Assembly (NCBI GenBank): GCA_041481345.1
Contig: JBGPBQ010000002.1
Coordinates: 1-45,850 of the forward strand
Direction of reading: 5' to 3'
DNA: 45,850 nucleotides
Source of the DNA: Anaerolineae bacterium
GTDB taxonomy: Bacteria > Chloroflexota > Anaerolineae > Anaerolineales > UBA4823
Shown: positions 1 through 45,850 of the stretch, in pieces
Numbering within the stretch: position 1 is the stretch's first letter
Layout of the letters: each line of letters starts with the position of its first letter
Translations under genes and position numbers: made by a program
The notes under the pieces: generated by a model
The model's database searches: none
What the model saw: only the letters and a program-made list of their open reading frames with translations
Told to the model about the DNA's origin: nothing

Positions 1-98
1 CATTTTTATTTTTCATGCCTTTTTTCTCCTTTTTTTTTCTGAATTGGGCAAGATTATAATATAGAAGCCAACTGGGGATTGCAAAATTCTGATGTCTG

Positions 99-956
99 AT
101 GTATAATGAGTTCATGGAAAAATATATCTCGCAAATAGAATTGATAAAAGAATTGGGTAAGTCAAAAATTATTGCAAATGAGCGCCTGCTGATTTCATGG
201 CGGGCGTGGGGCGCAATCCCCCACCGAAAGCGAGGGCTTGGCAGAGGCAAGGGCAGTGTCACTGAATACCCGGCCGCGGTCACACAACAGATCCAACGGC
301 TGCTTGAACTTCTCGACGAAAAGAGGTCGCTTGACTTTGCTATTTACCAACTGTGGCGGGAAGGCTATCCGGTCAATCTGCGCAAAGTAATCAAGCGCGA
401 CCTGAGGAAGATCAAGGATTTACAAGACGCGTTGTCAAAAAATGCATGGTATGATGGAGATGGAGAGCAAGGAGGAACCAACAAGAAGTACGGACAAAAA
501 CGTCTACCGCGTGGTGGACTTCTCGACCGTGTCCGCCGGACTTTGGGAAAGGAAGATTTCGTCTTTTTGGTTGAGGCTTTAGTAATCGGTTTTACGGCCT
601 TAGCCTACTACAAAGCAGAGCACATTAGTGCGTTCATGGAATTACTACCGGATCAATTAGACCGCGAAGGAATTGCGGTTGCATTGCAACACGTTGCCTC
701 TGACATGTCAATTGAGCACCTCGAAGTTACCCTAAATAATGCGCTAGATGCTGATTTTCCAATTGCATATAATAAACTGGAGACTGGCATAGACTGGCTT
801 AGAGTCAATTACCCCCTATTTGGAGATATCCCGCCCGTCAGTGAATGGCACGGTTTTATGCTATCACTCGGTTTACTCTTATGCTTATCACCATTCGCTG
901 ATCGGGGATTTTTAGAGATGTATCATCTAGAGACTGTGTTACCTGCGGAGATATGA
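99..956 (+). CDS. Hypothetical protein with N-terminal helix-turn-helix-like segment (neighbour of solo Cas1)
   Basis: 285-aa ORF. An alternative ATG at 114 lies 7 nt after a TATAAT at 102-107. The N-terminus ISQIELIKELGKSKIIANERLLISWRAWGAIP resembles a MerR/excisionase-type HTH. The rest matches no family I recognise. A strong terminator follows. Confidence 0.5.
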   Translation: MYNEFMEKYISQIELIKELGKSKIIANERLLISWRAWGAIPHRKRGLGRGKGSVTEYPAAVTQQIQRLLELLDEKRSLDFAIYQLWREGYPVNLRKVIKRDLRKIKDLQDALSKNAWYDGDGEQGGTNKKYGQKRLPRGGLLDRVRRTLGKEDFVFLVEALVIGFTALAYYKAEHISAFMELLPDQLDREGIAVALQHVASDMSIEHLEVTLNNALDADFPIAYNKLETGIDWLRVNYPLFGDIPPVSEWHGFMLSLGLLLCLSPFADRGFLEMYHLETVLPAEI

Positions 957-1084
957 TAAAATAAGGGCACAAAAGAAAGCGGGCTGCGCAAGCGTTCGAG
1001 ACGCTCACACAGCCCTGACCCTATAGCCGGAGTAAGCGGCGCAAGGGCTACACAAATTCTACCAGAGGCCTTTGTATATTTCAA

Positions 1085-1117
1085 CCACTTACCCGATATG
1101 GGTAAGTGGTTTTTTTA
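1085..1117 (+). terminator. Rho-independent terminator between the HTH-like gene and cas1
   Basis: Perfect 10-bp stem CCACTTACCC / GGGTAAGTGG with a 5-nt loop GATAT, followed by a run of 7 T. Confidence 0.75.
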
Positions 1118-1145
1118 TTTAGGCATTGATAGGAGGCATTTTACG

Positions 1146-2183
1146 ATGCAAACCAAACTTACCACCGAGCAGCGTTCAATACCAGTCAAAGATGGCACAG
1201 TCATACTCTCCGGTTACTCGGTCTCAGCAAAAACAGAAAAAGGTTTCTTATGTTTACATTATGGCTGTGCTGAGGATCAACATACGGCTAAGTATTCACC
1301 TGCCACCTGCAAGATCAAGCGCCTTGTAATCTTAGGGCATGATGGATATATTACTTTAGCAGCACTAAAATGGCTTTTCGACATCGGAGCGGGAATTATT
1401 CAAATCGGATTGGACGGTGAAATTATCCTTGCCAGTGCGCCTCACCGTGAACATATCGCTATCAAGCGCGCTCAATATGCCGCAGTGGATAACCAGAACG
1501 GTTGGGACATCACCACCTACCTTGTAACGCGTAAAGCCTATGGCCAAGCCCAGGTATTAAGCAAATACGCGCACAATGCAACTTGCACCTATCAGGGTGA
1601 CACATTAGATACCACTCGCTTTATCAAGTCGCGCGCTTCTGAAATCAAGCAAGCGCGGAGTATTCCCGAAGTGCTCGTGTTGGAGGGTATTATCGCTGTG
1701 GCTTACTGGGATGCTATCTCGAAAATTTACCTTCGGTTTAAAAAGAAAGACAGTAAATATCTACCTAATCACTGGCTTACTTTCGGGGCGCGACATTCGC
1801 TAATCAATCCAAAGGTAAACCGAAACGCAACTAATCCTGCTAACGCCATGTTAAACTATCTTTATGCTTTACTTTATGCTGAGACGTGTATTGCGTTGCT
1901 TGGAGTAGGGCTTGATCCTTATGCGGGCATTATCCATCAGGACAACCCCTACCGCGCTTCATTCGCTTATGATGTAATGGAAGCGGCACGCTCTGAGGTT
2001 GACGCGTGGCTACTGGACTTCGTATCTTCCTACACCTTCTCGCGCCACGACTTCTACCATAAACCTGACGGCGGGGTGCGGGTGTGCCTGCCTCTCGCCC
2101 GCCGCCTGGCTGAAACCGCCTCACTCTGGCGCGCCGCGGTCATTGAACCAGTGCATAAAGTGCGAGGCAGACTGGCACGTTGA
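1146..2183 (+). CDS. cas1: Cas1-family endonuclease/integrase homologue, stand-alone
   Basis: ATG at 1146 is preceded by TAGGAGG. The track start at 1098 lies inside the terminator stem. The Cas1 catalytic-domain pattern is present: VLEGIIAVAYWD, ATNPANAMLNYLYALLYAE, GLDPYAGIIHQD and SFAYDVMEAARSEVD (Glu, His, Asp/Glu). The N-terminal beta-domain pattern is ITLAALKWLFDIGAGIIQIGLDGE. Confidence 0.8.
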   Translation: MQTKLTTEQRSIPVKDGTVILSGYSVSAKTEKGFLCLHYGCAEDQHTAKYSPATCKIKRLVILGHDGYITLAALKWLFDIGAGIIQIGLDGEIILASAPHREHIAIKRAQYAAVDNQNGWDITTYLVTRKAYGQAQVLSKYAHNATCTYQGDTLDTTRFIKSRASEIKQARSIPEVLVLEGIIAVAYWDAISKIYLRFKKKDSKYLPNHWLTFGARHSLINPKVNRNATNPANAMLNYLYALLYAETCIALLGVGLDPYAGIIHQDNPYRASFAYDVMEAARSEVDAWLLDFVSSYTFSRHDFYHKPDGGVRVCLPLARRLAETASLWRAAVIEPVHKVRGRLAR

Positions 2184-2471
2184 GCCACGAGGGGAAGTAG
2201 GCTTAGTGGGGTAGGGACGGGGAATGGATCCACAAAAAAACGCAGGTCGAAGAATTAGCACGCGGAAATCTTCGAAGGCGCAGGATGCCTGTCCGATGGG
2301 TTAGGGTCGCATCGTAGACCCCCCCAAAACAAGGGGGGACTTGGACTCCCCCAATTACTTATAACCAGTAATTGGGGGAGGAGTAAAGTTATGTCAGTAA
2401 TCGAACTGTAGAATTCATCTCCCCTATCCCGAATATTTTTTCGGGATGGGGGAGGTGGGAGGGGGTCTTTT

Positions 2472-2915
2472 TTATGTGATGCTTGTGTAATGTAGAATAT
2501 AATGCTCGAGCTGGGTGATCATCTCCTTTTGCTCGGAGATGATAGAGCGCACCAGGTCACCAATCGAGACCATGCCGGTCATTTCTTCTCCCTCGACGAC
2601 GGGCAGGTGGCGGATATGTTTGGCAGTCATCAGGGTCAGACCCTGCTCGTTGGTCATATCGGGGGTGGCATAGACCACATGTGGGGTCATGATCTCGCGC
2701 ACGAAGGTCTTTCTGGACGTCTTCCCCAACAAGATGACCTTGCGGGCGTAGTCGCGCTCAGAGAATATCCCCACCAATTTTCCATACTCCATCACCGGCA
2801 GTGCTCCGACGTCTTTATCTGCCATGATCTGCAGAGCTTCATAAACAGTTGCGACCGGCGAGGTGCTCCAAACATCACTCCCCTTTTCACTTAAGATCTT
2901 GCGTATGGTTTGCAT
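2472..2915 (-). CDS. CBS-domain pair protein
   Basis: 147 aa with two CBS repeats: VYEALQIMADKDVGALPVME..LVGIFSERD and LTLMTAKHIRHLPVVEGEEMTGMVSIGDL. Confidence 0.85.
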   Translation of the reverse strand: MQTIRKILSEKGSDVWSTSPVATVYEALQIMADKDVGALPVMEYGKLVGIFSERDYARKVILLGKTSRKTFVREIMTPHVVYATPDMTNEQGLTLMTAKHIRHLPVVEGEEMTGMVSIGDLVRSIISEQKEMITQLEHYILHYTSIT

Positions 2916-3034
2916 TGTGTCTTCTCCTGGCGAATTATTATAAACCCTGGATTCCTGATGGAGGAATTATATTCAGAAATATGGATTTTACAAGCTACGA
3001 CTTATGAGAATCAGCAGGAAGTATAATTTACTGG

Positions 3035-3844
3035 ATGAATCTGCGCGCCGACCATGAACTTAAATCAGCCCTCTCCGAGCTTCAATCTGCTGAGGCTGAG
3101 CTCGAGGCACTGAAAAGGCAGCTGCGCTCCTTCGAAGACCAGGTGGATAGCCGTATGGGTAGTCTGCTGGATGAGTTATCTGATCTGAATGCCGAAACCC
3201 TTACCCTGGATGGGAAATTGAGGCATATCCGCGAAGTGCGTCTGTTTGGCAGCGACCTGATGAAGTACCTGGACGGTGCACCCCAGCCGCCTCGCACGCT
3301 TAATCTGGCAGACTTGCCTCCACCGGTGCTGGCAAGCCACAAAGGGGTCCAGCTGAATCCCAACCAAACAGCCACGCAGCAGGATATACAGGCACCCGAT
3401 ATCAAGGTGCTGTACCGCAGGCTGGCCCGCCGCTTCCACCCTGATCTGGCGCGCACTGATACCGAGCGTGCCCTGTCGAACGACCAGATGAAGGAGATTA
3501 ACCAAGCCTACACTGCAGGAGATTTGCGAACCCTCATGAGACTGGCGGGGATGACCCTCGCGTATGGGGTTGATTTTGGACCGCCATCGATTCTCCCAGA
3601 AGCTTTCCCAAGCCAACCTATGACCGAGCTGGAAAAGGCGAAGCGTAAGCTGGGAGGGCTGCGCCAGCAGATCAACAACCTGAGCAGCCTGCCGATTGTA
3701 AAGCTCAGCCTGGACGTCAAGCTGGCACGCCACCAGGGGCGTGACCTGCTGGGTGAGATGGCAGCTGAGTTACAGTACAAGGTTGCACGAAAAACCGCCG
3801 AGCGTGATTACCTGCGTTCACAGATCGCGGCAAGCGAGGTTTAA
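3035..3844 (+). CDS. J-domain (DnaJ-like) protein with N-terminal coiled coil
   Basis: YRRLARRFHPDLAR....MKEINQAYTAGD contains the HPD motif. Heptad-like Leu/Glu-rich segments flank it. Confidence 0.7.
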   Translation: MNLRADHELKSALSELQSAEAELEALKRQLRSFEDQVDSRMGSLLDELSDLNAETLTLDGKLRHIREVRLFGSDLMKYLDGAPQPPRTLNLADLPPPVLASHKGVQLNPNQTATQQDIQAPDIKVLYRRLARRFHPDLARTDTERALSNDQMKEINQAYTAGDLRTLMRLAGMTLAYGVDFGPPSILPEAFPSQPMTELEKAKRKLGGLRQQINNLSSLPIVKLSLDVKLARHQGRDLLGEMAAELQYKVARKTAERDYLRSQIAASEV

Positions 3845-3924
3845 TCTATGTAGCCGTCATCGCTGATGGCGGATGAATATAAATGTTTGACGATTCCGTG
3901 GGTGCCCTCTTTTGAAGAAAAACA

Positions 3925-4386
3925 TTAATAAATCGCCCTGGTTACAAGGGGTAAGTAAATTTTCATGATTGGTTGGGCCAAAAAATCACACGCTTTTAAC
4001 TCATGACCAGAATAGTGCTGCCAATAACAGGTATCAGCCTTGAACTGCAACCCTGACCGTTCAGCCCATACGGTGACCATTTCATCCCCCGGAATAGTAT
4101 AGAATACCGATTGGTAATTACCCACGTTATCGGTCGTAGCGATCAACAACTTCGCGTAACCGGCATACTTGGCATATATGGCCACATTTTCCACGCCCAC
4201 TCCATTCGAGTTTCGCACAGAACCAGAGACCACAATTCCAGGTGCAGTCTCTGGGACGGAAGTATTCTTAACTACAGTATTATCTGATCTGTGAGAATTA
4301 ATTACGCGTATACCCAATACAATGAGCACGATAAGCAGGTCAGCACATACGATCGCGATCAACAGCTGCCTTCCTTGTGATTTCAT
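3925..4386 (-). CDS. Membrane-anchored protein with carboxypeptidase-regulatory-like beta domain
   Basis: N-terminal TM helix LLIAIVCADLLIVLIVLGI, followed by SGSVRNSNGVGVENVAIY...TDNVGNY. Confidence 0.4.
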   Translation of the reverse strand: MKSQGRQLLIAIVCADLLIVLIVLGIRVINSHRSDNTVVKNTSVPETAPGIVVSGSVRNSNGVGVENVAIYAKYAGYAKLLIATTDNVGNYQSVFYTIPGDEMVTVWAERSGLQFKADTCYWQHYSGHELKACDFLAQPIMKIYLPLVTRAIY

Positions 4387-4395
4387 CCTGATCCC

Positions 4396-5193
4396 TTATC
4401 TTCCCTCAGCTGCTTTCCAAGCGCTGAATAAGGCATGCCCGGCTTGCATAAAATGTACCTCGATGCCGGTAAATCCCGCCTCCTCCAGCCATTTCAGCTG
4501 GTCGAGTAGCGGGCTGGGATGGTCAATGTCATCCGGGTCGAGGTAGCGGTAGGTGTTCCATCCCTCACGCAGGAAGAAATCGAATCCGGCCGCGCTTCCA
4601 TCCAGCTCCAACGAACGTTTACGCACCACCTCATCCCAGGCATCGGCAGCTACATTCCTGCCTGCGTTCGTCGCCGGCTCGACCATATCGGCGATGATGA
4701 ATGCCCCTCCCTGGGCGAGCATAGCGTACACATCCTTGAATAATAATCGCTTGCCTTCACCATCCAGGTGGTGGATGGCGAGCGAGGACACCACCGCATG
4801 GAATGACTGTTCGAGTCAGCGCCTGCATAAATCAGCCAGGTCGAAGCGGTTCAGTTTAACCCGCTCACCGAAGCGGGAGAGTCGCTACCCAGAATGTTCC
4901 AGCATCAGCGCGGATCCGTCCTGGCCAAGGTAAGTCGCCGAAGGCAGCCCATCCAGGATCAGCTCCGCCAACATACCCTCCCCTCACCCTAGCTCGAGGA
5001 TCAGGCTCGGCTGTGGGACCCCCTTGAGCAGGTCCACTATGATGCGCATCTGCCCCTCGCGCTCCGGCACAAAGGAGCGCCCGAAATCAAGGTAGCGCTT
5101 CGAGGTGTCTTCATCCCAGCGATTTTGGGAGAAATCCTCACTCATAAAATTGGGATAGCCTCCAATTGATCCAATTAAGTATGATTTAATCAT
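4396..5193 (-). pseudogene. Class I SAM-dependent methyltransferase disrupted by three in-frame stop codons
   Basis: ORFs 4984..5193 and 4396..4794 are in the same frame. Translating the gap gives ILELG*GEGMLAELILDGLPSATYLGQDGSALMLEHSG*RLSRFGERVKLNRFDLADLCRR*LEQSFHAVVSSLAIHHL. The stops are TGA at 4984-4986, TAG at 4885-4887 and TGA at 4816-4818. The first stop sits inside SAM motif I (ELGxGxG). There are no frameshifts. Confidence 0.75.
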
Positions 5194-5335
5194 ACCTCAA
5201 TTCATTAAAAGATATATAGCCGCCTCAACGATCACGGCTCGCCGTAATTGGATCATCCCCAATCCTTACAAACCTGTCAGTTATCCCATCCATGCCGGGC
5301 CTGTCTCATCAATTATATTGCGGTAAAATTAATTA

Positions 5336-6043
5336 ATGTTGTTTTCTCTGGTTTTGTTTCTGCTGCGAGCGATCCTGCGCATCATCTCTCGCGTTACTGT
5401 ATTTGGTGCCGAAAATATGCCCCCGGCTGGCACAATCTTTATTGTCGTCGCCAACCACATCGGGCGACTGGACCCAGGCTTCGTTTACTACCTGCTCAAC
5501 CGCAAAGATATCATCATGCTGGTGGCCGAGAAATATTATGAGCATGCCTGGTCACGAGTGCTGGCGCAAGCAGTCAACGGCATCTTCGTCGACCGCTATA
5601 ACGCCGACCTGGGCGCCTTGCGTGAGGTCCTGCGGCGGATAAAACAGGGTGGGATTGCTGTCATCGCCCCCGAGGGCACCCGCAGCCCCGATACATCACT
5701 GATCCAGGGATGGGATGGCGCGAGCTACATTGCAGCCAAGGCTGGCTTACCCATCCTGCCGGTAGGCATTGCCGGCAGTGGGGATAAAGAAGTGGTGGAA
5801 CGGCTGAAACATCTAAAACGCCTACAAGTGACCGTCAGCGTTGGCCCTACCTTCACCCTGCCCCCATTCGATAATAAGAAGCGTGACGAACAGCTGACAG
5901 CATCTACCGAAGAGATCATGTGCCGCATCGCAGCTGAGCTGCCGCCAGCGTATCGGGGCATTTATGCTGATCATCAGCGATTGAACGAGCTGCTGGCATC
6001 CAGGCCTGAGAAGATTCACCAGCCTCCGGTGGTGCTGGGATGA
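5336..6043 (+). CDS. 1-acyl-sn-glycerol-3-phosphate (lysophospholipid) acyltransferase, PlsC family
   Basis: NHIGRLD (the NHx4D motif) and APEGTRS motifs. Hydrophobic N-terminus. Confidence 0.8.
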   Translation: MLFSLVLFLLRAILRIISRVTVFGAENMPPAGTIFIVVANHIGRLDPGFVYYLLNRKDIIMLVAEKYYEHAWSRVLAQAVNGIFVDRYNADLGALREVLRRIKQGGIAVIAPEGTRSPDTSLIQGWDGASYIAAKAGLPILPVGIAGSGDKEVVERLKHLKRLQVTVSVGPTFTLPPFDNKKRDEQLTASTEEIMCRIAAELPPAYRGIYADHQRLNELLASRPEKIHQPPVVLG

Positions 6044-6068
6044 GCACCATGGACAGGATGACCCTCGA

Positions 6069-6638
6069 ATGAACATTAATCGGCGTCTCAATGCCATCGC
6101 GGAAGCCCGCCTCCTGCTTGAATCCAATCCTGTGTATTTAGATACAGAGACCACCGGCTTGCACCAGACCGCCGAGGTGATCGAGATCGGGATTATCGAC
6201 GAGCAGGGAGAGATACTGCTTGAACAGCGTATCCGACCGCGTGGCAAGATCGATCCTGCTGCAGCACGTTTGCACGGGATAACCCTCGAAATGCTAGCTG
6301 GTGCCCCCACTTGGGAACAGGTCTGGCCCCAGGCAGAGGCCGTTCTATTGGATAAAAGGGTCGGGGTGTATAATGTTGAGTTCGATCTGCGTTTGATCAA
6401 GCAATCGAACCAACAAACCTGGCTGCGATCGAATTTGCTGGAGAGCAATTTCTTCGATATCATGAAGCTGTATGCACGTTATTTTGGAGATTGGGACCCT
6501 TACCGTCAATCATTCCGCTACCAGTCATTGGAATTGGCTGGCAGGCAATGCGGTATTCAGCTGCCCAATTCTCACGGTGCGGTGGATGACTGCCTGCTGA
6601 CACGGGCATTATTGCACCACATGGCGGAAAGTGTATGA
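6069..6638 (+). CDS. DEDDh 3'-5' exonuclease (DnaQ/epsilon-like domain)
   Basis: ExoI VYLDTETTGL, ExoII VYNVEFDLRL and ExoIII SHGAVDDCL are all intact. Confidence 0.8.
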   Translation: MNINRRLNAIAEARLLLESNPVYLDTETTGLHQTAEVIEIGIIDEQGEILLEQRIRPRGKIDPAAARLHGITLEMLAGAPTWEQVWPQAEAVLLDKRVGVYNVEFDLRLIKQSNQQTWLRSNLLESNFFDIMKLYARYFGDWDPYRQSFRYQSLELAGRQCGIQLPNSHGAVDDCLLTRALLHHMAESV

Positions 6639-6675
6639 GTTTATTTTCTAACTCCTTTCAGGACTTGACCTTGAA

Positions 6676-6710
6676 AGCTAATTGCCAGATGCTAACTGCT
6701 AATTGCCAAC
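6676..6710. repeat. Short heptanucleotide tandem repeat (5 units, TGCYARN)
   Basis: AGCTAAT TGCCAGA TGCTAAC TGCTAAT TGCCAAC, immediately upstream of the ATG at 6712. Confidence 0.6.
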
Positions 6711-6711
6711 C

Positions 6712-7287
6712 ATGAGCCTACTTGATGCCCAACTTGAAGCCCGAAACCTGCTCCAGCAGGGCCCGTTGTTCTTGCACAGTAAGACGACAGGTGCTTTGGA
6801 GCTTTCTGAGGTGGTGGAAATTGCCATTCTTGACAGCTCCGGCATGCCTCTGGTGGACGAGCTGGTGAAGCCGAAGCGTCACATCCGGCCGAATGCCACG
6901 CAGGAACACGGCGTCACCGATGATATGGTGGAAACAGCCCCCAGGTGGGCGGAGATCCTACCTAGGGTCGAGGAAGTCCTGGTTGGGAAGAAAGTCTGCG
7001 TGTATGATCATGCCAGTGAGCTGCAGGCGCTGCAAAATTCGTACAATAATATCCACCAGCGTTGGGTTCTGGATTCTGATAATTTCTACAGCTTGATGGA
7101 CTTATTTTCTCGTTATAAGAACGAACGCGATCCCCGAACGGGAGCGTTCCTAACCTATTCGCTTGAAGAGGCAGCCCGCCTGGTGGGGATCGACATTGAG
7201 ATCATCGCTTTTCGGCGTGCGCATGAGGATGCCTGGCTGATGCGCGCGATTTTATTGGCAATTGCAGGTTGGAAGGTTTATTATTAA
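6712..7287 (+). CDS. Exonuclease-fold paralogue with degenerate catalytic residues
   Basis: Collinear with the upstream exonuclease, but ExoI is LFLHSKTTG (D to H, E to K), ExoII is VYDHASELQ, and the ExoIII His is replaced (RRAHEDAWL aligns with SHGAVDDCL). I prefer ATG 6712 over TTG 6703. The stop TAA overlaps the ATPase ATG (TAATG). Confidence 0.65.
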   Translation: MSLLDAQLEARNLLQQGPLFLHSKTTGALELSEVVEIAILDSSGMPLVDELVKPKRHIRPNATQEHGVTDDMVETAPRWAEILPRVEEVLVGKKVCVYDHASELQALQNSYNNIHQRWVLDSDNFYSLMDLFSRYKNERDPRTGAFLTYSLEEAARLVGIDIEIIAFRRAHEDAWLMRAILLAIAGWKVYY

Positions 7288-9581
7288 TGCAGATCGAGTC
7301 ACGGGAAGTAAAATATTCAATTAAAGGGATGGACTGCGCTGATTGTGCCCTTAGCCTGGAGCGCAGCCTGGCGCAGATCGAGGGGGTAGACCAGGTAAAC
7401 GTCAACTATACTACCGGTTTACTTGAAGCAAACGGCAGTTTTGATATTGACGAGCTGATCAAACGCGTGGAAGCTTTGGGTTACAAGGTTGCGCCTCCAG
7501 GACAATCTGCAGAGAAAGGATCAGGCAGCGAGCGATCTCAAACCACACCTGCGATTAAGCTTCCAGGATTCCTGGGATATCTGTATGCATCAACCCAAAC
7601 CCGCCTGGCGCTCTTGGGTGCCATCTTGCTGCTACTGTCGATTCCGTTGGCATTGGTTCAGGGGTCGGTGGTAAGCCAGTGGCTCAAGACGGGCCTGCAG
7701 ATCACTGCTGCCATCCTGGCAGGATACCCGATCGCCAACCGTGGTGTAAGGGCGCTTGTGATCGGCCGTCAGATCACCATTGACCTGCTGATGAGCATTG
7801 CCACCCTGGGTGCACTGCTGATCGGTCAGATGGCGGAAGCCTGCACGGTGATCTTGCTGTTCGCCATTGGTGAAGCCCTTGAGGGATACACCGCAGAGAA
7901 GGCGCGCGACTCGCTCAAAAGCCTGCTGGCCCTCAAACCTGAACAGGCGCACGTAATGCGCCCGTGCATCGACTGCAATGAGCACATGGGTCTGGAGGGT
8001 TACACCGGTGGACCCTGCCCGGAGTGTGATGAGCATGAAACCACAGTGCCCATAGACGAGGTCCTGATTGGCGAGACTGTGATCGTCCGTCCGGGTGAGA
8101 GCATCCCGGTCGATGGTCACGTCGCCAGTGGAATCTCGTCGGTCAACCAGGCACCTGTCACAGGTGAATCCGTCCCGGTCCAAAAGGCTCCTGGGGATAA
8201 GGTCTATGCTGGCACATTGAACGGCGATACTGTGCTCGAGGTCACCGTTTCACAGATGTCCACCGATTCAACCATCAGCCGCATTGTGCGCCTGGTAGAA
8301 CAAGCTCAAGCCAAGCGTGCTCCCGTCGAGCGTTCTGTTGACCGTTTCGCGGCCTGGTATACCCCGGCAGTCGTGCTGATGGCGGTATTTATCGCCGTGA
8401 TCCCGCCCCTGCTGTTCAATGCCCCGTTCCTGGATGTTAATGGTGTGCATGGTTGGTTGTACCGCGCCCTGGCGCTGCTTATTGTCGCCTGCCCGTGTGC
8501 GCTGGTCATCAGCACCCCTGTAACCATGGTCAGCTCATTGACCGCGTTGGCAAGCCGCGGTGTGCTGGTCAAGGGTGGCGCATATTTGGATGTGCTGGCG
8601 CGTGCTAGGCTGATTGCATTTGATAAAACCGGAACGCTCACCCTGGGTCATCCCACCGTCACGCAAGCCAGGTCAGTGGACTGCGTGCCTGATGCCTGGC
8701 GCTGCCCGGCCTGTGATGATATGCTGGCCTTGGCTGCCACCGTTGAGCGGCGTTCGGAGCACCCGCTGGCCCAGGCGATCATGGCTGAAGTCGAAGCTCG
8801 CCAGCTCACTCACTCCTACCCGGCGGCTGAAAGTGTCCAGTCCCTCGCTGGTCAGGGTGTGCAGGGTTACTCCAATGGCAGCAGCATCCTGGTGGGCAGC
8901 CATGACCTGTTCCACGCACGTGACGATAGGCTGGACCGGGAATTACATGCCAATATCCAATCTGCCGTTGACGAAGGACTGACTGTGATGCTGGTGGGGA
9001 AGGATGACAGCTTGTTGGGTTATGTGACGGTTGCGGATGCGCCGCGCCCGACCAGCGCTGAAGCCCTCCGGCAGTTAAAAGCCATCGACCCACATCTTCT
9101 CACGGTAATGCTGACTGGGGATAACCCGGTGGTGGCAGGCAAGGTGGCGCTGGCACTGGGCAGCCTGGATGAGGTGCGGGCGGGTCTTTTACCGGAGGAT
9201 AAGCTGGAAGCAATCCGTGACCTGCAGACCCAGCATGGATTGGTGCTCATGGTGGGGGATGGGGTGAACGATGCCCCCGCTTTGGCAGCTGCCGACGCCG
9301 GCATCGCCATGGGTGGGGCAGGCTCAGCCCAGGCCATGGAAACCGCCCACGTGGTGTTGATGCAGGATGACCTGACCCACCTGCCCGGAACAATTCGCAC
9401 CGCCCGCCTGGCCCAAAAAATCATTAAACAGAACATCGCCTTCAGCCTGGCGATTAAGGCAGCATTCCTTTTACTGACCCTGCCTGGTTTGGCGACGCTC
9501 TGGATGGCAGTCTTTGCCGATATGGGCGCGTCTTTACTCGTGACGCTGAATGGGATGCGGATGCTGCGCTCTAAGAAATAA
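7287..9581 (+). CDS. Heavy-metal translocating P1B-type ATPase, Zn/Cd/Pb (P1B-2) signature
   Basis: HMA domain GMDCADCALSLE, CPC in VACPCALVISTP, DKTGTLT, SEHPLA and GDGVNDAPALA. TM7 has N-x7-K (NIAFSLAIK) and TM8 has DxG (ADMGAS). ATG at 7287 is in frame with the track TTG at 7269. Confidence 0.9.
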   Translation: MQIESREVKYSIKGMDCADCALSLERSLAQIEGVDQVNVNYTTGLLEANGSFDIDELIKRVEALGYKVAPPGQSAEKGSGSERSQTTPAIKLPGFLGYLYASTQTRLALLGAILLLLSIPLALVQGSVVSQWLKTGLQITAAILAGYPIANRGVRALVIGRQITIDLLMSIATLGALLIGQMAEACTVILLFAIGEALEGYTAEKARDSLKSLLALKPEQAHVMRPCIDCNEHMGLEGYTGGPCPECDEHETTVPIDEVLIGETVIVRPGESIPVDGHVASGISSVNQAPVTGESVPVQKAPGDKVYAGTLNGDTVLEVTVSQMSTDSTISRIVRLVEQAQAKRAPVERSVDRFAAWYTPAVVLMAVFIAVIPPLLFNAPFLDVNGVHGWLYRALALLIVACPCALVISTPVTMVSSLTALASRGVLVKGGAYLDVLARARLIAFDKTGTLTLGHPTVTQARSVDCVPDAWRCPACDDMLALAATVERRSEHPLAQAIMAEVEARQLTHSYPAAESVQSLAGQGVQGYSNGSSILVGSHDLFHARDDRLDRELHANIQSAVDEGLTVMLVGKDDSLLGYVTVADAPRPTSAEALRQLKAIDPHLLTVMLTGDNPVVAGKVALALGSLDEVRAGLLPEDKLEAIRDLQTQHGLVLMVGDGVNDAPALAAADAGIAMGGAGSAQAMETAHVVLMQDDLTHLPGTIRTARLAQKIIKQNIAFSLAIKAAFLLLTLPGLATLWMAVFADMGASLLVTLNGMRMLRSKK

Positions 9582-9748
9582 GACTTATCCCAGGGGTTCT
9601 TCTGGTACTACAAAAAACATGACCAGATATATGAGGATAAAAGAACCAAATCCAAGCCGGGCACCAATGACGAACACCAGGCAAACAATGATCGGATCAA
9701 TCCCGAATAATTTACCAATTCCGCTACACACACCGGCGATTATGCGGT
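9363..9748. repeat. Direct repeat copy 1 (ATPase 3' end plus pspC 3' part)
   Basis: Aligns with 11737-12122 at a constant offset of 2374. Positions 9517-9650 are identical to 11891-12024 (134 nt). By eye, identity is about 90 percent on the left of that core and about 70 percent on the right. Homology ends abruptly at 9748/12122. Confidence 0.85.
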
Positions 9749-9752
9749 TTAT
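9585..9752 (-). pseudogene. 5'-truncated PspC-domain gene copy
   Basis: The minus-strand frame reads INRIIAGVCSGIGKLFGIDPIIVCLVFVIGARLGFGSFILIYLVMFFVVPEEPLG*. An in-frame TAA lies directly upstream and there is no ATG. It is a paralogue of the intact gene at 11959-12162 and is cut at the repeat boundary. Confidence 0.6.
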
Positions 9753-9806
9753 TTAACTTCTGCTTTATACCAGCAAAATCTATAGAAATATATATAGGAA
9801 AAATAC

Positions 9807-9846
9807 AGTAGGATATTTATTATAAAATTAGGATAAATATCCTACT
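9807..9846. promoter_or_regulatory. Perfect 14-bp inverted repeat (operator candidate) upstream of the multiheme cytochrome gene
   Basis: AGTAGGATATTTAT (9807-9820), a 12-nt spacer, then ATAAATATCCTACT (9833-9846), in a very AT-rich tract. A TATAAT lies at 9862-9867 and GGGAGA precedes the ATG at 9889. Confidence 0.4.
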
Positions 9847-9888
9847 ATCTGATTTTACTGCTATAATAAATATAGGGAGAACGCACCA

Positions 9889-11442
9889 ATGCAGAAAAAG
9901 AAGCTATTCCTTTTCTTAGTATCGGTCACAGTTTTATTCATCCTTGGCGCCTGTACTGCAGCTGCTCCTTCACCTACACCAGTACCCACTGCCGTACCTA
10001 CTAACACGCCTTCCCCACAGCCACCCACTCCCACAGCCATACCAACCAGCACGCCGACAGCGCTGCCACCCACTCCCACCGCCATCGCACTTAACGACTG
10101 CAATGCTTGCCACCCAACCCAATTTTCATCCTGGCAAAACGGAGCGCACGCCAACACCCAAAACGATGTGGCGAAAGAGCTGGTGGACGCTCGCAGCGGG
10201 CAGACCCCGAATGAAGTCATCAGTGGTCCGGATGCTGAAGACTGCATCGCCTGCCACGCTCCAAAGGCAGTCACCATCTCCGGTCTTACATCGGAAACCG
10301 CAGCACTAAACCACTTTTTCACCACCACAGACGGAAAGTTCACTGCTGATACCAAAGTTGCCGATGCCGCCAACTGGCCTCAAATCAATTGTGAGACTTG
10401 CCATCAGGTCAAAGATAATCACCAAACTGCGAAATTGGAATTCGGAATTTTCAATTCCCAAACCGCCCAATTTGTAGCCCTGGACGATAGCAGCAAGGTC
10501 TGTGGCCAATGCCATGGCAACCTGCTCATCAGCAGCACCGACCACCAGATCTACAATGCCTGGCTAACCAGTAAGCATAGTGCCACCCAGGTCGATGTGG
10601 CAACCGAATTGGGGGCAAGCCGCAGCGGCCAGACACCCGATGAGGTCATCAACGGTCAGGATTCCGAAAACTGCATCGCCTGTCATGCCCCCACTGCCGT
10701 ACTTGCTAATGGAGGCATGACTGAGGCTGCCGCCCTGAATTATTTCTTTACCACTACCGATGGGAAATTCATCACGGATACAGCCGTCACAAATGAGCCC
10801 GAATGGCCGAATGTTTCCTGCACTGCCTGCCATGATCCCCACAACCCGGGCACCCCGGCTTATTTCAACTCTGCCACAAAACAATATCAGCCCATGGCGA
10901 GCACCAGTGAACTTTGCGGACAATGTCATGGGAATCTACTCTTCGCCAATACTGACCACCTTAGCTATAACATTATTGCTGGCACAGGTGGAATGGGCGT
11001 ACCCGATCAGCAAATGATGCCCGGGGCTACCTGCACCGAATGCCACATGTATAACAGCGGTGTGGATGGCAGCAACTCTGCTCACCTGGGTGGGCACAGT
11101 TGGGCAATCACCGTAAGCGAGCCTGATGGCGGATCCACCACCTCCTGCACACATTGCCATGCGGATATGGATCCAACTAGTTTTGAAGCAAAAATCAAAC
11201 AGCTCAAGTCAGAATTCCAGGTGTTGGATGATTCAGCGAAAAGCATAGTTGATAAAGCCACTCAGGCCATGACTGGTGTCACTACTCCTGCCTTGCTGGA
11301 TAAGCTCAACGAAGCCCAATTCAACCTGACCTACGCTGAATCAGATGAAAGTGGCGGTTTCCACAACCATACTTATTTGATGGCTCTATTAAACGACACC
11401 GTGCAGAGAGCCCAGGAAATCCTTACAGCCCTGGGAAAGTAG
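9889..11442 (+). CDS. Nine-heme c-type cytochrome lipoprotein with PT-rich linker
   Basis: Signal peptide with lipobox ILGAC, then a Pro/Thr linker. Nine CxxCH motifs: CNACH, CIACH, CETCH, CGQCH, CIACH, CTACH, CGQCH, CTECH, CTHCH. An internal module of roughly 170-180 aa is duplicated. Confidence 0.85.
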   Translation: MQKKKLFLFLVSVTVLFILGACTAAAPSPTPVPTAVPTNTPSPQPPTPTAIPTSTPTALPPTPTAIALNDCNACHPTQFSSWQNGAHANTQNDVAKELVDARSGQTPNEVISGPDAEDCIACHAPKAVTISGLTSETAALNHFFTTTDGKFTADTKVADAANWPQINCETCHQVKDNHQTAKLEFGIFNSQTAQFVALDDSSKVCGQCHGNLLISSTDHQIYNAWLTSKHSATQVDVATELGASRSGQTPDEVINGQDSENCIACHAPTAVLANGGMTEAAALNYFFTTTDGKFITDTAVTNEPEWPNVSCTACHDPHNPGTPAYFNSATKQYQPMASTSELCGQCHGNLLFANTDHLSYNIIAGTGGMGVPDQQMMPGATCTECHMYNSGVDGSNSAHLGGHSWAITVSEPDGGSTTSCTHCHADMDPTSFEAKIKQLKSEFQVLDDSAKSIVDKATQAMTGVTTPALLDKLNEAQFNLTYAESDESGGFHNHTYLMALLNDTVQRAQEILTALGK

Positions 11443-11649
11443 GCCTTATCGGAAGATGTTCCCGCCTCCAACAGAGGTAACCTGCTCGATTGAATTTAGG
11501 TTGTTAATGACTTATAACTTACTATTAGGAAGGCCTCAAGCTGTAGATAACTCACATCCAGGTGGGCAACCTCCCCTTTTTTAACCCTTAAGTGTGAGAA
11601 GAAAATTGTTGCCAGGACGCCTGGAATAGGGCGTGCGGAGCGAACAACT

Positions 11650-11955
11650 CCTGCTGCGGGCGCTGACAACCACCATGGAGCGCAGGTGGCAGAAACGTTT
11701 GTCTCTAGCCATGGGGATCGCCCATAGAGACCAATACAGGATGACCTGGCCCACCTGCCCGGAACAATCCGCACCGACCACCTGGCCCAGAATATTATTA
11801 AACAGAACATCGCCTTCAGCCTGGCGATTAAGGCAGCTTTTCTCTTGCTGACCTCGCCAGGCCTGGCGACGCTCTGGATGGCAGTCTTTTCCGATATGGG
11901 CGCGTCTTTACTCGTGACGCTGAATGGGATGCGGATGCTGCGCTCTAAGAAATAA
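11650..11955 (+). pseudogene. Remnant of a P1B-ATPase 3' end
   Basis: From 11737 the frame reads QDDLAHLPGTIRTDHLAQNIIKQNIAFSLAIKAAFLLLTSPGLATLWMAVFSDMGASLLVTLNGMRMLRSKK*, matching the C-terminus of the intact ATPase. Weaker indel-containing similarity extends left to about 11650. No upstream gene body is present. Confidence 0.7.
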
Positions 11956-12122
11956 GACTTATCCCAGGGGTTCTTCTGGTACTACAAAAAACATGACCAG
12001 ATATATGAGGATAAAAGAACCAAACCCAAGCAAGGCTCCAAGAACGAACACCAGCCGGACGATCATCGGATCAATTGCGAAAAATTCGGCAATTCCGCCG
12101 CATATACCAAAGATCCAGCGGT
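11737..12122. repeat. Direct repeat copy 2 (ATPase 3' remnant plus intact pspC 3' part)
   Basis: See copy 1; offset 2374. Confidence 0.85.
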
Positions 12123-12162
12123 TGGTACGGCTACGATAAAGTTTTTTAGATCCCGGATTCAT
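11959..12162 (-). CDS. PspC-domain membrane protein
   Basis: MNPGSKKLYRSRTNRWIFGICGGIAEFFAIDPMIVRLVFVLGALLGFGSFILIYLVMFFVVPEEP. ATG at 12162 is preceded by GGAGAAAAAAT. The longer track ORF reaching 12303 overlaps the divergent gene and is not supported. Confidence 0.8.
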   Translation of the reverse strand: MNPGSKKLYRSRTNRWIFGICGGIAEFFAIDPMIVRLVFVLGALLGFGSFILIYLVMFFVVPEEPLG

Positions 12163-12224
12163 ATTTTTTCTCCTTGAGCGTACATATCTATTAACGCCCA
12201 ATCCCTCGAAAGGTTGCGCAAAAT

Positions 12225-13187
12225 ATGGCTGAGAATCACATTTCTGTCCTTTCTCGTTCCCGTTTTCACGGTTGCCTGCTTGGTCTGGCTGCCGGGGATG
12301 CACTGGGCACTACATTAGAGTTCATGCAACCAGGCAGCTTTACACCGATAACTGACATTGTCGGCGGTGGCCCGTTTGATCTCGCCGCCGGCGAATGGAC
12401 CGATGACACTTCCATGGCGCTGTGCCTGGCAGACAGCCTGATCGAGAAAGTTGGGTTTGACCCTATCGACCAGCTTGAGCGCTATGTGCGCTGGTACCGC
12501 ACCGGCTACCTATCTTCTAATGGTCGATGTTTTGATATTGGCATCACCACCGCCGGCGCTCTTCATCGCTTCGAACGTACGCATGAACCCTACCCCGGTC
12601 CGGATGCACCTCACACAGCGGGCAGTGGGTCTTTAATGCGGCTTGCACCGGTGCCCATGTTCTATGCCCGTCACCCTACGCTTGCCCTGGATAATTGCGC
12701 TAATTCCTCCCGCACCACCCATGCAGCTCCGCAGGCTGTGGATGCCTGCCGCTATTATGGCGCGTTGATCATCGGCGCATTATTGGGGCAACCCAAGGAA
12801 GTGTTATTATCTCCTCCCGAGGACTGGAGATTTCTCGATGTTGGTGCAATGGATGCGCTTACCAGGCTCGACCCGGGTATCGTTGAAGTGGCCAATGGCT
12901 CGTTCAAGCATAAGCAGCCACCCTATATCCAGGGCAGTGGATATGTGACGCGCAGCATGGAGGCCGCCCTATGGGCATTCCACCATACCACCTCCTTTCG
13001 GGAAGGTGCCCTGCTGGCTGCCAACCTGGGCGATGATGCCGATACCACCACGGCCATCTATGGCCAGCTGGCGGGGGCGTATTACGGGGTGGAGGGCATC
13101 CCGGATGAATGGCGCCTCAGAATTGCGCAGGCTGAGCTTATTCTTAGTTATGCCGATCAACTCTTCGAGCTTGCCAATACGTCATAA
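12225..13187 (+). CDS. ADP-ribosylglycohydrolase family protein
   Basis: [34 protein letters not shown] and [20 protein letters not shown]. Confidence 0.85.
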
Positions 13188-13308
13188 ATTAACTTGAGAT
13201 TGCGCTACGAGACCCGCCCTTACGTGACAATTTCGTATCTGATACGCCTGGAAGTAAATCTTCCCAGGAGGATATAACGTAGTCTATAATAAACTCATCT
13301 AATATGGG

Positions 13309-14289
13309 ATGATGTTAATGAAAGCGATACTTCTAGCGAATTACGGATCACCGGATGTTCTTCAGCTCAAAGAGATGGAGAAACCTACTCCCAATGACAA
13401 TCAAGTACTGGTAAAAGTGGTTGCCGCGTCGGTAAATATCGCTGACTGGCATACGATGCATGGAGGCCCTGTTCGCCTTATGGGCCAAGGGTTCAGCAAA
13501 CCAAAAGATCCAAGATTTGGCTCTGACATTGCCGGGCGGGTGGAATCGGTTGGCAAGGACGTCACCCAGTTCAAGCCAGGGGATGAGGTATTTGGCACCT
13601 GCGCGGGTGCTTTTGCCGAATATGCCGCTGCCCGTGAAGTGAGATTGGTGTTGAAACCGGCCAATAGCTCGTTCGAGGAAGCTGCTTCCCTTCCGGTGGC
13701 GGCTATCACCGCTTTACAAGGCGAGCGCGATAAGGGACAAATCCAGCCCGGACAAAAGGTTTTGATTGATGGCGCCTCCGGAGGTGTGGGTACTTTTGCG
13801 GTGCAAATTGCCAAATCATTCGGGGCTGAAGTTACGGCCGTGGCCAGCACCACGAAACTGGATATGCTACGCTCGATCGGTGCAGACCTCGTCATCGATT
13901 ACACAAAAGAAGATTTCACACGGAATGGGCAGCGTTATGACTTGATCCTGGGAGTTAATGGATATCATCCAATCCAAAACTACAGGCGCTCATTAAACCC
14001 ACAAGGGATTTATGTTATGGTTGGAATTGCTCCTCACCATATGTTCCAGGGTCTGGCCCAGACCATGCTCCTTGGCCCAATGCTTTCAAGGGACGGGGGA
14101 CAGAAAATGGGCTTCATGGGGATCGCGAAAATAAACCAGGAGGATCTAGTTGTTTTACAACAGCTTCTCGAAGCCAGAAAAATCGTACCACTGATCGACA
14201 GACATTACCCATTGAGCGAGACGGCTGAGGCAATGCGCTATATCGGCGAAGGACATGCCGGTGGAAAAATAATCATAACGATGGGATAG
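13309..14289 (+). CDS. NAD(P)-dependent MDR-family oxidoreductase (quinone oxidoreductase / alcohol dehydrogenase-like), paralogue 1
   Basis: GSPDVLQLKE..VLVKVVAASVN, GDEVFG, and Rossmann motif GASGGVGTFAVQIAK. An alternative start at 13318 gives MKAILL. Confidence 0.8.
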   Translation: MMLMKAILLANYGSPDVLQLKEMEKPTPNDNQVLVKVVAASVNIADWHTMHGGPVRLMGQGFSKPKDPRFGSDIAGRVESVGKDVTQFKPGDEVFGTCAGAFAEYAAAREVRLVLKPANSSFEEAASLPVAAITALQGERDKGQIQPGQKVLIDGASGGVGTFAVQIAKSFGAEVTAVASTTKLDMLRSIGADLVIDYTKEDFTRNGQRYDLILGVNGYHPIQNYRRSLNPQGIYVMVGIAPHHMFQGLAQTMLLGPMLSRDGGQKMGFMGIAKINQEDLVVLQQLLEARKIVPLIDRHYPLSETAEAMRYIGEGHAGGKIIITMG

Positions 14290-14325
14290 AACCACCAGAC
14301 CTGAAAAAGTGTTGCAGGATATCTT

Positions 14326-15306
14326 ATGAAAGCGGTTATATGGACAAAATATGGGCCTCCGGACGTCCTCCAGCTAAGAGAGGTGGACCAACCCATCCCC
14401 AAGGATAATGAAGTACTGGTGAAGGTTTATGCTACGACCGTAATAGCAGGGGACTGCGAGCTTCGAAATCTCAAAGTTCCTAGCTTGTACCGTATCCCCA
14501 TACGACTTTTTTTGGGTCTCAGTAACCCAAAAAGAATCACCATTCTTGGGCAGGAATTAGCCGGAGAGATTGAAGCTATCGGCAAGGGTGTGACCCGCTT
14601 CAAAAAAGGCGACCAGGTGTTCGCACCCACCTTGTTTCGGTTAGGGGCATATGCTGAGTACGTCAGTCTGCCTGAAACTTACCTGGTACTAAAACCGACC
14701 AACATGACCTACGAAGAAACCACTACAATCCCTACCGGGGGAATTTATGGATTGCACTTACTAAGACAAGCGGATGTTCAATCTGGACAAACGGTTTTGA
14801 TTATTGGTGCCGGTGGAAGTATAGGCACCTATGCGGTACAGATCGCCAAGTCATGGGGGGCATACATAACCGCTGTCGACAGCCCAGGGAAGCTGGAACT
14901 GCTACACTCGATCGGCGCGGATCACGTCATCGATTACACGAAAGAAGATTACACACGCAGCGGTGCTACCTACGATGCCATTATTGACGTGGTGGGCAAG
15001 AGCTCGTTCTCAGGATGTGTCAGGCTGCTAAAGCCAAATGGTCATTATGTTTTGGGGAATCCAGGCCTCTCAGCGATGCTCAGAGCGGGGTGGACGACAC
15101 TGACCACAAACAAGAAAATCATCTATGGAACTGCCAATTATCGGGCAGAAGATTATGCATTCCTACTAAAATTAATCGAATCCGGAAAGCTAAAACCGGT
15201 CATCGATCGGCGCTATCCGCTGGAACAGATTGCCGAAGCGCACCGCTACGTGGATTCAGGGCAAAAAAAGGGGAATGTCGTCATAACCGTGGGACAAAAT
15301 ACCTAA
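14326..15306 (+). CDS. NAD(P)-dependent MDR-family oxidoreductase, paralogue 2 (tandem duplicate)
   Basis: Same length (326 aa) and collinear with paralogue 1. GPPDVLQLRE, GDQVFA and GAGGSIGTYAVQIAK. Confidence 0.8.
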   Translation: MKAVIWTKYGPPDVLQLREVDQPIPKDNEVLVKVYATTVIAGDCELRNLKVPSLYRIPIRLFLGLSNPKRITILGQELAGEIEAIGKGVTRFKKGDQVFAPTLFRLGAYAEYVSLPETYLVLKPTNMTYEETTTIPTGGIYGLHLLRQADVQSGQTVLIIGAGGSIGTYAVQIAKSWGAYITAVDSPGKLELLHSIGADHVIDYTKEDYTRSGATYDAIIDVVGKSSFSGCVRLLKPNGHYVLGNPGLSAMLRAGWTTLTTNKKIIYGTANYRAEDYAFLLKLIESGKLKPVIDRRYPLEQIAEAHRYVDSGQKKGNVVITVGQNT

Positions 15307-15682
15307 ACCGGATAAAACTCCAACAAGACCCGCCAGGACCAGCCAGTACCAACCAGTACGCTCGTTTCGCCTGGGCGGGTCATTTTTACCCGTGGCTTAT
15401 CTCTTCGTAAATCATCGATTTATGCGCCAGTATCATATCTCTCCTGTGAGACCCGCCCCTACGCGTCGATCCATCTCCATTCATTATGACCCAGAGGGTT
15501 CTATTCGAGGTCGGTGATGTTCCACCAATCCCAAATTAATTCATATTGTAATTTTAGTTTGCTGAGATAAACCAGAATCTGGCTATAATCATGCTAGCCG
15601 CGGGAATATAATCTACAATCATCTATTCGGCGATTATTTATCCATCATCCCACCACCGATGGAGAAACACCCATCCTGACTG

Positions 15683-16984
15683 ATGAGCTGCGCTATGACA
15701 TTAATCGAAAAAGTTTTCTGGCACGACACAGTTGAAATGCCAACCGCTGACCCCCTGAACAGCCTTCCGTCGAAGGTGGACCTGGCAGTAATCGGCGGCG
15801 GGATTCCCGGGTTGGCGGCTGCGCTCCAGCTAGCTCAGCGGGGAGTGACGGTTGCTGTGCTCGAGGCTGAGACGATCGGATGGGGCGCTAGCTCACGTAA
15901 CGGAGGCATGGCTCTCACCGGCCTCAAGCTGGACGCTGAAGTGGTCGAAGCCAGGTACGGTCATGACCTTACCCACAAAATGTTCGAAGATTCGCTCGCC
16001 TCACTCACCACAGTGGAGCACACCATCACCCGGGAGCATATCGATTGCGGATTTGCCCGAACGGGTCACCTGCTGGTGGCGAACAAGCCTGCTCATTTCA
16101 CTGCCCTCCAGAATGAAACCGAATGGTACGCTCAGCATTTCAACCATCGGACCCGCCTCGTCCCAAAAGATGAACTCCTATCTGAGATTGGCTCACAGGT
16201 CTACTTCGGCGGTCTGGTGGACGAGACCAGCGCAGGTCTGAACCCGGCGCATTATGTAGCCGGGTTGGCCAGGGCGGTAGCAAGGTCGGGAGGCACACTT
16301 CTCCCAAAAGCCAGATTGCTGCACCTTGAAAAAAAACCAGGCGGTTATAAGCTTACGACTCAGCGTGGAGAGTTAGTCGCCAGGCAGGTGCTGGTGACTA
16401 CCGGCGGTTACACCGGTTCAGCCACTCCCGCTCTGCAGCGCCGGATCATCCCCATCGGGTCCTATATCATCGCCACCCAACCCTTGCCAGAAAATCTGGC
16501 CCAGAGCCTGATCCCTCATAAAAGGATGGTATTCGATTACAAACATTTCCTTAACTATTACCGTCTCTCAGCCGATAACCGCATGGTATTCGGTGGTCGG
16601 GCAGCCTTCTTCCCCGAGTCGAGCTCGACCATACGCAGGAGCGCTGAGATCCTGCGCCAGGAGATGGTCCATGTGTACCCACAATTGAAAGCCGTTGAGG
16701 TGGAGTACGCCTGGGGTGGCACTTTGGACTTCGCCTTTGACCAAATGCCGCATACCGGTCAGCTGGAGGGCATCTACTACGCCCTTGGTTTTGCAGGTCA
16801 CGGTGTAGCGCTTGGCACACACCTGGGAATGCAAATAGCCAATGCCATCCTGGATGGGACGGTGAAAGAAATGCCCTACAGCACTTATGAATTCCCCACC
16901 GCTCCGCTGGGGTTATACAACGGGAAGCCATGGTTCCTGCCGCTGATTGGTTTATGGCATAGGATATTGGATTGGATACATTGA
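15683..16984 (+). CDS. FAD-dependent oxidoreductase (DAO / glycine-oxidase-like family)
   Basis: Dinucleotide-binding motif DLAVIGGGIPGLAAALQLAQRG and a C-terminal GFAGHGV motif. Confidence 0.8.
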   Translation: MSCAMTLIEKVFWHDTVEMPTADPLNSLPSKVDLAVIGGGIPGLAAALQLAQRGVTVAVLEAETIGWGASSRNGGMALTGLKLDAEVVEARYGHDLTHKMFEDSLASLTTVEHTITREHIDCGFARTGHLLVANKPAHFTALQNETEWYAQHFNHRTRLVPKDELLSEIGSQVYFGGLVDETSAGLNPAHYVAGLARAVARSGGTLLPKARLLHLEKKPGGYKLTTQRGELVARQVLVTTGGYTGSATPALQRRIIPIGSYIIATQPLPENLAQSLIPHKRMVFDYKHFLNYYRLSADNRMVFGGRAAFFPESSSTIRRSAEILRQEMVHVYPQLKAVEVEYAWGGTLDFAFDQMPHTGQLEGIYYALGFAGHGVALGTHLGMQIANAILDGTVKEMPYSTYEFPTAPLGLYNGKPWFLPLIGLWHRILDWIH

Positions 16985-17112
16985 TTTGTCTTTAAGGAAT
17001 GCTTTTGTGAGTGGAAAGATTGTTGACCAGTAAGGATAAAATGATTTCGTGAAGTTAGAACCAATGATGTGAGATGAGATTTACCCAGAACGAAAGTTAT
17101 GTGAGGGTTTGA

Positions 17113-17463
17113 ATGACAATTAACCCTCTGGTTCATCATCGTCGTTCCAACCGGTTGAAAGGGTATGATTATTCTTTGGCGGGAGCGTATTTTGTAACCA
17201 TGGTGGCATGGCAGAGAGAGAGTATGTTTGGAGGTATACAAGAAGATAAAGTTGTTCTGTCTGAAATGGGAAAGGCGATTAAAGCCTGCTGGTTCAGACG
17301 ACCGAATACTTTCAACATCCATTTGGATGAATGGGTAATAATGCCGAATCATTTTCATGGCATCCTATGGATACAGGAATCAGGTACGGGCGAAGCAACT
17401 GCTCGTACAGATTATCATGAATCCAAAACTTTCCCAGCAGATGCTTCGCCCCAACCAATATAA
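17113..17463 (+). CDS. Truncated REP-associated tyrosine transposase-like (IS200/IS605 Y1 family) remnant
   Basis: HHRRSNRLKGYDYSLAGAYFVTMV...VIMPNHFHGILWI carries the HUH motif. The ORF stops about 35 aa later and lacks the C-terminal half that carries the catalytic Tyr. Confidence 0.6.
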   Translation: MTINPLVHHRRSNRLKGYDYSLAGAYFVTMVAWQRESMFGGIQEDKVVLSEMGKAIKACWFRRPNTFNIHLDEWVIMPNHFHGILWIQESGTGEATARTDYHESKTFPADASPQPI

Positions 17464-17492
17464 TCGGCAGTGATCTGCATCGAACTCAAGTT

Positions 17493-18356
17493 TCACGAAA
17501 TTGTCCCTGTAGGTCGCCAGACGTACGAGGTGATCCGGCAGTATTCCTGGAATCCGAGCGAGCGATACACACTCAATCCCATATCAGAAGCTTGCAAGAT
17601 GCCGACCTTGTAGCCCCTGAGGCGCGCCTGGAGGAGTGGATAAACCGTCACCTGTGCGCCAATCCCTTTCCGGCGCGCTTCTGGGATAGTTGCGACAGCA
17701 TAGATCCCCGCCACTCCCCCACCCAGCAGAAGCAGGGATGTAGCCACCGGGTTACCATTCAGCCAGGCGGTGTAAGCCTGTGTCGTTTCTGGGTTCAGCT
17801 GACCGAGCAGATCATGCCAGGTGTTCACGGCAAATTCGATCCTTCCGGTAGGCACCTCAAAACCTTGCGCCATCGTCTTACTCCATGCCCACCAGGATGC
17901 ATCATCTTGTGCCTGCTGGACGGATAGACCCGCCAGCTTTGGCAAGCTTTCATTCAGATTTTCCAGGTCAGCCGCCATCCCGGGGCCGTCCTCATCCACG
18001 GTAAAGCCATACTTCACCAGGTAACTTGCCAGGTCTGCCGGGCGGGTGGATGGACCGATCCACCACAATACAGGCACATTCCGCGATTTGGCATCCCCAA
18101 TTACGTATTCAATGGTCGGTTGCACCTGATCGGGCGCGAGTCGGGTGTCCATAATACTGTTTAAAAGAGACATAGGAATATCGCTGATCGCCCTTTTTAT
18201 CCCGGTCCGTTCTTCCACCCGCGCTCCCCCCATCTTTCCGAACACAGGTATCCATGAAGCCAGGTTTTCCTCGTTGGCAACAGCGAGGCTGGCGGGTGAG
18301 AAATCCTGTAAGATATCGACCATTTGCTGACCTCCATGAAAAGGGATCAATCCCAT
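17493..18356 (-). CDS. GNAT-family N-acetyltransferase
   Basis: The C-terminal acetyl-CoA-binding motif is ARRKGIGAQVTVYPLLQARLRGYKVGILQASDMGLSVYRSLGF. Confidence 0.75.
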   Translation of the reverse strand: MGLIPFHGGQQMVDILQDFSPASLAVANEENLASWIPVFGKMGGARVEERTGIKRAISDIPMSLLNSIMDTRLAPDQVQPTIEYVIGDAKSRNVPVLWWIGPSTRPADLASYLVKYGFTVDEDGPGMAADLENLNESLPKLAGLSVQQAQDDASWWAWSKTMAQGFEVPTGRIEFAVNTWHDLLGQLNPETTQAYTAWLNGNPVATSLLLLGGGVAGIYAVATIPEARRKGIGAQVTVYPLLQARLRGYKVGILQASDMGLSVYRSLGFQEYCRITSYVWRPTGTIS

Positions 18357-18464
18357 GTATTTTACAACCTCCTCGCCAATAATATTGAATAGAAGAGTTT
18401 CAAAATATTATCATCAATTATCCGATTATAATTGCGCAAATTTCTCATAAGACGGAGCCTAATT

Positions 18465-18698
18465 ATGATCCCCAACCAGTGGTATGTGGTCCTCGAATCC
18501 AAGGATGTCCGGCGTGGAAAACCGGTTGGCGGCACCCGTCTGGGAGAGAAAATGGTCTTCTGGCGCGACCGTAAGGGGAAAATCGCCTGTGCGGTGGACC
18601 AATGCCCCCATCGGGGTGTGGCTTTTAGCGCAGGTAAGCTGGCAGGCGATTGCATCCGAAGGAATAATACCCCAATCTGTAGATCTCATAAAACATAA
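18465..18698 (+). pseudogene. Truncated Rieske [2Fe-2S] oxygenase N-terminal fragment
   Basis: MIPNQWYVVLESKDV...AVDQCPHRGVAFSAGKLAGDCI has the first cluster motif CPHRG. It ends before the second CxxH motif, and no catalytic domain follows. Confidence 0.65.
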
Positions 18699-18703
18699 CA
18701 AAA

Positions 18704-18729
18704 GATGTGCGGTACGCACATCCTTTTTA
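18704..18729 (+). terminator. Hairpin plus T-run
   Basis: GATGTGCG gta CGCACATC followed by CTTTTTAT. Confidence 0.6.
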
Positions 18730-18845
18730 TAACCCCTGTGGATTCGAGACCCGGCACATAACATGCATCCTCACCCAATGATCACAGGAGTGCTCCTGGA
18801 TGCCAGGGGCTCCACGGGGCTTCCTGTGGTCAAATCTCGTAGAGG

Positions 18846-20207
18846 ATGCTGACCAGCATGGAATTGAGAAATAGTCTCGCCAGGTATATCCCGACCGAAG
18901 ATCAGCCACGCCAGCCATGGGTGGAGCAAGCTTTCCTGTTCCTTTCATCTGCGCATGTGGTGATGAGGGCAGGGCTTGGCTGGGTTTTCGATCTTGGCAT
19001 CACGCCTGAGATGCCGTTCTACCAGAAGAAAAACCTGGCGCTGATCAACCGGATCGCTTTTATCAGTCTGCTCATGGCACTGCCAGGGACGTTCTTGCTT
19101 ATCCTAATGGGGTTCGCACACCCATTCAGCTTGCTCTTGTGCGGAATGTTGGCGGGCTGCTCCATCCTCGCCTTGAACGGGGCGCGGCACGTGGAGTGGT
19201 CGAAAATCGTCTTCGCCTTTATACCGGCAACCCTCATTGTGGTCTTCACACTGCTCGAGCTGGATAACGCTGCCTCAGCTGATCCGCTGATGTACATCCT
19301 TTCCCGCCAGGGTCTATGTTTTGGGCTGCTGCTGCCGATTCTGATCTACGGTTTCGAGCAGCGCCGCAGAGTGGTGGGTGTGTTTGGTGTGTGTGTGCTC
19401 ATCTTCCTGGTCTTTGAGGTTGCTGGTATGCGCCTGGGGGCATTCGAAGGTGAGGCTTTATCTGGGGTAAATCACGGGCTTTTCTCCTTATTATCCGTGT
19501 TACAGTACGCCGTGTTGGCTGGGTGTATCTATTTCATGCAGAGCTATACCGTGCAGCACGAGCTTGAGACTGAGCTACACACTCAAAAACTGCACCGCCT
19601 GGCGATCCGGGATGGCATGACCGGGATTTTCAACCATACCTTTATGGAACAGTACATCGCTGACGCCATCAATCGCTCCAAACGCTCAGGCAACCCACTG
19701 GCGCTTTTAATGATCGATGTGGATTTCTTCAAACGCATTAATGACACCTTCGGGCACAACGCCGGGGATGACGTCTTGAAGGAGCTCATCCATGTGCTGA
19801 GCAGCAGCACCCGCTCCACTGACTATCTGGGGAGGTGGGGTGGTGATGAGCTCGTCCTGCTGCTCACCGATACGAACCTGATGGGTGCAGCCAACCTGGC
19901 TGAGAAGCTGCGCCGGCTGGTGGAAGAGCACCATTTCCCCCACTGCAAACATCTGACCATCAGTATGGGGGCCAGCCTTTACCGGGATGGTGACACTTCT
20001 GTGAGTCTTATCGAACGGGCGGATGCCTCGATGTACCGCGGTAAACGCAATGGACGGAACCGGGTGGAAGTGGAAAAGGCAGCAATAAGCATTCAGCCAT
20101 CAGCGATCAGCAGTCAGTCATCAGCTGTCAGCAATAAGCCGTCAGCATTCAGCCTGACAAGTGAATCAACCACAGAGTACGCCGATTACGCAGAGAAATT
20201 CTTTTAA
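18846..20207 (+). CDS. Membrane-bound diguanylate cyclase (GGDEF domain, GGDEL variant)
   Basis: About 7 predicted TM segments, then RDGMTGIFNH, MIDVDFFKRINDTFGH and RWGGDELVLLL. An RSTD I-site lies 5 residues upstream of GGDEL. The Ser-rich C-terminal tail is encoded by a heptamer repeat. Confidence 0.85.
   Translation: MLTSMELRNSLARYIPTEDQPRQPWVEQAFLFLSSAHVVMRAGLGWVFDLGITPEMPFYQKKNLALINRIAFISLLMALPGTFLLILMGFAHPFSLLLCGMLAGCSILALNGARHVEWSKIVFAFIPATLIVVFTLLELDNAASADPLMYILSRQGLCFGLLLPILIYGFEQRRRVVGVFGVCVLIFLVFEVAGMRLGAFEGEALSGVNHGLFSLLSVLQYAVLAGCIYFMQSYTVQHELETELHTQKLHRLAIRDGMTGIFNHTFMEQYIADAINRSKRSGNPLALLMIDVDFFKRINDTFGHNAGDDVLKELIHVLSSSTRSTDYLGRWGGDELVLLLTDTNLMGAANLAEKLRRLVEEHHFPHCKHLTISMGASLYRDGDTSVSLIERADASMYRGKRNGRNRVEVEKAAISIQPSAISSQSSAVSNKPSAFSLTSESTTEYADYAEKFF
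20081..20157. repeat. Heptanucleotide tandem repeat, 11 units, consensus AGCNNTC
   Basis: AGCAATA AGCATTC AGCCATC AGCGATC AGCAGTC AGTCATC AGCTGTC AGCAATA AGCCGTC AGCATTC AGCCTGA, inside the 3' end of the GGDEF gene. Confidence 0.75.
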
Positions 20208-20428
20208 CCAACCCACATTGATTCATCCCAGTTAATACTCCAGCACATTTATTTCATCTTTATTAATATTATTTTCTATATCCGCATATATCCGCTTTAT
20301 TCCGCGTGTATCTGCGATAAATTCTTTATATCTTTATTCATCTGTGTTCATCAGCCTGCCTCCGACTGCATTCGGAGGAGGTGGCTAATTGTCTTATATC
20401 CGCGTCTGTATGCGGTTAAAATAATCCC

Positions 20429-21091
20429 ATGCAGATCAGCCCGGTGAACCGATCCAAAAGCACCGCACGAAAGGGATACGACCGCTTGAGCTGTGCTTAT
20501 GACCTGTTGGCAGGCGCCAGTGAGACGCCGCTGATGCGAGCTGGTTTGGAGATGATGGCAGTCGGTGAGGCTGAATCAGTCCTGGAGATCGGCTGTGGCA
20601 CCGGCAAAGGGCTGGTAGAACTTTCTAAAAAGGTGGGAGATCCTGGGCATGTATACGGTATTGACCTATCGCTCGGCATGCTCCGGCAGGCGCAAGCCCG
20701 GTCGGCGAAGGCAGGTCTGCGTAAGCGTGTGACGCTGGTCGAGGGTGATGGTGCCGAGCTGCCCTATCGAAGCGCCAGCTTCACCGCCGTCTTCCTCAGC
20801 TTCACCCTTGAGCTGTTCGACACACCCGAGATCCGGCTCGTTCTGGCGGAATGCTGGCGTGTACTAGTGCCAGGCGGACGGCTGGGGGTGGTCTCGATGC
20901 TCCATACTGAACATCCCAGCTGGGTAGTTCGACTATACGAATGGTTCCACACTCACCTGCCCACCTACGTGGACTGCCGCCCGATCGAGGCTCACCTCAT
21001 GATCCAGGCAGCCGGGTTCAGAACAGAAAATATGCATAGAAGAAGTATGTGGGGCCTGCCGGTAGAACTGGTAATCGCGAAGAAGGTGTAA
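20429..21091 (+). CDS. Class I SAM-dependent methyltransferase (UbiE/COQ5-like)
   Basis: Motif I is VLEIGCGTGKGL and the post-I motif is VYGIDLS; LVPGGRL also present. Confidence 0.85.
   Translation: MQISPVNRSKSTARKGYDRLSCAYDLLAGASETPLMRAGLEMMAVGEAESVLEIGCGTGKGLVELSKKVGDPGHVYGIDLSLGMLRQAQARSAKAGLRKRVTLVEGDGAELPYRSASFTAVFLSFTLELFDTPEIRLVLAECWRVLVPGGRLGVVSMLHTEHPSWVVRLYEWFHTHLPTYVDCRPIEAHLMIQAAGFRTENMHRRSMWGLPVELVIAKKV
20925..21091. repeat. Direct repeat copy A (3' end of the methyltransferase gene)
   Basis: 20925-20995 is identical to 25804-25874 (71 nt). The following 96 nt up to each stop codon are homologous but diverged, and both remain in frame. Confidence 0.85.
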
Positions 21092-21295
21092 TTACCCGTC
21101 TTTTATCTCTAGCTCATTTTCTAAATCTTCCCCCAATTTCCGCAGGAATTCGTCCAAAGCCTCCCGGGTGGTGAAGAAAAGCTGCTGCCCAGTGCGCGGA
21201 TTCTCCATCGACGCTCGCCAGGCAATTTCGTGGTCTTGTTTCACGCACCACATGCGGAGCAGGAAAGATCGGTAGCCAGCTTCGTCAGGGATCAT
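21092..21295 (-). CDS. Small hypothetical protein (67 aa)
   Basis: MIPDEAGYRSFLLRMW....WRASMENPRTGQQLFFTTREALDEFL. The pattern (FLLRxW ... WRAS.E.P.TG ... F ... L..FL) looks like a recurrent small-protein family of unknown function. Confidence 0.5.
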   Translation of the reverse strand: MIPDEAGYRSFLLRMWCVKQDHEIAWRASMENPRTGQQLFFTTREALDEFLRKLGEDLENELEIKDG

Positions 21296-21445
21296 GCAAT
21301 TGCGTCCATTTCCAAATCCTGGTTATGATTATCCAACAGCTTTGGGTCGAAAGGATCAAGTTTGTACGGTAAGTTGGGGAAGTCTGATAAAGCTACTATC
21401 AGACTTCCCTTTTCTACCTGGTAAATCCCCCTCCAAGGCTATTTT

Positions 21446-21955
21446 CTACGGGATGAGGATATAGCCCGAGTCGAGGGTATTCATATAAAAGCATTCCTCC
21501 CTTGGGGATGGTGGGGTCGACTGTGTGTTGAAAGCTTTCATCCCTTCCAACTCACCCGTGCCATGCACCGTTGCACTGCCTAGGAGGGTTCCATCTGAAT
21601 AAACATGGGTAGAGAAATGACCCTCCCAAGTTCCAGCATATGCATCAGGGTGAATAGATACTGCACCGTATCCATGAACTTCACCTGTTGCGAGATTTAT
21701 CTCCGTGTTCATCACCACATCATTAGTCCCTAACCAATAAGGGCTCTCGGATGTTACTATAGAATGGACTGGGATACCCCGTTGATGCAATATACCGTCC
21801 TCGCTGATCCACTGGCGCTCAGGGTCTCCCTGAGTGATCGGACATTCAGCGCCTGTATAGTATATCCGGACAGGCTTGGCTGCGGCTGGAACAGCACTCA
21901 CCAGGATGACCACCATTGCCAGCATAAAGACTACTGTAATCCTTTTTGCTTTCAT
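21446..21955 (-). CDS. Secreted hypothetical protein
   Basis: Signal peptide MKAKRITVVFMLAMVVILVSAVPAAA, RBS GGAGGAAAAAATG, beta-rich mature part. Confidence 0.55.
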   Translation of the reverse strand: MKAKRITVVFMLAMVVILVSAVPAAAKPVRIYYTGAECPITQGDPERQWISEDGILHQRGIPVHSIVTSESPYWLGTNDVVMNTEINLATGEVHGYGAVSIHPDAYAGTWEGHFSTHVYSDGTLLGSATVHGTGELEGMKAFNTQSTPPSPREECFYMNTLDSGYILIP

Positions 21956-22227
21956 TTTTTCCTCCTCAGGAATAAAAAAGATTGAAATTTGGTTGGTTTT
22001 CCGAGAATTTCCTTTTGACGCTCGTTGATCGCCTCCTTTCAGGGATCCAATAAGTTCAGAGATCCCTATGTTGAGTCTTTGCCATTAAATTAGTAGACTT
22101 GCGTGATTCAGTGTATCTTCTGGCTTAAGTTTGTTGGAATGTCGGGGACTCAATCCACTATCATTTTAACCAGGTGGCGTGGGTAAATCGTGGGGAATAT
22201 GTAAATGTATAGTCAACCTACGAAAAA

Positions 22228-22236
22228 TGATATAAT
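22228..22236 (+). promoter_or_regulatory. Extended -10 promoter element (TGATATAAT) for the SARP-type regulator
   Basis: TGnTATAAT match about 55 nt upstream of the regulator coding start. GAGAGG RBS at 22273-22278. Confidence 0.4.
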
Positions 22237-22304
22237 ATTTTACCGGTTGATTTTCAGGCTGTTGTGAAACCAGAGAGGTAACGACGGACCTGCTAGAAAT
22301 CCGC

Positions 22305-25300
22305 TTGCTTGGATCTTTTCAAGTTACCCAGGGGGAAACACCACTGGCAGGTTTCGAATCCAATAAGGTGCGCGCCTTGTTGGCTTATCTCGCTGTTGAG
22401 GCAAACCGATCTCACCAGCGCAGGAAATTATCTGCCCTGCTTTGGCCTGAATTTCCGGAATCGACCGCCCTGAGCAACCTGCGTTATGCCTTATCCAACC
22501 TCCGTAAAGTGATCGGGGACCGCTCTGCACAGCCTGCCTATCTTGAAATCAATCCCCAGACAATACAATTTAACTTAAATAGCAGCTGCATGGTCGATGT
22601 GAGCACTTTCGAGCGCAATTGCACCCTGGCTCACCAGAATCCGTTGGATTTTCGAAGTTTAAATTGGGCTGCAGAGCTCTACCGCGGTAGCTTTTTGGAA
22701 GGCCTTTCGATCCCGGACAGCATCGCTTTTGAAGAATGGGTGCTACTGAAGCGCGAGCATTTGGACCGCCTGGCTATTCAGGTTTTTCAGCTGCTGGCTA
22801 GTGATGATGAACTGTCTGGTGATTATCAGAAATCCATTTATTTTTCTGAACGTCAGCTCGAACTGGACCCATGGAGGGAAGAGGCTCACCGCCAGCTAAT
22901 GCGCTGTCTCTACTTTAACGGGCAGAGAAGTGCAGCTTTGGCACAGTACGAAGTTTGCCGCCAGGCATTATCGACAGAACTGTCACTCAAGCCCGAGGGG
23001 GAGACACAACATCTATACGCACAGATCTATGAGGATAAATTATCACCTCCTCTATGCCCTCCCGACTTTCTGCGCCATTCATCCACCTTGCCCGTCGACC
23101 AGTCTAGATTTGTTTGCCGTCAGAAGGAATTGAACCGCTTACATACAGCCCTTGATCTCGCAATGGCTGGCAAAGGTCAGCTCATGCTGGTTACGGGTAG
23201 TCCTGGTCAGGGCAAGACCGCTCTGATTCAGGAATTTTTACACCAGGCTCTGGAAGCTCGCCCTGCCCTGGCGGTTGCCTGGGGAAACAGCCATGCTTAT
23301 TTTGGCTTAGGCGATCCATACCTGCCTTTCAGGGAAATATTAGAAATGCTTACCGGTCAGGTGGAGCACCGCTGGGAAGCCGGTTCCATCACCCAAGAGC
23401 ATGCCCGCCGCATGTGGCGTCTCACGGGTTATTCTGTACGCGCACTGGTGCAGGAAGGCCCAGCGCTGATCGGCACTTTTGTCTCCGGGCCACCTCTCCT
23501 CCAGCGTGCTTTCATTGTTGCTCAAAATAATCCCTCCTGGATAGACGATCTACAGTTACTGGTCGAACGACAAGTGAGTGGACCTCCCCCTTCTCAGGAG
23601 GATTTATTTCAGCAATATTGGCGCGTATTGGCCGCGATTGCCCGCCAGGTCCCACTCCTATTGTTCGTGGATGACCTGCAGTGGGCGGACCAATCCTCGC
23701 TGGGGCTACTGTTTCATCTTTCCCGGGAACTTAAAAGCGCCCGAATCCTGATCGTTGGAGCTTTCCGACCCGTCGAAGAGCTTCTGTCCTCCAGATTTGG
23801 TTCTCCATCCCTGGTGACAATGGTCAACGAGCTTCGTTTATCGCATGGGGATATTCTCATCAACCTGGATGAGCTGGAGGAGCGTAGCTTCATCGACGCC
23901 TACCTCGACCTGGAGCCCAATCGATTCGATGAAACCTTTCGAAATGACCTGTCCCGCTATACCCACAGCCACCCCCTCTTCACAGTAGAAATGCTGTATG
24001 GTATGCAGGAGCGAGGGGATGTAATCAAAAACCAGCAAGGAGAGTGGGTGGTTTCTCCATCCTTGAATTGGGACCACCTGCCCCCCAGGGTTGAAGCGGC
24101 TATCGCTGAACGACTCAGGCATTTGCCGCAGCCACTCGTGGACCTGCTCCAAACAGCCAGTATTGAAGGGGAGCGTTTTACTGCGGAAGTCACGGCTAAA
24201 GTTCAGGGGATAGATGAACAACAAGTACTAATGTTGTTGAGTGCTGATCTCGACCGCCGTTACAAACTGGTTCAGGCAGACAGCAGCCGGAGTGTGAACG
24301 GGAACAGGCTTTCTTGCTATCGCTTCCGCCACATCCTTTTTCAGAGATACCTGTACAGCCAGCTCGATGTGGTCGAGCGCGCCAGGCTGCATGAGCAGAT
24401 AGGCTACACTTTGGAAGAACGCTATTCCAGCATGCTGGATGAGAACGCGGTCCAGCTAGCTTACCACTTTGAGACAGCCGGAATCCCGCTTAAGGCGATC
24501 CACTACCTTCACCTTGCTGGTCAACAAGCTACTCGCCTGGCAAGCTTTGAGGACGCAATTATTCATTTAAATAAAGCACTCTCCTTATTGGAGAGCCAAC
24601 CGGGTACGGTGGATAAAGACCTGCTGGAACTGGAGCTTCTGACAAATCTGAATGCACCTTTAATGCTGGCGCGCGGCTATTCCTCTCCGGAATTGGGTAC
24701 AGTTTGCGGCAGGGCGGCGCAGCTCTTGAATAGCATCCCCCTGAAACCGGAATTGTTTCCCAAATATTGGGCTTTTTTGGCTGCGTATTACACCATACGC
24801 GCAGAGTACCAGAAATCGCTAGCGACAGTTCCTCGAGGCGTTCGTGTGGCTGAAAGCGCAGGTGATGATTTACTCATCCATATAATGAATTGGGTATCTG
24901 GTTATAACTTGCTTTGGTTAGGAGAATTACACGGAGCTTCATCACAGTTGGAAAAGATGATCGACTTTTACGATCCCCTAAAGCACCGCGAACTACATCA
25001 TTTTTATGGAACAGACCCAAAGATTGCCTGCCTCATCTGGTCTTCCTGGACGTTATGGCTACTCGGCTACCCCGATAGGGCATTGAACCGCACCCAGCAG
25101 GCGATCGATCTGGGCCAGATATTGGGCGATCCAGATAGTCAGCTGGTCGCCCAACTGCTTACGGCTTCCCTGCGCTTGCTGATGAGGGAACCAGAAGGGT
25201 CAAGCGATCTCATACAATCCTGTTCTTTTCTATTGGCTCAGTACTCACGGCCACTTTTTTCTGCGGATTTGGAATTCCTGCAGGGATTCTCTCGGGTTCA

Positions 25301-25787
25301 AAAAGGAGAGCTAGAAGCTGGACTGGCAAGCATTTCAAGGGGGCTGGAGGCTTTACAGGCTATCGGAACCCGAAATGCGCTTTCCATGAAATTCACCATT
25401 CAGGCTGAAGCATTTCTCCAGAATGGTCAGGTGGAACAAGCCGCTCAAGTTCTTCAGCGGGTAGAGGATTTCATCGAAGAGACTGGAGAAGTGTTCTACC
25501 ACGCGGAAACCCTGCGTATGAAAGGAGAAATGCTTCTCCTTCAACCTTCGAGCAAGGTGGAAGAGGCCGAGGCTTGCTTCCGCCAGGCACTGCACGTAGC
25601 CAGCCAGCAGGAAGCCAAAACCCTTGAGCTGCGCGCCGCCATGAGCCTAGCGCGCCTATGGCAGGGTCAGGGACGTAATACCGAATCCCGCCAGGTGCTG
25701 GCTGTGGTGTATAACTGGTTCACCGAGGGTTTCGATACCCCTGATTTGAAAGAAGCCCGCGCCTTGCTTGAAGCATTGAATGAGTGA
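22305..25787 (+). CDS. SARP/BTAD-family transcriptional regulator fused to a AAA/NTPase domain and TPR repeats (AfsR-like)
   Basis: OmpR-type wHTH (ESNKVRALLAYLAVE..RRKLSALLWPE), BTAD (AAELYRGSFLEGL...EEAHRQLMRCLYFNGQRSAALAQYE), Walker A GSPGQGKT, Walker B LLLFVDDLQWAD, and a long TPR-like C-terminus. The frame is open from 22251, and LLEIRLLGSFQV looks like the native N-terminus. The true start may therefore be CTG at 22290 rather than TTG at 22305. Confidence 0.85.
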   Translation: MLGSFQVTQGETPLAGFESNKVRALLAYLAVEANRSHQRRKLSALLWPEFPESTALSNLRYALSNLRKVIGDRSAQPAYLEINPQTIQFNLNSSCMVDVSTFERNCTLAHQNPLDFRSLNWAAELYRGSFLEGLSIPDSIAFEEWVLLKREHLDRLAIQVFQLLASDDELSGDYQKSIYFSERQLELDPWREEAHRQLMRCLYFNGQRSAALAQYEVCRQALSTELSLKPEGETQHLYAQIYEDKLSPPLCPPDFLRHSSTLPVDQSRFVCRQKELNRLHTALDLAMAGKGQLMLVTGSPGQGKTALIQEFLHQALEARPALAVAWGNSHAYFGLGDPYLPFREILEMLTGQVEHRWEAGSITQEHARRMWRLTGYSVRALVQEGPALIGTFVSGPPLLQRAFIVAQNNPSWIDDLQLLVERQVSGPPPSQEDLFQQYWRVLAAIARQVPLLLFVDDLQWADQSSLGLLFHLSRELKSARILIVGAFRPVEELLSSRFGSPSLVTMVNELRLSHGDILINLDELEERSFIDAYLDLEPNRFDETFRNDLSRYTHSHPLFTVEMLYGMQERGDVIKNQQGEWVVSPSLNWDHLPPRVEAAIAERLRHLPQPLVDLLQTASIEGERFTAEVTAKVQGIDEQQVLMLLSADLDRRYKLVQADSSRSVNGNRLSCYRFRHILFQRYLYSQLDVVERARLHEQIGYTLEERYSSMLDENAVQLAYHFETAGIPLKAIHYLHLAGQQATRLASFEDAIIHLNKALSLLESQPGTVDKDLLELELLTNLNAPLMLARGYSSPELGTVCGRAAQLLNSIPLKPELFPKYWAFLAAYYTIRAEYQKSLATVPRGVRVAESAGDDLLIHIMNWVSGYNLLWLGELHGASSQLEKMIDFYDPLKHRELHHFYGTDPKIACLIWSSWTLWLLGYPDRALNRTQQAIDLGQILGDPDSQLVAQLLTASLRLLMREPEGSSDLIQSCSFLLAQYSRPLFSADLEFLQGFSRVQKGELEAGLASISRGLEALQAIGTRNALSMKFTIQAEAFLQNGQVEQAAQVLQRVEDFIEETGEVFYHAETLRMKGEMLLLQPSSKVEEAEACFRQALHVASQQEAKTLELRAAMSLARLWQGQGRNTESRQVLAVVYNWFTEGFDTPDLKEARALLEALNE

Positions 25788-25803
25788 AGAAAGTTTCAAA
25801 CGA

Positions 25804-25970
25804 TAGTTCGACTATACGAATGGTTCCACACTCACCTGCCCACCTACGTGGACTGCCGCCCGATCGAGGCTCACAAGATGATCCAAAACGCAGGATTTTC
25901 CATGGAAAACCGAGAAATAAGAAGCATGTGGGGGCTGCCCGTGGTATTGGCGCTGGCAAAGAAAGCATGA
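25804..25970 (+). pseudogene. Orphan 3' fragment of a methyltransferase gene (direct repeat copy B)
   Basis: Reads VVRLYEWFHTHLPTYVDCRPIEAHKMIQNAGFSMENREIRSMWGLPVVLALAKKA*. The intact gene ends VVRLYEWFHTHLPTYVDCRPIEAHLMIQAAGFRTENMHRRSMWGLPVELVIAKKV*. No 5' part is present, and the fragment begins 16 nt after the regulator stop. Confidence 0.75.
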
Positions 25971-25984
25971 GATAATAAATTACC

Positions 25985-26341
25985 GTGGAAATCTTACTAA
26001 CCATGTATGCAATGAGTGGGCTGGTCTTGGCAGGCCTGTCGGTTCCCCTCATCCTGGGTAAAATACCGCCTAACGGCTTATACGGCTTCCGCATCCCTTC
26101 CACGCTAGAGAACCCTCAACTCTGGTACAAGGTCAACGCTTACGCAGGCAGGCGCCTATTAGTAGTCGGGCTGGGCACATCGATCGGGTCAATACTCCTT
26201 TACTATACCGTCAACTCAAGTGTGGATGCCTATGCCCTGAGCTGCTTGGGCTTATTCCTGGCGTTATTCCTGTGGGCAATCATCACCAGCTTCCTGTACC
26301 TCAGGTCTGCCCAGCGGGGATCTCAGGGTGATCGATTGTAG
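25985..26341 (+). CDS. SdpI/YhfL-family membrane protein
   Basis: GKIPPNGLYGFRIPSTLENPQLWYKVNAYAGRRL lies between TM helices. GTG start. Confidence 0.55.
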   Translation: MEILLTMYAMSGLVLAGLSVPLILGKIPPNGLYGFRIPSTLENPQLWYKVNAYAGRRLLVVGLGTSIGSILLYYTVNSSVDAYALSCLGLFLALFLWAIITSFLYLRSAQRGSQGDRL

Positions 26342-26450
26342 GAATTGGTCTTAAAGTTTTCTTTCGAGAAAGCAGTAATATCCTTGCACATAATTACTGT
26401 GTGCTTTAAATCATCTCATTTCTACTCGAAGCTGTAGTAAAATCGTTGAT

Positions 26451-26903
26451 ATGACCAAAACGGATTTCTTACTTAGTTTACAGAACGGACGAAGACAGTG
26501 GCACCAGATCTGGAGAGGGATTGATCTTTTCGGCACTTCCAGCCCGCGCAGACCCGGCGAATTGAGCCTGCGCGATATTCTTTATCACGTTGCCTGGTAC
26601 GAGCGCGAAATGGTGAATATGATGAAACTGCGCTCCTTCGATGGCTCGCCCTGGTGGAACTTACCGGTTGAAGAGCGCAACACACTCATCAAGACGGAAG
26701 GTTTGACCATATCCCTGCTGCAAGCCTGGAGGGTGGAAGAGCAAGCGTTTACTGATCTGCTGGCACAGATTCAAACGCTCAGTGATGAAGAGCTGGATAA
26801 TCCCAGCTTCTTCAAGGAGATGCCTGCAGATGCGAAGCCGTGGGAAGTCATTGCCAGCAACACCTACGATCATTACATCGAGCACTTTTCCAGCATTTAT
26901 TAG
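26451..26903 (+). CDS. DinB/ClbS-like four-helix-bundle protein
   Basis: LSLRDILYHVAWYEREM and a C-terminal NTYDHYIEH. Family assignment is tentative. Confidence 0.45.
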   Translation: MTKTDFLLSLQNGRRQWHQIWRGIDLFGTSSPRRPGELSLRDILYHVAWYEREMVNMMKLRSFDGSPWWNLPVEERNTLIKTEGLTISLLQAWRVEEQAFTDLLAQIQTLSDEELDNPSFFKEMPADAKPWEVIASNTYDHYIEHFSSIY

Positions 26904-27020
26904 CTCCGCGGGAGACCACAATTTCTTCAAACCACACAAGATTCGGTTTTTCCATAGCAAATTCTAGAAAAAGTCCACTCCAGCTCCTTCAGCGAGCTGG
27001 TTTTTATTTTTTCCCTGTGA

Positions 27021-27749
27021 TTACAGCTCCGGTTCCCCATAGATGGCATCGCCATTGAAATATTTCCCGCGCAGCCTCTGCGGCAGCAGCATGGCAATGT
27101 GATGCATGACGATATCCCCCACCAACACATCCCGCTCATGGGCTGAAAGGTCAGGCGGGACATCCAACTGGTATGGGTTGCCAAATTTAAGGTTGATGCA
27201 TCCCTGCTCCTTCCACACCCCCACTGGGATGATATTCGGGCAGGATTGGCTGATCAGGTACATGAACCTGCCTACACCTGGAGGTAATCCCCCCAGCACA
27301 CCTCCCGGCTGATCTCCCCCCTCCGGCGCCATTCCGATCACTGCTTGCGGGGTTTGGCTGGCATATTTGAGCACCTCTCGCACGGCAGCTGCCCGCTGCA
27401 CGGCTTCTGCGGGGTCAGGCGGCATGGCTGGCATGGGGGTGAAGTTCACTAACCTTGCCCCACGCGGGAAAAGCCAATGGGTGAGCCCTTTGAGCCAGCC
27501 TGGATTGGTCCAGCCAGCCGTGACTACCCAGTGAATATTGACCGGGAAGACCGCACTAATGGGGATGACGAACCACCAGGCTTGAAAATCGGGCGCTGTA
27601 TAGTGGTTGACGGTGATCAAAGCTCCCTGCACAGAATTCCGCTCAGCCATCGACCTAAACAATCCCTCCGCAGCAGTCAGGTCAACCTTGGGGGCAGGAT
27701 GTAAAGTGCGAGTGAGAAAGCGGGCAATAGGTCGGAAAGGTATCGGCAT
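27021..27749 (-). CDS. Acyltransferase-like protein (PlsC/LPLAT-type motifs)
   Basis: VNHYTAPD (NHx4D) and MAPEGG motifs. Assignment is tentative. Confidence 0.45.
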   Translation of the reverse strand: MPIPFRPIARFLTRTLHPAPKVDLTAAEGLFRSMAERNSVQGALITVNHYTAPDFQAWWFVIPISAVFPVNIHWVVTAGWTNPGWLKGLTHWLFPRGARLVNFTPMPAMPPDPAEAVQRAAAVREVLKYASQTPQAVIGMAPEGGDQPGGVLGGLPPGVGRFMYLISQSCPNIIPVGVWKEQGCINLKFGNPYQLDVPPDLSAHERDVLVGDIVMHHIAMLLPQRLRGKYFNGDAIYGEPEL

Positions 27750-27862
27750 GCCGGGTTTGATGAGATGATTATAATGTTAACCATGCAGGCTTGCAATTCA
27801 TGCCCTGCCATCATACAATTACCGTACGAGTTCTATCCAGTCTGACCAAGGGAGTGATCGGC

Positions 27863-28291
27863 ATGCGACCTGAATGGGATATTTACTTTATGAAAATTGC
27901 GCATGTGGTAGCCCTGCGTAGCACGTGCGACCGTGCCTTCGTCGGCACAGTAATGGTGCTTGAAAAGCGCATTCTGACCACCGGCTTCAATGGCAGCCCC
28001 GCCGGTCTGCCCCATTGCGACGAGGTCGGTCACCTGATGATGGACGGTCATTGCGTGCGCACTATCCACGCCGAAGCCAATGCTATCATCCAGGCGGCGC
28101 TTCACGGCGTGAGCACTAAGGGTTCCACCTGTTATGTGACCCATTTCCCATGCATCCAGTGCGCCAAGATGTTGATCAATGCCGGCGTGGTGCGCATCGT
28201 ATATGACCAGGAATATCGCATCGATGAGAATACCCGCGAGTTCCTGCGCCTGGCAGATATTGAACTGGTGCGTGTGAACGGAGAGGAATGA
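27863..28291 (+). CDS. dCMP (deoxycytidylate) deaminase, ComEB-like
   Basis: HAEANAI and PCIQCAKMLINAG zinc-binding motifs. I prefer the ATG at 27863, preceded by AAGGGAG, over the track start at 27791. Confidence 0.85.
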   Translation: MRPEWDIYFMKIAHVVALRSTCDRAFVGTVMVLEKRILTTGFNGSPAGLPHCDEVGHLMMDGHCVRTIHAEANAIIQAALHGVSTKGSTCYVTHFPCIQCAKMLINAGVVRIVYDQEYRIDENTREFLRLADIELVRVNGEE

Positions 28292-28292
28292 T

Positions 28293-29438
28293 ATGGTCAA
28301 GCATCTCAAGCTGTACACCCCCGGACCCGGCGATGTGGATGAAGATGTGCTGGCCAGCCTGGCTACCCCGGTCATCCGTCACTACGGACCCGAGTGGATG
28401 GAAATCTACCATGAGACGCAAGGGTTGCTGAAGCAGGTCTTCAAAACTGAAAATGAGATCTTCTTCATCCCCGGACCGGCTTCCTCGCTGTTGGATATGG
28501 CCATCGGTAGCCTGCTCGCCAGTGGTGAAAAGATTATCGTGGGCAATAATGGTTTCTTTGGTGAGCGCCTGGGACAGATTGCGCGCGGGTATGGGTTGGA
28601 AACGGTCACCCTGCAAGCCCCCTTGGGTGAGCCTCTCGACATCGAAGATTTAAGCGAGATGCTCAAAGCCCACCCAGATGCTAAAGTGGTGGCACTGGTA
28701 CATCATGAAACTGGCACCACGGTCATGAACCCTCTGCGCGAGCTTGCCATGCTTTCCAAGAAGGCAGGTAGGGTCGTAGTAGTTGATGCAGTCTCTTCCA
28801 TGGGTGGAGCGGATGTGCGGGTGGATGAATGGGGCATCGACATGTGCGTCACCACCCCCAACAAGTGCCTGGAAGCTGTGCCGGGGATGGGCTTTATCAG
28901 CGTGTCACCATTTGCCTGGAAGCTGGTGGACAGCCACACCCAGACGAACCACGGCTGGTTTCTCAACCTGAAGACCTGGCGACAATACGCCACCGAGTGG
29001 GGCAGCTGGCACCCAACCCCGGTGACCCTGCCGACCAATATCATCCTGGCCCTGCGCACCAGCCTGTTGAAGATCGTTGCGATGGGGCTCGAGGCTCATT
29101 TTGAGAAATATCGCCGGGCCAGCAGTGCGGTGCGGGTGGGGCTGCGGTCCTTGGGCTATGAAATGTTCGTTAAGGATGAATGCGCATCACCGATCGTCAC
29201 CGGTGTCTGCCGGCGCACCGAATTCGAGCTTAATGAGCTGAGCACGTGGCTGGTGGAGCAGCGCGAGATTGCCATCGGGGGCGGCTTGGGCGAACTTTCG
29301 GGAAAGATGTTCCGCGTGGGTCATCTGGGTAAAGCCGCCACGCGTGAATACCTGATGGACTTCTTGTTTGCCATGGAAGAATTCCTGCGCTACAAGGGTA
29401 TCTGCATCAGCGTTGGTTCCAGCCTGTCAGGATTATGA
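28293..29438 (+). CDS. Class-V pyridoxal-phosphate aminotransferase (serine-pyruvate / alanine-glyoxylate-like)
   Basis: LYTPGPGDV start, VDAVSSMGG, and TTPNKCLEAVPG with the PLP lysine. Starts 2 nt after the deaminase stop. Confidence 0.8.
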   Translation: MVKHLKLYTPGPGDVDEDVLASLATPVIRHYGPEWMEIYHETQGLLKQVFKTENEIFFIPGPASSLLDMAIGSLLASGEKIIVGNNGFFGERLGQIARGYGLETVTLQAPLGEPLDIEDLSEMLKAHPDAKVVALVHHETGTTVMNPLRELAMLSKKAGRVVVVDAVSSMGGADVRVDEWGIDMCVTTPNKCLEAVPGMGFISVSPFAWKLVDSHTQTNHGWFLNLKTWRQYATEWGSWHPTPVTLPTNIILALRTSLLKIVAMGLEAHFEKYRRASSAVRVGLRSLGYEMFVKDECASPIVTGVCRRTEFELNELSTWLVEQREIAIGGGLGELSGKMFRVGHLGKAATREYLMDFLFAMEEFLRYKGICISVGSSLSGL

Positions 29439-29453
29439 TATTAGGAGTCTGGT

Positions 29454-30167
29454 TTGACTGGTCTGAGCTATTCAATTTCACCGGAAATATTTGACAAATA
29501 CCCGGGTTATGCCCGGGGGGTGGTGCTGGCGTTCGGGGTGCACAACGGTGCTTCCCCTGAAAAGCTGATCCAGCTGCTGCGTGAGGCTGAAGCAACAATG
29601 CGCGCCCAGGCACACCTGGAATCAATCGCCGAGCACCCCCGCATCAAACCCTGGCGGGAAGCGTATAAAGCCTTCGGCGCCAAGCCGAGTGAGTTCAGGT
29701 CGTCCATCGAAGCTATGGCGCGCCGGGCTCTGAGAGGGGACATGCTGCCCAGCATCAACGCCCTGGTGGATATCGGTAACATTGTCTCTTTGCAGCACCT
29801 GGTGCCGGTGGGGGGTCATTCCATAGACGAGCTCACCCAGGATATCTCCCTGCGCCTGGCGACCGGTGAGGAAACCTTCGTCCCATTCGGCTCCACGGAA
29901 ATCGAGCATCCCTTGCCCGGTGAGGTGATTTTCGTCGAAGGGAACACGGTGCTTACCCGCCGTTGGACCTGGCGCCAGGCGAATTACACCCTCACCCTCC
30001 CCGAGACGCGTAGCCTCGAGATCAACATCGACCGCCTGCCCCCGGTGGAGCTGGAGGAGGTGCATGCCATCGCTAACCAGGTGATGGGTTTGGTCGAGGA
30101 GTACTGCGGGGGAAAGCTGCGCTACGATATTTTAAATGCTGATAACAGGCAAATTAAGCTGGAATAA
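29454..30167 (+). CDS. B3/B4 tRNA-binding-domain protein (PheT-related)
   Basis: KPSEFRSSIEAMARRALRGDMLPSINALVDIGNIVSLQHLVPVGGHSIDEL. Confidence 0.7.
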   Translation: MTGLSYSISPEIFDKYPGYARGVVLAFGVHNGASPEKLIQLLREAEATMRAQAHLESIAEHPRIKPWREAYKAFGAKPSEFRSSIEAMARRALRGDMLPSINALVDIGNIVSLQHLVPVGGHSIDELTQDISLRLATGEETFVPFGSTEIEHPLPGEVIFVEGNTVLTRRWTWRQANYTLTLPETRSLEINIDRLPPVELEEVHAIANQVMGLVEEYCGGKLRYDILNADNRQIKLE

Positions 30168-30214
30168 TTGTTTGATTTTCCAACTACATAAAAATCTCAA
30201 TGTCATGAAATAAA

Positions 30215-30490
30215 CTAATGGATCGGTGCGCCACATTGCGGGCAATGCATCCAATTGGTTTGCAACCCAGCGCCACAATGTGCACAGTAACGTGCAGCGG
30301 TTGTCGCATCGGAGGATGAGCTGTTCATTTTTCGATCAACCTGTGGCTGCTCAATTATTGGTGATACGTTCAATGACCGGTTTTGAAAGAATCCGGCGGC
30401 TGCCATCAGGATCAAAATAACTCCCATGATCGGCAAGCCGATCATGAGCACCATTATTAACCATCCAAACCCAAATGTTCCGAACATCAT
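30215..30490 (-). CDS. Zinc-ribbon membrane protein
   Basis: N-terminal TM segments and a C-terminal YCAHCGAGLQTNWMHCPQCGAPI. Confidence 0.55.
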   Translation of the reverse strand: MMFGTFGFGWLIMVLMIGLPIMGVILILMAAAGFFQNRSLNVSPIIEQPQVDRKMNSSSSDATTAARYCAHCGAGLQTNWMHCPQCGAPIH

Positions 30491-30668
30491 ATCAAATCTC
30501 CCAACGAACCTTGCATTCTATACCTAGAATACTAGACCATTTCCTTGGCGCAGTTTGAAGCACTAAGGTATCCGCTTTATAGCTGATGACCCAGAGAACC
30601 TAAAATTCCTCTAGGCTCTGAGTAAAGAAAACTTACCATACGGTGTACTTATGACAGCACGGTTATGA

Positions 30669-30860
30669 TCAGGCGGAATGCTCGTGCTGGTGGTGGTGTT
30701 CATCACTCTGCATCCCAGCTTTGGCATACTTCTGCGGTTCCTTGTCGAAATCCCGTTTGCAACCGGGCGAACAAAAGTAATACGTTTTCCCCTGGTAAAT
30801 TGATGTATATTCTGCAGTCTTCGGGTCAACGTCCATCCCGCATACCGGGTCTTTTTCCAT
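30669..30860 (-). CDS. YHS-domain metal-binding protein with His-rich tail
   Basis: DPVCGMDVDPKTAEYTSIYQGKTYYFCSPGCKRDF, and tail DEHHHQHEH. Confidence 0.8.
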   Translation of the reverse strand: MEKDPVCGMDVDPKTAEYTSIYQGKTYYFCSPGCKRDFDKEPQKYAKAGMQSDEHHHQHEHSA

Positions 30861-30925
30861 AAGGTTATTTCCTTCCTTGTAACAATTTGGTTATAGCACA
30901 AATTCATTAATTCCAAATTAACTCG

Positions 30926-31357
30926 CTAACGATCAATGCTCTGTCCTGCTTGCTCCCAGGCTGCCATGCCACCGACCAGGCTGAAGATATGAGTATAGCC
31001 CAGGCCTACAAGGGTTTCAGCCGCAATGCTGCTCATCCGCCCGCTGCGGCAGTACAGGACGATCCTGGCATTCTCATCCGGTAGTTTATCCAGGTTCTGG
31101 GCGATCTGGTCATATGGAATCGAAAGATCGGTGTGGGCGATGTTCCCTTCGAAGGGGATATGCACGTTCACCAGAGTGAAATCCTTGTTCGCTAGCAAAG
31201 TCTGCAACTCGCTAACGCTGATATCCGTGTAACCGCCTCCTGCAACTGAGACAGGCTTCCCAACCACTCCCACCGCTGCCTGCGGCGACTGGGTGGGGCT
31301 GCATGCTGTTAGCAGCAAAATTGCCAATATTGTGGTTATTACTATCGATCGAGACAT
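30926..31357 (-). CDS. Rhodanese-domain lipoprotein
   Basis: Lipobox LLLTAC and active-site loop YCRSGRMS. Confidence 0.8.
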   Translation of the reverse strand: MSRSIVITTILAILLLTACSPTQSPQAAVGVVGKPVSVAGGGYTDISVSELQTLLANKDFTLVNVHIPFEGNIAHTDLSIPYDQIAQNLDKLPDENARIVLYCRSGRMSSIAAETLVGLGYTHIFSLVGGMAAWEQAGQSIDR

Positions 31358-31470
31358 CCTCTCAACTCCTATCCTGATACCGATATGCTATGCTTTACCC
31401 ATAAATATCCCGCTGCTGGCGACTGAGTTCCCACCAAAGCCTGGTCCACGCGTTTTGCCTGAAGGATGAT

Positions 31471-31878
31471 TCAAACGCTGCTTTTCAACGCCTCCAGCAC
31501 CGCCCTCAGGCTGGTTTTTACTTCCTGAGGGAATCCCACCATCGAAAGTTTCGTCGCTTCGTCGACCACGCTGAACATCACCTCAGGGTCCTGGATGCTC
31601 ACTTCTACGCCATCCGGGTCTTGCCAGAGCACCACATTACACGGCAGGAGCAGACCGATGGATTCGTCCGCCGAGAGTGCTTGATAGGCGAAGCGCGGGT
31701 TGCAGGCTCCCAGGATCAGGTAGGGCTTGAAATCCACGCCCAGCTTTGCTTTCATGGTCTTCTGCATATCAATTTCGGTAATCACCCCAAAACCTTGTGT
31801 CTTGAGCGCTTCTACAACGTGTTCCTTTACCACCTCGAGGGTCCCGTTGAGTTTTATACTCATCCCATAACTTGACAT
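31471..31878 (-). CDS. DUF302-domain protein
   Basis: GFGVITEIDMQKTMKAKLGVDFKPYLILGACNPRFAYQAL. Confidence 0.75.
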   Translation of the reverse strand: MSSYGMSIKLNGTLEVVKEHVVEALKTQGFGVITEIDMQKTMKAKLGVDFKPYLILGACNPRFAYQALSADESIGLLLPCNVVLWQDPDGVEVSIQDPEVMFSVVDEATKLSMVGFPQEVKTSLRAVLEALKSSV

Positions 31879-31890
31879 AATCCTATCCTC

Positions 31891-33654
31891 CTATTTTTGA
31901 TCTGCTTCATACGGCTGCACAGGTAAAGTAACCGTCAGGCTGGTGCCCTTGCCTGCTGAAGACTTTATAGATAATGTGGCGCCAATTAGCTCTGCCCGCT
32001 CATGCAGTCCGAGCAACCCAAAATGACCCTTGGCGGCGTATTCCGCCGGGTTGTCCGGCAAATTGAAACCCAGCCCATTGTCAACCACCTGTAAAGTCAC
32101 TGCATTTGACGAGAAATTTATACTTAGCGATGCCCACTGCGCATGGGCATGCCGGGTGATATTACTGCAGGCTTCTTGTGCCATCCGGTATAGCGCAAGT
32201 TCGGTCGAAGCCGGCAGCCGTCTTTCGATTCCCTGATGGTGGAACTCCATGCTCGCACTCATCCCATCGCCAGTCTCACGCGCCAGCATCTCGAGCGCAG
32301 GCACCAGACCCAGGTCTTCCAGGTACACCGGTCGCATTGCCCGGGTGAGCCGGCGCAGGTTCTCAATCGTCTGCTCGGTTAGCAACATGATCTCATTCAA
32401 TTCGTCTGATTCAGGGGCGGGCTCGCGTGAAGCTGACTGATGCCCAAGCTGGGCCAGCTGCACCCTCTGCTTGAGGGCAATCAATGCCTGTAGGGTGTCG
32501 TCATGCAGCTCACGTGCCAGACGGCGGCGCTCATCCTCCTGAGCCTCGGTAATCGCACCGATGTAGCCATGTAGGCTGCGTTGGGCCTCATCGACCTTAT
32601 CTGCCATCTGGATCAGCTCTTTTTGCAATTGCTGTATCTCGGCAATCCCGCCCACCGGCTCCTGGATGGTCTTAAAATCTCCCGCTGCCAAGGTGGCGGT
32701 CTTGGATTCCAAGGCGCGCAGCGGTCTGACCACCTGGCTTGCCCCAAACCACAGCGCCAGCAGCATGATAAGCACCGCCGGAACGAGCACCAATGGGGCA
32801 ATTTGCGAACTTTGTAAGGTGGGTGTGGAGACGGCTTGCCAGGATTCTTCGGTGATCAACGCCCACGCTGCTGCAGGCACCGGGCTGTATGCCGTCACAT
32901 GCTCATCACCGCCGACTTTCACGTAAGCTGTACCGCTCTTGCCTTGCAGGGCTTCCGCCACTCCCGGGTGTTGCGCACTTCGGTCGCTAAAACCCCCAGC
33001 GTTATACAGAATCTGGTTATCCGCCCCTACCAGCATGATCGACAGCTGCCCGTCTGAGGGTAGGATATCGCCAAGGGTCGATTCGACCAGTTTGTTAACC
33101 GAAAACGCCCCCAACAGCAAATTATTATTACCAAGCCTGGTTGAGATCAATCCAATCGAAGTTGTGTTACCAGAGAGCTGGGTTACCACTAGCTTGCCAG
33201 GTTGTGCCGCCAGGCGGGCAAATACCGCCGGCCAATTTAGGTTCTCCGCAGTCAACTCAGTCATCACTTGAGGATCTCCCTGGATAGAGACTTGCTCCCC
33301 ATGCGGGCTGAATATCGCCACACCGGCATCGAAATCGGGCATCAGGGAGCTTATGCTAGCCAGGGTGGTGGTGATTGGTTGGGAGGAATTCGCTGAGAGC
33401 AGATCCGCGATGATTTGCATTTCTTTCATCCGGTAATCTACCTGGGCATTGAGCGCGCTTGCTGCGGTACGCACAGCCCTTGCATCCCTCTCACCCACTA
33501 TATTGCGCATGGCTTGTTGGTGGATGCTGAGGCTGCCGAAGGTGATCGCCACTAATAGGAGCGTCAGCGGTAGCAAGATTATCGCAAATAGCTGCAGCAC
33601 CAATCCCAGGGCAGGCAGCTTAATCCCGAACTTTGGGCGCTTGGACGCCTTCAT
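31891..33654 (-). CDS. Sensor histidine kinase (HisKA_3 / NarX-type) with periplasmic sensor and HAMP domains
   Basis: ERRRLARELHDDTLQAL H-box and HATPase motifs (DNGLGF, GLLGLHERAELIGATL). Two TM segments flank a domain of about 270 aa. I prefer the start at MKASKRPKF (33654), 10 nt after the regulator stop, over the track start at 33819. Confidence 0.85.
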   Translation of the reverse strand: MKASKRPKFGIKLPALGLVLQLFAIILLPLTLLLVAITFGSLSIHQQAMRNIVGERDARAVRTAASALNAQVDYRMKEMQIIADLLSANSSQPITTTLASISSLMPDFDAGVAIFSPHGEQVSIQGDPQVMTELTAENLNWPAVFARLAAQPGKLVVTQLSGNTTSIGLISTRLGNNNLLLGAFSVNKLVESTLGDILPSDGQLSIMLVGADNQILYNAGGFSDRSAQHPGVAEALQGKSGTAYVKVGGDEHVTAYSPVPAAAWALITEESWQAVSTPTLQSSQIAPLVLVPAVLIMLLALWFGASQVVRPLRALESKTATLAAGDFKTIQEPVGGIAEIQQLQKELIQMADKVDEAQRSLHGYIGAITEAQEDERRRLARELHDDTLQALIALKQRVQLAQLGHQSASREPAPESDELNEIMLLTEQTIENLRRLTRAMRPVYLEDLGLVPALEMLARETGDGMSASMEFHHQGIERRLPASTELALYRMAQEACSNITRHAHAQWASLSINFSSNAVTLQVVDNGLGFNLPDNPAEYAAKGHFGLLGLHERAELIGATLSIKSSAGKGTSLTVTLPVQPYEADQK

Positions 33655-33664
33655 AAACTTACTT

Positions 33665-34342
33665 TCATTCTTCGGCAATGGTTCCGATGGTCTGCGAAAT
33701 CCACCCCAATGAGACCGCCCGCATAACCGCCTCAGTGCGGCTGCCGGCTTGCAGCTTGTTGAAGATATGCGCCAGGTGTCCCTGGACGGTACGGTCACTG
33801 ATGCCAAGCTGCACACCAATGGCTTTGTTGGTATAGCCTTTGGCGGCTAGTGAGAGCACTTCCAGCTCGCGTTCGGTTAGCTGCTCCACTTGCACGGCTT
33901 CCCTTGGTTGGCTGAGCTGAGCCAGCAGCTTTTGTGTGATTGTTGGGTCTAAAACCGATTTACCGGCGTACACATCGTGCACCGCCTGGATGAGATCAGA
34001 CGGGGAGGCAGTCTTCAGCACATAACCGTTCGCACCCGCCTGTAAAACGGCCAGCACATACGGGTCATCGTCGTATGCCGTCAGGATCAACACACCCACT
34101 GTGGGGAAATTTGCCCTCACCCAACGCGTGACTTCAATCCCACTGTACTTCGGCATTTGAATGTCGAGCACCGCAACATCCGGCTGGCGCTGGCGGATCA
34201 GACTCTGCGCCATCTCGCCGTCATCGGCTTCAGCTATCACCTGGATATTGCCGGCACGTTCCAGGTATTGGCGGATGCCTGCCCGGACGATGGCATGATC
34301 GTCAGCCAGGAGAACAGCGATAGGGTCAGTTTCAAGTGTCAT
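33665..34342 (-). CDS. NarL/LuxR-family response regulator
   Basis: REC domain (LLADDH, DVAVLDIQMP, the T in ILTAY, the K in VLK) plus LuxR HTH (LTERELEVLSLAAKGYTNKAIGVQLGISDRTVQGH). Confidence 0.9.
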   Translation of the reverse strand: MTLETDPIAVLLADDHAIVRAGIRQYLERAGNIQVIAEADDGEMAQSLIRQRQPDVAVLDIQMPKYSGIEVTRWVRANFPTVGVLILTAYDDDPYVLAVLQAGANGYVLKTASPSDLIQAVHDVYAGKSVLDPTITQKLLAQLSQPREAVQVEQLTERELEVLSLAAKGYTNKAIGVQLGISDRTVQGHLAHIFNKLQAGSRTEAVMRAVSLGWISQTIGTIAEE

Positions 34343-35061
34343 ACTGAAATATTTTCAGGCTTCTGGGCTGCTCCTGAAACAGGTCTGGCAGCCGCTAATG
34401 GTTGGTCTGGTGAGGCGATAACATGGTCCAAATATGGATAAGTGTACCAGACGATTCCCAATCCAAACAGCATGCCAGTTAATAAGCGCATTAGTGAATT
34501 AAAAGTTCCAAACGTCTCACCTGAGTAGAAGGATAATGGGAATATGTGTTGAGTAATTGCAGCCAGCCACAAATTTCCATACCGGAAACCCTGCCCAATC
34601 CCCGCCAGGTCGCTTATGAAATGGCTGGTGCCGTCAATTGCCATAGGCAGCAGGAATAACGCCAGACCCCACCATGGAAACGGCTTGAGCTTACGACGCA
34701 GGGGCCACCATAACAACCCAAATATCCACAGGCTTGTGAACATAGACACCATCCGGTCAGACCAGGCCACTTTCCAGCCCATCTCCGGGCTGCCGATGAA
34801 CTGCCGTAGGATCGCCGGGTTGTTGGTCTGCTGCCAGGCGTTCTGGATATCGGTGAGTGAATACGTGAAATGGCTGCCGAAAAGGAAGTAGGAGCGTTCC
34901 GGCAGCTGATGGCACAGCCATGAATAGATGAAGTAGATCACTTTTGCCGCACCTTCCAGACCAGCGTGCATCAGGACGGGTGCCAGTAAGGGTAAGCATG
35001 CGTACACTCCCAACACAACCGTCAGGGGAATGATCCAATATCGACGGAGAAATATGCTCAA
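34339..35061 (-). CDS. DUF2085-family membrane protein
   Basis: CHQLPERSYF motif and multiple TM helices. Its stop overlaps the regulator start (ATGA). Confidence 0.7.
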   Translation of the reverse strand: MSIFLRRYWIIPLTVVLGVYACLPLLAPVLMHAGLEGAAKVIYFIYSWLCHQLPERSYFLFGSHFTYSLTDIQNAWQQTNNPAILRQFIGSPEMGWKVAWSDRMVSMFTSLWIFGLLWWPLRRKLKPFPWWGLALFLLPMAIDGTSHFISDLAGIGQGFRYGNLWLAAITQHIFPLSFYSGETFGTFNSLMRLLTGMLFGLGIVWYTYPYLDHVIASPDQPLAAARPVSGAAQKPENISV

Positions 35062-35127
35062 ATTGTTTTACCTTAAACCACGGAGCACCAAACTTTTTCT
35101 ATGGAAAATAAATTCATTTCTGGCAGG

Positions 35128-36147
35128 TTATTTAACCCCACAGCTCCCGCCGCCGCTGGGCGCTTGCTCGAGCAATCCATTCTGCGACAGATACTGGTGC
35201 ACGGCCTGGTATCCTGATATTGACGCATACTGGTAGCTCACCACCGTCTTGGCGTCCACCTGGGTGAAATCGCCTTTGTCGACAGATTTGAAGGCGGTAG
35301 CAATTTCCAACATTTGCTGTGGGTACCAAAAGGCGGTCACATATTTTGCAGCATCGAACATTTCAGCTGTGGATGCATCCTGCGAAGCCATGAGCTCCAG
35401 CAATCCCAACATCGCCATCCCATGGTTGCAGTCTGGGAAGTGGGTGGGGTTGTTGCAGCATGGCCGGTAAACCACAGAGGCCACATCCAGCAGCCTGGCT
35501 TGCTGTTCATCGGTTAGTGCCATGATTTTTGTGCTGGCATACAGCTCGGTCGGCTTTTTGACGCCCAGGGTCCACCCACCGGTGGAAGCAAATCCACCCA
35601 CCTGGTCTTTCCCGCCAGACATCATCGGTCCATCGGTGAGGATGGCGTTCTGGTTGGTCAACCCCAGCGCCCAGAAGAAATTCAGTAAAAAATAGGCATT
35701 CCCCGGCGTGAAAACGATGCTGGCCTTGGTCCCCTTTGACAGGATGGTTTTTTGGTCATCGGTCAGCGGTTGGTTTTGCTGCTGATACAGGCTGACGAAT
35801 TTGGCCATATCGATCGCCCCGGCAGCCACCAGCTGTGGACCGACATCACCAAACACAGCTGCCACTTTATAACCATCCGGTGGGTTGACCTCCTTCATGA
35901 GCGTCATCGCGTCTTGCTGACTTTGGGCTTGGCTTGTGGGAACAGCTGCATGCATCGACTGCCGCCCCATCATATATCCTCCTCCACCCCCGAGTGCAAA
36001 GACCACTAACAACACCAGCGCTTTGACAGCCACCCCTCGCCTCCGGTGGTCTGGTGGATTGGAGCCTGGATCATGATCAAGGGATGGATTATCAGCATTC
36101 GAGTGTTCCATTTGATCTGACATGTTCATTCTCCTTTGGTTTTTCAA
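35128..36147 (-). CDS. Membrane-anchored hypothetical protein with Cys/His motif
   Basis: Single TM VKALVLLVVFALGG, motif YRPCCNNPTHFPDCNHG, C-terminal GGGSCGVK. No family recognised. Confidence 0.5.
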   Translation of the reverse strand: MKNQRRMNMSDQMEHSNADNPSLDHDPGSNPPDHRRRGVAVKALVLLVVFALGGGGGYMMGRQSMHAAVPTSQAQSQQDAMTLMKEVNPPDGYKVAAVFGDVGPQLVAAGAIDMAKFVSLYQQQNQPLTDDQKTILSKGTKASIVFTPGNAYFLLNFFWALGLTNQNAILTDGPMMSGGKDQVGGFASTGGWTLGVKKPTELYASTKIMALTDEQQARLLDVASVVYRPCCNNPTHFPDCNHGMAMLGLLELMASQDASTAEMFDAAKYVTAFWYPQQMLEIATAFKSVDKGDFTQVDAKTVVSYQYASISGYQAVHQYLSQNGLLEQAPSGGGSCGVK

Positions 36148-36240
36148 GTTTGAGTTATAACGAAATGAGCTTCTGGATTACGGTTTTTCAAAATTTCGCT
36201 AGACATTATTGAGCACGAATGAGAGTATCTTGAAGCAATT

Positions 36241-36891
36241 TCAGGGGGATATCGTTGGCACAGGTATATCGCCGTACTCCTGCTGCAGCAGCTGGTCTAC
36301 CGATTGTTGTTCAGCGTTAAAAAAATCCTGGTCCATGCCAGCGTTCGTCAGGCTCACCTCGATCCTGCCCTGTTCACTGCTCAGGATCTGGCGGAATGCT
36401 TTGAGGTTGTAATAATCCGCCATTGCGACCGGCTTTCCCTGCTGGATCAGGCTGTACACCTTGTTATACTCCACCGCGATCGTGGTTACGTTCCTCCACG
36501 ACATGCCGAGCTCACTGGGAGGGATGGACTGGTTGTAGGCTTTAATCGCGATCGGGAAAGCGATCGTGTAAGGTTGACTGGCAGCTGTATCACTGCCGTT
36601 AATAGATCCCGCTTGGACGTCACCCAGGTATTCGATAATCAGATCTGCCGCCCGTTCGAGCAGCAGGATGGAGCGGTAGCTCATGACCAGCGGGGTTTCC
36701 GTCGGCTCGGGTTGAGTCGGCGGGGGTAATGTGGGGATCTCTACCCTGGGTGTGGATTCCGGTGAAGGGACTGCCAGAGTGGATGTCGATCCGACAGGAG
36801 TAATCGCCTGGAATGAGCATCCCGCCAGCGCCGACAAGGTGATCATAACCATCAGGCAACTGTAAAAATTAATCCTTCTGTACGGTGCCAT
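36241..36891 (-). CDS. Hypothetical lipoprotein
   Basis: Lipobox LSALAGCSF followed by a Pro/Thr-rich linker. Confidence 0.5.
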   Translation of the reverse strand: MAPYRRINFYSCLMVMITLSALAGCSFQAITPVGSTSTLAVPSPESTPRVEIPTLPPPTQPEPTETPLVMSYRSILLLERAADLIIEYLGDVQAGSINGSDTAASQPYTIAFPIAIKAYNQSIPPSELGMSWRNVTTIAVEYNKVYSLIQQGKPVAMADYYNLKAFRQILSSEQGRIEVSLTNAGMDQDFFNAEQQSVDQLLQQEYGDIPVPTISP

Positions 36892-36924
36892 ACGATCTTC
36901 CTTTCTTCCCAGCGGTGGTTATTT

Positions 36925-37353
36925 TCATCCATCACCAGGAGCCGGCAGCGAGTGGACCGGATCATTTCCTGCCATGGGCGAATGACATGCACCTGGGGTA
37001 GATTGGGCTTGGTTTGTAACTAAACGCCGCATGGCTGCTACTAGCTGGGGGTCTGCACGCTGCTGCGGAGTGTCCACCACCGAGAACCAGGTCTGCCCCT
37101 CGTACCCATGGGCGATCATCGCCAGGGGTTGCCGGTGATCCTGATACACCAACAGTATCACCATCTGGCAGTCGCATTGGTCGGTCCCATGGTGGGGGCA
37201 GGGACAAGACGTGTGGGTCTGGCGGGCTATCTGCAGGTCAAAGGTGCGCATCACCGATAGACCTGCCCGGCGCGCCTGCTCTGTCACCCAACCCACGGCT
37301 TCGTCACAGGGCTGATCCAGTAGTGTAAGAGCGGTATTATCGCTCATAATCAT
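36925..37353 (-). CDS. Cys/His-rich DUF302-like protein
   Basis: GLSVMRTFDLQ..., then the CPCPHHGTDQCDCQ cluster. The ATG at 37353 overlaps the stop of the upstream small ORF (ATGA). The track start at 37365 is TTG. Confidence 0.5.
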   Translation of the reverse strand: MIMSDNTALTLLDQPCDEAVGWVTEQARRAGLSVMRTFDLQIARQTHTSCPCPHHGTDQCDCQMVILLVYQDHRQPLAMIAHGYEGQTWFSVVDTPQQRADPQLVAAMRRLVTNQAQSTPGACHSPMAGNDPVHSLPAPGDG

Positions 37354-37499
37354 TTCGTTGGCCAACCTCGATCGTTCATCTCTTCCTGCAGTATTTGCAT
37401 AAAGCTCATGTTCTCACCGAGGCATCCTGAACCGTTGACAAGTGTTTCGACCCGCTCCAATTCATTCAGAATGTTTTCCCACGATGAAATAATTTGCAT
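37350..37499 (-). CDS. Small ORF (49 aa), possibly translationally coupled
   Basis: MQIISSWENILNELERVETLVNGSGCLGENMSFMQILQEEMNDRGWPTK. ATGA overlap with the next gene. No clear SD sequence. Confidence 0.3.
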   Translation of the reverse strand: MQIISSWENILNELERVETLVNGSGCLGENMSFMQILQEEMNDRGWPTK

Positions 37500-37519
37500 T
37501 GCACATCGCTGAAGAATGA

Positions 37520-38011
37520 TCAGGGTACCCAATTCGACAATACCGTCAAAGTCTTGTCGCCCCAGTTTGTATCATTGCTGGGCAGGTGTACGCGGAAGTC
37601 ATGCTTCCCATCCATACCTGCATGCATCATGAACTTCATGTCGAGGGTTGTGGTATCGCCAGGTTTAAGTGCCATCGAACCGATGGCAGGAGTAGGGGGT
37701 CAGCACCCCTCCGCGACATCGACATACGGGGTCTTGCTAAAGCGCAGTGTCTTGTCACCCACATTGGTCAGCGTGAACTTTACATCCACGGTCTGGCCCA
37801 GCTTGACGTCGCCCAGGTCCACTTTCTCCTGGCTCACCTTCAGACTCGGCGACCCGGTGACCATGATGGCTGCTTTAGATTGGGATGGCTTTCTGAAGGC
37901 GAAGAATATGCCGGTGATCAGCAGCAGGCCGCCTGCCAACAGCAGGATCATCGGCCATTGCTGTTTTCTCTTCCTGTTTTTGAGGGTTTTGTTTTGTTTA
38001 TGTTGGCTCAT
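37520..38011 (-). CDS. DUF1573-domain membrane-anchored protein with an in-frame TGA (selenocysteine candidate or nonsense mutation)
   Basis: 103 codons, then TGA (37700-37702), then 59 more in-frame codons to TGA at 37520-37522. Reads VDLGDVKLGQTVDVKFTLTNVGDKTLRF...VAEGC[TGA]PPTPAIGSMALKPGDTTTLDMKF...HDFRVHLPSNDTNWGDKTLTVLSN. The downstream part completes the DUF1573 fold. The TGA falls at the position of the conserved CGC motif. Confidence 0.6.
37671..37687 (-). other. SECIS-like hairpin 12 nt downstream of the in-frame UGA
   Basis: The mRNA reads UGA CCCCCUACUCCU GCCAUCG-GUU-CGAUGGC. This is a perfect 7-bp stem whose apical loop starts with GU, 19 nt from the UGA. Confidence 0.4.
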
Positions 38012-39006
38012 GGTGTAACCTCCGAATTAAATTGGAATGTCCATAAATAAGCGATTAATTCCCAGGTTTGGTCTTCAGTAAATATCGCCCCCCATGCGGG
38101 CATGCCCGTCCCCATACCGCCACGGATGATCTTTCCCTGCAGGTGGGCCGGGCTGGCGGAAAGCATCGTCGCTGGGTCGGTGAAGTTCGCTGGTCGCTGG
38201 GTATGCTCACCCGTATTTTGGTTTGAAGCTGTATTGGCAGAGCCTGCAGCTAATTGGTCAGCGAAAACCCCATCCCCGCCGCCCTTCTCTCCATGGCAGG
38301 CGGCGCAGTTGGCTGAATAAATTTCCTTGCCGGCTTGGACCTGTTCTGGGGTGGTGTTGGATTTCCACACCCACGCCACCAGGTCCCAAACTTCCTGTTC
38401 AGACAGGTCTTTATACGATTGGTCAGACCTGAGTGCTGACCATAAGTCCAGCGGGGTATGGGAGAGGTAATAATCGCGGTTTAAATATGTTACCGGCACG
38501 CTGAGGTTGAGCAACGCCCCGCGCCAGGCAGCGGGTATACCCACTGGGGTGACTGCGGCTTTGTGAGCTGTGTCGATATCCAGCCCCAGCGAGACGTACA
38601 ATGGCGGCTTGGCCGGTTCTGTCTTCGCAGGCGGGTCGGTGACTTCGATCGTACCGCGCATGCGCCAGTGGTTCAGGCTGCACCAGCGTGTGCAGTAAAA
38701 GGTATATTTGCCTGGTTTGGTGAACACCAGTGTGATGTCGGTCATTTCACCCGGGTTGATTTCCACGGCGGGCTGGTTGAGCTGGCCGACGGCGAATCCG
38801 TGCGATACATCATCCGAAGTCAGCCGCAGATGAAGCGGTTCACCCACTGCCACAGTCAGATTTTCAGGGGTCCACCCACCTTTCTCCGCCATGCGGGCAT
38901 GTATCACGATTCCGTTTGAGCCGTGCACGGTTTTGATCACCGGGATGGAAATCACCGCTGCCAGCCCCAGAATGACGATACCGCGTGCGATCCATTCTTT
39001 AATCAT
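38008..39006 (-). CDS. CuA-type cupredoxin domain fused to a mono-heme cytochrome c, membrane-anchored
   Basis: The full CuA ligand pattern is H-x35-C-x3-C-x3-H-x2-M (SHGFAV...FYCTRWCSLNHWRM). C-terminal CAACHGEKGGGDG heme site with distal MPAWG. One N-terminal TM helix. Confidence 0.8.
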   Translation of the reverse strand: MIKEWIARGIVILGLAAVISIPVIKTVHGSNGIVIHARMAEKGGWTPENLTVAVGEPLHLRLTSDDVSHGFAVGQLNQPAVEINPGEMTDITLVFTKPGKYTFYCTRWCSLNHWRMRGTIEVTDPPAKTEPAKPPLYVSLGLDIDTAHKAAVTPVGIPAAWRGALLNLSVPVTYLNRDYYLSHTPLDLWSALRSDQSYKDLSEQEVWDLVAWVWKSNTTPEQVQAGKEIYSANCAACHGEKGGGDGVFADQLAAGSANTASNQNTGEHTQRPANFTDPATMLSASPAHLQGKIIRGGMGTGMPAWGAIFTEDQTWELIAYLWTFQFNSEVTP

Positions 39007-39009
39007 CGT

Positions 39010-40434
39010 CTACCCTGCCAGCAGCCATAAGAATGCGCCTGCATACACCAGGTAAAATGCCAATAGCGGATAATTGGTTGGGCGGCTTATCTTCTCGTCT
39101 GTTGTCGAAAGCTTCCGGGTCACCCGAGCCGACCAGAACACACTCACCACCAGCAAGAACACCTGCAGCAATAGGCTGATCTGCGAAACATCCAGGCCCC
39201 CACCACTGCTGGCGCCCAGGAGCTTCCAACCCCATCCGAATGGATCGTTGATTACACCTACGACGAAGTTAAGCTTGGGGAGCGCGAAGGAGATGGTGAA
39301 CGCCATCCAGGCCAATAATCCCAGCGGCAGCAGCCCCTGCGCTTCCTGGGCAATCAACCGCCTCAGCGGCAGGCTGCTGTGACTGATTTTTTTCCAAGCA
39401 GCAACACACATGGCGAAGATTCCGGGCAGCACCAGCAGGTTAAGCGCCAGGAAGCTTGCCGCATACACCAGCCAAGCCTGCGATCCGATATTGTATGCAC
39501 TCATCTTCAGCCAACCCCACGGTCCAAGGAAGACCGCCGAAAACACGAGCGCCGAGCCCAGCATGATTAACGCCAGAAAGGTTTCATCCAGCCGGGTTGA
39601 TTGGACGGGTCGTGCCAGGTCGGTCCCGTACGGGCGCAGGTTTAACGCCAGGTTATCTTTCGGGCACGCCCGCAGGCATTCCATGCATAGCCCGCAGGTC
39701 GAGCTGTCCTTCATCGCCAGCGGGTACACACCCCACGGGCACGCCCGGTAGCAGGATTTATCTCCATGTTGGGCGCATACTTCCTTATCGATCACCTTCA
39801 CTTCAACCGGGGCTGCCTTGGAATACATCCCGCTGAAACCACCAATCGGACAAATATAGCTGCAAAACGCACGGTGCTCGAACACCAGGCTCATCCCGAC
39901 CGCCAGCGCGAACAGCGCCAGCAGCACCCAGCCTGTGACTTGCGGGTCGGTGAGAGTGATGGCGCTGAACATGCCGATCAGCAGGAACCCGCCGGATTGA
40001 AGCCATGAACCTCGGAGTGCCTTGGGCCATTTTAGATGTAGCCCCAGCCTGCGTTTACCCTTTTCCATGATTCCACCCTGCTGCAGCCATTCTCCCGGCA
40101 GCGGGATGGGGCAGATGCTGCACCACGAACGCCCGCCCAGGGGGATGAACCCCAGCTTGAGCGTCGTCCACCAGGCAATCCACACCATGATAATAGCGAA
40201 ATTATGGCTTCCAACTCGCGAGCCCAGCAGGGCAACCACAATGGTGAACAAGAAACCCATCAACATGACCACCCGCAGGAGGAATTGCGGCCATGGGTTT
40301 GCAAGCGCTGCTTGCAGCCAGGGTATGCGGTATAAGTTGAGCTGTGTAGGAAGTGTGCGCGTCTTCACGGGCTGCGGCACCGCAACGTCTATGGTTGCTT
40401 TTTCTGTCCAGGGGAATTCCTGCAGTCGGGTCAT
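39010..40434 (-). CDS. Polytopic membrane 4Fe-4S polyferredoxin (NapH/MauN/CcoG-like)
   Basis: CSICPIP and CSYICPIGG motifs, CYRACPWG and CGLCMECLRACPKDN cluster motifs, and at least 8 hydrophobic segments. The ATG at 40434 overlaps the upstream stop (ATGA). The track start at 40494 is not needed. Confidence 0.8.
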   Translation of the reverse strand: MTRLQEFPWTEKATIDVAVPQPVKTRTLPTQLNLYRIPWLQAALANPWPQFLLRVVMLMGFLFTIVVALLGSRVGSHNFAIIMVWIAWWTTLKLGFIPLGGRSWCSICPIPLPGEWLQQGGIMEKGKRRLGLHLKWPKALRGSWLQSGGFLLIGMFSAITLTDPQVTGWVLLALFALAVGMSLVFEHRAFCSYICPIGGFSGMYSKAAPVEVKVIDKEVCAQHGDKSCYRACPWGVYPLAMKDSSTCGLCMECLRACPKDNLALNLRPYGTDLARPVQSTRLDETFLALIMLGSALVFSAVFLGPWGWLKMSAYNIGSQAWLVYAASFLALNLLVLPGIFAMCVAAWKKISHSSLPLRRLIAQEAQGLLPLGLLAWMAFTISFALPKLNFVVGVINDPFGWGWKLLGASSGGGLDVSQISLLLQVFLLVVSVFWSARVTRKLSTTDEKISRPTNYPLLAFYLVYAGAFLWLLAG

Positions 40435-40874
40435 CTTCGTCCCTTCCACACACCCGCGAAGAGTGCCAGCCCAACCAAAGCCATTGCCCGCCATAACAAT
40501 GTGTTTTGCCCCACCTCAAGCTTTCCGGTCATGAAGGGGTGCATGTTCCCACAGGTCACCGTGCAGTGAAAGCGGAACGTACCACTTCGGTCTGCAGTAA
40601 ACGTGATGCGCGCCGTCTTACCGGGGTCCGCTGTGGTTTGCAGGTCATACCCATCGATGGCCAGCCCGTGAACCACATCTGTGGCCACCAGCTCGATTGT
40701 CACGCGGTCACCCGGATTAACCTTTACGACTGCCGGGGAGTATTCAAATCTGCTGGCTTCAACTCGAAAAGTACGTTCAGTCGGCGCGGCTGCTCCTGCT
40801 GGAACGGGTATGAAGATGACCGCTACTGCCAGCCCGGCGAGGATAACCCAATGCCACCAATGGTTTAATTTCAT
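40431..40874 (-). CDS. CuA-type cupredoxin-domain protein with N- and C-terminal hydrophobic segments
   Basis: H-x34-C-x3-C-x3-H-x2-M (VVHGLAI...FHCTVTCGNMHPFM), which is exactly the CuA ligand spacing. Confidence 0.75.
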   Translation of the reverse strand: MKLNHWWHWVILAGLAVAVIFIPVPAGAAAPTERTFRVEASRFEYSPAVVKVNPGDRVTIELVATDVVHGLAIDGYDLQTTADPGKTARITFTADRSGTFRFHCTVTCGNMHPFMTGKLEVGQNTLLWRAMALVGLALFAGVWKGRR

Positions 40875-40891
40875 GCTTGAAAATTTACAGA

Positions 40892-41338
40892 TTACGGCAT
40901 GTTGGAAGGACCATACTGAGAGTAGGTCTGGTCGATATACGTTTTGATCTCGGGAGGGGCCTTACCCTGCTTGGATAATCTCATCACGTCCTGGGTAATA
41001 TCCACGCAGATGGAACAACCAAGAGCGTGTGAATCATAGGCTATCCGCCCGTTCGCGTCCGCGCCGGAGACATAGCAGGAGTAATTCGAGGTATGCCCGA
41101 TGTCACCACACCCGCAGTAGCATGGGATCTGTTTCATCATATCCGGGTTGGCAGCTGCGTACTGGTAGGCCTGCTGGACAACCGGCGGGGCGGACTTCAC
41201 TCCATCCGGCATGCCATCCATCGATGCCATCGGCAGGTTGCCCAGCCCGGAAGAGGCGCTGCTGCAGCCGGATAAAACCACTAAAAATATTGGGGAAATT
41301 ATCAGTAGAGAAATTACCTTTACCAGGGTTGATTTCAA
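40892..41338 (-). CDS. PCYCGC-motif lipoprotein
   Basis: A TTG at 41338 lies 8 nt after GGAGG and gives MKSTLVKVISLLIISPIFLVVLSGCSS (lipobox). Motifs IPCYCGCGDIGHTSNYSCY and GCSICVD. The track start at 41431 adds an unlikely Arg-rich extension. Confidence 0.7.
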   Translation of the reverse strand: MKSTLVKVISLLIISPIFLVVLSGCSSASSGLGNLPMASMDGMPDGVKSAPPVVQQAYQYAAANPDMMKQIPCYCGCGDIGHTSNYSCYVSGADANGRIAYDSHALGCSICVDITQDVMRLSKQGKAPPEIKTYIDQTYSQYGPSNMP

Positions 41339-41419
41339 TCCAGGTACCTCCGTTATTTGGGGATCTTCAGGGATTATACGGGCACGATCGGCTCGGGATG
41401 AGCGCCATCTGACGGGTGC

Positions 41420-41445
41420 GCCTATAGGCATAATTGCCTATATGG
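41420..41445. promoter_or_regulatory. Palindromic operator candidate upstream of the PCYCGC/cupredoxin operon
   Basis: Self-complementary GCCTATAGGC (41420-41429), then TGCCTATATGG (41435-41445), 80-110 nt upstream of the TTG start. Confidence 0.3.
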
Positions 41446-41652
41446 AATTAAGGCCTCTTGAGTAAACCTACAGTGAATTTATCGGGCTTTTAAGGTGATT
41501 AATTGCTGATCCATCAGAGACTGCGAGGATAATGTCCTATAAATTATAAAAAATGGAATAGACTATAAGGTTCGGTTGTGATTGAAGGGGAATAGGTCGA
41601 TGCTAAATTTAATATCAGTGACTGAGCGCGGGTCTCATCACCGTTGGATCTT

Positions 41653-42444
41653 TTAAAACCACTTATCCAGGTTCTCCAGCCACTTGCGCACCGACTTGGG
41701 CGATTTCAAAACATAATCACCCCCGGTCGAGCGGATATAGCCGAAATACTGCGCCACTGAGATCGCCACACCATCATTGGCATGGATGGTCTGGAACGCT
41801 TCGGCATCATTATTGTCATCCCCAACGTAAACCAGGCGTGCTTCCTGCATGGGGAAGCTGTTCAGCAGGAAGGTGACCGCCTTGCCTTTGTGCGCCTTGG
41901 CTGAGCTGATCTCCAGGAATTTTTTCTGCTTGATCAGGCGGTATTCATCGGTGATCATGTCCTGGTCCAGGCTCTGCTGGATGGTGGAGATCACGTGTGT
42001 GGCTTCCTTCTCAGGGGCGAAGCGTGCGTGCAGCGCCAGTGACCAGCCCTTGTCCTCCAGGTAGTAACCTTTGCGCCCGTCAATGATCTCTTCCCAATGC
42101 GGTTTTAACCGTTCCAGGTAGGGGCGGACCAACGCATAATCCTCCCGATGGATCCGTTCTCCCTCCGGTGTTAGCACCTCGATGCCGTAAGTGCCGGCGA
42201 TGAAGATCCCCTCGACCGGCAACAGCGCCTGGAGGTCCTTTAACCGCCTCCCGCTGACAATCGCTACTCGAATCCTGCTTTTCCCGGCCAGCCGTTTGAT
42301 CAGCTCGATGACTTTTGGATCTGGCTTGATGATATCGGGTGTGCGGGTGAATTCCACCAATGTCCCATCATAATCGAGGAACAGCCATAACCTTTCAGCT
42401 GCAGACACCCATGCATTCAGCTCAATTTCAGACGCAAACTTCAA
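41653..42444 (-). CDS. otsB: Trehalose-6-phosphate phosphatase (HAD family)
   Basis: FLDYDGTLV, SGRRL and GDDNNDAEAF motifs. Confidence 0.85.
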   Translation of the reverse strand: MKFASEIELNAWVSAAERLWLFLDYDGTLVEFTRTPDIIKPDPKVIELIKRLAGKSRIRVAIVSGRRLKDLQALLPVEGIFIAGTYGIEVLTPEGERIHREDYALVRPYLERLKPHWEEIIDGRKGYYLEDKGWSLALHARFAPEKEATHVISTIQQSLDQDMITDEYRLIKQKKFLEISSAKAHKGKAVTFLLNSFPMQEARLVYVGDDNNDAEAFQTIHANDGVAISVAQYFGYIRSTGGDYVLKSPKSVRKWLENLDKWF

Positions 42445-43691
42445 ACCTCTCCTCCTCCTGTCAGCAGCGGAAGGATATCATGTTTGAAGATTGCCTGCCA
42501 GGTGAAATTTTTTCGGATACGCTGGCGCAAGCGCTGAGTAGGGCTGTTTCGTGCCCATCCCAGGATCAGCTCTGCCACCTGGTCTGCTGATGAATCCGCC
42601 GAAAACCGGATCACCTCCTGGCCTCCAATCTCTTCCGACGCAGGGATTTCCGTGCTGAAGATGGGCATGCCAATCAATCCCGCTTCCAGGATCGGCATCC
42701 CGAACCCCTCCCTGTGGCTGGGCATGAACAGCACGTCGCAAATTCGGTAAAGTTCTCCCACCAGCGGTAAACCAATCGCATACTCGTTTTCCCCTTGCGG
42801 ACCCGATGAATACACAAACCCAGATTCCCGCTCGACACCCAACTTCGAGCGCAGCTCCAATAAGCTGTGATAATATGCCATGTCTTCGGGGTCATGTGGG
42901 TCGGGTGGACCGGTGACTACAAGCTTCGTGCGGATGCTCTTAGATACAAGGCTGGCAGTGACCTGCAGGGCGAGCTCGATATTCTTTGCCTGGGTGACGC
43001 GAACCGGCATCAAGAGAATCAGGTCGGCCTCATTCAGCCCGAGGCGCTCGACCAGCACCTGACCCTCATCTGACAGGCTGTATATGTCCGCCGGGTCGAC
43101 CCCATCGTACACCACCTGGATTCGCTCAGGTGCGCAATGAAATAATCCTGCCAGCTCTGCCTGGCGGTGGAGCGATACTGTCACGTAAGTTACATCTTCC
43201 CGATATGTTCGCAGCAGGTCCCACGGGTAGCCTGGATGTACATTTGGCCTCGAGTGGGAGCTGGTCCAGGTGAAATCATGGCACCAGGCGATGCAGTGTT
43301 TGATCTTCCCCTGGTCGAGCAGTCGAATCAGGGCTGCCGTCAGTGGCAGGTTGAAATGCTTGGTAAACACATTGTGGATGATGACATGATCCATCCCCTC
43401 AATGGCAGCTTCTAATGCTTTCTCGATGCTAGCTGTTAATAACTCAAAATCATCCGGGACTTTGCCGTCTTCCAGCTGCTGGCTGGCCTGAACGATCTGC
43501 GGATGGCGGGAATCCATTTCTGGAATTCGGATAAACTCCGCCCCATCTGGGAGGGCAGCCTTTTCACCAGCACCGGCGATCAATGTCACCGGGTAGCCGG
43601 CACCGAGAAGCAATGAAGCGTGCGCCTGGATCACCGCCTCGACCCCTCCTACCACCGGAGGGAGTGAGTAATGCAGGATCGCGGTTTTCAT
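42441..43691 (-). CDS. GT4-family (group 1) glycosyltransferase
   Basis: GT-B fold signatures. The C-terminal EGFGMPILEAGLIGMPIF contains the E-x7-E motif. ATGA overlaps on both sides with otsA and otsB. Confidence 0.8.
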   Translation of the reverse strand: MKTAILHYSLPPVVGGVEAVIQAHASLLLGAGYPVTLIAGAGEKAALPDGAEFIRIPEMDSRHPQIVQASQQLEDGKVPDDFELLTASIEKALEAAIEGMDHVIIHNVFTKHFNLPLTAALIRLLDQGKIKHCIAWCHDFTWTSSHSRPNVHPGYPWDLLRTYREDVTYVTVSLHRQAELAGLFHCAPERIQVVYDGVDPADIYSLSDEGQVLVERLGLNEADLILLMPVRVTQAKNIELALQVTASLVSKSIRTKLVVTGPPDPHDPEDMAYYHSLLELRSKLGVERESGFVYSSGPQGENEYAIGLPLVGELYRICDVLFMPSHREGFGMPILEAGLIGMPIFSTEIPASEEIGGQEVIRFSADSSADQVAELILGWARNSPTQRLRQRIRKNFTWQAIFKHDILPLLTGGGEV

Positions 43692-45229
43692 AAACCAAGC
43701 TCAACGATGGTTTCCAGCTGCCTGCACAGCCAATCGACGATATCCTCCCGCTCGACAAGGCTGCGTAATCGCTCAGCTTTCTCTTTTCGTTCGTCAGGCG
43801 GCATGACCAGCGCCTGGTGCAGCGCACTGGCAGTCGTGGAGATATCCAGCGGTGGGATGACCAGCGCACCCGACCCAAGCTGCTCGTGGGCGCCTGTCCG
43901 TTCAGAGAGCACCAACACCCCTTGCTGTTGGTTGACCACCGGACCTTCCTTAGCGACCAGGTTCATCCCGTCTGCAATCGAATTTACCAGCAGCACATCA
44001 TACAGCTGCATGGCTGCCACAGCGCGCGGATAGTTTTCTCCCACCATCACCCGCACCGGCTCCCAATTACTGTCCCCATATTTGGCGTTCACCTGACCGG
44101 CAGCCCCCATTAATTCGTTCAGATAATTTTGATATTGCTCCACCTCCATACGGGAGGGGACTAATAATGCCAGGAATTGCACCTTGCCGCGGTGCTCCGG
44201 GTACAGCTCGAGCAGCTCATCAAATGCCTGGAAGCCGCGCACAATATTCTTGCTGGGTTCGATGCGATCGATGCGCAGGATCAACGGGCTACCGCCGTAT
44301 TGTTCCAAAAATGACTTGTGATGTTCCGCCACCTCCTCCGACAGGGCCAATCGTTTGAGTGCCTTCACGTCAATCGAGATCGGGAATTCGCGCACATGGG
44401 TGGTATGGTTCCGATACCACACCCGGCTTTTTTTGAAATTCACATGCGCCCTCGGTAAGTGGCTCTCACACGTGCGGATGAAGTTCAAGGCATCCTCCCG
44501 CGTTTGGAACCCCAGCAAGTCCACCGAGCACAAACCTTCCAGGATGCTCTGCCGCATGCGTGGTGGCAGTAAGCCCCAATCTTCAGCTCCAGGCCAGGGG
44601 ATGTGGATGAAATGCATCAGGGTGTATTTTTTCCGCGGGCGGAATACTCTGCGGATGTAATACGGCGCCAGGTACAGGTGATAGTCCTGGAGCATCACCA
44701 AAGACGGCTGCCCTTTTGCCAGGATTTGTTTCGAGACCGCCTCTGCAAACTGCCGGTTGACCACCATATATCCATTTTGCCAGTTCTGCCAAGTGGTGCG
44801 GTCAATCGTCGGCGAGCGGAAGATATCCCACATCGAATGCTGCAGGAACCACAGCAGCGGGTTAGCGATCACTTTGTAATAGCCATCATAGGCAGATTCT
44901 GCTGACGTTACGAACTGCACCTGCATCGACCCACCTCCCTCAGCGATGGACACCATTCCCCCCTGCCAGGTCTTATCTTCCTCCGAGAGTGCGCTGGCGA
45001 TCCAGCAAGCATCCACGTGCTGTGCGATGCCGGATATCGCAGACACGAGCCCCCCTCCTCCGCTGCGCTGTGGCTGGATCACCCCATTCTCATCCGTATG
45101 GAAGGTAATCGGTCCATGGTTAGAGGCAATGATCAGCTGCCGGGTTTGTAGTAGCTGCTCCCACGAGCTGCAGTATATCTCACTGCCTTGTAAGCCGATC
45201 ATATCTGGAGAAGTATCCATGAAATTCAC
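43688..45229 (-). CDS. otsA: Alpha,alpha-trehalose-phosphate synthase (GT20)
   Basis: NPLLWFLQHSMWD, LQDYHLYLAP, FIHIPWP and LVNSIADGMNLVAKE. Confidence 0.9.
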   Translation of the reverse strand: MNFMDTSPDMIGLQGSEIYCSSWEQLLQTRQLIIASNHGPITFHTDENGVIQPQRSGGGGLVSAISGIAQHVDACWIASALSEEDKTWQGGMVSIAEGGGSMQVQFVTSAESAYDGYYKVIANPLLWFLQHSMWDIFRSPTIDRTTWQNWQNGYMVVNRQFAEAVSKQILAKGQPSLVMLQDYHLYLAPYYIRRVFRPRKKYTLMHFIHIPWPGAEDWGLLPPRMRQSILEGLCSVDLLGFQTREDALNFIRTCESHLPRAHVNFKKSRVWYRNHTTHVREFPISIDVKALKRLALSEEVAEHHKSFLEQYGGSPLILRIDRIEPSKNIVRGFQAFDELLELYPEHRGKVQFLALLVPSRMEVEQYQNYLNELMGAAGQVNAKYGDSNWEPVRVMVGENYPRAVAAMQLYDVLLVNSIADGMNLVAKEGPVVNQQQGVLVLSERTGAHEQLGSGALVIPPLDISTTASALHQALVMPPDERKEKAERLRSLVEREDIVDWLCRQLETIVELGL

Positions 45230-45524
45230 CCTTAGCTTTAAGCTCTGTAATCGTTATTTTTCACCCCAATAAACTACCCGCCCAAAAGGTTGTTGTATCC
45301 TGATCATTACGAGAAATGTCTGGCTGCCCTATCAGTCAAGAATGATCCCGCCTTTCACCTTGGTTTGCATATATCGTGTTCCAATCTCACCCGCAAAACC
45401 TTAACCCATTCCATACTCCCTCCCCTTTAAGGAAGATTATTATACCGTTTCGCGCCCTCCGCCATGTAAAAAACGAAAGGAGGATTTGCATTCAGTCCTT
45501 CCGATAGACTTATCGATATTTTTT

Positions 45525-45850
45525 CCCCAGGCCAGCCTGTAAGCCGCATTCTGTCCATGCAGGTTTCCCTGCATTGATGATCATCTCTCTAGGACGTAAG
45601 TTACCTCACGCCTCATGCAGTCTACCCGAAGCTGCGGACCTTGCGGCCCAGGTGACGAGCAGCCACCTCCCATGGGATTGCCTCTGCTTGACCTTGCTCC
45701 AGGCGGGGGTTGCCTGGCCGTGGACGTTGCCGCCCACGCCGGTGGTCTCTTACACCACCTTTTCACCCTTACACTTACACCCGTAGGTGCGAGTGCGGTC
45801 TGTTTCTGTGGCCCGATCCGTCAGGTTGCCCCGTCCCGGGGGTTACCCGG
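45525..45850 (-). ncRNA. rnpB: RNase P RNA, bacterial type A, 5' end cut by the window edge
   Basis: The minus strand carries conserved blocks GGGCCACAGAAACAGACCGC, GUAAGGGUGAAAAGGUGGUGUAAGAGACCACC, CCGCCUGGAGCAAGGUCAAG, CGGGUAGACUGCAUGAGG and GGACAGAAUGCGGCUUACAGGCUGGCC. The P1-P4 5' strand (GAGGAAAGUCCGGGC) lies beyond position 45850. Confidence 0.85.

Follow-up and report, generated by a model that had tools for sequence, protein, structure and literature searches.

Casposons are self-synthesizing DNA transposons whose integrase, the casposase, is a homologue of Cas1, and the CRISPR adaptation machinery has been proposed to descend from them. To our knowledge, only a handful of bacterial casposons have been described, and the control of their integrases is almost wholly obscure. 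AceAut-C1, NitAL212-C1, HenMar-C1 and StrAlb-C1 are bacterial elements of family 3 (Krupovic et al. 2014, PMC4046053; 2016, PMC4779613). The Cas1 homologues of Cas1-solo group 1 show no polymerase linkage, and their catalytic residues are often replaced (PMC4046053).

The DNA analysed here, referred to as the window, is a whole contig of 45,850 bp with a cas1 homologue close to its left edge, so that the left context of this gene and its helix-turn-helix (HTH) neighbour is absent. From comparison with related loci, we consider it very probable that bases 1 to ~2325 belong to an integrated casposon and form its right-hand end, the element being truncated at base 1 by the contig edge. The features of this end are listed below.

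99-956, plus strand: gene for a 285-aa winged HTH protein, tentatively MerR-like (open reading frame; AlphaFold and Foldseek; homologues found before Cas1)
928-962, plus strand: candidate cas1 sense promoter, pIN-like (TAGAGA-18-TATGAT, consensus-level in the promoter scan)
968-1050, minus strand: candidate antisense small RNA of ~80 nt, start ~1049, span ~1049 to 972 (covariance model, covariation, fold, terminator scan)
1056-1084, minus strand: predicted pOUT-like promoter of the antisense RNA (-35 TTGAAA at 1084-1079, 17-nt spacer, TG-extended -10 TAGAAT at 1061-1056)
1083-1122, plus strand: predicted intrinsic terminator or attenuator in the cas1 leader (13-bp stem AACCACTTACCC-GAT-GGGTAAGTGGTT, then TTTTTATTT; terminator scan)
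1146-2183, plus strand: cas1 homologue, putative casposase, 345 aa from ATG 1146 (HMMs, structure match, catalytic residues, context in relatives)
2184-2338, plus strand: right arm and predicted terminus (motif homology to the ends of relatives)
2226-2233, plus strand: subterminal motif TGGATCCA
2298-2325, plus strand: terminal motif GGGTTAGGGTCGCATCGTAGACCCCCCC (homology to the Cas1-side ends of L007 and L006 and to the end of L004)

The initial annotation had judged the first 2.2 kb to be AT-rich, and this bias is real though modest, with a GC content of 47.6% over 1-2338 against 53.1 ± 2.0% elsewhere, the lowest of all stretches of the same size. The remaining 43 kb carry housekeeping genes, with a CBS-domain gene at 2472-2915. 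The same annotation had seen no cas2, other cas gene or repeat-spacer array in them, and this view is upheld: TRF, a repeat finder and Rfam detected no CRISPR array in the window, and no cas gene occurs among the genes called between 2472 and 45229, the largest ORFs having been checked against Pfam. Rfam places a bacterial class A RNase P RNA on the contig, and 79 of the 80 genome relatives are bacterial MAGs (the other MAG is labelled Micrarchaeota); both observations point to a probably bacterial host. Exact-protein look-ups returned zero matches for the 285-aa protein and for Cas1 read from 1146. The longer, 361-aa form of Cas1 retrieved a single match, a 2.1-kb contig (L001) of the same sequence.

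The cas1 reading frame can be opened at 1098 or at 1146 and ends at 2183. Judged from its surroundings, 1146, the start proposed at the outset, is the better one, because ATG 1098 lies inside the conserved terminator hairpin of the leader while a Shine-Dalgarno sequence AGGAGG (1132-1137) stands 8 nt ahead of ATG 1146. Gene callers thus put the cas1 start codon within a terminator, part of which is misread as a Cas1 N-terminus (MGKWFFYL). All the Cas1 motifs quoted in the initial annotation are found in the translation (LEG..AYW, NPANAMLNYLYALL, GLDPYAGIIHQD and FAYDVMEAAR..VD), and the catalytic tetrad is intact. In the numbering of the 361-aa form, Glu196, His280 and Asp292 are invariant in 18 relatives, and position 295 is Glu or Asp, being Glu in the window. 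Profile searches with generic Cas1 models matched strongly (PF01867, E 4.6e-39, 134.7 bits against a cutoff of 22.3; TIGR00287, E 1.9e-35), and no subtype-specific Cas1 model attained its own cutoff with this protein. Among solved structures the best match is the Methanosarcina mazei casposase 6OPM (E 1.6e-19, 73 bits, residues 55-337), whereas the best CRISPR Cas1 structure reaches E 1.4e-14. We interpret the protein as the casposase, or integrase, of a mobile element, and the label 'CRISPR-associated endonuclease Cas1' is here no evidence of a CRISPR system.

This interpretation is supported by the neighbourhood of related genes. The close relatives with context, whose Cas1 proteins are 45-63% identical to that of the window, all share one layout: the opposite strand encodes a divergent family B polymerase, an HNH-like protein and small proteins, and the HTH gene and Cas1 come after these genes. 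This arrangement is present in five of five distinct relative elements, four of them linked through Cas1 at the identity just given (L002/L003, L004, L005=L006 and L007) and one, L095/L096, through the HTH protein (50% identity). Co-occurrence of the 285-aa gene with this Cas1 clade, raised in the initial annotation as worth checking, is thus seen in the relatives. The polymerase, another gene that had been suggested for inspection, lies within 10 kb in 61 of 80 genome loci and is absent from only 6 of the 67 with enough upstream sequence, that is, it is found upstream in 61 of the 67 informative loci. These genome relatives come from MAGs of Chloroflexota, Acidobacteriota, Gemmatimonadota and Actinomycetota, with the nearest Cas1 relatives of the window in Chloroflexota, a phylum to which the host may tentatively be assigned. 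A metagenome scan with the window Cas1 yielded short contigs only, mostly with C-terminal Cas1 fragments.

The ~1000-aa polymerase of the relatives is itself divergent. It carries the motifs DxE, NLxFD, DFKSMYPTVN, KLxxNxxSYG and DTDS, with DxE lost in the nearest clade, whose polymerases are without the ExoI and ExoIII residues. PF03175 or PF00136 is detected in a minority of the homologues, and most members escape the Pfam polymerase models. A profile built from 40 sequences gave 39 matches in the PDB, nearly all to family B and including the top 25 (best E 1.5e-3); a single polymerase and a three-sequence profile returned zero matches there. On the combined basis of motifs, weak profile matches (E ~1e-3) and the minority Pfam matches, the protein is a family B DNA polymerase. 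Its C-terminus matches HTH_3 at E 1.6e-4. The neighbouring HNH-like protein has an invariant CxxC..CxxC..HH..N.H pattern and no Pfam match, and its motifs mark it as a putative nuclease. More generally, Pfam and PHROGs gave no usable matches for the HNH-like, 137-, 106-, 237- and 62-aa genes of the relatives.

Terminal inverted repeats and target-site duplications, likewise proposed for inspection in the initial annotation, are present in the relatives. L004 is a 9.1-kb element, inserted within an ssb gene, with 143-nt inverted repeats (99%) and the target-site duplication CCGCGTGAAATA. The repeats measure 134 nt in L006 and at least 126 nt in L007, and about 20 complete elements of 12-17 kb have inverted repeats together with duplications of ~14 bp. 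Overall, the repeats of the relatives span 32-143 nt and the duplications 12-15 bp, mostly 14 bp, and a (GG)GTCAA-N9 motif occurs in most duplications of the Acidobacteriota type. An automatic search found no inverted repeats in L002 and L005, because the locus or contig available there ends at the repeats or within them. The end of L004 used for comparison with the window is verified by inverted repeats and duplication. Motif similarity to such ends places the predicted right terminus of the window element at ~2325, or perhaps at 2338 if a C7-AAAACAA-G6 hairpin is part of the element.

The 285-aa product of the upstream gene has a predicted winged HTH at its N-terminus (residues ~6-110), followed by a variable helical C-terminal half. 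A homologue search with it retrieved 8 proteins only, and homologues stand immediately upstream of Cas1 in L002, L004, L005, L007 and L095/L096; it is the conserved HTH protein of its casposon clade. The gene had been described initially as encoding an excisionase- or MerR-like HTH. The open reading frame is real and AlphaFold models a confident winged HTH over residues 6-110 (pLDDT ~90), while the HTH assignment as such is weakly supported: the best-probability Foldseek matches are the MerR-type regulators CvkR (7xn2, probability 0.96) and MtaN at E-values above 0.5, no Foldseek match is significant, and Pfam, NCBIfam and PADLOC gave no match.

Between the two genes lies a second layer of conservation. 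A covariance model of the element at 968-1050 matches in 41 of 93 sources searched, each time just 5' of cas1. Read on the minus strand, it comprises helices P3 and P2, then the 15-bp hairpin P1 (1015-981) and the U-rich tail GCUUUCUUUU. The P1 hairpin appears to form on this strand, because the plus-strand reading contains 95 C.A cells against 6 G.U cells; correspondingly, P1 pairs in 82% of cases on the sense strand and in 96-97% on the minus strand. In a minus-strand MAFFT alignment 91.5% of cells are paired and both partners vary in 16 of the 25 pairs, whereas none of 500 shuffles was as good and slid controls paired at 53% or less. The minimum-energy fold of the minus strand (-40.7 kcal/mol, z -4.1) reproduces the model, compared with -33.5 kcal/mol for the plus strand (z -3.1), and the terminator scan picks up the P1 hairpin. 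No Rfam family matched the element at gathering or permissive thresholds. The element had been modelled first as a sense-strand leader (models R1 and R2), which was dropped on the C.A versus G.U count.

The predicted minus-strand promoter scores 10 of 12 in the promoter scan, and its parts are conserved. Over the 41 loci the -10 hexamer follows TAnnnT (T1 in 40, A2 in 41, T6 in 40), and a TTG stands exactly 17 nt upstream in about 37 of them (counted by eye), even where it falls within the cas1 reading frame. On the plus strand, a conserved TAAAAT box (957-962) in the candidate cas1 promoter overlaps the end of the HTH gene, and many of the 41 loci have a box of the type TA(A/G)AAT at a distance of 12-30 nt ahead of the hairpin. 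The leader terminator is kept in the window, L096, L002, L007 and L005. A leader segment GAGUAAGCGG (~1030-1039) is, by eye, partly complementary to the 5' arm of this terminator and is a possible antiterminator. The candidate RNA is also found in the Acidobacteriota clade, where its span takes in the ribosome-binding site and first codons of cas1. An opposite-strand promoter, a structured RNA with terminator and full complementarity to the mRNA 5' end, the sequence-level features of a cis-antisense regulator, are all present, and the spacer between the HTH gene and cas1 probably encodes a conserved antisense RNA gene that restrains the integrase. Neither this gene nor the terminator had been recorded in the initial annotation. 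The literature searched yielded no description of an antisense RNA for casposons, and such an RNA would be a new feature of a casposon.

Two other readings of the element at 968-1050 carry some weight, though we consider them unlikely. The first takes it for a sense leader or riboswitch of cas1, in keeping with its position within the cas1 5' leader, with a sense fold that is also stable and with the two different 'expression platforms' that follow it in two clades; the excess of C.A over G.U cells and the poorer pairing of the main helix in the sense direction speak against it. The second sees a strand-specific hairpin of single-stranded DNA, serving as a priming or origin signal for the polymerase, or else a protein-binding site. 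Such hairpins tolerate G-T pairs, so the same G-T bias would be expected from them, but the conserved minus-strand -35 and -10 boxes, their fixed 17-nt spacing and the U-rich tail after the hairpin are features of a transcription unit.

At the level of the whole locus, it is rather doubtful that the window holds a decayed casposon remnant, in which loss or rearrangement of the polymerase side has left only cas1, the antisense RNA, the HTH gene and a single terminus, and Cas1 is domesticated or decaying. Such a remnant could account for a contig that stops inside the element, the more so as the element is also interrupted, at another base, by the end of L001, an independent contig that carries the same sequence; 6 of the 67 informative relatives have no detectable polymerase, and solo fragments of the Cas1 C-terminus occur in metagenomes. 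Contig breaks within polymorphic mobile elements are, however, common, both open reading frames are intact with the catalytic residues of Cas1 kept, and the predicted regulatory RNA, promoter, terminator and terminal motif are intact as well.

Very improbable, in our view, is a Cas1-solo protein with a new non-transposon function, for instance in defence or repair, forming a two-gene system with the HTH protein. The window does show just two genes, one of them without an annotated family, yet in relatives with enough context the pair is never alone and belongs to elements that inverted repeats and duplications delimit, and the only PADLOC matches are to Cas1 models, with none for the HTH protein. 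Also very improbable is that the gene is an orphan of a CRISPR adaptation module, with cas2, array and effectors just left of the contig end. The absent left context and the good matches to generic Cas1 HMMs would fit this reading, but the subtype models stay under cutoff, the closest structural match is a casposase, and the HTH gene before cas1 is a conserved casposon partner of this Cas1. Most relatives have a polymerase instead, and neither cas genes or arrays in the neighbourhoods viewed by hand (L002-L007, L095/L096) nor CRISPR repeat families in 8 relative loci (125 kb, Rfam) were detected, a result for these two sets of loci.

The casposon reading thus takes up one of the options of the initial annotation, an integrase-type mobile element, which polymerase, inverted repeats, duplications and HTH co-occurrence in the relatives all support. 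What the annotation called a two-gene module is not self-contained: the pair would be the last two genes of a ~9-17 kb element cut by the contig end, and a new Cas1-based function is unneeded as an explanation. Extrapolating from relatives at only 45-63% Cas1 identity, we infer that the element is complete here, with its left part present in this genome; it is presumably active.

Judged from the relatives, the full element would span ~9-17 kb. The genes of the missing part would lie on the opposite strand and specify a divergent family B DNA polymerase that ends in an HTH, an HNH-like nuclease and several small proteins; the MerR-like HTH gene and cas1 would come next, and terminal inverted repeats would bound the whole. 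Integration would proceed by a staggered cut that leaves a duplication of ~14 bp. The contig stops 98 bp before the HTH gene, presumably within the divergent promoter region, which leaves the last two genes and the right terminus visible. Transcription of cas1 would start from the sense promoter that overlaps the HTH gene, and the first ~80 nt of the mRNA would be fully complementary to a small stable antisense RNA from the facing promoter. As an intrinsic terminator would follow in the leader, ahead of the ribosome-binding site of cas1, pairing with the antisense RNA in the clade of the window is proposed to favour termination, similar to countertranscript attenuation in pT181 and pIP501. In the Acidobacteriota clade the RNA would instead cover the ribosome-binding site, as RNA-OUT does in IS10. 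Either read-out would keep integrase expression low.

Taken more broadly, the data lead us to lean, if only slightly, towards a large family of bacterial casposons that has so far gone essentially undescribed and belongs to phyla of soil and sediment (Acidobacteriota, Chloroflexota, Gemmatimonadota, Actinomycetota), with 14-bp duplications and at least 80 species-level genomes, in which a dedicated antisense RNA of conserved structure gates the Cas1 integrase in at least two clades through two interchangeable read-outs, namely occlusion of the ribosome-binding site and, in the clade of the window, terminator attenuation. If this is true, it would be the first description of an RNA that regulates an integrase of the Cas1 family, and the family of elements would be widespread in uncultured soil bacteria. 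Its many complete elements with clean ends and duplications would be useful for defining target choice, and it would provide a Cas1-family enzyme whose proposed control circuit, based on antisense RNA, can be tested.

Among known systems, the element most likely resembles family 3, an assignment based on architecture. The host is probably bacterial, as in family 3, and the gene set of the relatives appears to match that of family 3 (Cas1, family B polymerase with C-terminal HTH, HNH-like nuclease and conserved HTH protein), as do their inverted repeats of 32-143 nt and duplications of ~14 bp. Long-form relatives have a C-terminal zinc-binding and HTH extension of Cas1 like AceAut-C1, while the window Cas1 is without it, like StrAlb-C1 and HenMar-C1. 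In contrast to family 3, the host phyla are mostly not those of the few published members, most polymerases escape Pfam and those of the nearest clade have no ExoI and ExoIII residues, and the insertion of L004 is in an ssb gene, not between genes. Family 2, with the M. mazei casposase (PDB 6OPM), supplies the best solved-structure relative of the window Cas1, the same core gene set and a duplication of 14-15 bp; its hosts, however, are archaeal, the C-terminal HTH of its casposases is missing from the window Cas1, and the similarity is recognisable at the profile level only.

More distant comparisons are informative as well. The CRISPR Cas1-Cas2 module shares the Cas1 fold and the catalytic Glu/His/Asp/Glu, but cas2, array, leader and effector are all absent from the window. 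Unlike Cas1-solo group 1, the window Cas1 has intact catalytic residues and its relatives are linked to a polymerase. For the 285-aa protein, the best-probability fold match is CvkR (PDB 7xn2), the MerR-type repressor of type V-K CRISPR-associated transposons (rmsd 3.1 Å over 84 columns, 23% identity). The E-value of 1.1 is not significant and the C-terminal half is unrelated; both are nevertheless encoded by small genes next to a transposition gene, and by analogy a regulator role may apply here.

For the proposed RNA control, the closest parallel in a transposon is RNA-OUT/RNA-IN of IS10/Tn10, where facing promoters likewise produce a short, stable stem-loop RNA with full complementarity to the transposase mRNA at its 5' end; the RNA of the Acidobacteriota clade would cover the ribosome-binding site and start codon in the same manner. 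Transposase, RNA sequence and RNA structure are unrelated, and the overlap in the clade of the window lies in the upstream leader, so that a corresponding function is suggested by analogy. That leader arrangement finds its counterpart in pT181 RepC, pIP501 RNAIII and pAMbeta1, which are plasmid replication systems and not transposons, and in which the leader, to which an antisense RNA is complementary, is similarly followed by an intrinsic terminator ahead of the ribosome-binding site.

By comparison with relatives, bases 1 to ~2325 of the window are most likely the right arm of a polymerase-carrying inverted-repeat element, the end of a casposon, a known element type. The window is one complete contig of 45,850 bp, and its first base lies 98 bp before the HTH gene, within the divergent promoter region. 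Both ORFs of the initial annotation were recovered, at 99-956 (285 aa) and 1098-2183, and the Cas1 motifs quoted there all occur in the translation of the second. Profile searches identify this ORF as Cas1 (Pfam Cas_Cas1, E 4.6e-39; TIGR00287, 1.9e-35); it also matches the generic PADLOC Cas1 models, and none of the subtype-specific Cas1 models in the HMM libraries reached cutoff. The catalytic positions, described as intact, are so: Glu196, His280 and Asp292 do not vary in an alignment with 17 relatives, where position 295 is occupied by Glu or Asp. Among solved structures the top match is the Methanosarcina mazei casposase 6OPM (1.6e-19), with the leading CRISPR Cas1 at 1.4e-14. The start first proposed for cas1, ATG 1146, is the true one, with AGGAGG 8 nt upstream, and the start annotated by gene callers at 1098 (MGKWFFYL; window 1098-1145) is an artefact, falling within the hairpin of a conserved intrinsic terminator. 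The database protein of the relative P0002 begins with the same spurious N-terminus.

Homologues of this Cas1 fall into a short group (~345-360 aa, 41-63% identity) and a long group (~500-530 aa) from Acidobacteriota, Anaerolineales and Gemmatimonadota, whose C-terminal extension carries a Cys-rich zinc-binding motif and an HTH. All contigs encoding the closest relatives share a single layout: a homologue of the 285-aa protein lies upstream of cas1 on the same strand, followed on the opposite strand by several small genes, a ~135-aa protein and a ~1000-1090-aa protein. Judged by its motifs (NLxFD, DFKSMYPTVN, KLxxNxxSYG and DTDS), the ~1000-aa protein belongs to the family B DNA polymerases. 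Several homologues contain PF03175 or PF00136, and a 40-sequence profile gave 39 PDB matches, almost all of them family B polymerases, including the top 25 (best E 1.5e-3, aligned over motifs B and C). HTH_3-like repeats lie at its C-terminus, D58 and E60 hardly vary among the 40 homologues, and the polymerase of the relative L004 additionally has the exonuclease motifs FDTET and YxxxD. In the nearest clade (L002:3052-6327, L005:999-4244, L007:5709-8930 and L095:1283-4732) the ExoI and ExoIII residues, otherwise nearly invariant in the 40 homologues, are lost; ExoI reads FSLVR or YRIKT in place of FDTET, and motifs A, B and C are retained. These enzymes probably work without proofreading. The ~135-aa protein has an invariant CxxC..CxxC..HH..N.H motif, from which it may be read as a divergent HNH nuclease; an HMM search gave no support for HNH. 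Casposon families 2 and 3 have as their core genes Cas1, a polymerase with an HTH at its C-terminus, an HNH nuclease and an HTH protein (PMC4046053).

The 285-aa protein was not recognized by the HMM libraries, and only eight homologues were found; the nearest, P0174 (50% identity), sits in the same layout. From a shallow alignment, AlphaFold predicts a confident N-terminal winged HTH (residues 6-110, pLDDT ~90) and a helical, weaker C-terminal half. Foldseek returned no significant match to the model; its highest-probability matches are winged-helix regulators of the MerR and PadR types (CvkR 0.96, MtaN 0.77). The protein could reasonably be taken for a MerR-like DNA-binding regulator or recruitment factor.

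A genome scan limited to one genome per species yielded 80 loci, all from metagenome-assembled genomes, 79 of them labelled bacterial and most from Acidobacteriota, Chloroflexota, Gemmatimonadota and Actinomycetota. The polymerase lies within 10 kb of cas1 in 61 of the 80, almost always on the opposite strand and 2-2.5 kb upstream. Among the other 19, 12 are short of upstream sequence and one is borderline; in six with at least 7 kb of upstream sequence the polymerase was not found. The 9.1-kb L004 element, inserted in an ssb gene, ends in inverted repeats of 143 nt (99%) and is bounded by the direct repeat CCGCGTGAAATA. This complete casposon (L004:2761-11901) interrupts ssb after the OB fold and adjoins genes for a Rad52/Rad22-like protein and a deoxynucleoside kinase, neighbours that may mark the target region itself as a prophage or other mobile region. 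Inverted repeats measure 134 nt in L006 and at least 126 nt in L007, where they overlap the 3' end of cas1. Several metagenome contigs (L009:715-1053, L010:641-985, L012:635-964, also L011 and L013) hold only the last ~110 codons of a related cas1; three start at the same aligned residue, 247, and the DNA upstream is not Cas1-like. Together with the L007 overlap, these fragments suggest that the inverted repeats can be very long and that the opposite terminus then holds a second copy of the cas1 3' end. Some 20 elements, 12-17 kb long, have 32-71-nt inverted repeats and ~14-bp duplications; one end of most of these duplications reads GTCAA or TTGAC, the motif occurring in both orientations. 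Among the Acidobacteriota-type casposons (L024, L030, L032, L035, L037, L038, L042, L043, L050, L056, L067, L070, L072, L076, L079, L088 and L090) nearly all 14-bp duplications have it, often preceded by GG, which points to a sequence-specific target, (GG)GTCAA-N9.

The window's own terminus is predicted from a motif downstream of cas1 that lines up with the ends on the Cas1 side in three relatives:

2298-2325, window, terminal motif: GGGTTAGGGTCGCATCGTAGACCCCCCC
L007, Cas1-side end: GGGTGAGGGGGCAGCAGTACGCCCCCC
L006, Cas1-side end: GGGTGGGGGGCAGGGGGACGCCCC
L004, Cas1-side end, verified: GGGGGGGTAGGGACTACCCC

The alignment places the terminus at ~2325; it could instead lie at 2338 if the C7/G6 hairpin in the sequence belongs to the element. 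In L001, a second contig from another sample, the junction is identical and the break falls at a different base inside the element. The palindrome TGGATCCA recurs downstream of cas1 in three elements that have otherwise diverged (window 2226-2233; approximately L002:11145-11152; and the L004 inverted repeat, ~85 nt from the end) and may be a binding site of the casposase or the HTH protein.

The AT-richness noted by eye at the window start was confirmed: GC is 47.6% over 1-2338, against 53.1 +/- 2.0% elsewhere, and below every other window of that size in the contig. In agreement with the initial annotation, Tandem Repeats Finder, a repeat finder and Rfam detected no repeat-spacer array; Rfam's sole match lies at the far end, a truncated RNase P RNA (bacterial class A, 45524-45850, minus strand, 190 bits, 5' end cut by the contig edge). 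The absence of cas genes is likewise borne out: the genes called between 2472 and 45229 gave only housekeeping families when scanned with Pfam, among them a CBS-domain protein, an acyltransferase, a P-type ATPase, multihaem cytochromes, dehydrogenases, a GGDEF protein, a BTAD-AAA regulator, a histidine kinase, cytochrome oxidase parts and trehalose synthesis genes. In this host flank, two paralogous genes for DnaQ/RNase T-like exonucleases (189 and 194 aa) lie side by side at 6069-7287; the second has LHSKTTG instead of LDTETTG and has thus lost the first acidic motif. A 116-aa ORF at 17113-17463 resembles, by reading alone, a truncated IS200/REP-associated tyrosine transposase (..IMPNHFHGILW..); Pfam gave nothing at E <= 1e-4, and a chance-level RNA-model match (17378-17484, E 0.03) adjoins it.

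From the HTH stop codon to cas1 runs a ~170-nt spacer that holds a conserved candidate antisense RNA gene; its mean column identity is 84% across five elements whose flanking proteins are just 27-63% identical. A covariance model of its core matches directly 5' of cas1 in 41 of 93 sources, including 36 distant elements, mostly Acidobacteriota-type, with Cas1 ~31-37% identical. At L040:8514-8598 and L061:7381-7464 the motif precedes the tblastn Cas1 match by 1.4-2.5 kb, a pattern suggestive of an insertion, a duplicate copy or an interrupted cas1. Read on the cas1 strand, the main helix contains 95 C.A or A.C cells and 6 G.U cells, an excess indicating that the hairpin forms on the opposite strand, where these cells become G.U pairs. 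In a minus-strand MAFFT alignment, 91.5% of cells pair under a three-helix model (95.8% in P1, the terminal hairpin) and both sides changed in 16 of 25 pairs; none of 500 shuffles came up to these figures, and in slid controls no more than 53% of cells pair. In the window, the minus-strand sequence of this element folds into exactly the same structure at -40.7 kcal/mol (z -4.1), against -33.5 for the plus strand. A U-rich tail follows the hairpin, and terminator scans call the hairpin both in the window and in the related locus L081. The predicted promoter in the window is:

just upstream of the RNA, minus strand, antisense RNA promoter: TTGAAA, 17 nt, TG-TAGAAT; score 10/12

Across the 41 loci the -10 box is TAnnnT (T 40/41, A 41/41, T 40/41), and by eye TTG lies exactly 17 nt upstream in most of them (~37), a spacing kept even inside the cas1 reading frame. 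The candidate RNA matched no Rfam family, and the literature searched held no report of antisense RNA in casposons.

A candidate sense promoter box, TAAAAT at 957-962, lies just upstream of the antisense RNA region, a position that would make the first ~80 nt of the cas1 mRNA complementary to the RNA. In the Acidobacteriota clade the RNA would overlap the GGAGG ribosome-binding site and the first ~seven codons of cas1, the same arrangement as IS10 RNA-OUT/RNA-IN; there the ATGGCAGCTAC nucleotides are kept even at synonymous positions. In the window clade the complementary leader would be followed by an intrinsic terminator (1083-1122), then AGGAGG and ATG 1146, an order resembling countertranscript-driven attenuation in pT181 and pIP501. 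By eye, leader bases ~1030-1039 are partly complementary to the 5' arm of the terminator and could act as an antiterminator.

Among known elements, the architecture described here matches that of bacterial family 3 casposons, and it is in architecture that the likeness lies. The few described members differ in host phyla; here the polymerase is diverged, without exonuclease motifs in the nearest clade, one insertion lies inside a gene, and a candidate antisense RNA is present. The interest lies in this RNA and in the size of the uncharted family.

Follow-up and report, generated by a model that had tools for sequence, protein, structure and literature searches.

A conserved CuA/Fe-S operon with an overlooked selenoprotein gene in uncultured Chloroflexota, probably encoding an outward electron-transfer complex

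CuA centres are, to our knowledge, known only as electron relays and never as substrate-reducing sites. Together with c haems they lie at about +250 mV, so that Cu(II) can be reduced by them and disulfides cannot. NapGH, NosGH and other feeder modules of respiration are usually encoded next to their reductase. The window analysed here, 45,850 nucleotides of contig JBGPBQ010000002.1 from an Anaerolineae bacterium, carries a module with CuA and Fe-S domains, all features of which lie on the minus strand and for which no description was found in the literature. The genes for a PCYCGC lipoprotein, the cupredoxin cupA, a polytopic Fe-S protein, the fusion cupB-cyt c and a DUF1573 protein form a strongly conserved operon. 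Among loci of 42-84% identity, cupA adjoined the Fe-S gene directly upstream in 82 of 84 and cupB directly downstream in 67 of 68, while all 75 evaluable loci had a PCYCGC homologue, and 36 of 43 a DUF1573 gene, no more than 3 kb away from it. On an archaeal contig the Fe-S protein was paired with a 140-aa CuA cupredoxin without cytochrome c. The genes are translationally coupled, with ATGA overlaps at 40431-40434 and 38008-38011 and a 3-nt gap at 39007-39009. This coupling had been claimed from the letters alone in a sequence-only reading and was found as described; the stretch 37350-37519, which that reading had counted into the module, holds no part of it. All carriers were uncultured MAGs, and the operon is widespread in uncultured Chloroflexota, yet unstudied.

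Both cupredoxins are genuine CuA-type domains and not chance matches. The product of cupA (40431-40874, 147 aa) has a signal/anchor helix at the N-terminus, a transmembrane helix at the C-terminus and the ligands H69-x34-C104-x3-C108-x3-H112-x2-M115. That of cupB-cyt c (38008-39006, 332 aa) consists, in this order, of an anchor helix, a CuA cupredoxin with the ligands H69-x35-C105-x3-C109-x3-H113-x2-M116, a helical linker and a monohaem cytochrome c with the motif CAACH at residue 234, an arrangement that recalls caa3 subunit II. The complete ligand pattern, its spacing and the fused cytochrome had all been noted earlier and were confirmed on re-reading. The Pfam COX2 gathering score of 22 bits was passed by both proteins (cupA 37.7, cupB 27.3), and the best PDB match of each was the CuA domain of Thermus ba3 (E ~1e-12). 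The AF2 model of cupB (pLDDT 84) was aligned with this domain by Foldseek at 1.5 Å rmsd over 90 residues. In related loci the ligand set was intact in 87 of 89 cupA and 78 of 79 cupB ORF pieces. A weak match of cupA to the CopI model was also obtained. Some public annotations name cupB 'cytochrome c oxidase subunit 2'.

The Fe-S protein (39010-40434, 474 aa) starts at 40434 and not at the start of the longest ORF. It exceeded the cutoff of Pfam Fer4_5 (39 bits vs 22) and reached 38 bits with the NapH/MauN model TIGR02163, far under the cutoff of 213. Its kinship to NapH is weak but real; there was no match to a CcoG/FixG model. Of the earlier designation 'NapH/CcoG-like' the NapH/MauN part thus stood, on weak matches, and the CcoG part did not. 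The protein has more than 1200 close homologues, and its relatives comprised 2331 cluster representatives. About nine transmembrane helices were predicted from the AF2 model and from loop charge counts, with a cytoplasmic loop in which the motifs CxxCP and Cx3CP occur besides seven other invariant Cys, and with an invariant NDPFGWGW loop facing outward. The model was poor (pLDDT 61) and gave no structural match, and no redox cofactor was evident inside the membrane span. No His was invariant across nine aligned homologues (that of the window, seven bacterial and one archaeal), which leaves no evident candidate for a His ligand of haem or CuB type shared by all of them; the Fe-S protein is apparently not itself a catalytic subunit.

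Natural fusions bear on the direction of electron flow. Among the 150 best cluster representatives of the family, 33 were cupredoxin-Fe-S fusions, and C-x3-C-x3-H-x2-M was kept in 25 of these. In four proteins tested by Pfam (P0259, P0271, P0288 and P0296), Fer4_20 and Pyr_redox_2 domains, i.e. a GltD/DPD-type NAD(P)H-FAD-Fe-S module, were inserted within the Fe-S loop. Such an insert places this loop in the cytoplasm, and positive-inside charge counts agree. In other members of the subfamily the cupredoxin is replaced by an N-terminal domain that is a cytochrome c or is CxxCH-rich (multihaem-like), so that the outer partner was always an electron-transfer domain. The fusions and the inserted module point to an outward flow from the cytoplasm to CuA, and they provide independent support for the membrane chain proposed earlier, in which a quinol or a cytoplasmic donor would supply electrons that reach haem c by way of Fe-S and CuA centres.

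The module was always accompanied by extracytoplasmic proteins rich in Cys or Sec, the PCYCGC lipoprotein and the DUF1573 protein with its Cys-Sec site. The former is a member of the PCYCGC/CYCXC family (40892-41338; Pfam PF13798, 102 bits vs a cutoff of 25). It reached 71.5 bits with NF041379, 'CYCXC family (seleno)protein', under the cutoff of 90. Its likely start is the TTG at 41338, the longest ORF extending to 41431; inspection of the sequence gave this start, the lipobox and the signal peptide MKSTLVKVISLLIISPIFLVVLSG/C. The motifs PCYCGCGxxGH and HALGCSIC are conserved.

The DUF1573 gene is an overlooked selenoprotein gene. Public gene calls end it at a UGA, giving a 103-aa product, and the sequence-only reading likewise closed it at 37700 and missed the selenocysteine. 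The TGA at 37700-37702 is a Sec codon and the frame stays open beyond it to 37520, so that the gene (37520-38011) encodes a membrane-anchored, Ig-like protein of 163 aa with a vicinal Cys103-Sec104 site (G-C-U-P-P). With the codon read through, the Pfam DUF1573 score passed the gathering score of 26.1 bits, at 31.2 compared with 22.1 for the short product. The in-frame TGA was conserved in 47 loci and was TGC in one (L034); among the 120 database homologues listed, 103 end at '...GC', and another 11 extend over the full length and have GCCPP. A SECIS-type hairpin, (u)GCCAUCG-GUU-CGAUGGC(a), begins about 12-13 nt past the UGA (37670-37688; MFE fold -12.6 kcal/mol). Its 7-bp helix was 97.6% paired over 48 distinct sequences, compared with 16-67% in slid controls, and the two outer pairs covary. 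The hairpin was decayed in L034, the only locus with a Cys codon.

Copper genes recurred around the operon. Of the 41 loci with at least 5 kb of upstream flank, 12 had a copper-type P1B ATPase (TIGR01511, 620 bits vs a cutoff of 397) no more than 10 kb away, mostly co-oriented and 0.6-3.9 kb upstream, and 29 had none in that range; the P1B ATPase of the window lies 28 kb off and is of the Zn/Cd type. Further recurrent neighbours were a Met-rich protein (9 loci), a small Cupredoxin_1 protein (9), a TlpA-like redoxin (7), and rhodanese, DUF302 and SAM-methyltransferase proteins. At one locus (L106) the operon lies amid genes for an HMA-ATPase, CsoR, a CopZ-like protein and a glutaredoxin. L103 has an ArsR-type regulator, and cytochrome c maturation genes adjoin in L013 and L104.

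The operon probably encodes an autonomous CuA/Fe-S complex that transfers electrons outward. In such a complex the NapH-superfamily protein would hold Fe-S clusters at the cytoplasmic face, and two membrane-tethered CuA cupredoxins, one with a c-type haem, would stand on the outer face. Electrons would enter from the cytoplasm, in the fused relatives directly via NAD(P)H, FAD and Fe-S and in the unfused form seen here possibly from quinol. They would cross the membrane via the Fe-S protein, within whose membrane span no cofactor was evident, and would leave by way of CuA of cupA, CuA of cupB and then haem c, the acceptor being an extracytoplasmic one of high potential. Judging from the gene neighbourhood, the likeliest acceptor would be Cu(II), because of the Cys/Sec-rich extracytoplasmic partners, the frequent P1B ATPases, the single occurrence of CsoR and CopZ-like genes and a flanking two-component system. 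The complex would then be an extracytoplasmic cupric reductase, whose Cu(I) product may be captured by the thiolate/selenolate proteins, which may also metallate the CuA sites of the module itself. With copper included, the reading as a whole is put forward tentatively. The ATPase, CsoR and CopZ-like neighbours lend weight to an earlier suggestion of a copper reduction and insertion machine. On the other side, CuA centres are not known to reduce substrates, and Cu(I), the more toxic form, brings no obvious benefit outside the cell unless captured. The copper genes could also be present only since CuA proteins need copper, and they do not include a copper ATPase near most long-flank loci or in this window.

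The absence of a catalytic subunit weighs on two other explanations. No COX1 or NosZ domain was found in any scanned ORF of the window, and no oxidase subunit I or NosZ in 1.17 Mb covering 108 related loci, as the sequence-only reading had stated for the window. The refuting case named in that reading was a rearrangement that had parted an oxidase or N2O reductase from its standard subunit II or accessory genes, which these would then be. The public labels of cupB and a domain-level likeness of the cupredoxins to CoxB and NosZ speak for this, but the scores lie far below both family cutoffs, the Fe-S protein is a constant and often fused partner, and in about 100 loci of many species, as well as in one archaeon, the genes stand in this order with neither subunit I nor NosZ. 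This explanation is highly improbable and effectively refuted. Possible, though on the unlikely side, is a respiratory branch. An oxidoreductase would then pass electrons from quinol or NAD(P)H to cytochrome c/CuA and on to a terminal enzyme whose genes lie elsewhere, for instance a haem-copper oxidase, a nitrite reductase or NosZ; dedicated assembly of CuA and haem would be the only role of the ATPase and of the PCYCGC, DUF1573 and TlpA-like proteins. The NapH/NosH-type similarity, the caa3-like layout of cupB, the adjoining cytochrome c maturation genes and the electron carriers in the outer position of the fusions fit such a branch, and assembly factors often adjoin structural genes. However, NapGH-type modules would be expected with their reductase and none of the neighbourhoods contained a terminal enzyme; moreover, the CsoR, CopZ-like and ArsR-type regulators and the dedicated two-component system would suit a response to metal stress better than respiration.

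Another explanation is copper detoxification or sequestration: copper would be a cargo bound by the cupredoxins and the Cys/Sec proteins, and a CcoG-like Fe-S protein would reduce Cu(II) at the cytoplasmic face to allow its export. Copper-island contexts, the CcoG precedent, the CopI match of cupA and plentiful Cys, Met and Sec ligands favour it. It is nevertheless unlikely, as a complete, strictly conserved binuclear CuA set with a fused c haem is a hallmark of electron transfer and not of cargo binding, the CcoG/FixG models did not match, and a cupredoxin fused across the membrane from the Fe-S loop ill fits a purely cytoplasmic reaction. Vicinal dithiol motifs such as GCUPP and the PCCNNP of a neighbouring protein recall Hg(II)-handling proteins, and what is reduced outside the cell might be a soft element other than copper, whether a metal or a metalloid (Hg, Ag, Au, Te or Se), with the Cys-Sec and Cys-Cys sites binding it or acting as catalysts. 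An ArsR-type regulator beside P0259 and the rhodanese, DUF302 and methyltransferase neighbours are in line with this, and it was among selenoproteins, in a listing next to Hg and Cu proteins, that the two accessory families were originally reported. The tested ATPases were of the copper type, however, the regulator in L106 is CsoR, and no mer, ars or ter genes occurred in the neighbour clusters, which leaves this a slim prospect. Slimmer still is a relay likened to DsbA-DsbB or Mia40-Erv1-cytochrome c, in which the Cys-Sec protein would take electrons from substrate thiols and send them through haem c/CuA into the membrane. Sec is usually a mark of redox catalysis, high-potential CuA and haem c can take electrons from thiols, and TlpA-like redoxins occur nearby; against this, the inserted NAD(P)H modules favour outward, reducing flow, and electrons moving inward, from carriers at about +250 mV to Fe-S clusters, would run uphill.

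The module had been described as a five-gene orphan, but a recurrent regulatory and accessory set adjoins it on the same strand (31891-37365). Nearest lies p146 (36925-37365), a cytoplasmic protein without signal peptide and with an invariant CPCPHHGTDQCDC motif, which had no Pfam or NCBIfam match and no significant similarity to DUF302 by hhalign; homologues were found within 10 kb in 13 of 25 long-flank loci, in differing orientations. The single-pass membrane protein p339 (35128-36147) has the invariant sequence YRPCCNNPTxFPDCNHGM in its extracytoplasmic domain and GGSCG at the C-terminus. It also lacked a Pfam or NCBIfam match, and a homologue occurred within 10 kb in 11 of the 25 loci; relationship to PCYCGC was rejected by hhalign. 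A DUF2085 membrane protein with a CHQLPERS motif (34339-35061; PF09858, 32 bits) had homologues within 10 kb in 12 of the 25 loci, some with rearranged gene order. The two-component system (31891-34342, assigned by Pfam) consists of a NarL/LuxR-type response regulator (33665-34342) and a HAMP-HisKA_3 histidine kinase with an extracytoplasmic sensor domain (31891-33819, likely start at about 33654). The pair adjoins the operon despite changed order or orientation in L012, L014 and L042, and in L055 and L075 the response regulator stays with DUF2085.

Both cupredoxin genes of the operon carry the complete CuA ligand set that the sequence-only reading had described, H69-x34-C104-x3-C108-x3-H112-x2-M115 in cupA (40431-40874, minus strand) and H69-x35-C105-x3-C109-x3-H113-x2-M116 in cupB (38008-39006, minus strand). 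The CAACH motif of the cytochrome c fused to cupB begins at residue 234, and Pfam Cytochrom_C also matched this protein. Profile and structure searches placed both cupredoxins among the COX2/CuA-type domains. The Pfam COX2 scores were 37.7 and 27.3 bits (cutoff, 22), and the closest solved structure in the PDB sequence search was the CuA domain of Thermus ba3 subunit II (E value of about 1e-12). The AlphaFold model of cupB (pLDDT 84) was superposed on this domain by Foldseek with 1.5 A over 90 residues at 36% identity, and on the CuA domains of NosZ with 1.7 to 2.0 A. Among the related loci the ligands were intact in 87 of 89 cupA pieces and 78 of 79 cupB pieces; the exceptions were frameshifts or contig ends. 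The CuA motifs are not due to chance, because they coincide with matches to Pfam COX2, to the CuA parts of NCBIfam models, to PDB entries and to the AlphaFold model.

B-family oxidase subunit II is the nearest relative of the two cupredoxins. They have the cupredoxin fold, the binuclear CuA ligands and the membrane anchor in common with oxidase subunit II (CoxB/CtaC, especially CbaB of Thermus ba3), and cupB also has the layout of caa3-type subunit IIc, in which CuA is followed by a C-terminal cytochrome c. In contrast to subunit II, their domains are shorter and have one N-terminal helix instead of two, while the operon has two CuA proteins per module, a NapH-type Fe-S protein as the partner and no nearby subunit I. 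The whole-protein cutoff of the CoxB model TIGR02866 (147.7 bits) was reached neither by cupA (47.5 bits) nor by cupB (43.7 bits). The NosZ models were aligned only over their last 85 or so positions, with scores of 57 and 50 bits (cutoff, 625), and the NCBIfam alignments of both proteins were confined to the CuA-domain parts of the NosZ and CoxB models. The seven-bladed NosZ propeller with the His ligands of CuZ is not present in cupA or cupB (147 and 332 aa). The two proteins therefore fall outside haem-copper oxidase subunit II by family score and subunit I, and outside NosZ by the propeller. Public labels for cupB vary between plastocyanin and cytochrome c oxidase subunit 2; 'hypothetical', 'polyferredoxin' and 'FtsQ' were also met for proteins of the operon.

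Tight coupling of the genes had been claimed from ATGA overlaps and a 3-nt gap, both of which were confirmed. The gene of the Fe-S protein starts at position 40434 on the minus strand (39010..40434) and encodes 474 aa, which matches the length of database homologues. Pfam Fer4_5 matched in two stretches with 39.4 bits (cutoff, 22), and the alignment showed an invariant Cys pattern of the ferredoxin type in the cytoplasmic loop of this polytopic protein. The protein had been called 'NapH/CcoG-like'; the NapH-type part of this label stood as a weak kinship, in that Fer4_5 passed although the curated NapH score was not reached, but the CcoG part had no model match. The NapH/MauN models TIGR02163 (38.1 bits versus 213) and NF007013 (29.4 versus 234) were both missed, and CcoG family models and the Ig-like domain FixG_C were absent among the Pfam and NCBIfam matches with an E value of 0.01 or lower. 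Like NapH/MauN, the Fe-S protein has CxxxCP-type Fer4_5 motifs and, in a cytoplasmic loop, Cys residues arranged as for 2x[4Fe-4S]. NapH/MauN are quinol dehydrogenase subunits that pass electrons to periplasmic carriers, which we count as a further likeness. In contrast to them, the Fe-S protein has an extra C-terminal half of five helices with an NDPFGWGW loop, and its first cluster motif is degenerate (C-x7-C-x3-CP). The AF2 model has about nine helices versus the four-helix architecture of NapH, and the operon contains no NapG-like gene. This model is mediocre (pLDDT 61), and Foldseek found no match to it in the PDB at an E value of 0.001 or lower.

CcoG (FixG/RdxA), with its copper delivery pathway of CcoI, SenC and PccA, is likewise a membrane ferredoxin-like protein with a genetic link to a copper P1B ATPase, and the extracytoplasmic copper chaperones with thioredoxin-like and Ig-like folds also have a parallel in the operon. 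The CcoG-CcoI-SenC-PccA pathway is a precedent for Fe-S-driven reduction of Cu(II) (PMC8475189). However, CcoG acts on cytosolic Cu(II) without CuA or cytochrome c partners, and its client oxidase is missing from the operon. The Fe-S protein thus belongs neither to NapH, from which score, architecture and NapG separate it, nor to CcoG, whose models did not match. No His was invariant in the alignment of the window's protein with eight homologues; a haem- or CuB-like site that is conserved throughout is therefore lacking, and the protein serves as a conduit, not as a catalytic subunit. From the topology, the invariant NDPFGWGW loop would face outward. A distant homologue with 29% identity and a His/Met-rich N-terminus (L021:3974-11971) belongs to a Nap-like cluster, which also encodes a molybdopterin oxidoreductase and a cytochrome c and has NapG- and NapH-like genes. 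Relatives of this kind, from Nap-like molybdopterin clusters, represent a different subfamily and were set aside as a guide to function.

When 1.84 billion cluster representatives were searched exhaustively with the Fe-S protein, 2331 relatives were obtained, 208 of them with an E value of 1e-30 or lower. In 33 of the best 150 relatives, a cupredoxin bearing the CuA motif precedes the Fe-S protein on the same chain, the C-terminal helix of cupA running directly into the latter. The motif ended in H-x2-M in 25 of the fusions, and about seven, of the Bacteroidota type, had Glu in place of Met. Because such fusions occur naturally, cupA and the Fe-S protein are predicted to form one functional unit, whose two parts are encoded in the window by separate genes with translational coupling. 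Five of the best 150 relatives had a GxGxxG insertion, in which Pfam detected Fer4_20 and Pyr_redox_2 in four cases. This NAD(P)H-FAD-Fe-S module of the GltD/dihydropyrimidine-dehydrogenase type lies inside the Fe-S loop; the loop should therefore be cytoplasmic, with the cytoplasm as the electron source, and counts of positive-inside charges agree with this prediction. Two CuA cupredoxins were present upstream of the NAD(P)H-fused enzyme at one related locus (L105), and one was present downstream at another (L104). Other members of the subfamily had N-terminal cytochrome c or CxxCH-rich (multihaem-like) domains instead. If functional, the fusions of NAD(P)H-FAD-Fe-S module and CuA domain on a single polypeptide would be tractable for studying haem-free transmembrane electron export.

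The fusions with C-x3-C-x3-H-x2-E were found at L017:9410-11371, L019:9479-11428 and L020:1187-3145 and in the family representatives P0302, P0311, P0323, P0335, P0338, P0342 and P0390. Neither PCYCGC nor cupB adjoins these Bacteroidota-type fusions, and FG-GAP and TPR proteins come after them; their copper site, in which Glu replaces the axial Met, may be a different one. At L105:169-627, ahead of the two cupredoxins of the NAD(P)H-fused form, a Cys-rich protein of 152 aa (NCCLEEPCMYC...CTC...CGEC) is encoded. A PCYCGC gene was not observed at this locus, and the Cys-rich protein may be a functional substitute.

Scanning species-representative genomes and JGI metagenomes with the Fe-S protein yielded 102 loci with 28 to 84% identity, mostly from MAGs of Anaerolineae and other Chloroflexota, with some from Bacteroidota, one from a Thermodesulfobacteriota genome and one from an archaeon. 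Synteny was counted at the level of domains (stop-to-stop ORFs merge or overlap), and four distant loci were excluded. CupA was located directly upstream of the Fe-S gene in 82 of 84 loci and cupB directly downstream in 67 of 68; the PCYCGC protein was found within 3 kb in all cases (75/75), and the Cys-Sec form of DUF1573 within 3 kb in 36 of 43. Several of the loci without the Cys-Sec form had canonical CGC DUF1573 genes. The five genes thus occur together across related loci, mainly in Chloroflexota. The two-component system (31891..34342), the DUF2085 protein, p146 (36925..37365) and p339 (35128..36147) also recur; their order and orientation vary. Immediately upstream of the operon, genes for a trehalose-6-phosphate synthase, a GT4 glycosyltransferase and a trehalose phosphatase occupy positions 41653-45229 (minus strand); only the nearest relatives (L001-L009, L015, L018 and L022) share this synteny, so that a functional link to the operon is improbable.

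The absence of a catalytic subunit from the window was upheld, no COX1 or NosZ domain being detected by Pfam in the ORFs scanned. In 1.17 Mb of neighbourhoods from 109 sources there was neither a COX1 or NosZ signature nor, in particular, a GHPEVY or WxHHM motif of COX1. That the operon is a rearranged oxidase or N2O reductase cluster, a scenario that the sequence-only reading had set against its own proposal, is effectively excluded, because these signatures do not occur in the neighbourhoods. A literature search on PCYCGC, DUF1573 and the themes CuA, cupredoxin, NapH and Chloroflexota found no description of the operon.

The annotated product of the DUF1573 gene ends with ...VAEGC before a TGA codon, and the reading frame continues through a further 59 codons, as far as position 37520 (37520..38011, minus strand). 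Read-through raised the Pfam DUF1573 score from 22.1 to 31.2 bits (gathering cutoff, 26.1), covering model positions 2 to 86 of 98. The in-frame TGA, in the context G-C-U-P-P-x3-I-G-S-M, was present in 47 related loci, and one locus (L034) had TGC for Cys. About 13 nt past the TGA lies a hairpin, xCCAUCG-GUU-CGAUGGx. Its inner five pairs are near-invariant despite synonymous codon positions, with one U-A changed to U-G in two sequences, and its outer two pairs covary (AU/GC/GU and CG/UA/AU/UG). Pairing amounted to 97.6% over 48 distinct sequences versus 16 to 67% in slid controls, and the hairpin is decayed in the Cys-codon locus. The conserved UGA, the SECIS hairpin and the Cys homologues identify this gene as a bacterial selenoprotein gene. 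The hairpin matched no Rfam family, and no tRNA genes were found within the window.

Public databases truncate this protein systematically. The public call for the window's gene is a product of 103 aa, and 103 of the 120 listed homologues are cut at '...GC', while 11 are full-length with GCCPP and 4 have GCWPP, presumably from translation of TGA as Trp. Truncated products of 101 to 105 aa ending in ...GC comprise P0391 and about 100 database entries. A selenoprotein whose vicinal Cys-Sec site is of a rare kind is thereby curtailed at its UGA in 103 of the 120 best entries. Some of the truncated entries carry the label 'FtsQ' or 'cbb3 oxidase subunit 3'. The two labels in use for cupB, plastocyanin and oxidase subunit 2, could mislead metabolic reconstructions, for example through false calls of 'aerobic respiration'.

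The families of both accessory proteins are already listed with Sec/Cys members in two reviews, which give the motif UGC for DUF1573 selenoproteins and UxxC for CYCXC/PF13798 (PMC9312934, PMC13188914). In contrast to the listed UGC motif, the protein described here has Sec immediately after Cys (G-C-U-P-P), aligned against the canonical C-G-C; with the model NF041425 of OS_HP2, the DUF1573 family of ocean metagenomes, it scored 17.3 bits (cutoff, 100). Since PF07610 was passed only after read-through and OS_HP2 was missed, the protein has the DUF1573 fold but lies outside the named selenoprotein subfamily. The PCYCGC lipoprotein (40892..41338) reached 102.4 bits with PF13798 (cutoff, 25) and contains the motif PCYCGCG, but did not reach the cutoff of the NCBIfam equivalog NF041379 (71.5 versus 90 bits). 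Whereas the CYCXC/OS_HP4 family of ocean metagenomes has Sec and Cys members, the protein of the operon is the all-Cys form. No Sec variants of the PCYCGC-CxxC, p339, p146, DUF2085, cupA or cupB motifs were found among the loci. Profile searches of the PDB with p339 and the PCYCGC protein gave nothing significant; homology of p339 to the PCYCGC protein was rejected (hhalign probability, 1%), and relatedness of p146 to the window's DUF302 protein was not significant (9%).

Recurrent neighbours of the related loci include P1B ATPases with YHS and HMA domains, which passed the copper-type cutoff (620 versus 397 bits). A copper-type ATPase was present within 10 kb in 12 of the 41 loci with at least 5 kb of upstream flank, mostly co-oriented and 0.6 to 3.9 kb upstream of the operon. 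Clustering of unlabelled neighbours gave a Met-rich protein and a small Cupredoxin_1 protein (9 loci each), TlpA-like redoxins (7), rhodaneses and SAM methyltransferases (14 each) and DUF302 proteins (8). A copper island was found at the related locus L106, which has a cupA-Fe-S fusion of 46% identity. It contains an HMA-HMA ATPase, CsoR, a CopZ-like protein, a glutaredoxin, DUF1573 and PCYCGC, the genes cupA-Fe-S and cupB-cytochrome c, DUF1573 and a TlpA-like protein, as well as a methyltransferase, another ATPase, whose N-terminus is His-rich, and DUF2085. An ArsR-type regulator adjoins another fused enzyme. The window's own P1B ATPase (7269-9581, plus strand), which has an HMA domain, was rejected as a copper link; it passed the Zn/Cd-type cutoff, not that for copper, and lies 28 kb away.

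Two CuA-type domains and a c haem are thus held on membrane anchors beside a NapH-type Fe-S protein with cytoplasmic clusters. CupA, the Fe-S protein and cupB are obligately associated, cupA often being fused to the Fe-S protein. The module shows enrichment in the vicinity of copper genes, and a dedicated two-component system stands beside it. In its presumed working the operon is closest to the NosR/NosGH-to-CuA arrangement of N2O reductase, and to NapGH. The N2O reductase system (NosZ, NosR/NosGH, NosC and NosL) also clusters CuA, a c-type haem and a copper-related lipoprotein, and NosR/NosGH share with the operon's protein the polytopic Fe-S architecture of the NapH superfamily, CX3CP motifs and cytoplasmic clusters. 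It is the nearest functional analogy for an Fe-S membrane protein that feeds CuA. However, the operon is without the CuZ beta-propeller, NosD, NosF, NosY and NosL, and its Fe-S protein is without the flavin domain of NosR.

Electrons would flow outward from a cytoplasmic donor to the Fe-S protein, across the membrane to the CuA of cupA, and on to the CuA and haem c of cupB and an acceptor. The membrane might be crossed by way of a quinone, or of additional clusters at the motifs CxxCP and Cx3CP. CuA and c haems have potentials near +250 mV; the acceptor should therefore be of high potential, and Cu(II) agrees with the chemistry as well as with the neighbouring genes. Cu(I) would then be captured by the thiolate/selenolate proteins, which would also metallate the module's own CuA sites, by analogy with Sco, PCuAC, TlpA and CcoG-CcoI-SenC-PccA (PMC8475189). 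That the operon encodes an autonomous CuA/Fe-S complex for outward electron transfer is probable; the whole statement, with copper as the acceptor, is put forward tentatively, as a possibility rather than a probability. The main alternative, itself rather unlikely, is that the module feeds a terminal enzyme of respiration encoded elsewhere; the copper genes enriched beside it would then serve only the assembly of CuA.

The operon could also represent a previously unrecognised class of prokaryotic transmembrane metalloreductases. In such enzymes the Fe-S protein would carry cytoplasmic reducing power, with NAD(P)H as the reductant in the fused forms, to a surface CuA as the business end, together with a new vicinal Cys-Sec copper/redox site; this joint claim is less likely than not, but its chance is substantial. 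If true, a CuA-based enzyme system would be known for the first time outside the haem-copper oxidases and NosZ; it would be a bacterial counterpart of the eukaryotic cupric reductases of the STEAP/Fre type, widespread in Chloroflexota of soil and sediment and present also in Bacteroidota and archaea. To our knowledge, textbooks describe CuA centres for two enzyme types only. In the operon they stand alone, occur twice and are connected to a membrane protein of the Fe-S type; if they are functional, this widens the biological role of CuA. The Fe-S/CuA family, as yet without a name, numbers thousands of members in metagenomes, and the operon is a sign of a copper-handling pathway that has gone unrecognised in abundant uncultured anaerobes.

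Several other features of the window and the related loci were recorded. Just past the histidine kinase are genes for a rhodanese lipoprotein (30926-31357, minus strand) and a DUF302 protein (31471-31878, minus strand). A SAM methyltransferase of the UbiE/Methyltransf_11 type lies beside the operon at L022:8070-8756 and in 14 to 18 other loci, and also at L106:12034-12666; the methyltransferase of the window itself is at 20429-21091. A multihaem c-type cytochrome of 517 aa (9889-11442, plus strand) had NrfA/MtrC-like Pfam matches and a weak match to the model 'multiheme cytochrome (seleno)protein ExtKL'. A Cas1 gene is located at 1098-2183 (plus strand), with no CRISPR array beside it and no direct repeats in positions 1-5400. 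Positions 22305-25787 (plus strand) encode a regulator of 1160 aa with BTAD and AAA_16 (and TPR) domains, of the SARP/LuxR-like large ATPase type. The bacterial class A RNase P RNA was detected at 45524-45850 (minus strand) with 190 bits, its 5' end being cut by the end of the window.

What the first reader, a model, noticed from the sequence alone, without database searches (positions are those of the whole stretch)
37520..38011. In-frame TGA at the conserved Cys position of a DUF1573 protein, with a SECIS-like hairpin 12 nt downstream
- The ORF called to 37700 stops at ...VAEGC-TGA.
- The same frame continues for 59 codons (PPTPAIGSMALKPGDTTTLDMKF...TLTVLSNWVP) and supplies the missing second half of the DUF1573 domain.
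- The TGA aligns with the second Cys of the family's CGC motif, the classic Cys/Sec exchange position.
- Twelve nt after the UGA there is a perfect hairpin, GCCAUCG-GUU-CGAUGGC. Its apical loop begins with GU and lies 19 nt from the UGA, within the window described for bacterial SECIS elements.
- The neighbouring PCYCGC family is, as far as I recall, annotated as including selenoprotein members.
- The alternative is a Cys-codon to TGA nonsense mutation.
Basis: partly seen in the sequence, partly recalled or inferred. Interest (0 to 1): 0.75.

Follow-up and report, generated by a model that had tools for sequence, protein, structure and literature searches.

The report
Unannotated selenoprotein gene in Anaerolineae
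The "stop" codon in the middle of this small membrane-anchored protein gene almost certainly encodes selenocysteine, which defines a widespread selenoprotein family in Anaerolineae bacteria that public databases cut short at 103 residues.

Summary

- **Gene.** It lies on the minus strand at 38011-37520 and has an in-frame TGA at 37702-37700 (...VAEGC-TGA-PPTPAIGSM...).
- **Hairpin.** A hairpin at 37688-37670 follows the TGA by 11-12 nt.
- **Conservation.** In 80 species-level genomes, nearly all Anaerolineae, the same codon is TGA in 75 and TGC (Cys) in the others. It is never TAA or TAG. The 59-60 downstream codons are always open and conserved.
- **RNA constraint.** In TGA forms, synonymous sites of the hairpin codons are frozen: ATC 74/74, GGT 72/72, TCG 66/66. 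Stem pairs covary, with CG<->UA switching at least 8 times and never unpaired. G23/U24 sit at the same distance from UGA as in E. coli fdhF.
- **Cys forms.** They keep the amino acids but lose the hairpin (mean MFE -2.3 vs -9.3 kcal/mol).
Sec does not align with the second Cys of DUF1573's CGC. It is the next residue, giving a vicinal Cys-Sec (GCUPP). This differs from the known UGC DUF1573 selenoprotein, OS_HP2.
- **Context.** The gene sits in a conserved PCYCGC / CuA / NapH-like / CuA-cytochrome c cluster. A metal or redox role is inferred only.
- **Gap.** The Sec machinery could not be checked in this genome.

The parts
37520..38011 (-). Complete selenoprotein gene: 163 codons including Sec104, plus the stop. 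It is currently called as a 103-aa ORF (37700-38011).
   Evidence: Translation. The Pfam domain spans the TGA. Full-length Cys homologues of 163-170 aa exist.
37700..37702 (-). In-frame UGA read as selenocysteine (residue 104), in the motif E-G-C-U-P-P.
   Evidence: The same codon is TGA in 75 of 80 genome loci and TGC in 6 genes, never TAA or TAG. The next base is always C.
37670..37688 (-). SECIS-type hairpin UGCCAUCG-GUU-CGAUGGCA, encoded by codons 108-114 (P-A-I-G-S-M-A). The invariant loop bases G (37680) and U (37679) are the 23rd and 24th nt from the U of UGA.
   Evidence: MFE -10.9 kcal/mol. 93.6% of cells are paired, with covariation at pairs 16-32 and 17-31. Synonymous sites are frozen. 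The hairpin is absent from Cys forms.
37892..37957 (-). N-terminal signal-anchor transmembrane helix (about residues 19-40), preceded by a Lys/Arg-rich segment. This places the domain outside the cytoplasmic membrane.
   Evidence: Sequence. The AlphaFold2 model of homologue P0001 has a helix at residues 19-43. The topology is inferred from the positive-inside rule.
37550..37849 (-). Ig-like beta-sandwich domain (DUF1573 / HYDIN-VesB, ASH/PapD-like), residues 55-154.
   Evidence: Pfam. The AF2 domain has pLDDT of about 95. Foldseek matches HYDIN PapD-like, OCRL ASH and VesB/VesC Ig domains.
37586..37630 (-). Conserved Met/His motif M128-M129-H130-x2-M133-x-G-x-H137-x4-H142, a candidate soft-metal ligand set together with Cys103 and Sec104.
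   Evidence: M129, H130, M133 and H137 are invariant and H142 nearly invariant in alignment A3. The motif is conserved across 81 loci. A ligand role is inferred, not shown.
37520..37522 (-). True stop codon (TGA) of the gene.
   Evidence: Orthologues end at the same place with TAA, TAG or TGA.
38008..39006 (-). Upstream operon gene: a CuA-type cupredoxin (C-x3-C-x3-H-x2-M) fused to a cytochrome c. Its stop overlaps the selenoprotein's ATG (ATGA).
   Evidence: Pfam and NCBIfam. Linked in 53 of 80 loci.
39010..40494 (-). NapH/MauN-type membrane ferredoxin (Fer4_5).
   Evidence: Linked in 49 of 80 loci.
40431..40874 (-). Small CuA-type cupredoxin protein.
   Evidence: Linked in 55 of 80 loci.
40892..41431 (-). 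PCYCGC-domain protein (PF13798), here in an all-Cys form.
   Evidence: Linked in 55 of 80 loci.
36925..37365 (-). Conserved downstream gene of 146 aa with a Cys/His-rich motif (SCPCPHHGTDQCDC). It matches no known family.
   Evidence: ORF. No Pfam or NCBIfam hit. Found in 30 of 80 loci, immediately downstream of the selenoprotein gene in most of them.
31891..34342 (-). Two-component system (HisKA_3 sensor kinase plus LuxR-type response regulator) that travels with the cluster.
   Evidence: Found in 54 and 57 of 80 loci.

Best explanation
The TGA at 37702-37700 is a selenocysteine codon. The gene encodes a 163-residue selenoprotein.

**Decoding mechanism.** This is the established bacterial pathway, inferred here rather than shown.
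- The mRNA folds into a 7-8 bp hairpin 11-12 nt downstream of the UGA.
- SelB-GTP carrying Sec-tRNA(Sec) binds the apical G-U of that hairpin.
- SelB delivers Sec when the ribosome reaches the UGA. The following C gives a weak termination context.

**The product.**
- It has a basic N-terminus and one transmembrane helix. An Ig-like (DUF1573 / ASH-PapD-like) beta-sandwich sits on the outer face of the membrane.
- Its invariant centre is a vicinal Cys103-Sec104 (GCUPP). A conserved Met/His motif (MMHxxMxGxHxFxVH) lies nearby in sequence.

**Likely function (inferred, about 35% confidence).**
- The gene is translationally coupled to, and evolutionarily linked with, two CuA cupredoxins (one fused to cytochrome c), a NapH-like membrane ferredoxin and a PCYCGC protein.
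- I therefore propose that the Cys-Sec/Met/His site binds a soft metal, most plausibly Cu(I), or cycles as a selenenylsulfide.
- In either case it would serve assembly or redox maintenance of this extracytoplasmic copper/haem electron-transfer module.
For: **Shown directly**
- The TGA is conserved in 75 of 80 species-representative genomes plus the window. TGC occupies the same codon in 6 genes, and no other stop is ever found there.
- The downstream 59-60 codons are open and conserved in all 76 TGA genes. Final stops vary between TAA, TAG and TGA.
- More than 90 of the 120 listed database homologues are cut at exactly 101-105 aa. Full-length homologues read GCCPP, or GCWPP. The W is a TGA read with another genetic code.
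- The hairpin is present in all 76 TGA genes. 93.6% of cells are paired. Pair 17-31 is CG in 54 and UA in 18 sequences, with none unpaired. That pair switched at least 8 times on a tree, and pair 16-32 at least 24 times.
- Hairpin codons show no synonymous variation (ACC 33/33, ATC 74/74, GGT 72/72, TCG 66/66). All other conserved codons use 2-6 synonyms. The 6 Cys forms use 4 different Gly and 4 different Ser codons.
- Hairpin MFE averages -9.25 kcal/mol in Sec forms and -2.3 in Cys forms.
- The window's hairpin meets all four criteria of the published bacterial SECIS model (PMC13188914 Fig. 2). G23 and U24 are invariant, at the same spacing as in the E. coli fdhF SECIS, whose sequence was verified.
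- TGA is the commonest ordinary stop in the window: 14 of 31 ORFs of at least 200 codons.
- Cys forms are nested at 3 places among Sec forms.

**Supporting the function proposal**
- Literature: Anaerolineales genomes encode SelB and Sec-containing formate dehydrogenases (PMC4959059).
- The neighbourhood is conserved in 49-55 of 80 loci, in two gene orders.
- The neighbours carry CuA motifs.
- C103, U104, M129, H130, M133 and H137 are invariant.
- A database protein, P0201, carries a cytochrome c tail followed by this domain.
Against: - No selA, selB, selD or tRNA-Sec was found in the 45.9-kb window or in 1.25 Mb of flanks of the 80 related loci. The whole genome could not be searched, so the machinery is not demonstrated for this organism.
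- No Rfam family matches the hairpin.
- No other selenoprotein gene was detected nearby to show independently that Sec is decoded.
- The inner five stem pairs never vary. They also encode the conserved I-G-S-M, so part of their conservation could be protein-level. The frozen third positions argue otherwise.
- For function there is no biochemical evidence. The Met/His motif is missing from some divergent Cys-form relatives. The spacing differs from the known PCuAC motif.
Confidence: 0.9

Rival explanations
1. SECIS-independent programmed readthrough or regulated termination. The hairpin stalls the ribosome and a near-cognate tRNA (Trp or Cys) reads UGA. This would give a mixture of a 103-residue truncated protein and a full-length non-seleno protein.
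For: The Sec machinery is not demonstrated in this genome. UGA-C is a leaky context (established knowledge). Hairpins downstream of stops can stimulate readthrough.
Against: - The hairpin matches the bacterial SECIS model in loop sequence and in spacing to the nucleotide: G23/U24, as in fdhF.
- The only sense codon that ever replaces the TGA is Cys, the signature of a Sec/Cys pair.
- Wherever Cys replaces TGA, the hairpin decays.
- Anaerolineales are reported to encode SelB.
Confidence: 0.05
2. A nonsense mutation in a Cys codon: a pseudogene, or a functional truncated 103-residue protein, followed by a decaying remnant.
For: TGC to TGA is a single-base change. Gene callers report a 103-aa ORF.
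Against: - The same TGA is present in 75 species-level genomes at 43-82% protein identity.
- The downstream frames are intact and conserved in every case.
- The truncated product would end in the middle of a beta-sandwich.
Confidence: 0.01
3. Genetic-code reassignment in the lineage, with UGA read as Trp or Gly.
For: Some database entries show W at this position.
Against: - Those W are TGA translated by a gene caller.
- TGA terminates 14 of 31 long ORFs in the window, including this gene itself and its upstream neighbour.
- Homologues have Cys at this position, not Trp or Gly.
Confidence: 0.005
4. Two separate genes: a 103-aa membrane protein, and a 51-aa peptide starting at the ATG of Met113 (37675).
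For: An ATG lies 9 codons after the TGA, and the ORF listing reports a 51-aa ORF at 37520-37675.
Against: - The 8 codons between the TGA and that ATG (PPTPAIGS) are among the most conserved in the family.
- There is no ribosome-binding site there.
- The Cys homologues are single polypeptides.
- The domain model spans the junction.
Confidence: 0.01

Closest known systems
DUF1573 domain-containing selenoprotein = OS_HP2 family (NCBIfam NF041425), motif UGC. First predicted in Olavius algarvensis delta-proteobacterial symbionts (PMC1976440). Listed in Table 1 of PMC13188914.
   Same: Same Pfam superfamily (PF07610, an Ig-like beta-sandwich). Sec lies in the same loop after the same strand. Both are predicted by a Sec/Cys pair plus a downstream hairpin.
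   Different: - The window protein scores 17.3 bits against NF041425, whose cut-off is 100.
- In OS_HP2, Sec replaces the first Cys of C-G-C.
- Here the first Cys is Glu, the second Cys is kept, and Sec is the next residue (E-G-C-U versus C-G-C-T). Sec is therefore three positions later and forms a vicinal Cys-Sec.
- The lineage (Anaerolineae) and the gene neighbourhood are also different.
E. coli fdhF SECIS (the reference bacterial SECIS)
   Same: A hairpin inside the coding region starts 11 nt after the UGA. UGA is followed by C. The loop G and U are at nt 23 and 24 from the U of UGA (the roles of G23 and U24 are from established literature, recalled).
   Different: There is no bulged U in the stem. 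The stem is a perfect 7-8 bp closing a GUU triloop (or a GGUUC pentaloop). No extended lower helix is supported by covariation. No Rfam model matches.
Vicinal 'CU'-motif selenoproteins linked to soft-metal or organometallic chemistry (SaoC, SaoL, HgcA, MbdU, KCU-star; Table 1 of PMC13188914), and the GCUG redox centre of mammalian thioredoxin reductase
   Same: Adjacent Cys-Sec dipeptide. Sec is proposed as a soft-metal ligand, or as a selenenylsulfide redox pair.
   Different: No sequence or fold relationship: no NCBIfam hit to any of them. Here the CU sits in an internal loop of an extracytoplasmic Ig-like domain, not at a C-terminus or in an enzyme active site.
PCuAC-type periplasmic Cu(I) chaperones for CuA assembly (motif H(M)X10MX21HXM). 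Functional analogy only, recalled from the literature.
   Same: A small extracytoplasmic beta-sandwich with a conserved Met/His cluster, encoded next to CuA proteins.
   Different: The fold family differs (ASH/PapD-like rather than cupredoxin-like) and so does the motif spacing. This protein has an additional Cys-Sec pair. Copper binding has not been tested.

Membership tests
Bacterial selenoprotein gene (Sec-UGA plus bSECIS) | In-frame UGA conserved among orthologues, with Cys in some homologues at the same position | tested here: met
   TGA in 75 of 80 loci plus the window; TGC in 6 genes; no other codon. GCCPP homologues are abundant.
Bacterial selenoprotein gene (Sec-UGA plus bSECIS) | Protein-level conservation continues downstream of the UGA | tested here: met
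   The 59-60 codons are open in all 76 TGA genes, with an invariant motif set. The Pfam domain spans the UGA.
Bacterial selenoprotein gene (Sec-UGA plus bSECIS) | bSECIS model: 3-9 nt loop, 4-16 bp stem, G in the first two loop positions, 16-37 nt from UGA to loop, MFE <= -7.5 kcal/mol (PMC13188914 Fig. 2) | tested here: met
   Loop GUU (or G-GUU-C), 7-8 bp stem, 19 nt spacing, -10.9 kcal/mol in the window. Orthologues range from -7.0 to -12.6.
Bacterial selenoprotein gene (Sec-UGA plus bSECIS) | RNA structure under selection (covariation; synonymous constraint tied to the UGA) | tested here: met
Bacterial selenoprotein gene (Sec-UGA plus bSECIS) | selA, selB, selC (tRNA-Sec) and selD present in the same genome | not testable with these tools
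   Absent from the window and from 1.25 Mb of flanks. Literature reports SelB and Sec-FDH in Anaerolineales.
Bacterial selenoprotein gene (Sec-UGA plus bSECIS) | Selenium actually incorporated into the protein | not testable with these tools
   Needs 75Se labelling or mass spectrometry.
Pfam DUF1573 (PF07610) | Score above the gathering threshold | tested here: met
   31.2 bits against 26.1 for the read-through protein. PF22544 scores higher, at 39.8 bits.
Pfam DUF1573 (PF07610) | Conserved C-G-C motif of the classical family | tested here: not met
   hhalign (probability 96.7%) aligns E-G-C-U/C to C-G-C-T. Only the second Cys is shared.
OS_HP2 family (seleno)protein, NF041425 (the known DUF1573 selenoprotein) | NCBIfam score >= 100 bits | tested here: not met
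   17.3 bits.
OS_HP2 family (seleno)protein, NF041425 (the known DUF1573 selenoprotein) | Sec in a U-G-C motif | tested here: not met
   The motif here is G-C-U-P-P. The UGC motif is taken from Table 1 of PMC13188914. No OS_HP2 sequence was aligned directly.
PCuAC-type Cu(I) chaperone (functional analogy) | H(M)X10MX21HXM motif and a cupredoxin-like fold | tested here: not met
   The motif here is MMHx2MxGxHx4H. The fold is ASH/PapD-like. The PCuAC motif itself is recalled from the literature.
PCuAC-type Cu(I) chaperone (functional analogy) | Cu(I) binding and transfer to CuA | not testable with these tools
   Biochemistry is required.

The most novel reading that the evidence does not exclude
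The invariant Cys103-Sec104 pair, together with the conserved Met/His residues, forms a selenolate-ligated copper site on the outer face of the membrane. The protein would then be a natural selenocysteine-copper protein. It would metallate or redox-service the two CuA cupredoxins encoded beside it, as a Sec-dependent functional analogue of the Sco/PCuAC assembly factors in Anaerolineae.
Probability: 0.2. Interest if true: 0.8.

Novelty: new member of a known kind. Interest (0 to 1): 0.55.

Why it matters
- **Annotation.** A small gene present in at least 195 species-level genomes of a very common environmental class (Anaerolineae: sediments, sludge, groundwater) is truncated to about 103 residues in every listed or sampled Sec-form record. 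It is labelled 'hypothetical', 'FtsQ' or 'cbb3 subunit 3'. Correcting it restores half of a domain.
- **Catalogue.** It would add a family, or a distinct subfamily, to the catalogue of 119 bacterial selenoprotein families. Neither the 2026 review table nor any NCBIfam model covers it.
- **SECIS example.** It is a clean natural case of a SECIS hairpin dictating protein sequence. The residues flanking I-G-S-M covary as Ala/Ala, Thr/Val and Val/Thr because their codons pair. The constraint disappears when Sec becomes Cys.
- **Biology.** It puts a Cys-Sec pair on the outside of the membrane, next to CuA and cytochrome c proteins. That gives a testable lead on how these bacteria handle copper or extracytoplasmic redox chemistry, and on why they need selenium.

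Tried and rejected
- **Sec machinery.** I looked for tRNA-Sec with ARAGORN in the window and in all 80 loci: none. tblastn with E. coli SelA, SelB and SelD against window plus loci gave no hit. Pfam scans of about 40 window ORFs found no sel gene. This says nothing about the rest of the genome.
- **Rfam.** No SECIS family matched, at gathering thresholds or at E <= 10.
- **A longer SECIS lower helix.** I tested pairing of the UGA region with the downstream P-G codons in two registers. Only the invariant CC/GG pairs hold, and the variable positions are unpaired in 40-70% of sequences. Rejected.
- **Other selenoproteins nearby.** I looked for TGA at Cys positions in neighbouring genes of the cluster across loci: none. 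A home-made bSECIS scan of 1.3 Mb recovered this gene. Nine other candidates with stems of 7 bp or more, most with long flanking frames, were translated. They were non-coding frames or adjacent genes.
- **Structure of the window protein.** Homologue P0001 (63% identical, Cys form) was modelled instead.
- **Solved structures.** PDB sequence searches gave only generic HYDIN/ASH similarity. Foldseek gave a fold but no functional analogue.
- **Literature.** Searches for DUF1573 and PCYCGC function found nothing functional. The Haft & Tolstoy 2025 paper was not held.
- **CRISPR array.** None was found near the Cas1 gene.
Full report
**1. What is in the sequence**

The feature lies on the minus strand. 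An ORF starts at ATG 38011, with GGAGG 7 nt upstream. Its ATG overlaps the TGA of the upstream gene. It reads 103 codons to ...VAEGC, followed by TGA at 37702-37700. The same frame stays open for 59 more codons, to a second TGA at 37522-37520.

With Cys placed at the TGA, the 163-residue product matches Pfam DUF1573 (31.2 bits, cut-off 26.1). It also matches the HYDIN/VesB Ig-like domain (39.8 bits). Both matches cover residues 55-154, straight across the TGA.

Twelve nt after the UGA lies GCCAUCG-GUU-CGAUGGC. One further U-A pair extends it to 8 bp (37688-37670) and leaves an 11-nt spacer. It folds at -10.9 kcal/mol, with z = -4.5 and 0 of 200 shuffles folding as well.

**2. Comparative test of the TGA**

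- A protein search returned 249 relatives. More than 90 of the 120 listed are 101-105 residues long and end in ...EGC. About 17 are full length, at 140-170 aa.
- The full-length ones read GCCPP or GCWPP at the junction. One W form was traced to its DNA, and the W is a TGA read by a gene caller using another code.
- A scan of one genome per species found 195 genomes with a relative. The best 80 loci were fetched. Nearly all are Anaerolineae or Chloroflexota MAGs. They include the complete genome of Leptolinea sp. HRD-7.
- The codon after Gly-Cys is TGA in 75 loci plus the window, and TGC in 6 genes. It is never TAA, TAG or any other sense codon.
- In all 76 TGA genes the downstream 59-60 codons are open and conserved: PPxPxIGSMxLxPG..T...FMMH..MGGxHxFxVH..ND....L.VLSNW.P. 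The real stops vary among TAA, TAG and TGA.
- TGA is otherwise an ordinary stop in this organism. It ends 14 of the 31 ORFs of at least 200 codons in the window, including this gene and its neighbour.

These results exclude a nonsense mutation, a split gene and a reassigned code.

**3. The hairpin is a selected RNA element tied to the TGA**

- Every TGA gene has the hairpin. The 60 nt from the TGA align without gaps.
- On the 8-bp structure, 93.6% of cells pair, against 18.8-62.7% when the partner is slid by 1-3 columns.
- Pair 17-31 is C-G in 54 and U-A in 18 distinct sequences, and is never unpaired. Pair 16-32 is G-C 29, A-U 27, G-U 10, other 6.
- On a neighbour-joining tree built without the hairpin codons, pair 17-31 switched state at least 8 times, and pair 16-32 at least 24 times. 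The covariation therefore reflects many independent events.
- The stem arms are codons, so the amino acids flanking I-G-S-M covary: Ala..Ala, Thr..Val, Val..Thr.
- The inner pairs are invariant, and so are their synonymous sites: ACC 33/33, ATC 74/74, GGT 72/72, TCG 66/66. Every other conserved codon in the 42-codon window uses 2-6 synonyms. One example is the Gly of P-G five codons later, with GGT 37, GGC 23, GGA 8 and GGG 5.
- The six Cys-form genes keep I-G-S/A-M but use four Gly and four Ser codons. Their equivalent segment folds at a mean of -2.3 kcal/mol, against -9.25 for Sec forms.
- Cys forms are nested at three places among Sec forms. The hairpin has therefore been lost each time the TGA was replaced.
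- The core sequence occurs 76 times in 1.3 Mb, and only after this TGA.

**4. Fit to the bacterial SECIS model**

The published model (PMC13188914, Fig. 2) sets four requirements. The window's hairpin meets each one.

| Requirement | This hairpin |
|---|---|
| 3-9 nt loop | GUU, or G-GUU-C |
| 4-16 bp stem | 7-8 bp |
| G in the first two loop positions, usually followed by G or U | G then U |
| 16-37 nt between UGA and loop | 19 nt |
| MFE <= -7.5 kcal/mol | -10.9 kcal/mol |

- The invariant G and U are the 23rd and 24th nt from the U of UGA.
- I recalled the E. coli fdhF SECIS sequence and confirmed it in 5,419 E. coli genomes. In it the loop G and U also sit at positions 23 and 24, and the minihelix also starts 11 nt after a UGA-C.
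- That G23 and U24 contact SelB is established knowledge, recalled rather than tested here.
- A longer lower helix is not supported. No Rfam model matches.

**5. What could not be shown**

- No tRNA-Sec, selA, selB or selD lies in the window or in the 1.25 Mb of related flanks.
- The tools gave no access to whole genomes.
- A single-cell genomics paper reports Sec-containing formate dehydrogenases and SelB in Anaerolineales, and SelB in Anaerolinea thermophila (PMC4959059). The trait therefore exists in the order.
- No second selenoprotein gene was found in the flanks.

**6. The protein**

- The N-terminus is Lys/Arg-rich and is followed by one hydrophobic helix.
- An AlphaFold2 model of the closest full-length Cys homologue (P0001, 63% identical) gives a helix at residues 19-43 and a confident beta-sandwich, with pLDDT of about 95 over the domain.
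- Foldseek matches ASH/PapD-like Ig domains: HYDIN, OCRL, VesB/VesC, and a P. gingivalis protein of unknown function, 2qsv. PDB sequence searches agree.
- By the positive-inside rule the domain faces outward. This is inferred.
- Invariant residues include G102, C103, U/C104, P105, P106, M129, H130, M133, G135 and H137. H142 is nearly invariant.
- An exhaustive profile search found many more divergent Cys-form relatives. All have ...GCC(P/A/E/S)... at this position (the one exception in the sampled set, P0265, reads GCRPP), and most have the Met/His motif.

**7. Relation to known families**

- The 2026 catalogue of 119 prokaryotic selenoprotein families lists a 'DUF1573 domain-containing protein', motif UGC. 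I take this to be OS_HP2 from Olavius symbionts, from its position in the review tables. NCBIfam has a model for that family, NF041425.
- The window protein scores 17.3 bits against NF041425, whose cut-off is 100.
- I retrieved genuine classical DUF1573 proteins and aligned profiles (probability 96.7%). E-G-C-U aligns with C-G-C-T.
- The retained Cys103 is therefore the second Cys of CGC. The first Cys is Glu. Sec occupies the following position.
The true Sec/Cys exchange is with the family's own GCCPP homologues.
- Under the review's own rule, a different Sec position makes a distinct subfamily. This one is not listed there and has no NCBIfam model.
PF13798 appears in the catalogue as the CYCXC/OS_HP4 selenoprotein family. 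The copy in this window (40892-41431) is an all-Cys form.

**8. Genomic context and likely role**

The gene is the fifth in a minus-strand cluster.

| Coordinates | Gene |
|---|---|
| 40892-41431 | PCYCGC protein |
| 40431-40874 | CuA cupredoxin (HCTVTCGNMHPFM) |
| 39010-40494 | NapH/MauN-type membrane ferredoxin |
| 38008-39006 | CuA cupredoxin (YCTRWCSLNHWRM) fused to cytochrome c |
| 37520-38011 | this selenoprotein gene |
| 36925-37365 | 146-aa Cys/His-rich protein |
| 36241-36891 | 216-aa ORF of unknown function (possible lipoprotein) |
| 35128-36147 | membrane protein with a PCC..H..DC.H motif |
| 34339-35061 | DUF2085 |
| 31891-34342 | LuxR-type response regulator and sensor kinase |

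- Across the 80 loci the PCYCGC / CuA / NapH-like / CuA-cytochrome c module is adjacent in 49-55. It occurs in two gene orders, either upstream or downstream of the selenoprotein gene. The two-component system is present in 54-57.
- A subclade lacking the module instead has the PCC protein immediately downstream.
- One database protein, P0201, carries a cytochrome c tail followed by this domain.
- Taken together, the evidence shows a vicinal Cys-Sec, conserved Met/His residues, an extracytoplasmic location and constant company with CuA proteins.
- From this I infer a soft-metal (most plausibly Cu(I)) binding role, or a selenenylsulfide redox role, in assembling or maintaining this copper/haem electron-transfer module.
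- This is an inference at roughly one-in-three confidence. Binding of another soft metal such as Hg or Ag, or a purely redox role, is equally open.

**9. Verdict**

The Sec reading is supported at about 0.9. The mechanism is the canonical bacterial one. The finding is a new, widespread and currently mis-annotated selenoprotein family or subfamily. It is distinct from the known DUF1573 selenoprotein, and its gene neighbourhood is informative.

It is a solid incremental discovery rather than a new kind of system. The most interesting open possibility is a selenocysteine-copper site.

Noticed in passing
window 37671-37687 (-); alignment A2 columns 16-17 and 31-32: The SECIS stem imposes covariation on the protein. 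The residue before I-G-S-M and the residue after it change together (Ala/Ala or Ala/Val, Thr/Val, Val/Thr or Val/Ile) because their first two codon positions base-pair. Cys-form homologues break the rule (Thr/Ser).
   Followed up: yes
database proteins P0004, P0006, P0008, P0009, P0023; L083 265-777: Some public protein records show Trp at the Sec position (GCWPP). In the one checked, the codon is TGA, so the gene caller apparently used a code in which TGA is sense. These records look like full-length non-seleno homologues but are Sec forms.
   Followed up: partly
L068 about 6100-7200: One Chloroflexota MAG carries two paralogues about 600 bp apart. One has TGC and no hairpin, the other has TGA and the hairpin.
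   Followed up: partly
database protein P0201 (199 aa): A Cys-form relative whose N-terminal 75 residues are the C-terminal end of a cytochrome c (…GGMGTGMPSWGG…). It is either a genuine cytochrome c fusion with this domain or a run-on gene call. Either way it links the domain to the CuA-cytochrome c gene.
   Followed up: no
window 36925-37365 (-): A conserved 146-aa protein with no signal peptide and a dense Cys/His motif (HTSCPCPHHGTDQCDCQ). It lies directly downstream of the selenoprotein gene here and in most of the 30 other loci that have it. No Pfam or NCBIfam family matches.
   Followed up: partly
window 35128-36147 (-): A 339-aa membrane-anchored protein with the motif YRPCCNNPTHFPDCNHGMAM and no family match. 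In a subclade that lacks the CuA module (L064, L066, L074, L078), its homologue is the gene immediately downstream of the selenoprotein gene.
   Followed up: partly
window 45524-45850 (-): Bacterial RNase P RNA (class A), 190 bits, cut off at its 5' end by the end of the window.
   Followed up: no
window 1098-2183 (+): A Cas1 homologue with no CRISPR array detectable in the first 6 kb and no obvious cas neighbours among the ORFs scanned.
   Followed up: partly
window 7269-9581 (+) and 9889-11442 (+): A heavy-metal P1B-type ATPase with an HMA domain sits next to a multihaem c-type cytochrome (NrfA/MtrC-like hits), about 28 kb from the cluster. Further metal and redox genes are therefore on the same contig.
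   Followed up: no
window 41653-45229 (-): Trehalose synthesis genes (GT20 OtsA-like, a GT4 glycosyltransferase and trehalose-phosphatase) lie directly upstream of the cluster. They are syntenic only in the closest relatives (L001-L003, L005-L007, L010).
   Followed up: partly
L062 (CAVPMW010000017.1): Several cluster genes in this locus show multiple in-frame stops in tblastn alignments. The locus name suggests a long-read MAG, so these are most likely assembly errors rather than decay. The selenoprotein gene itself is intact there.
   Followed up: no
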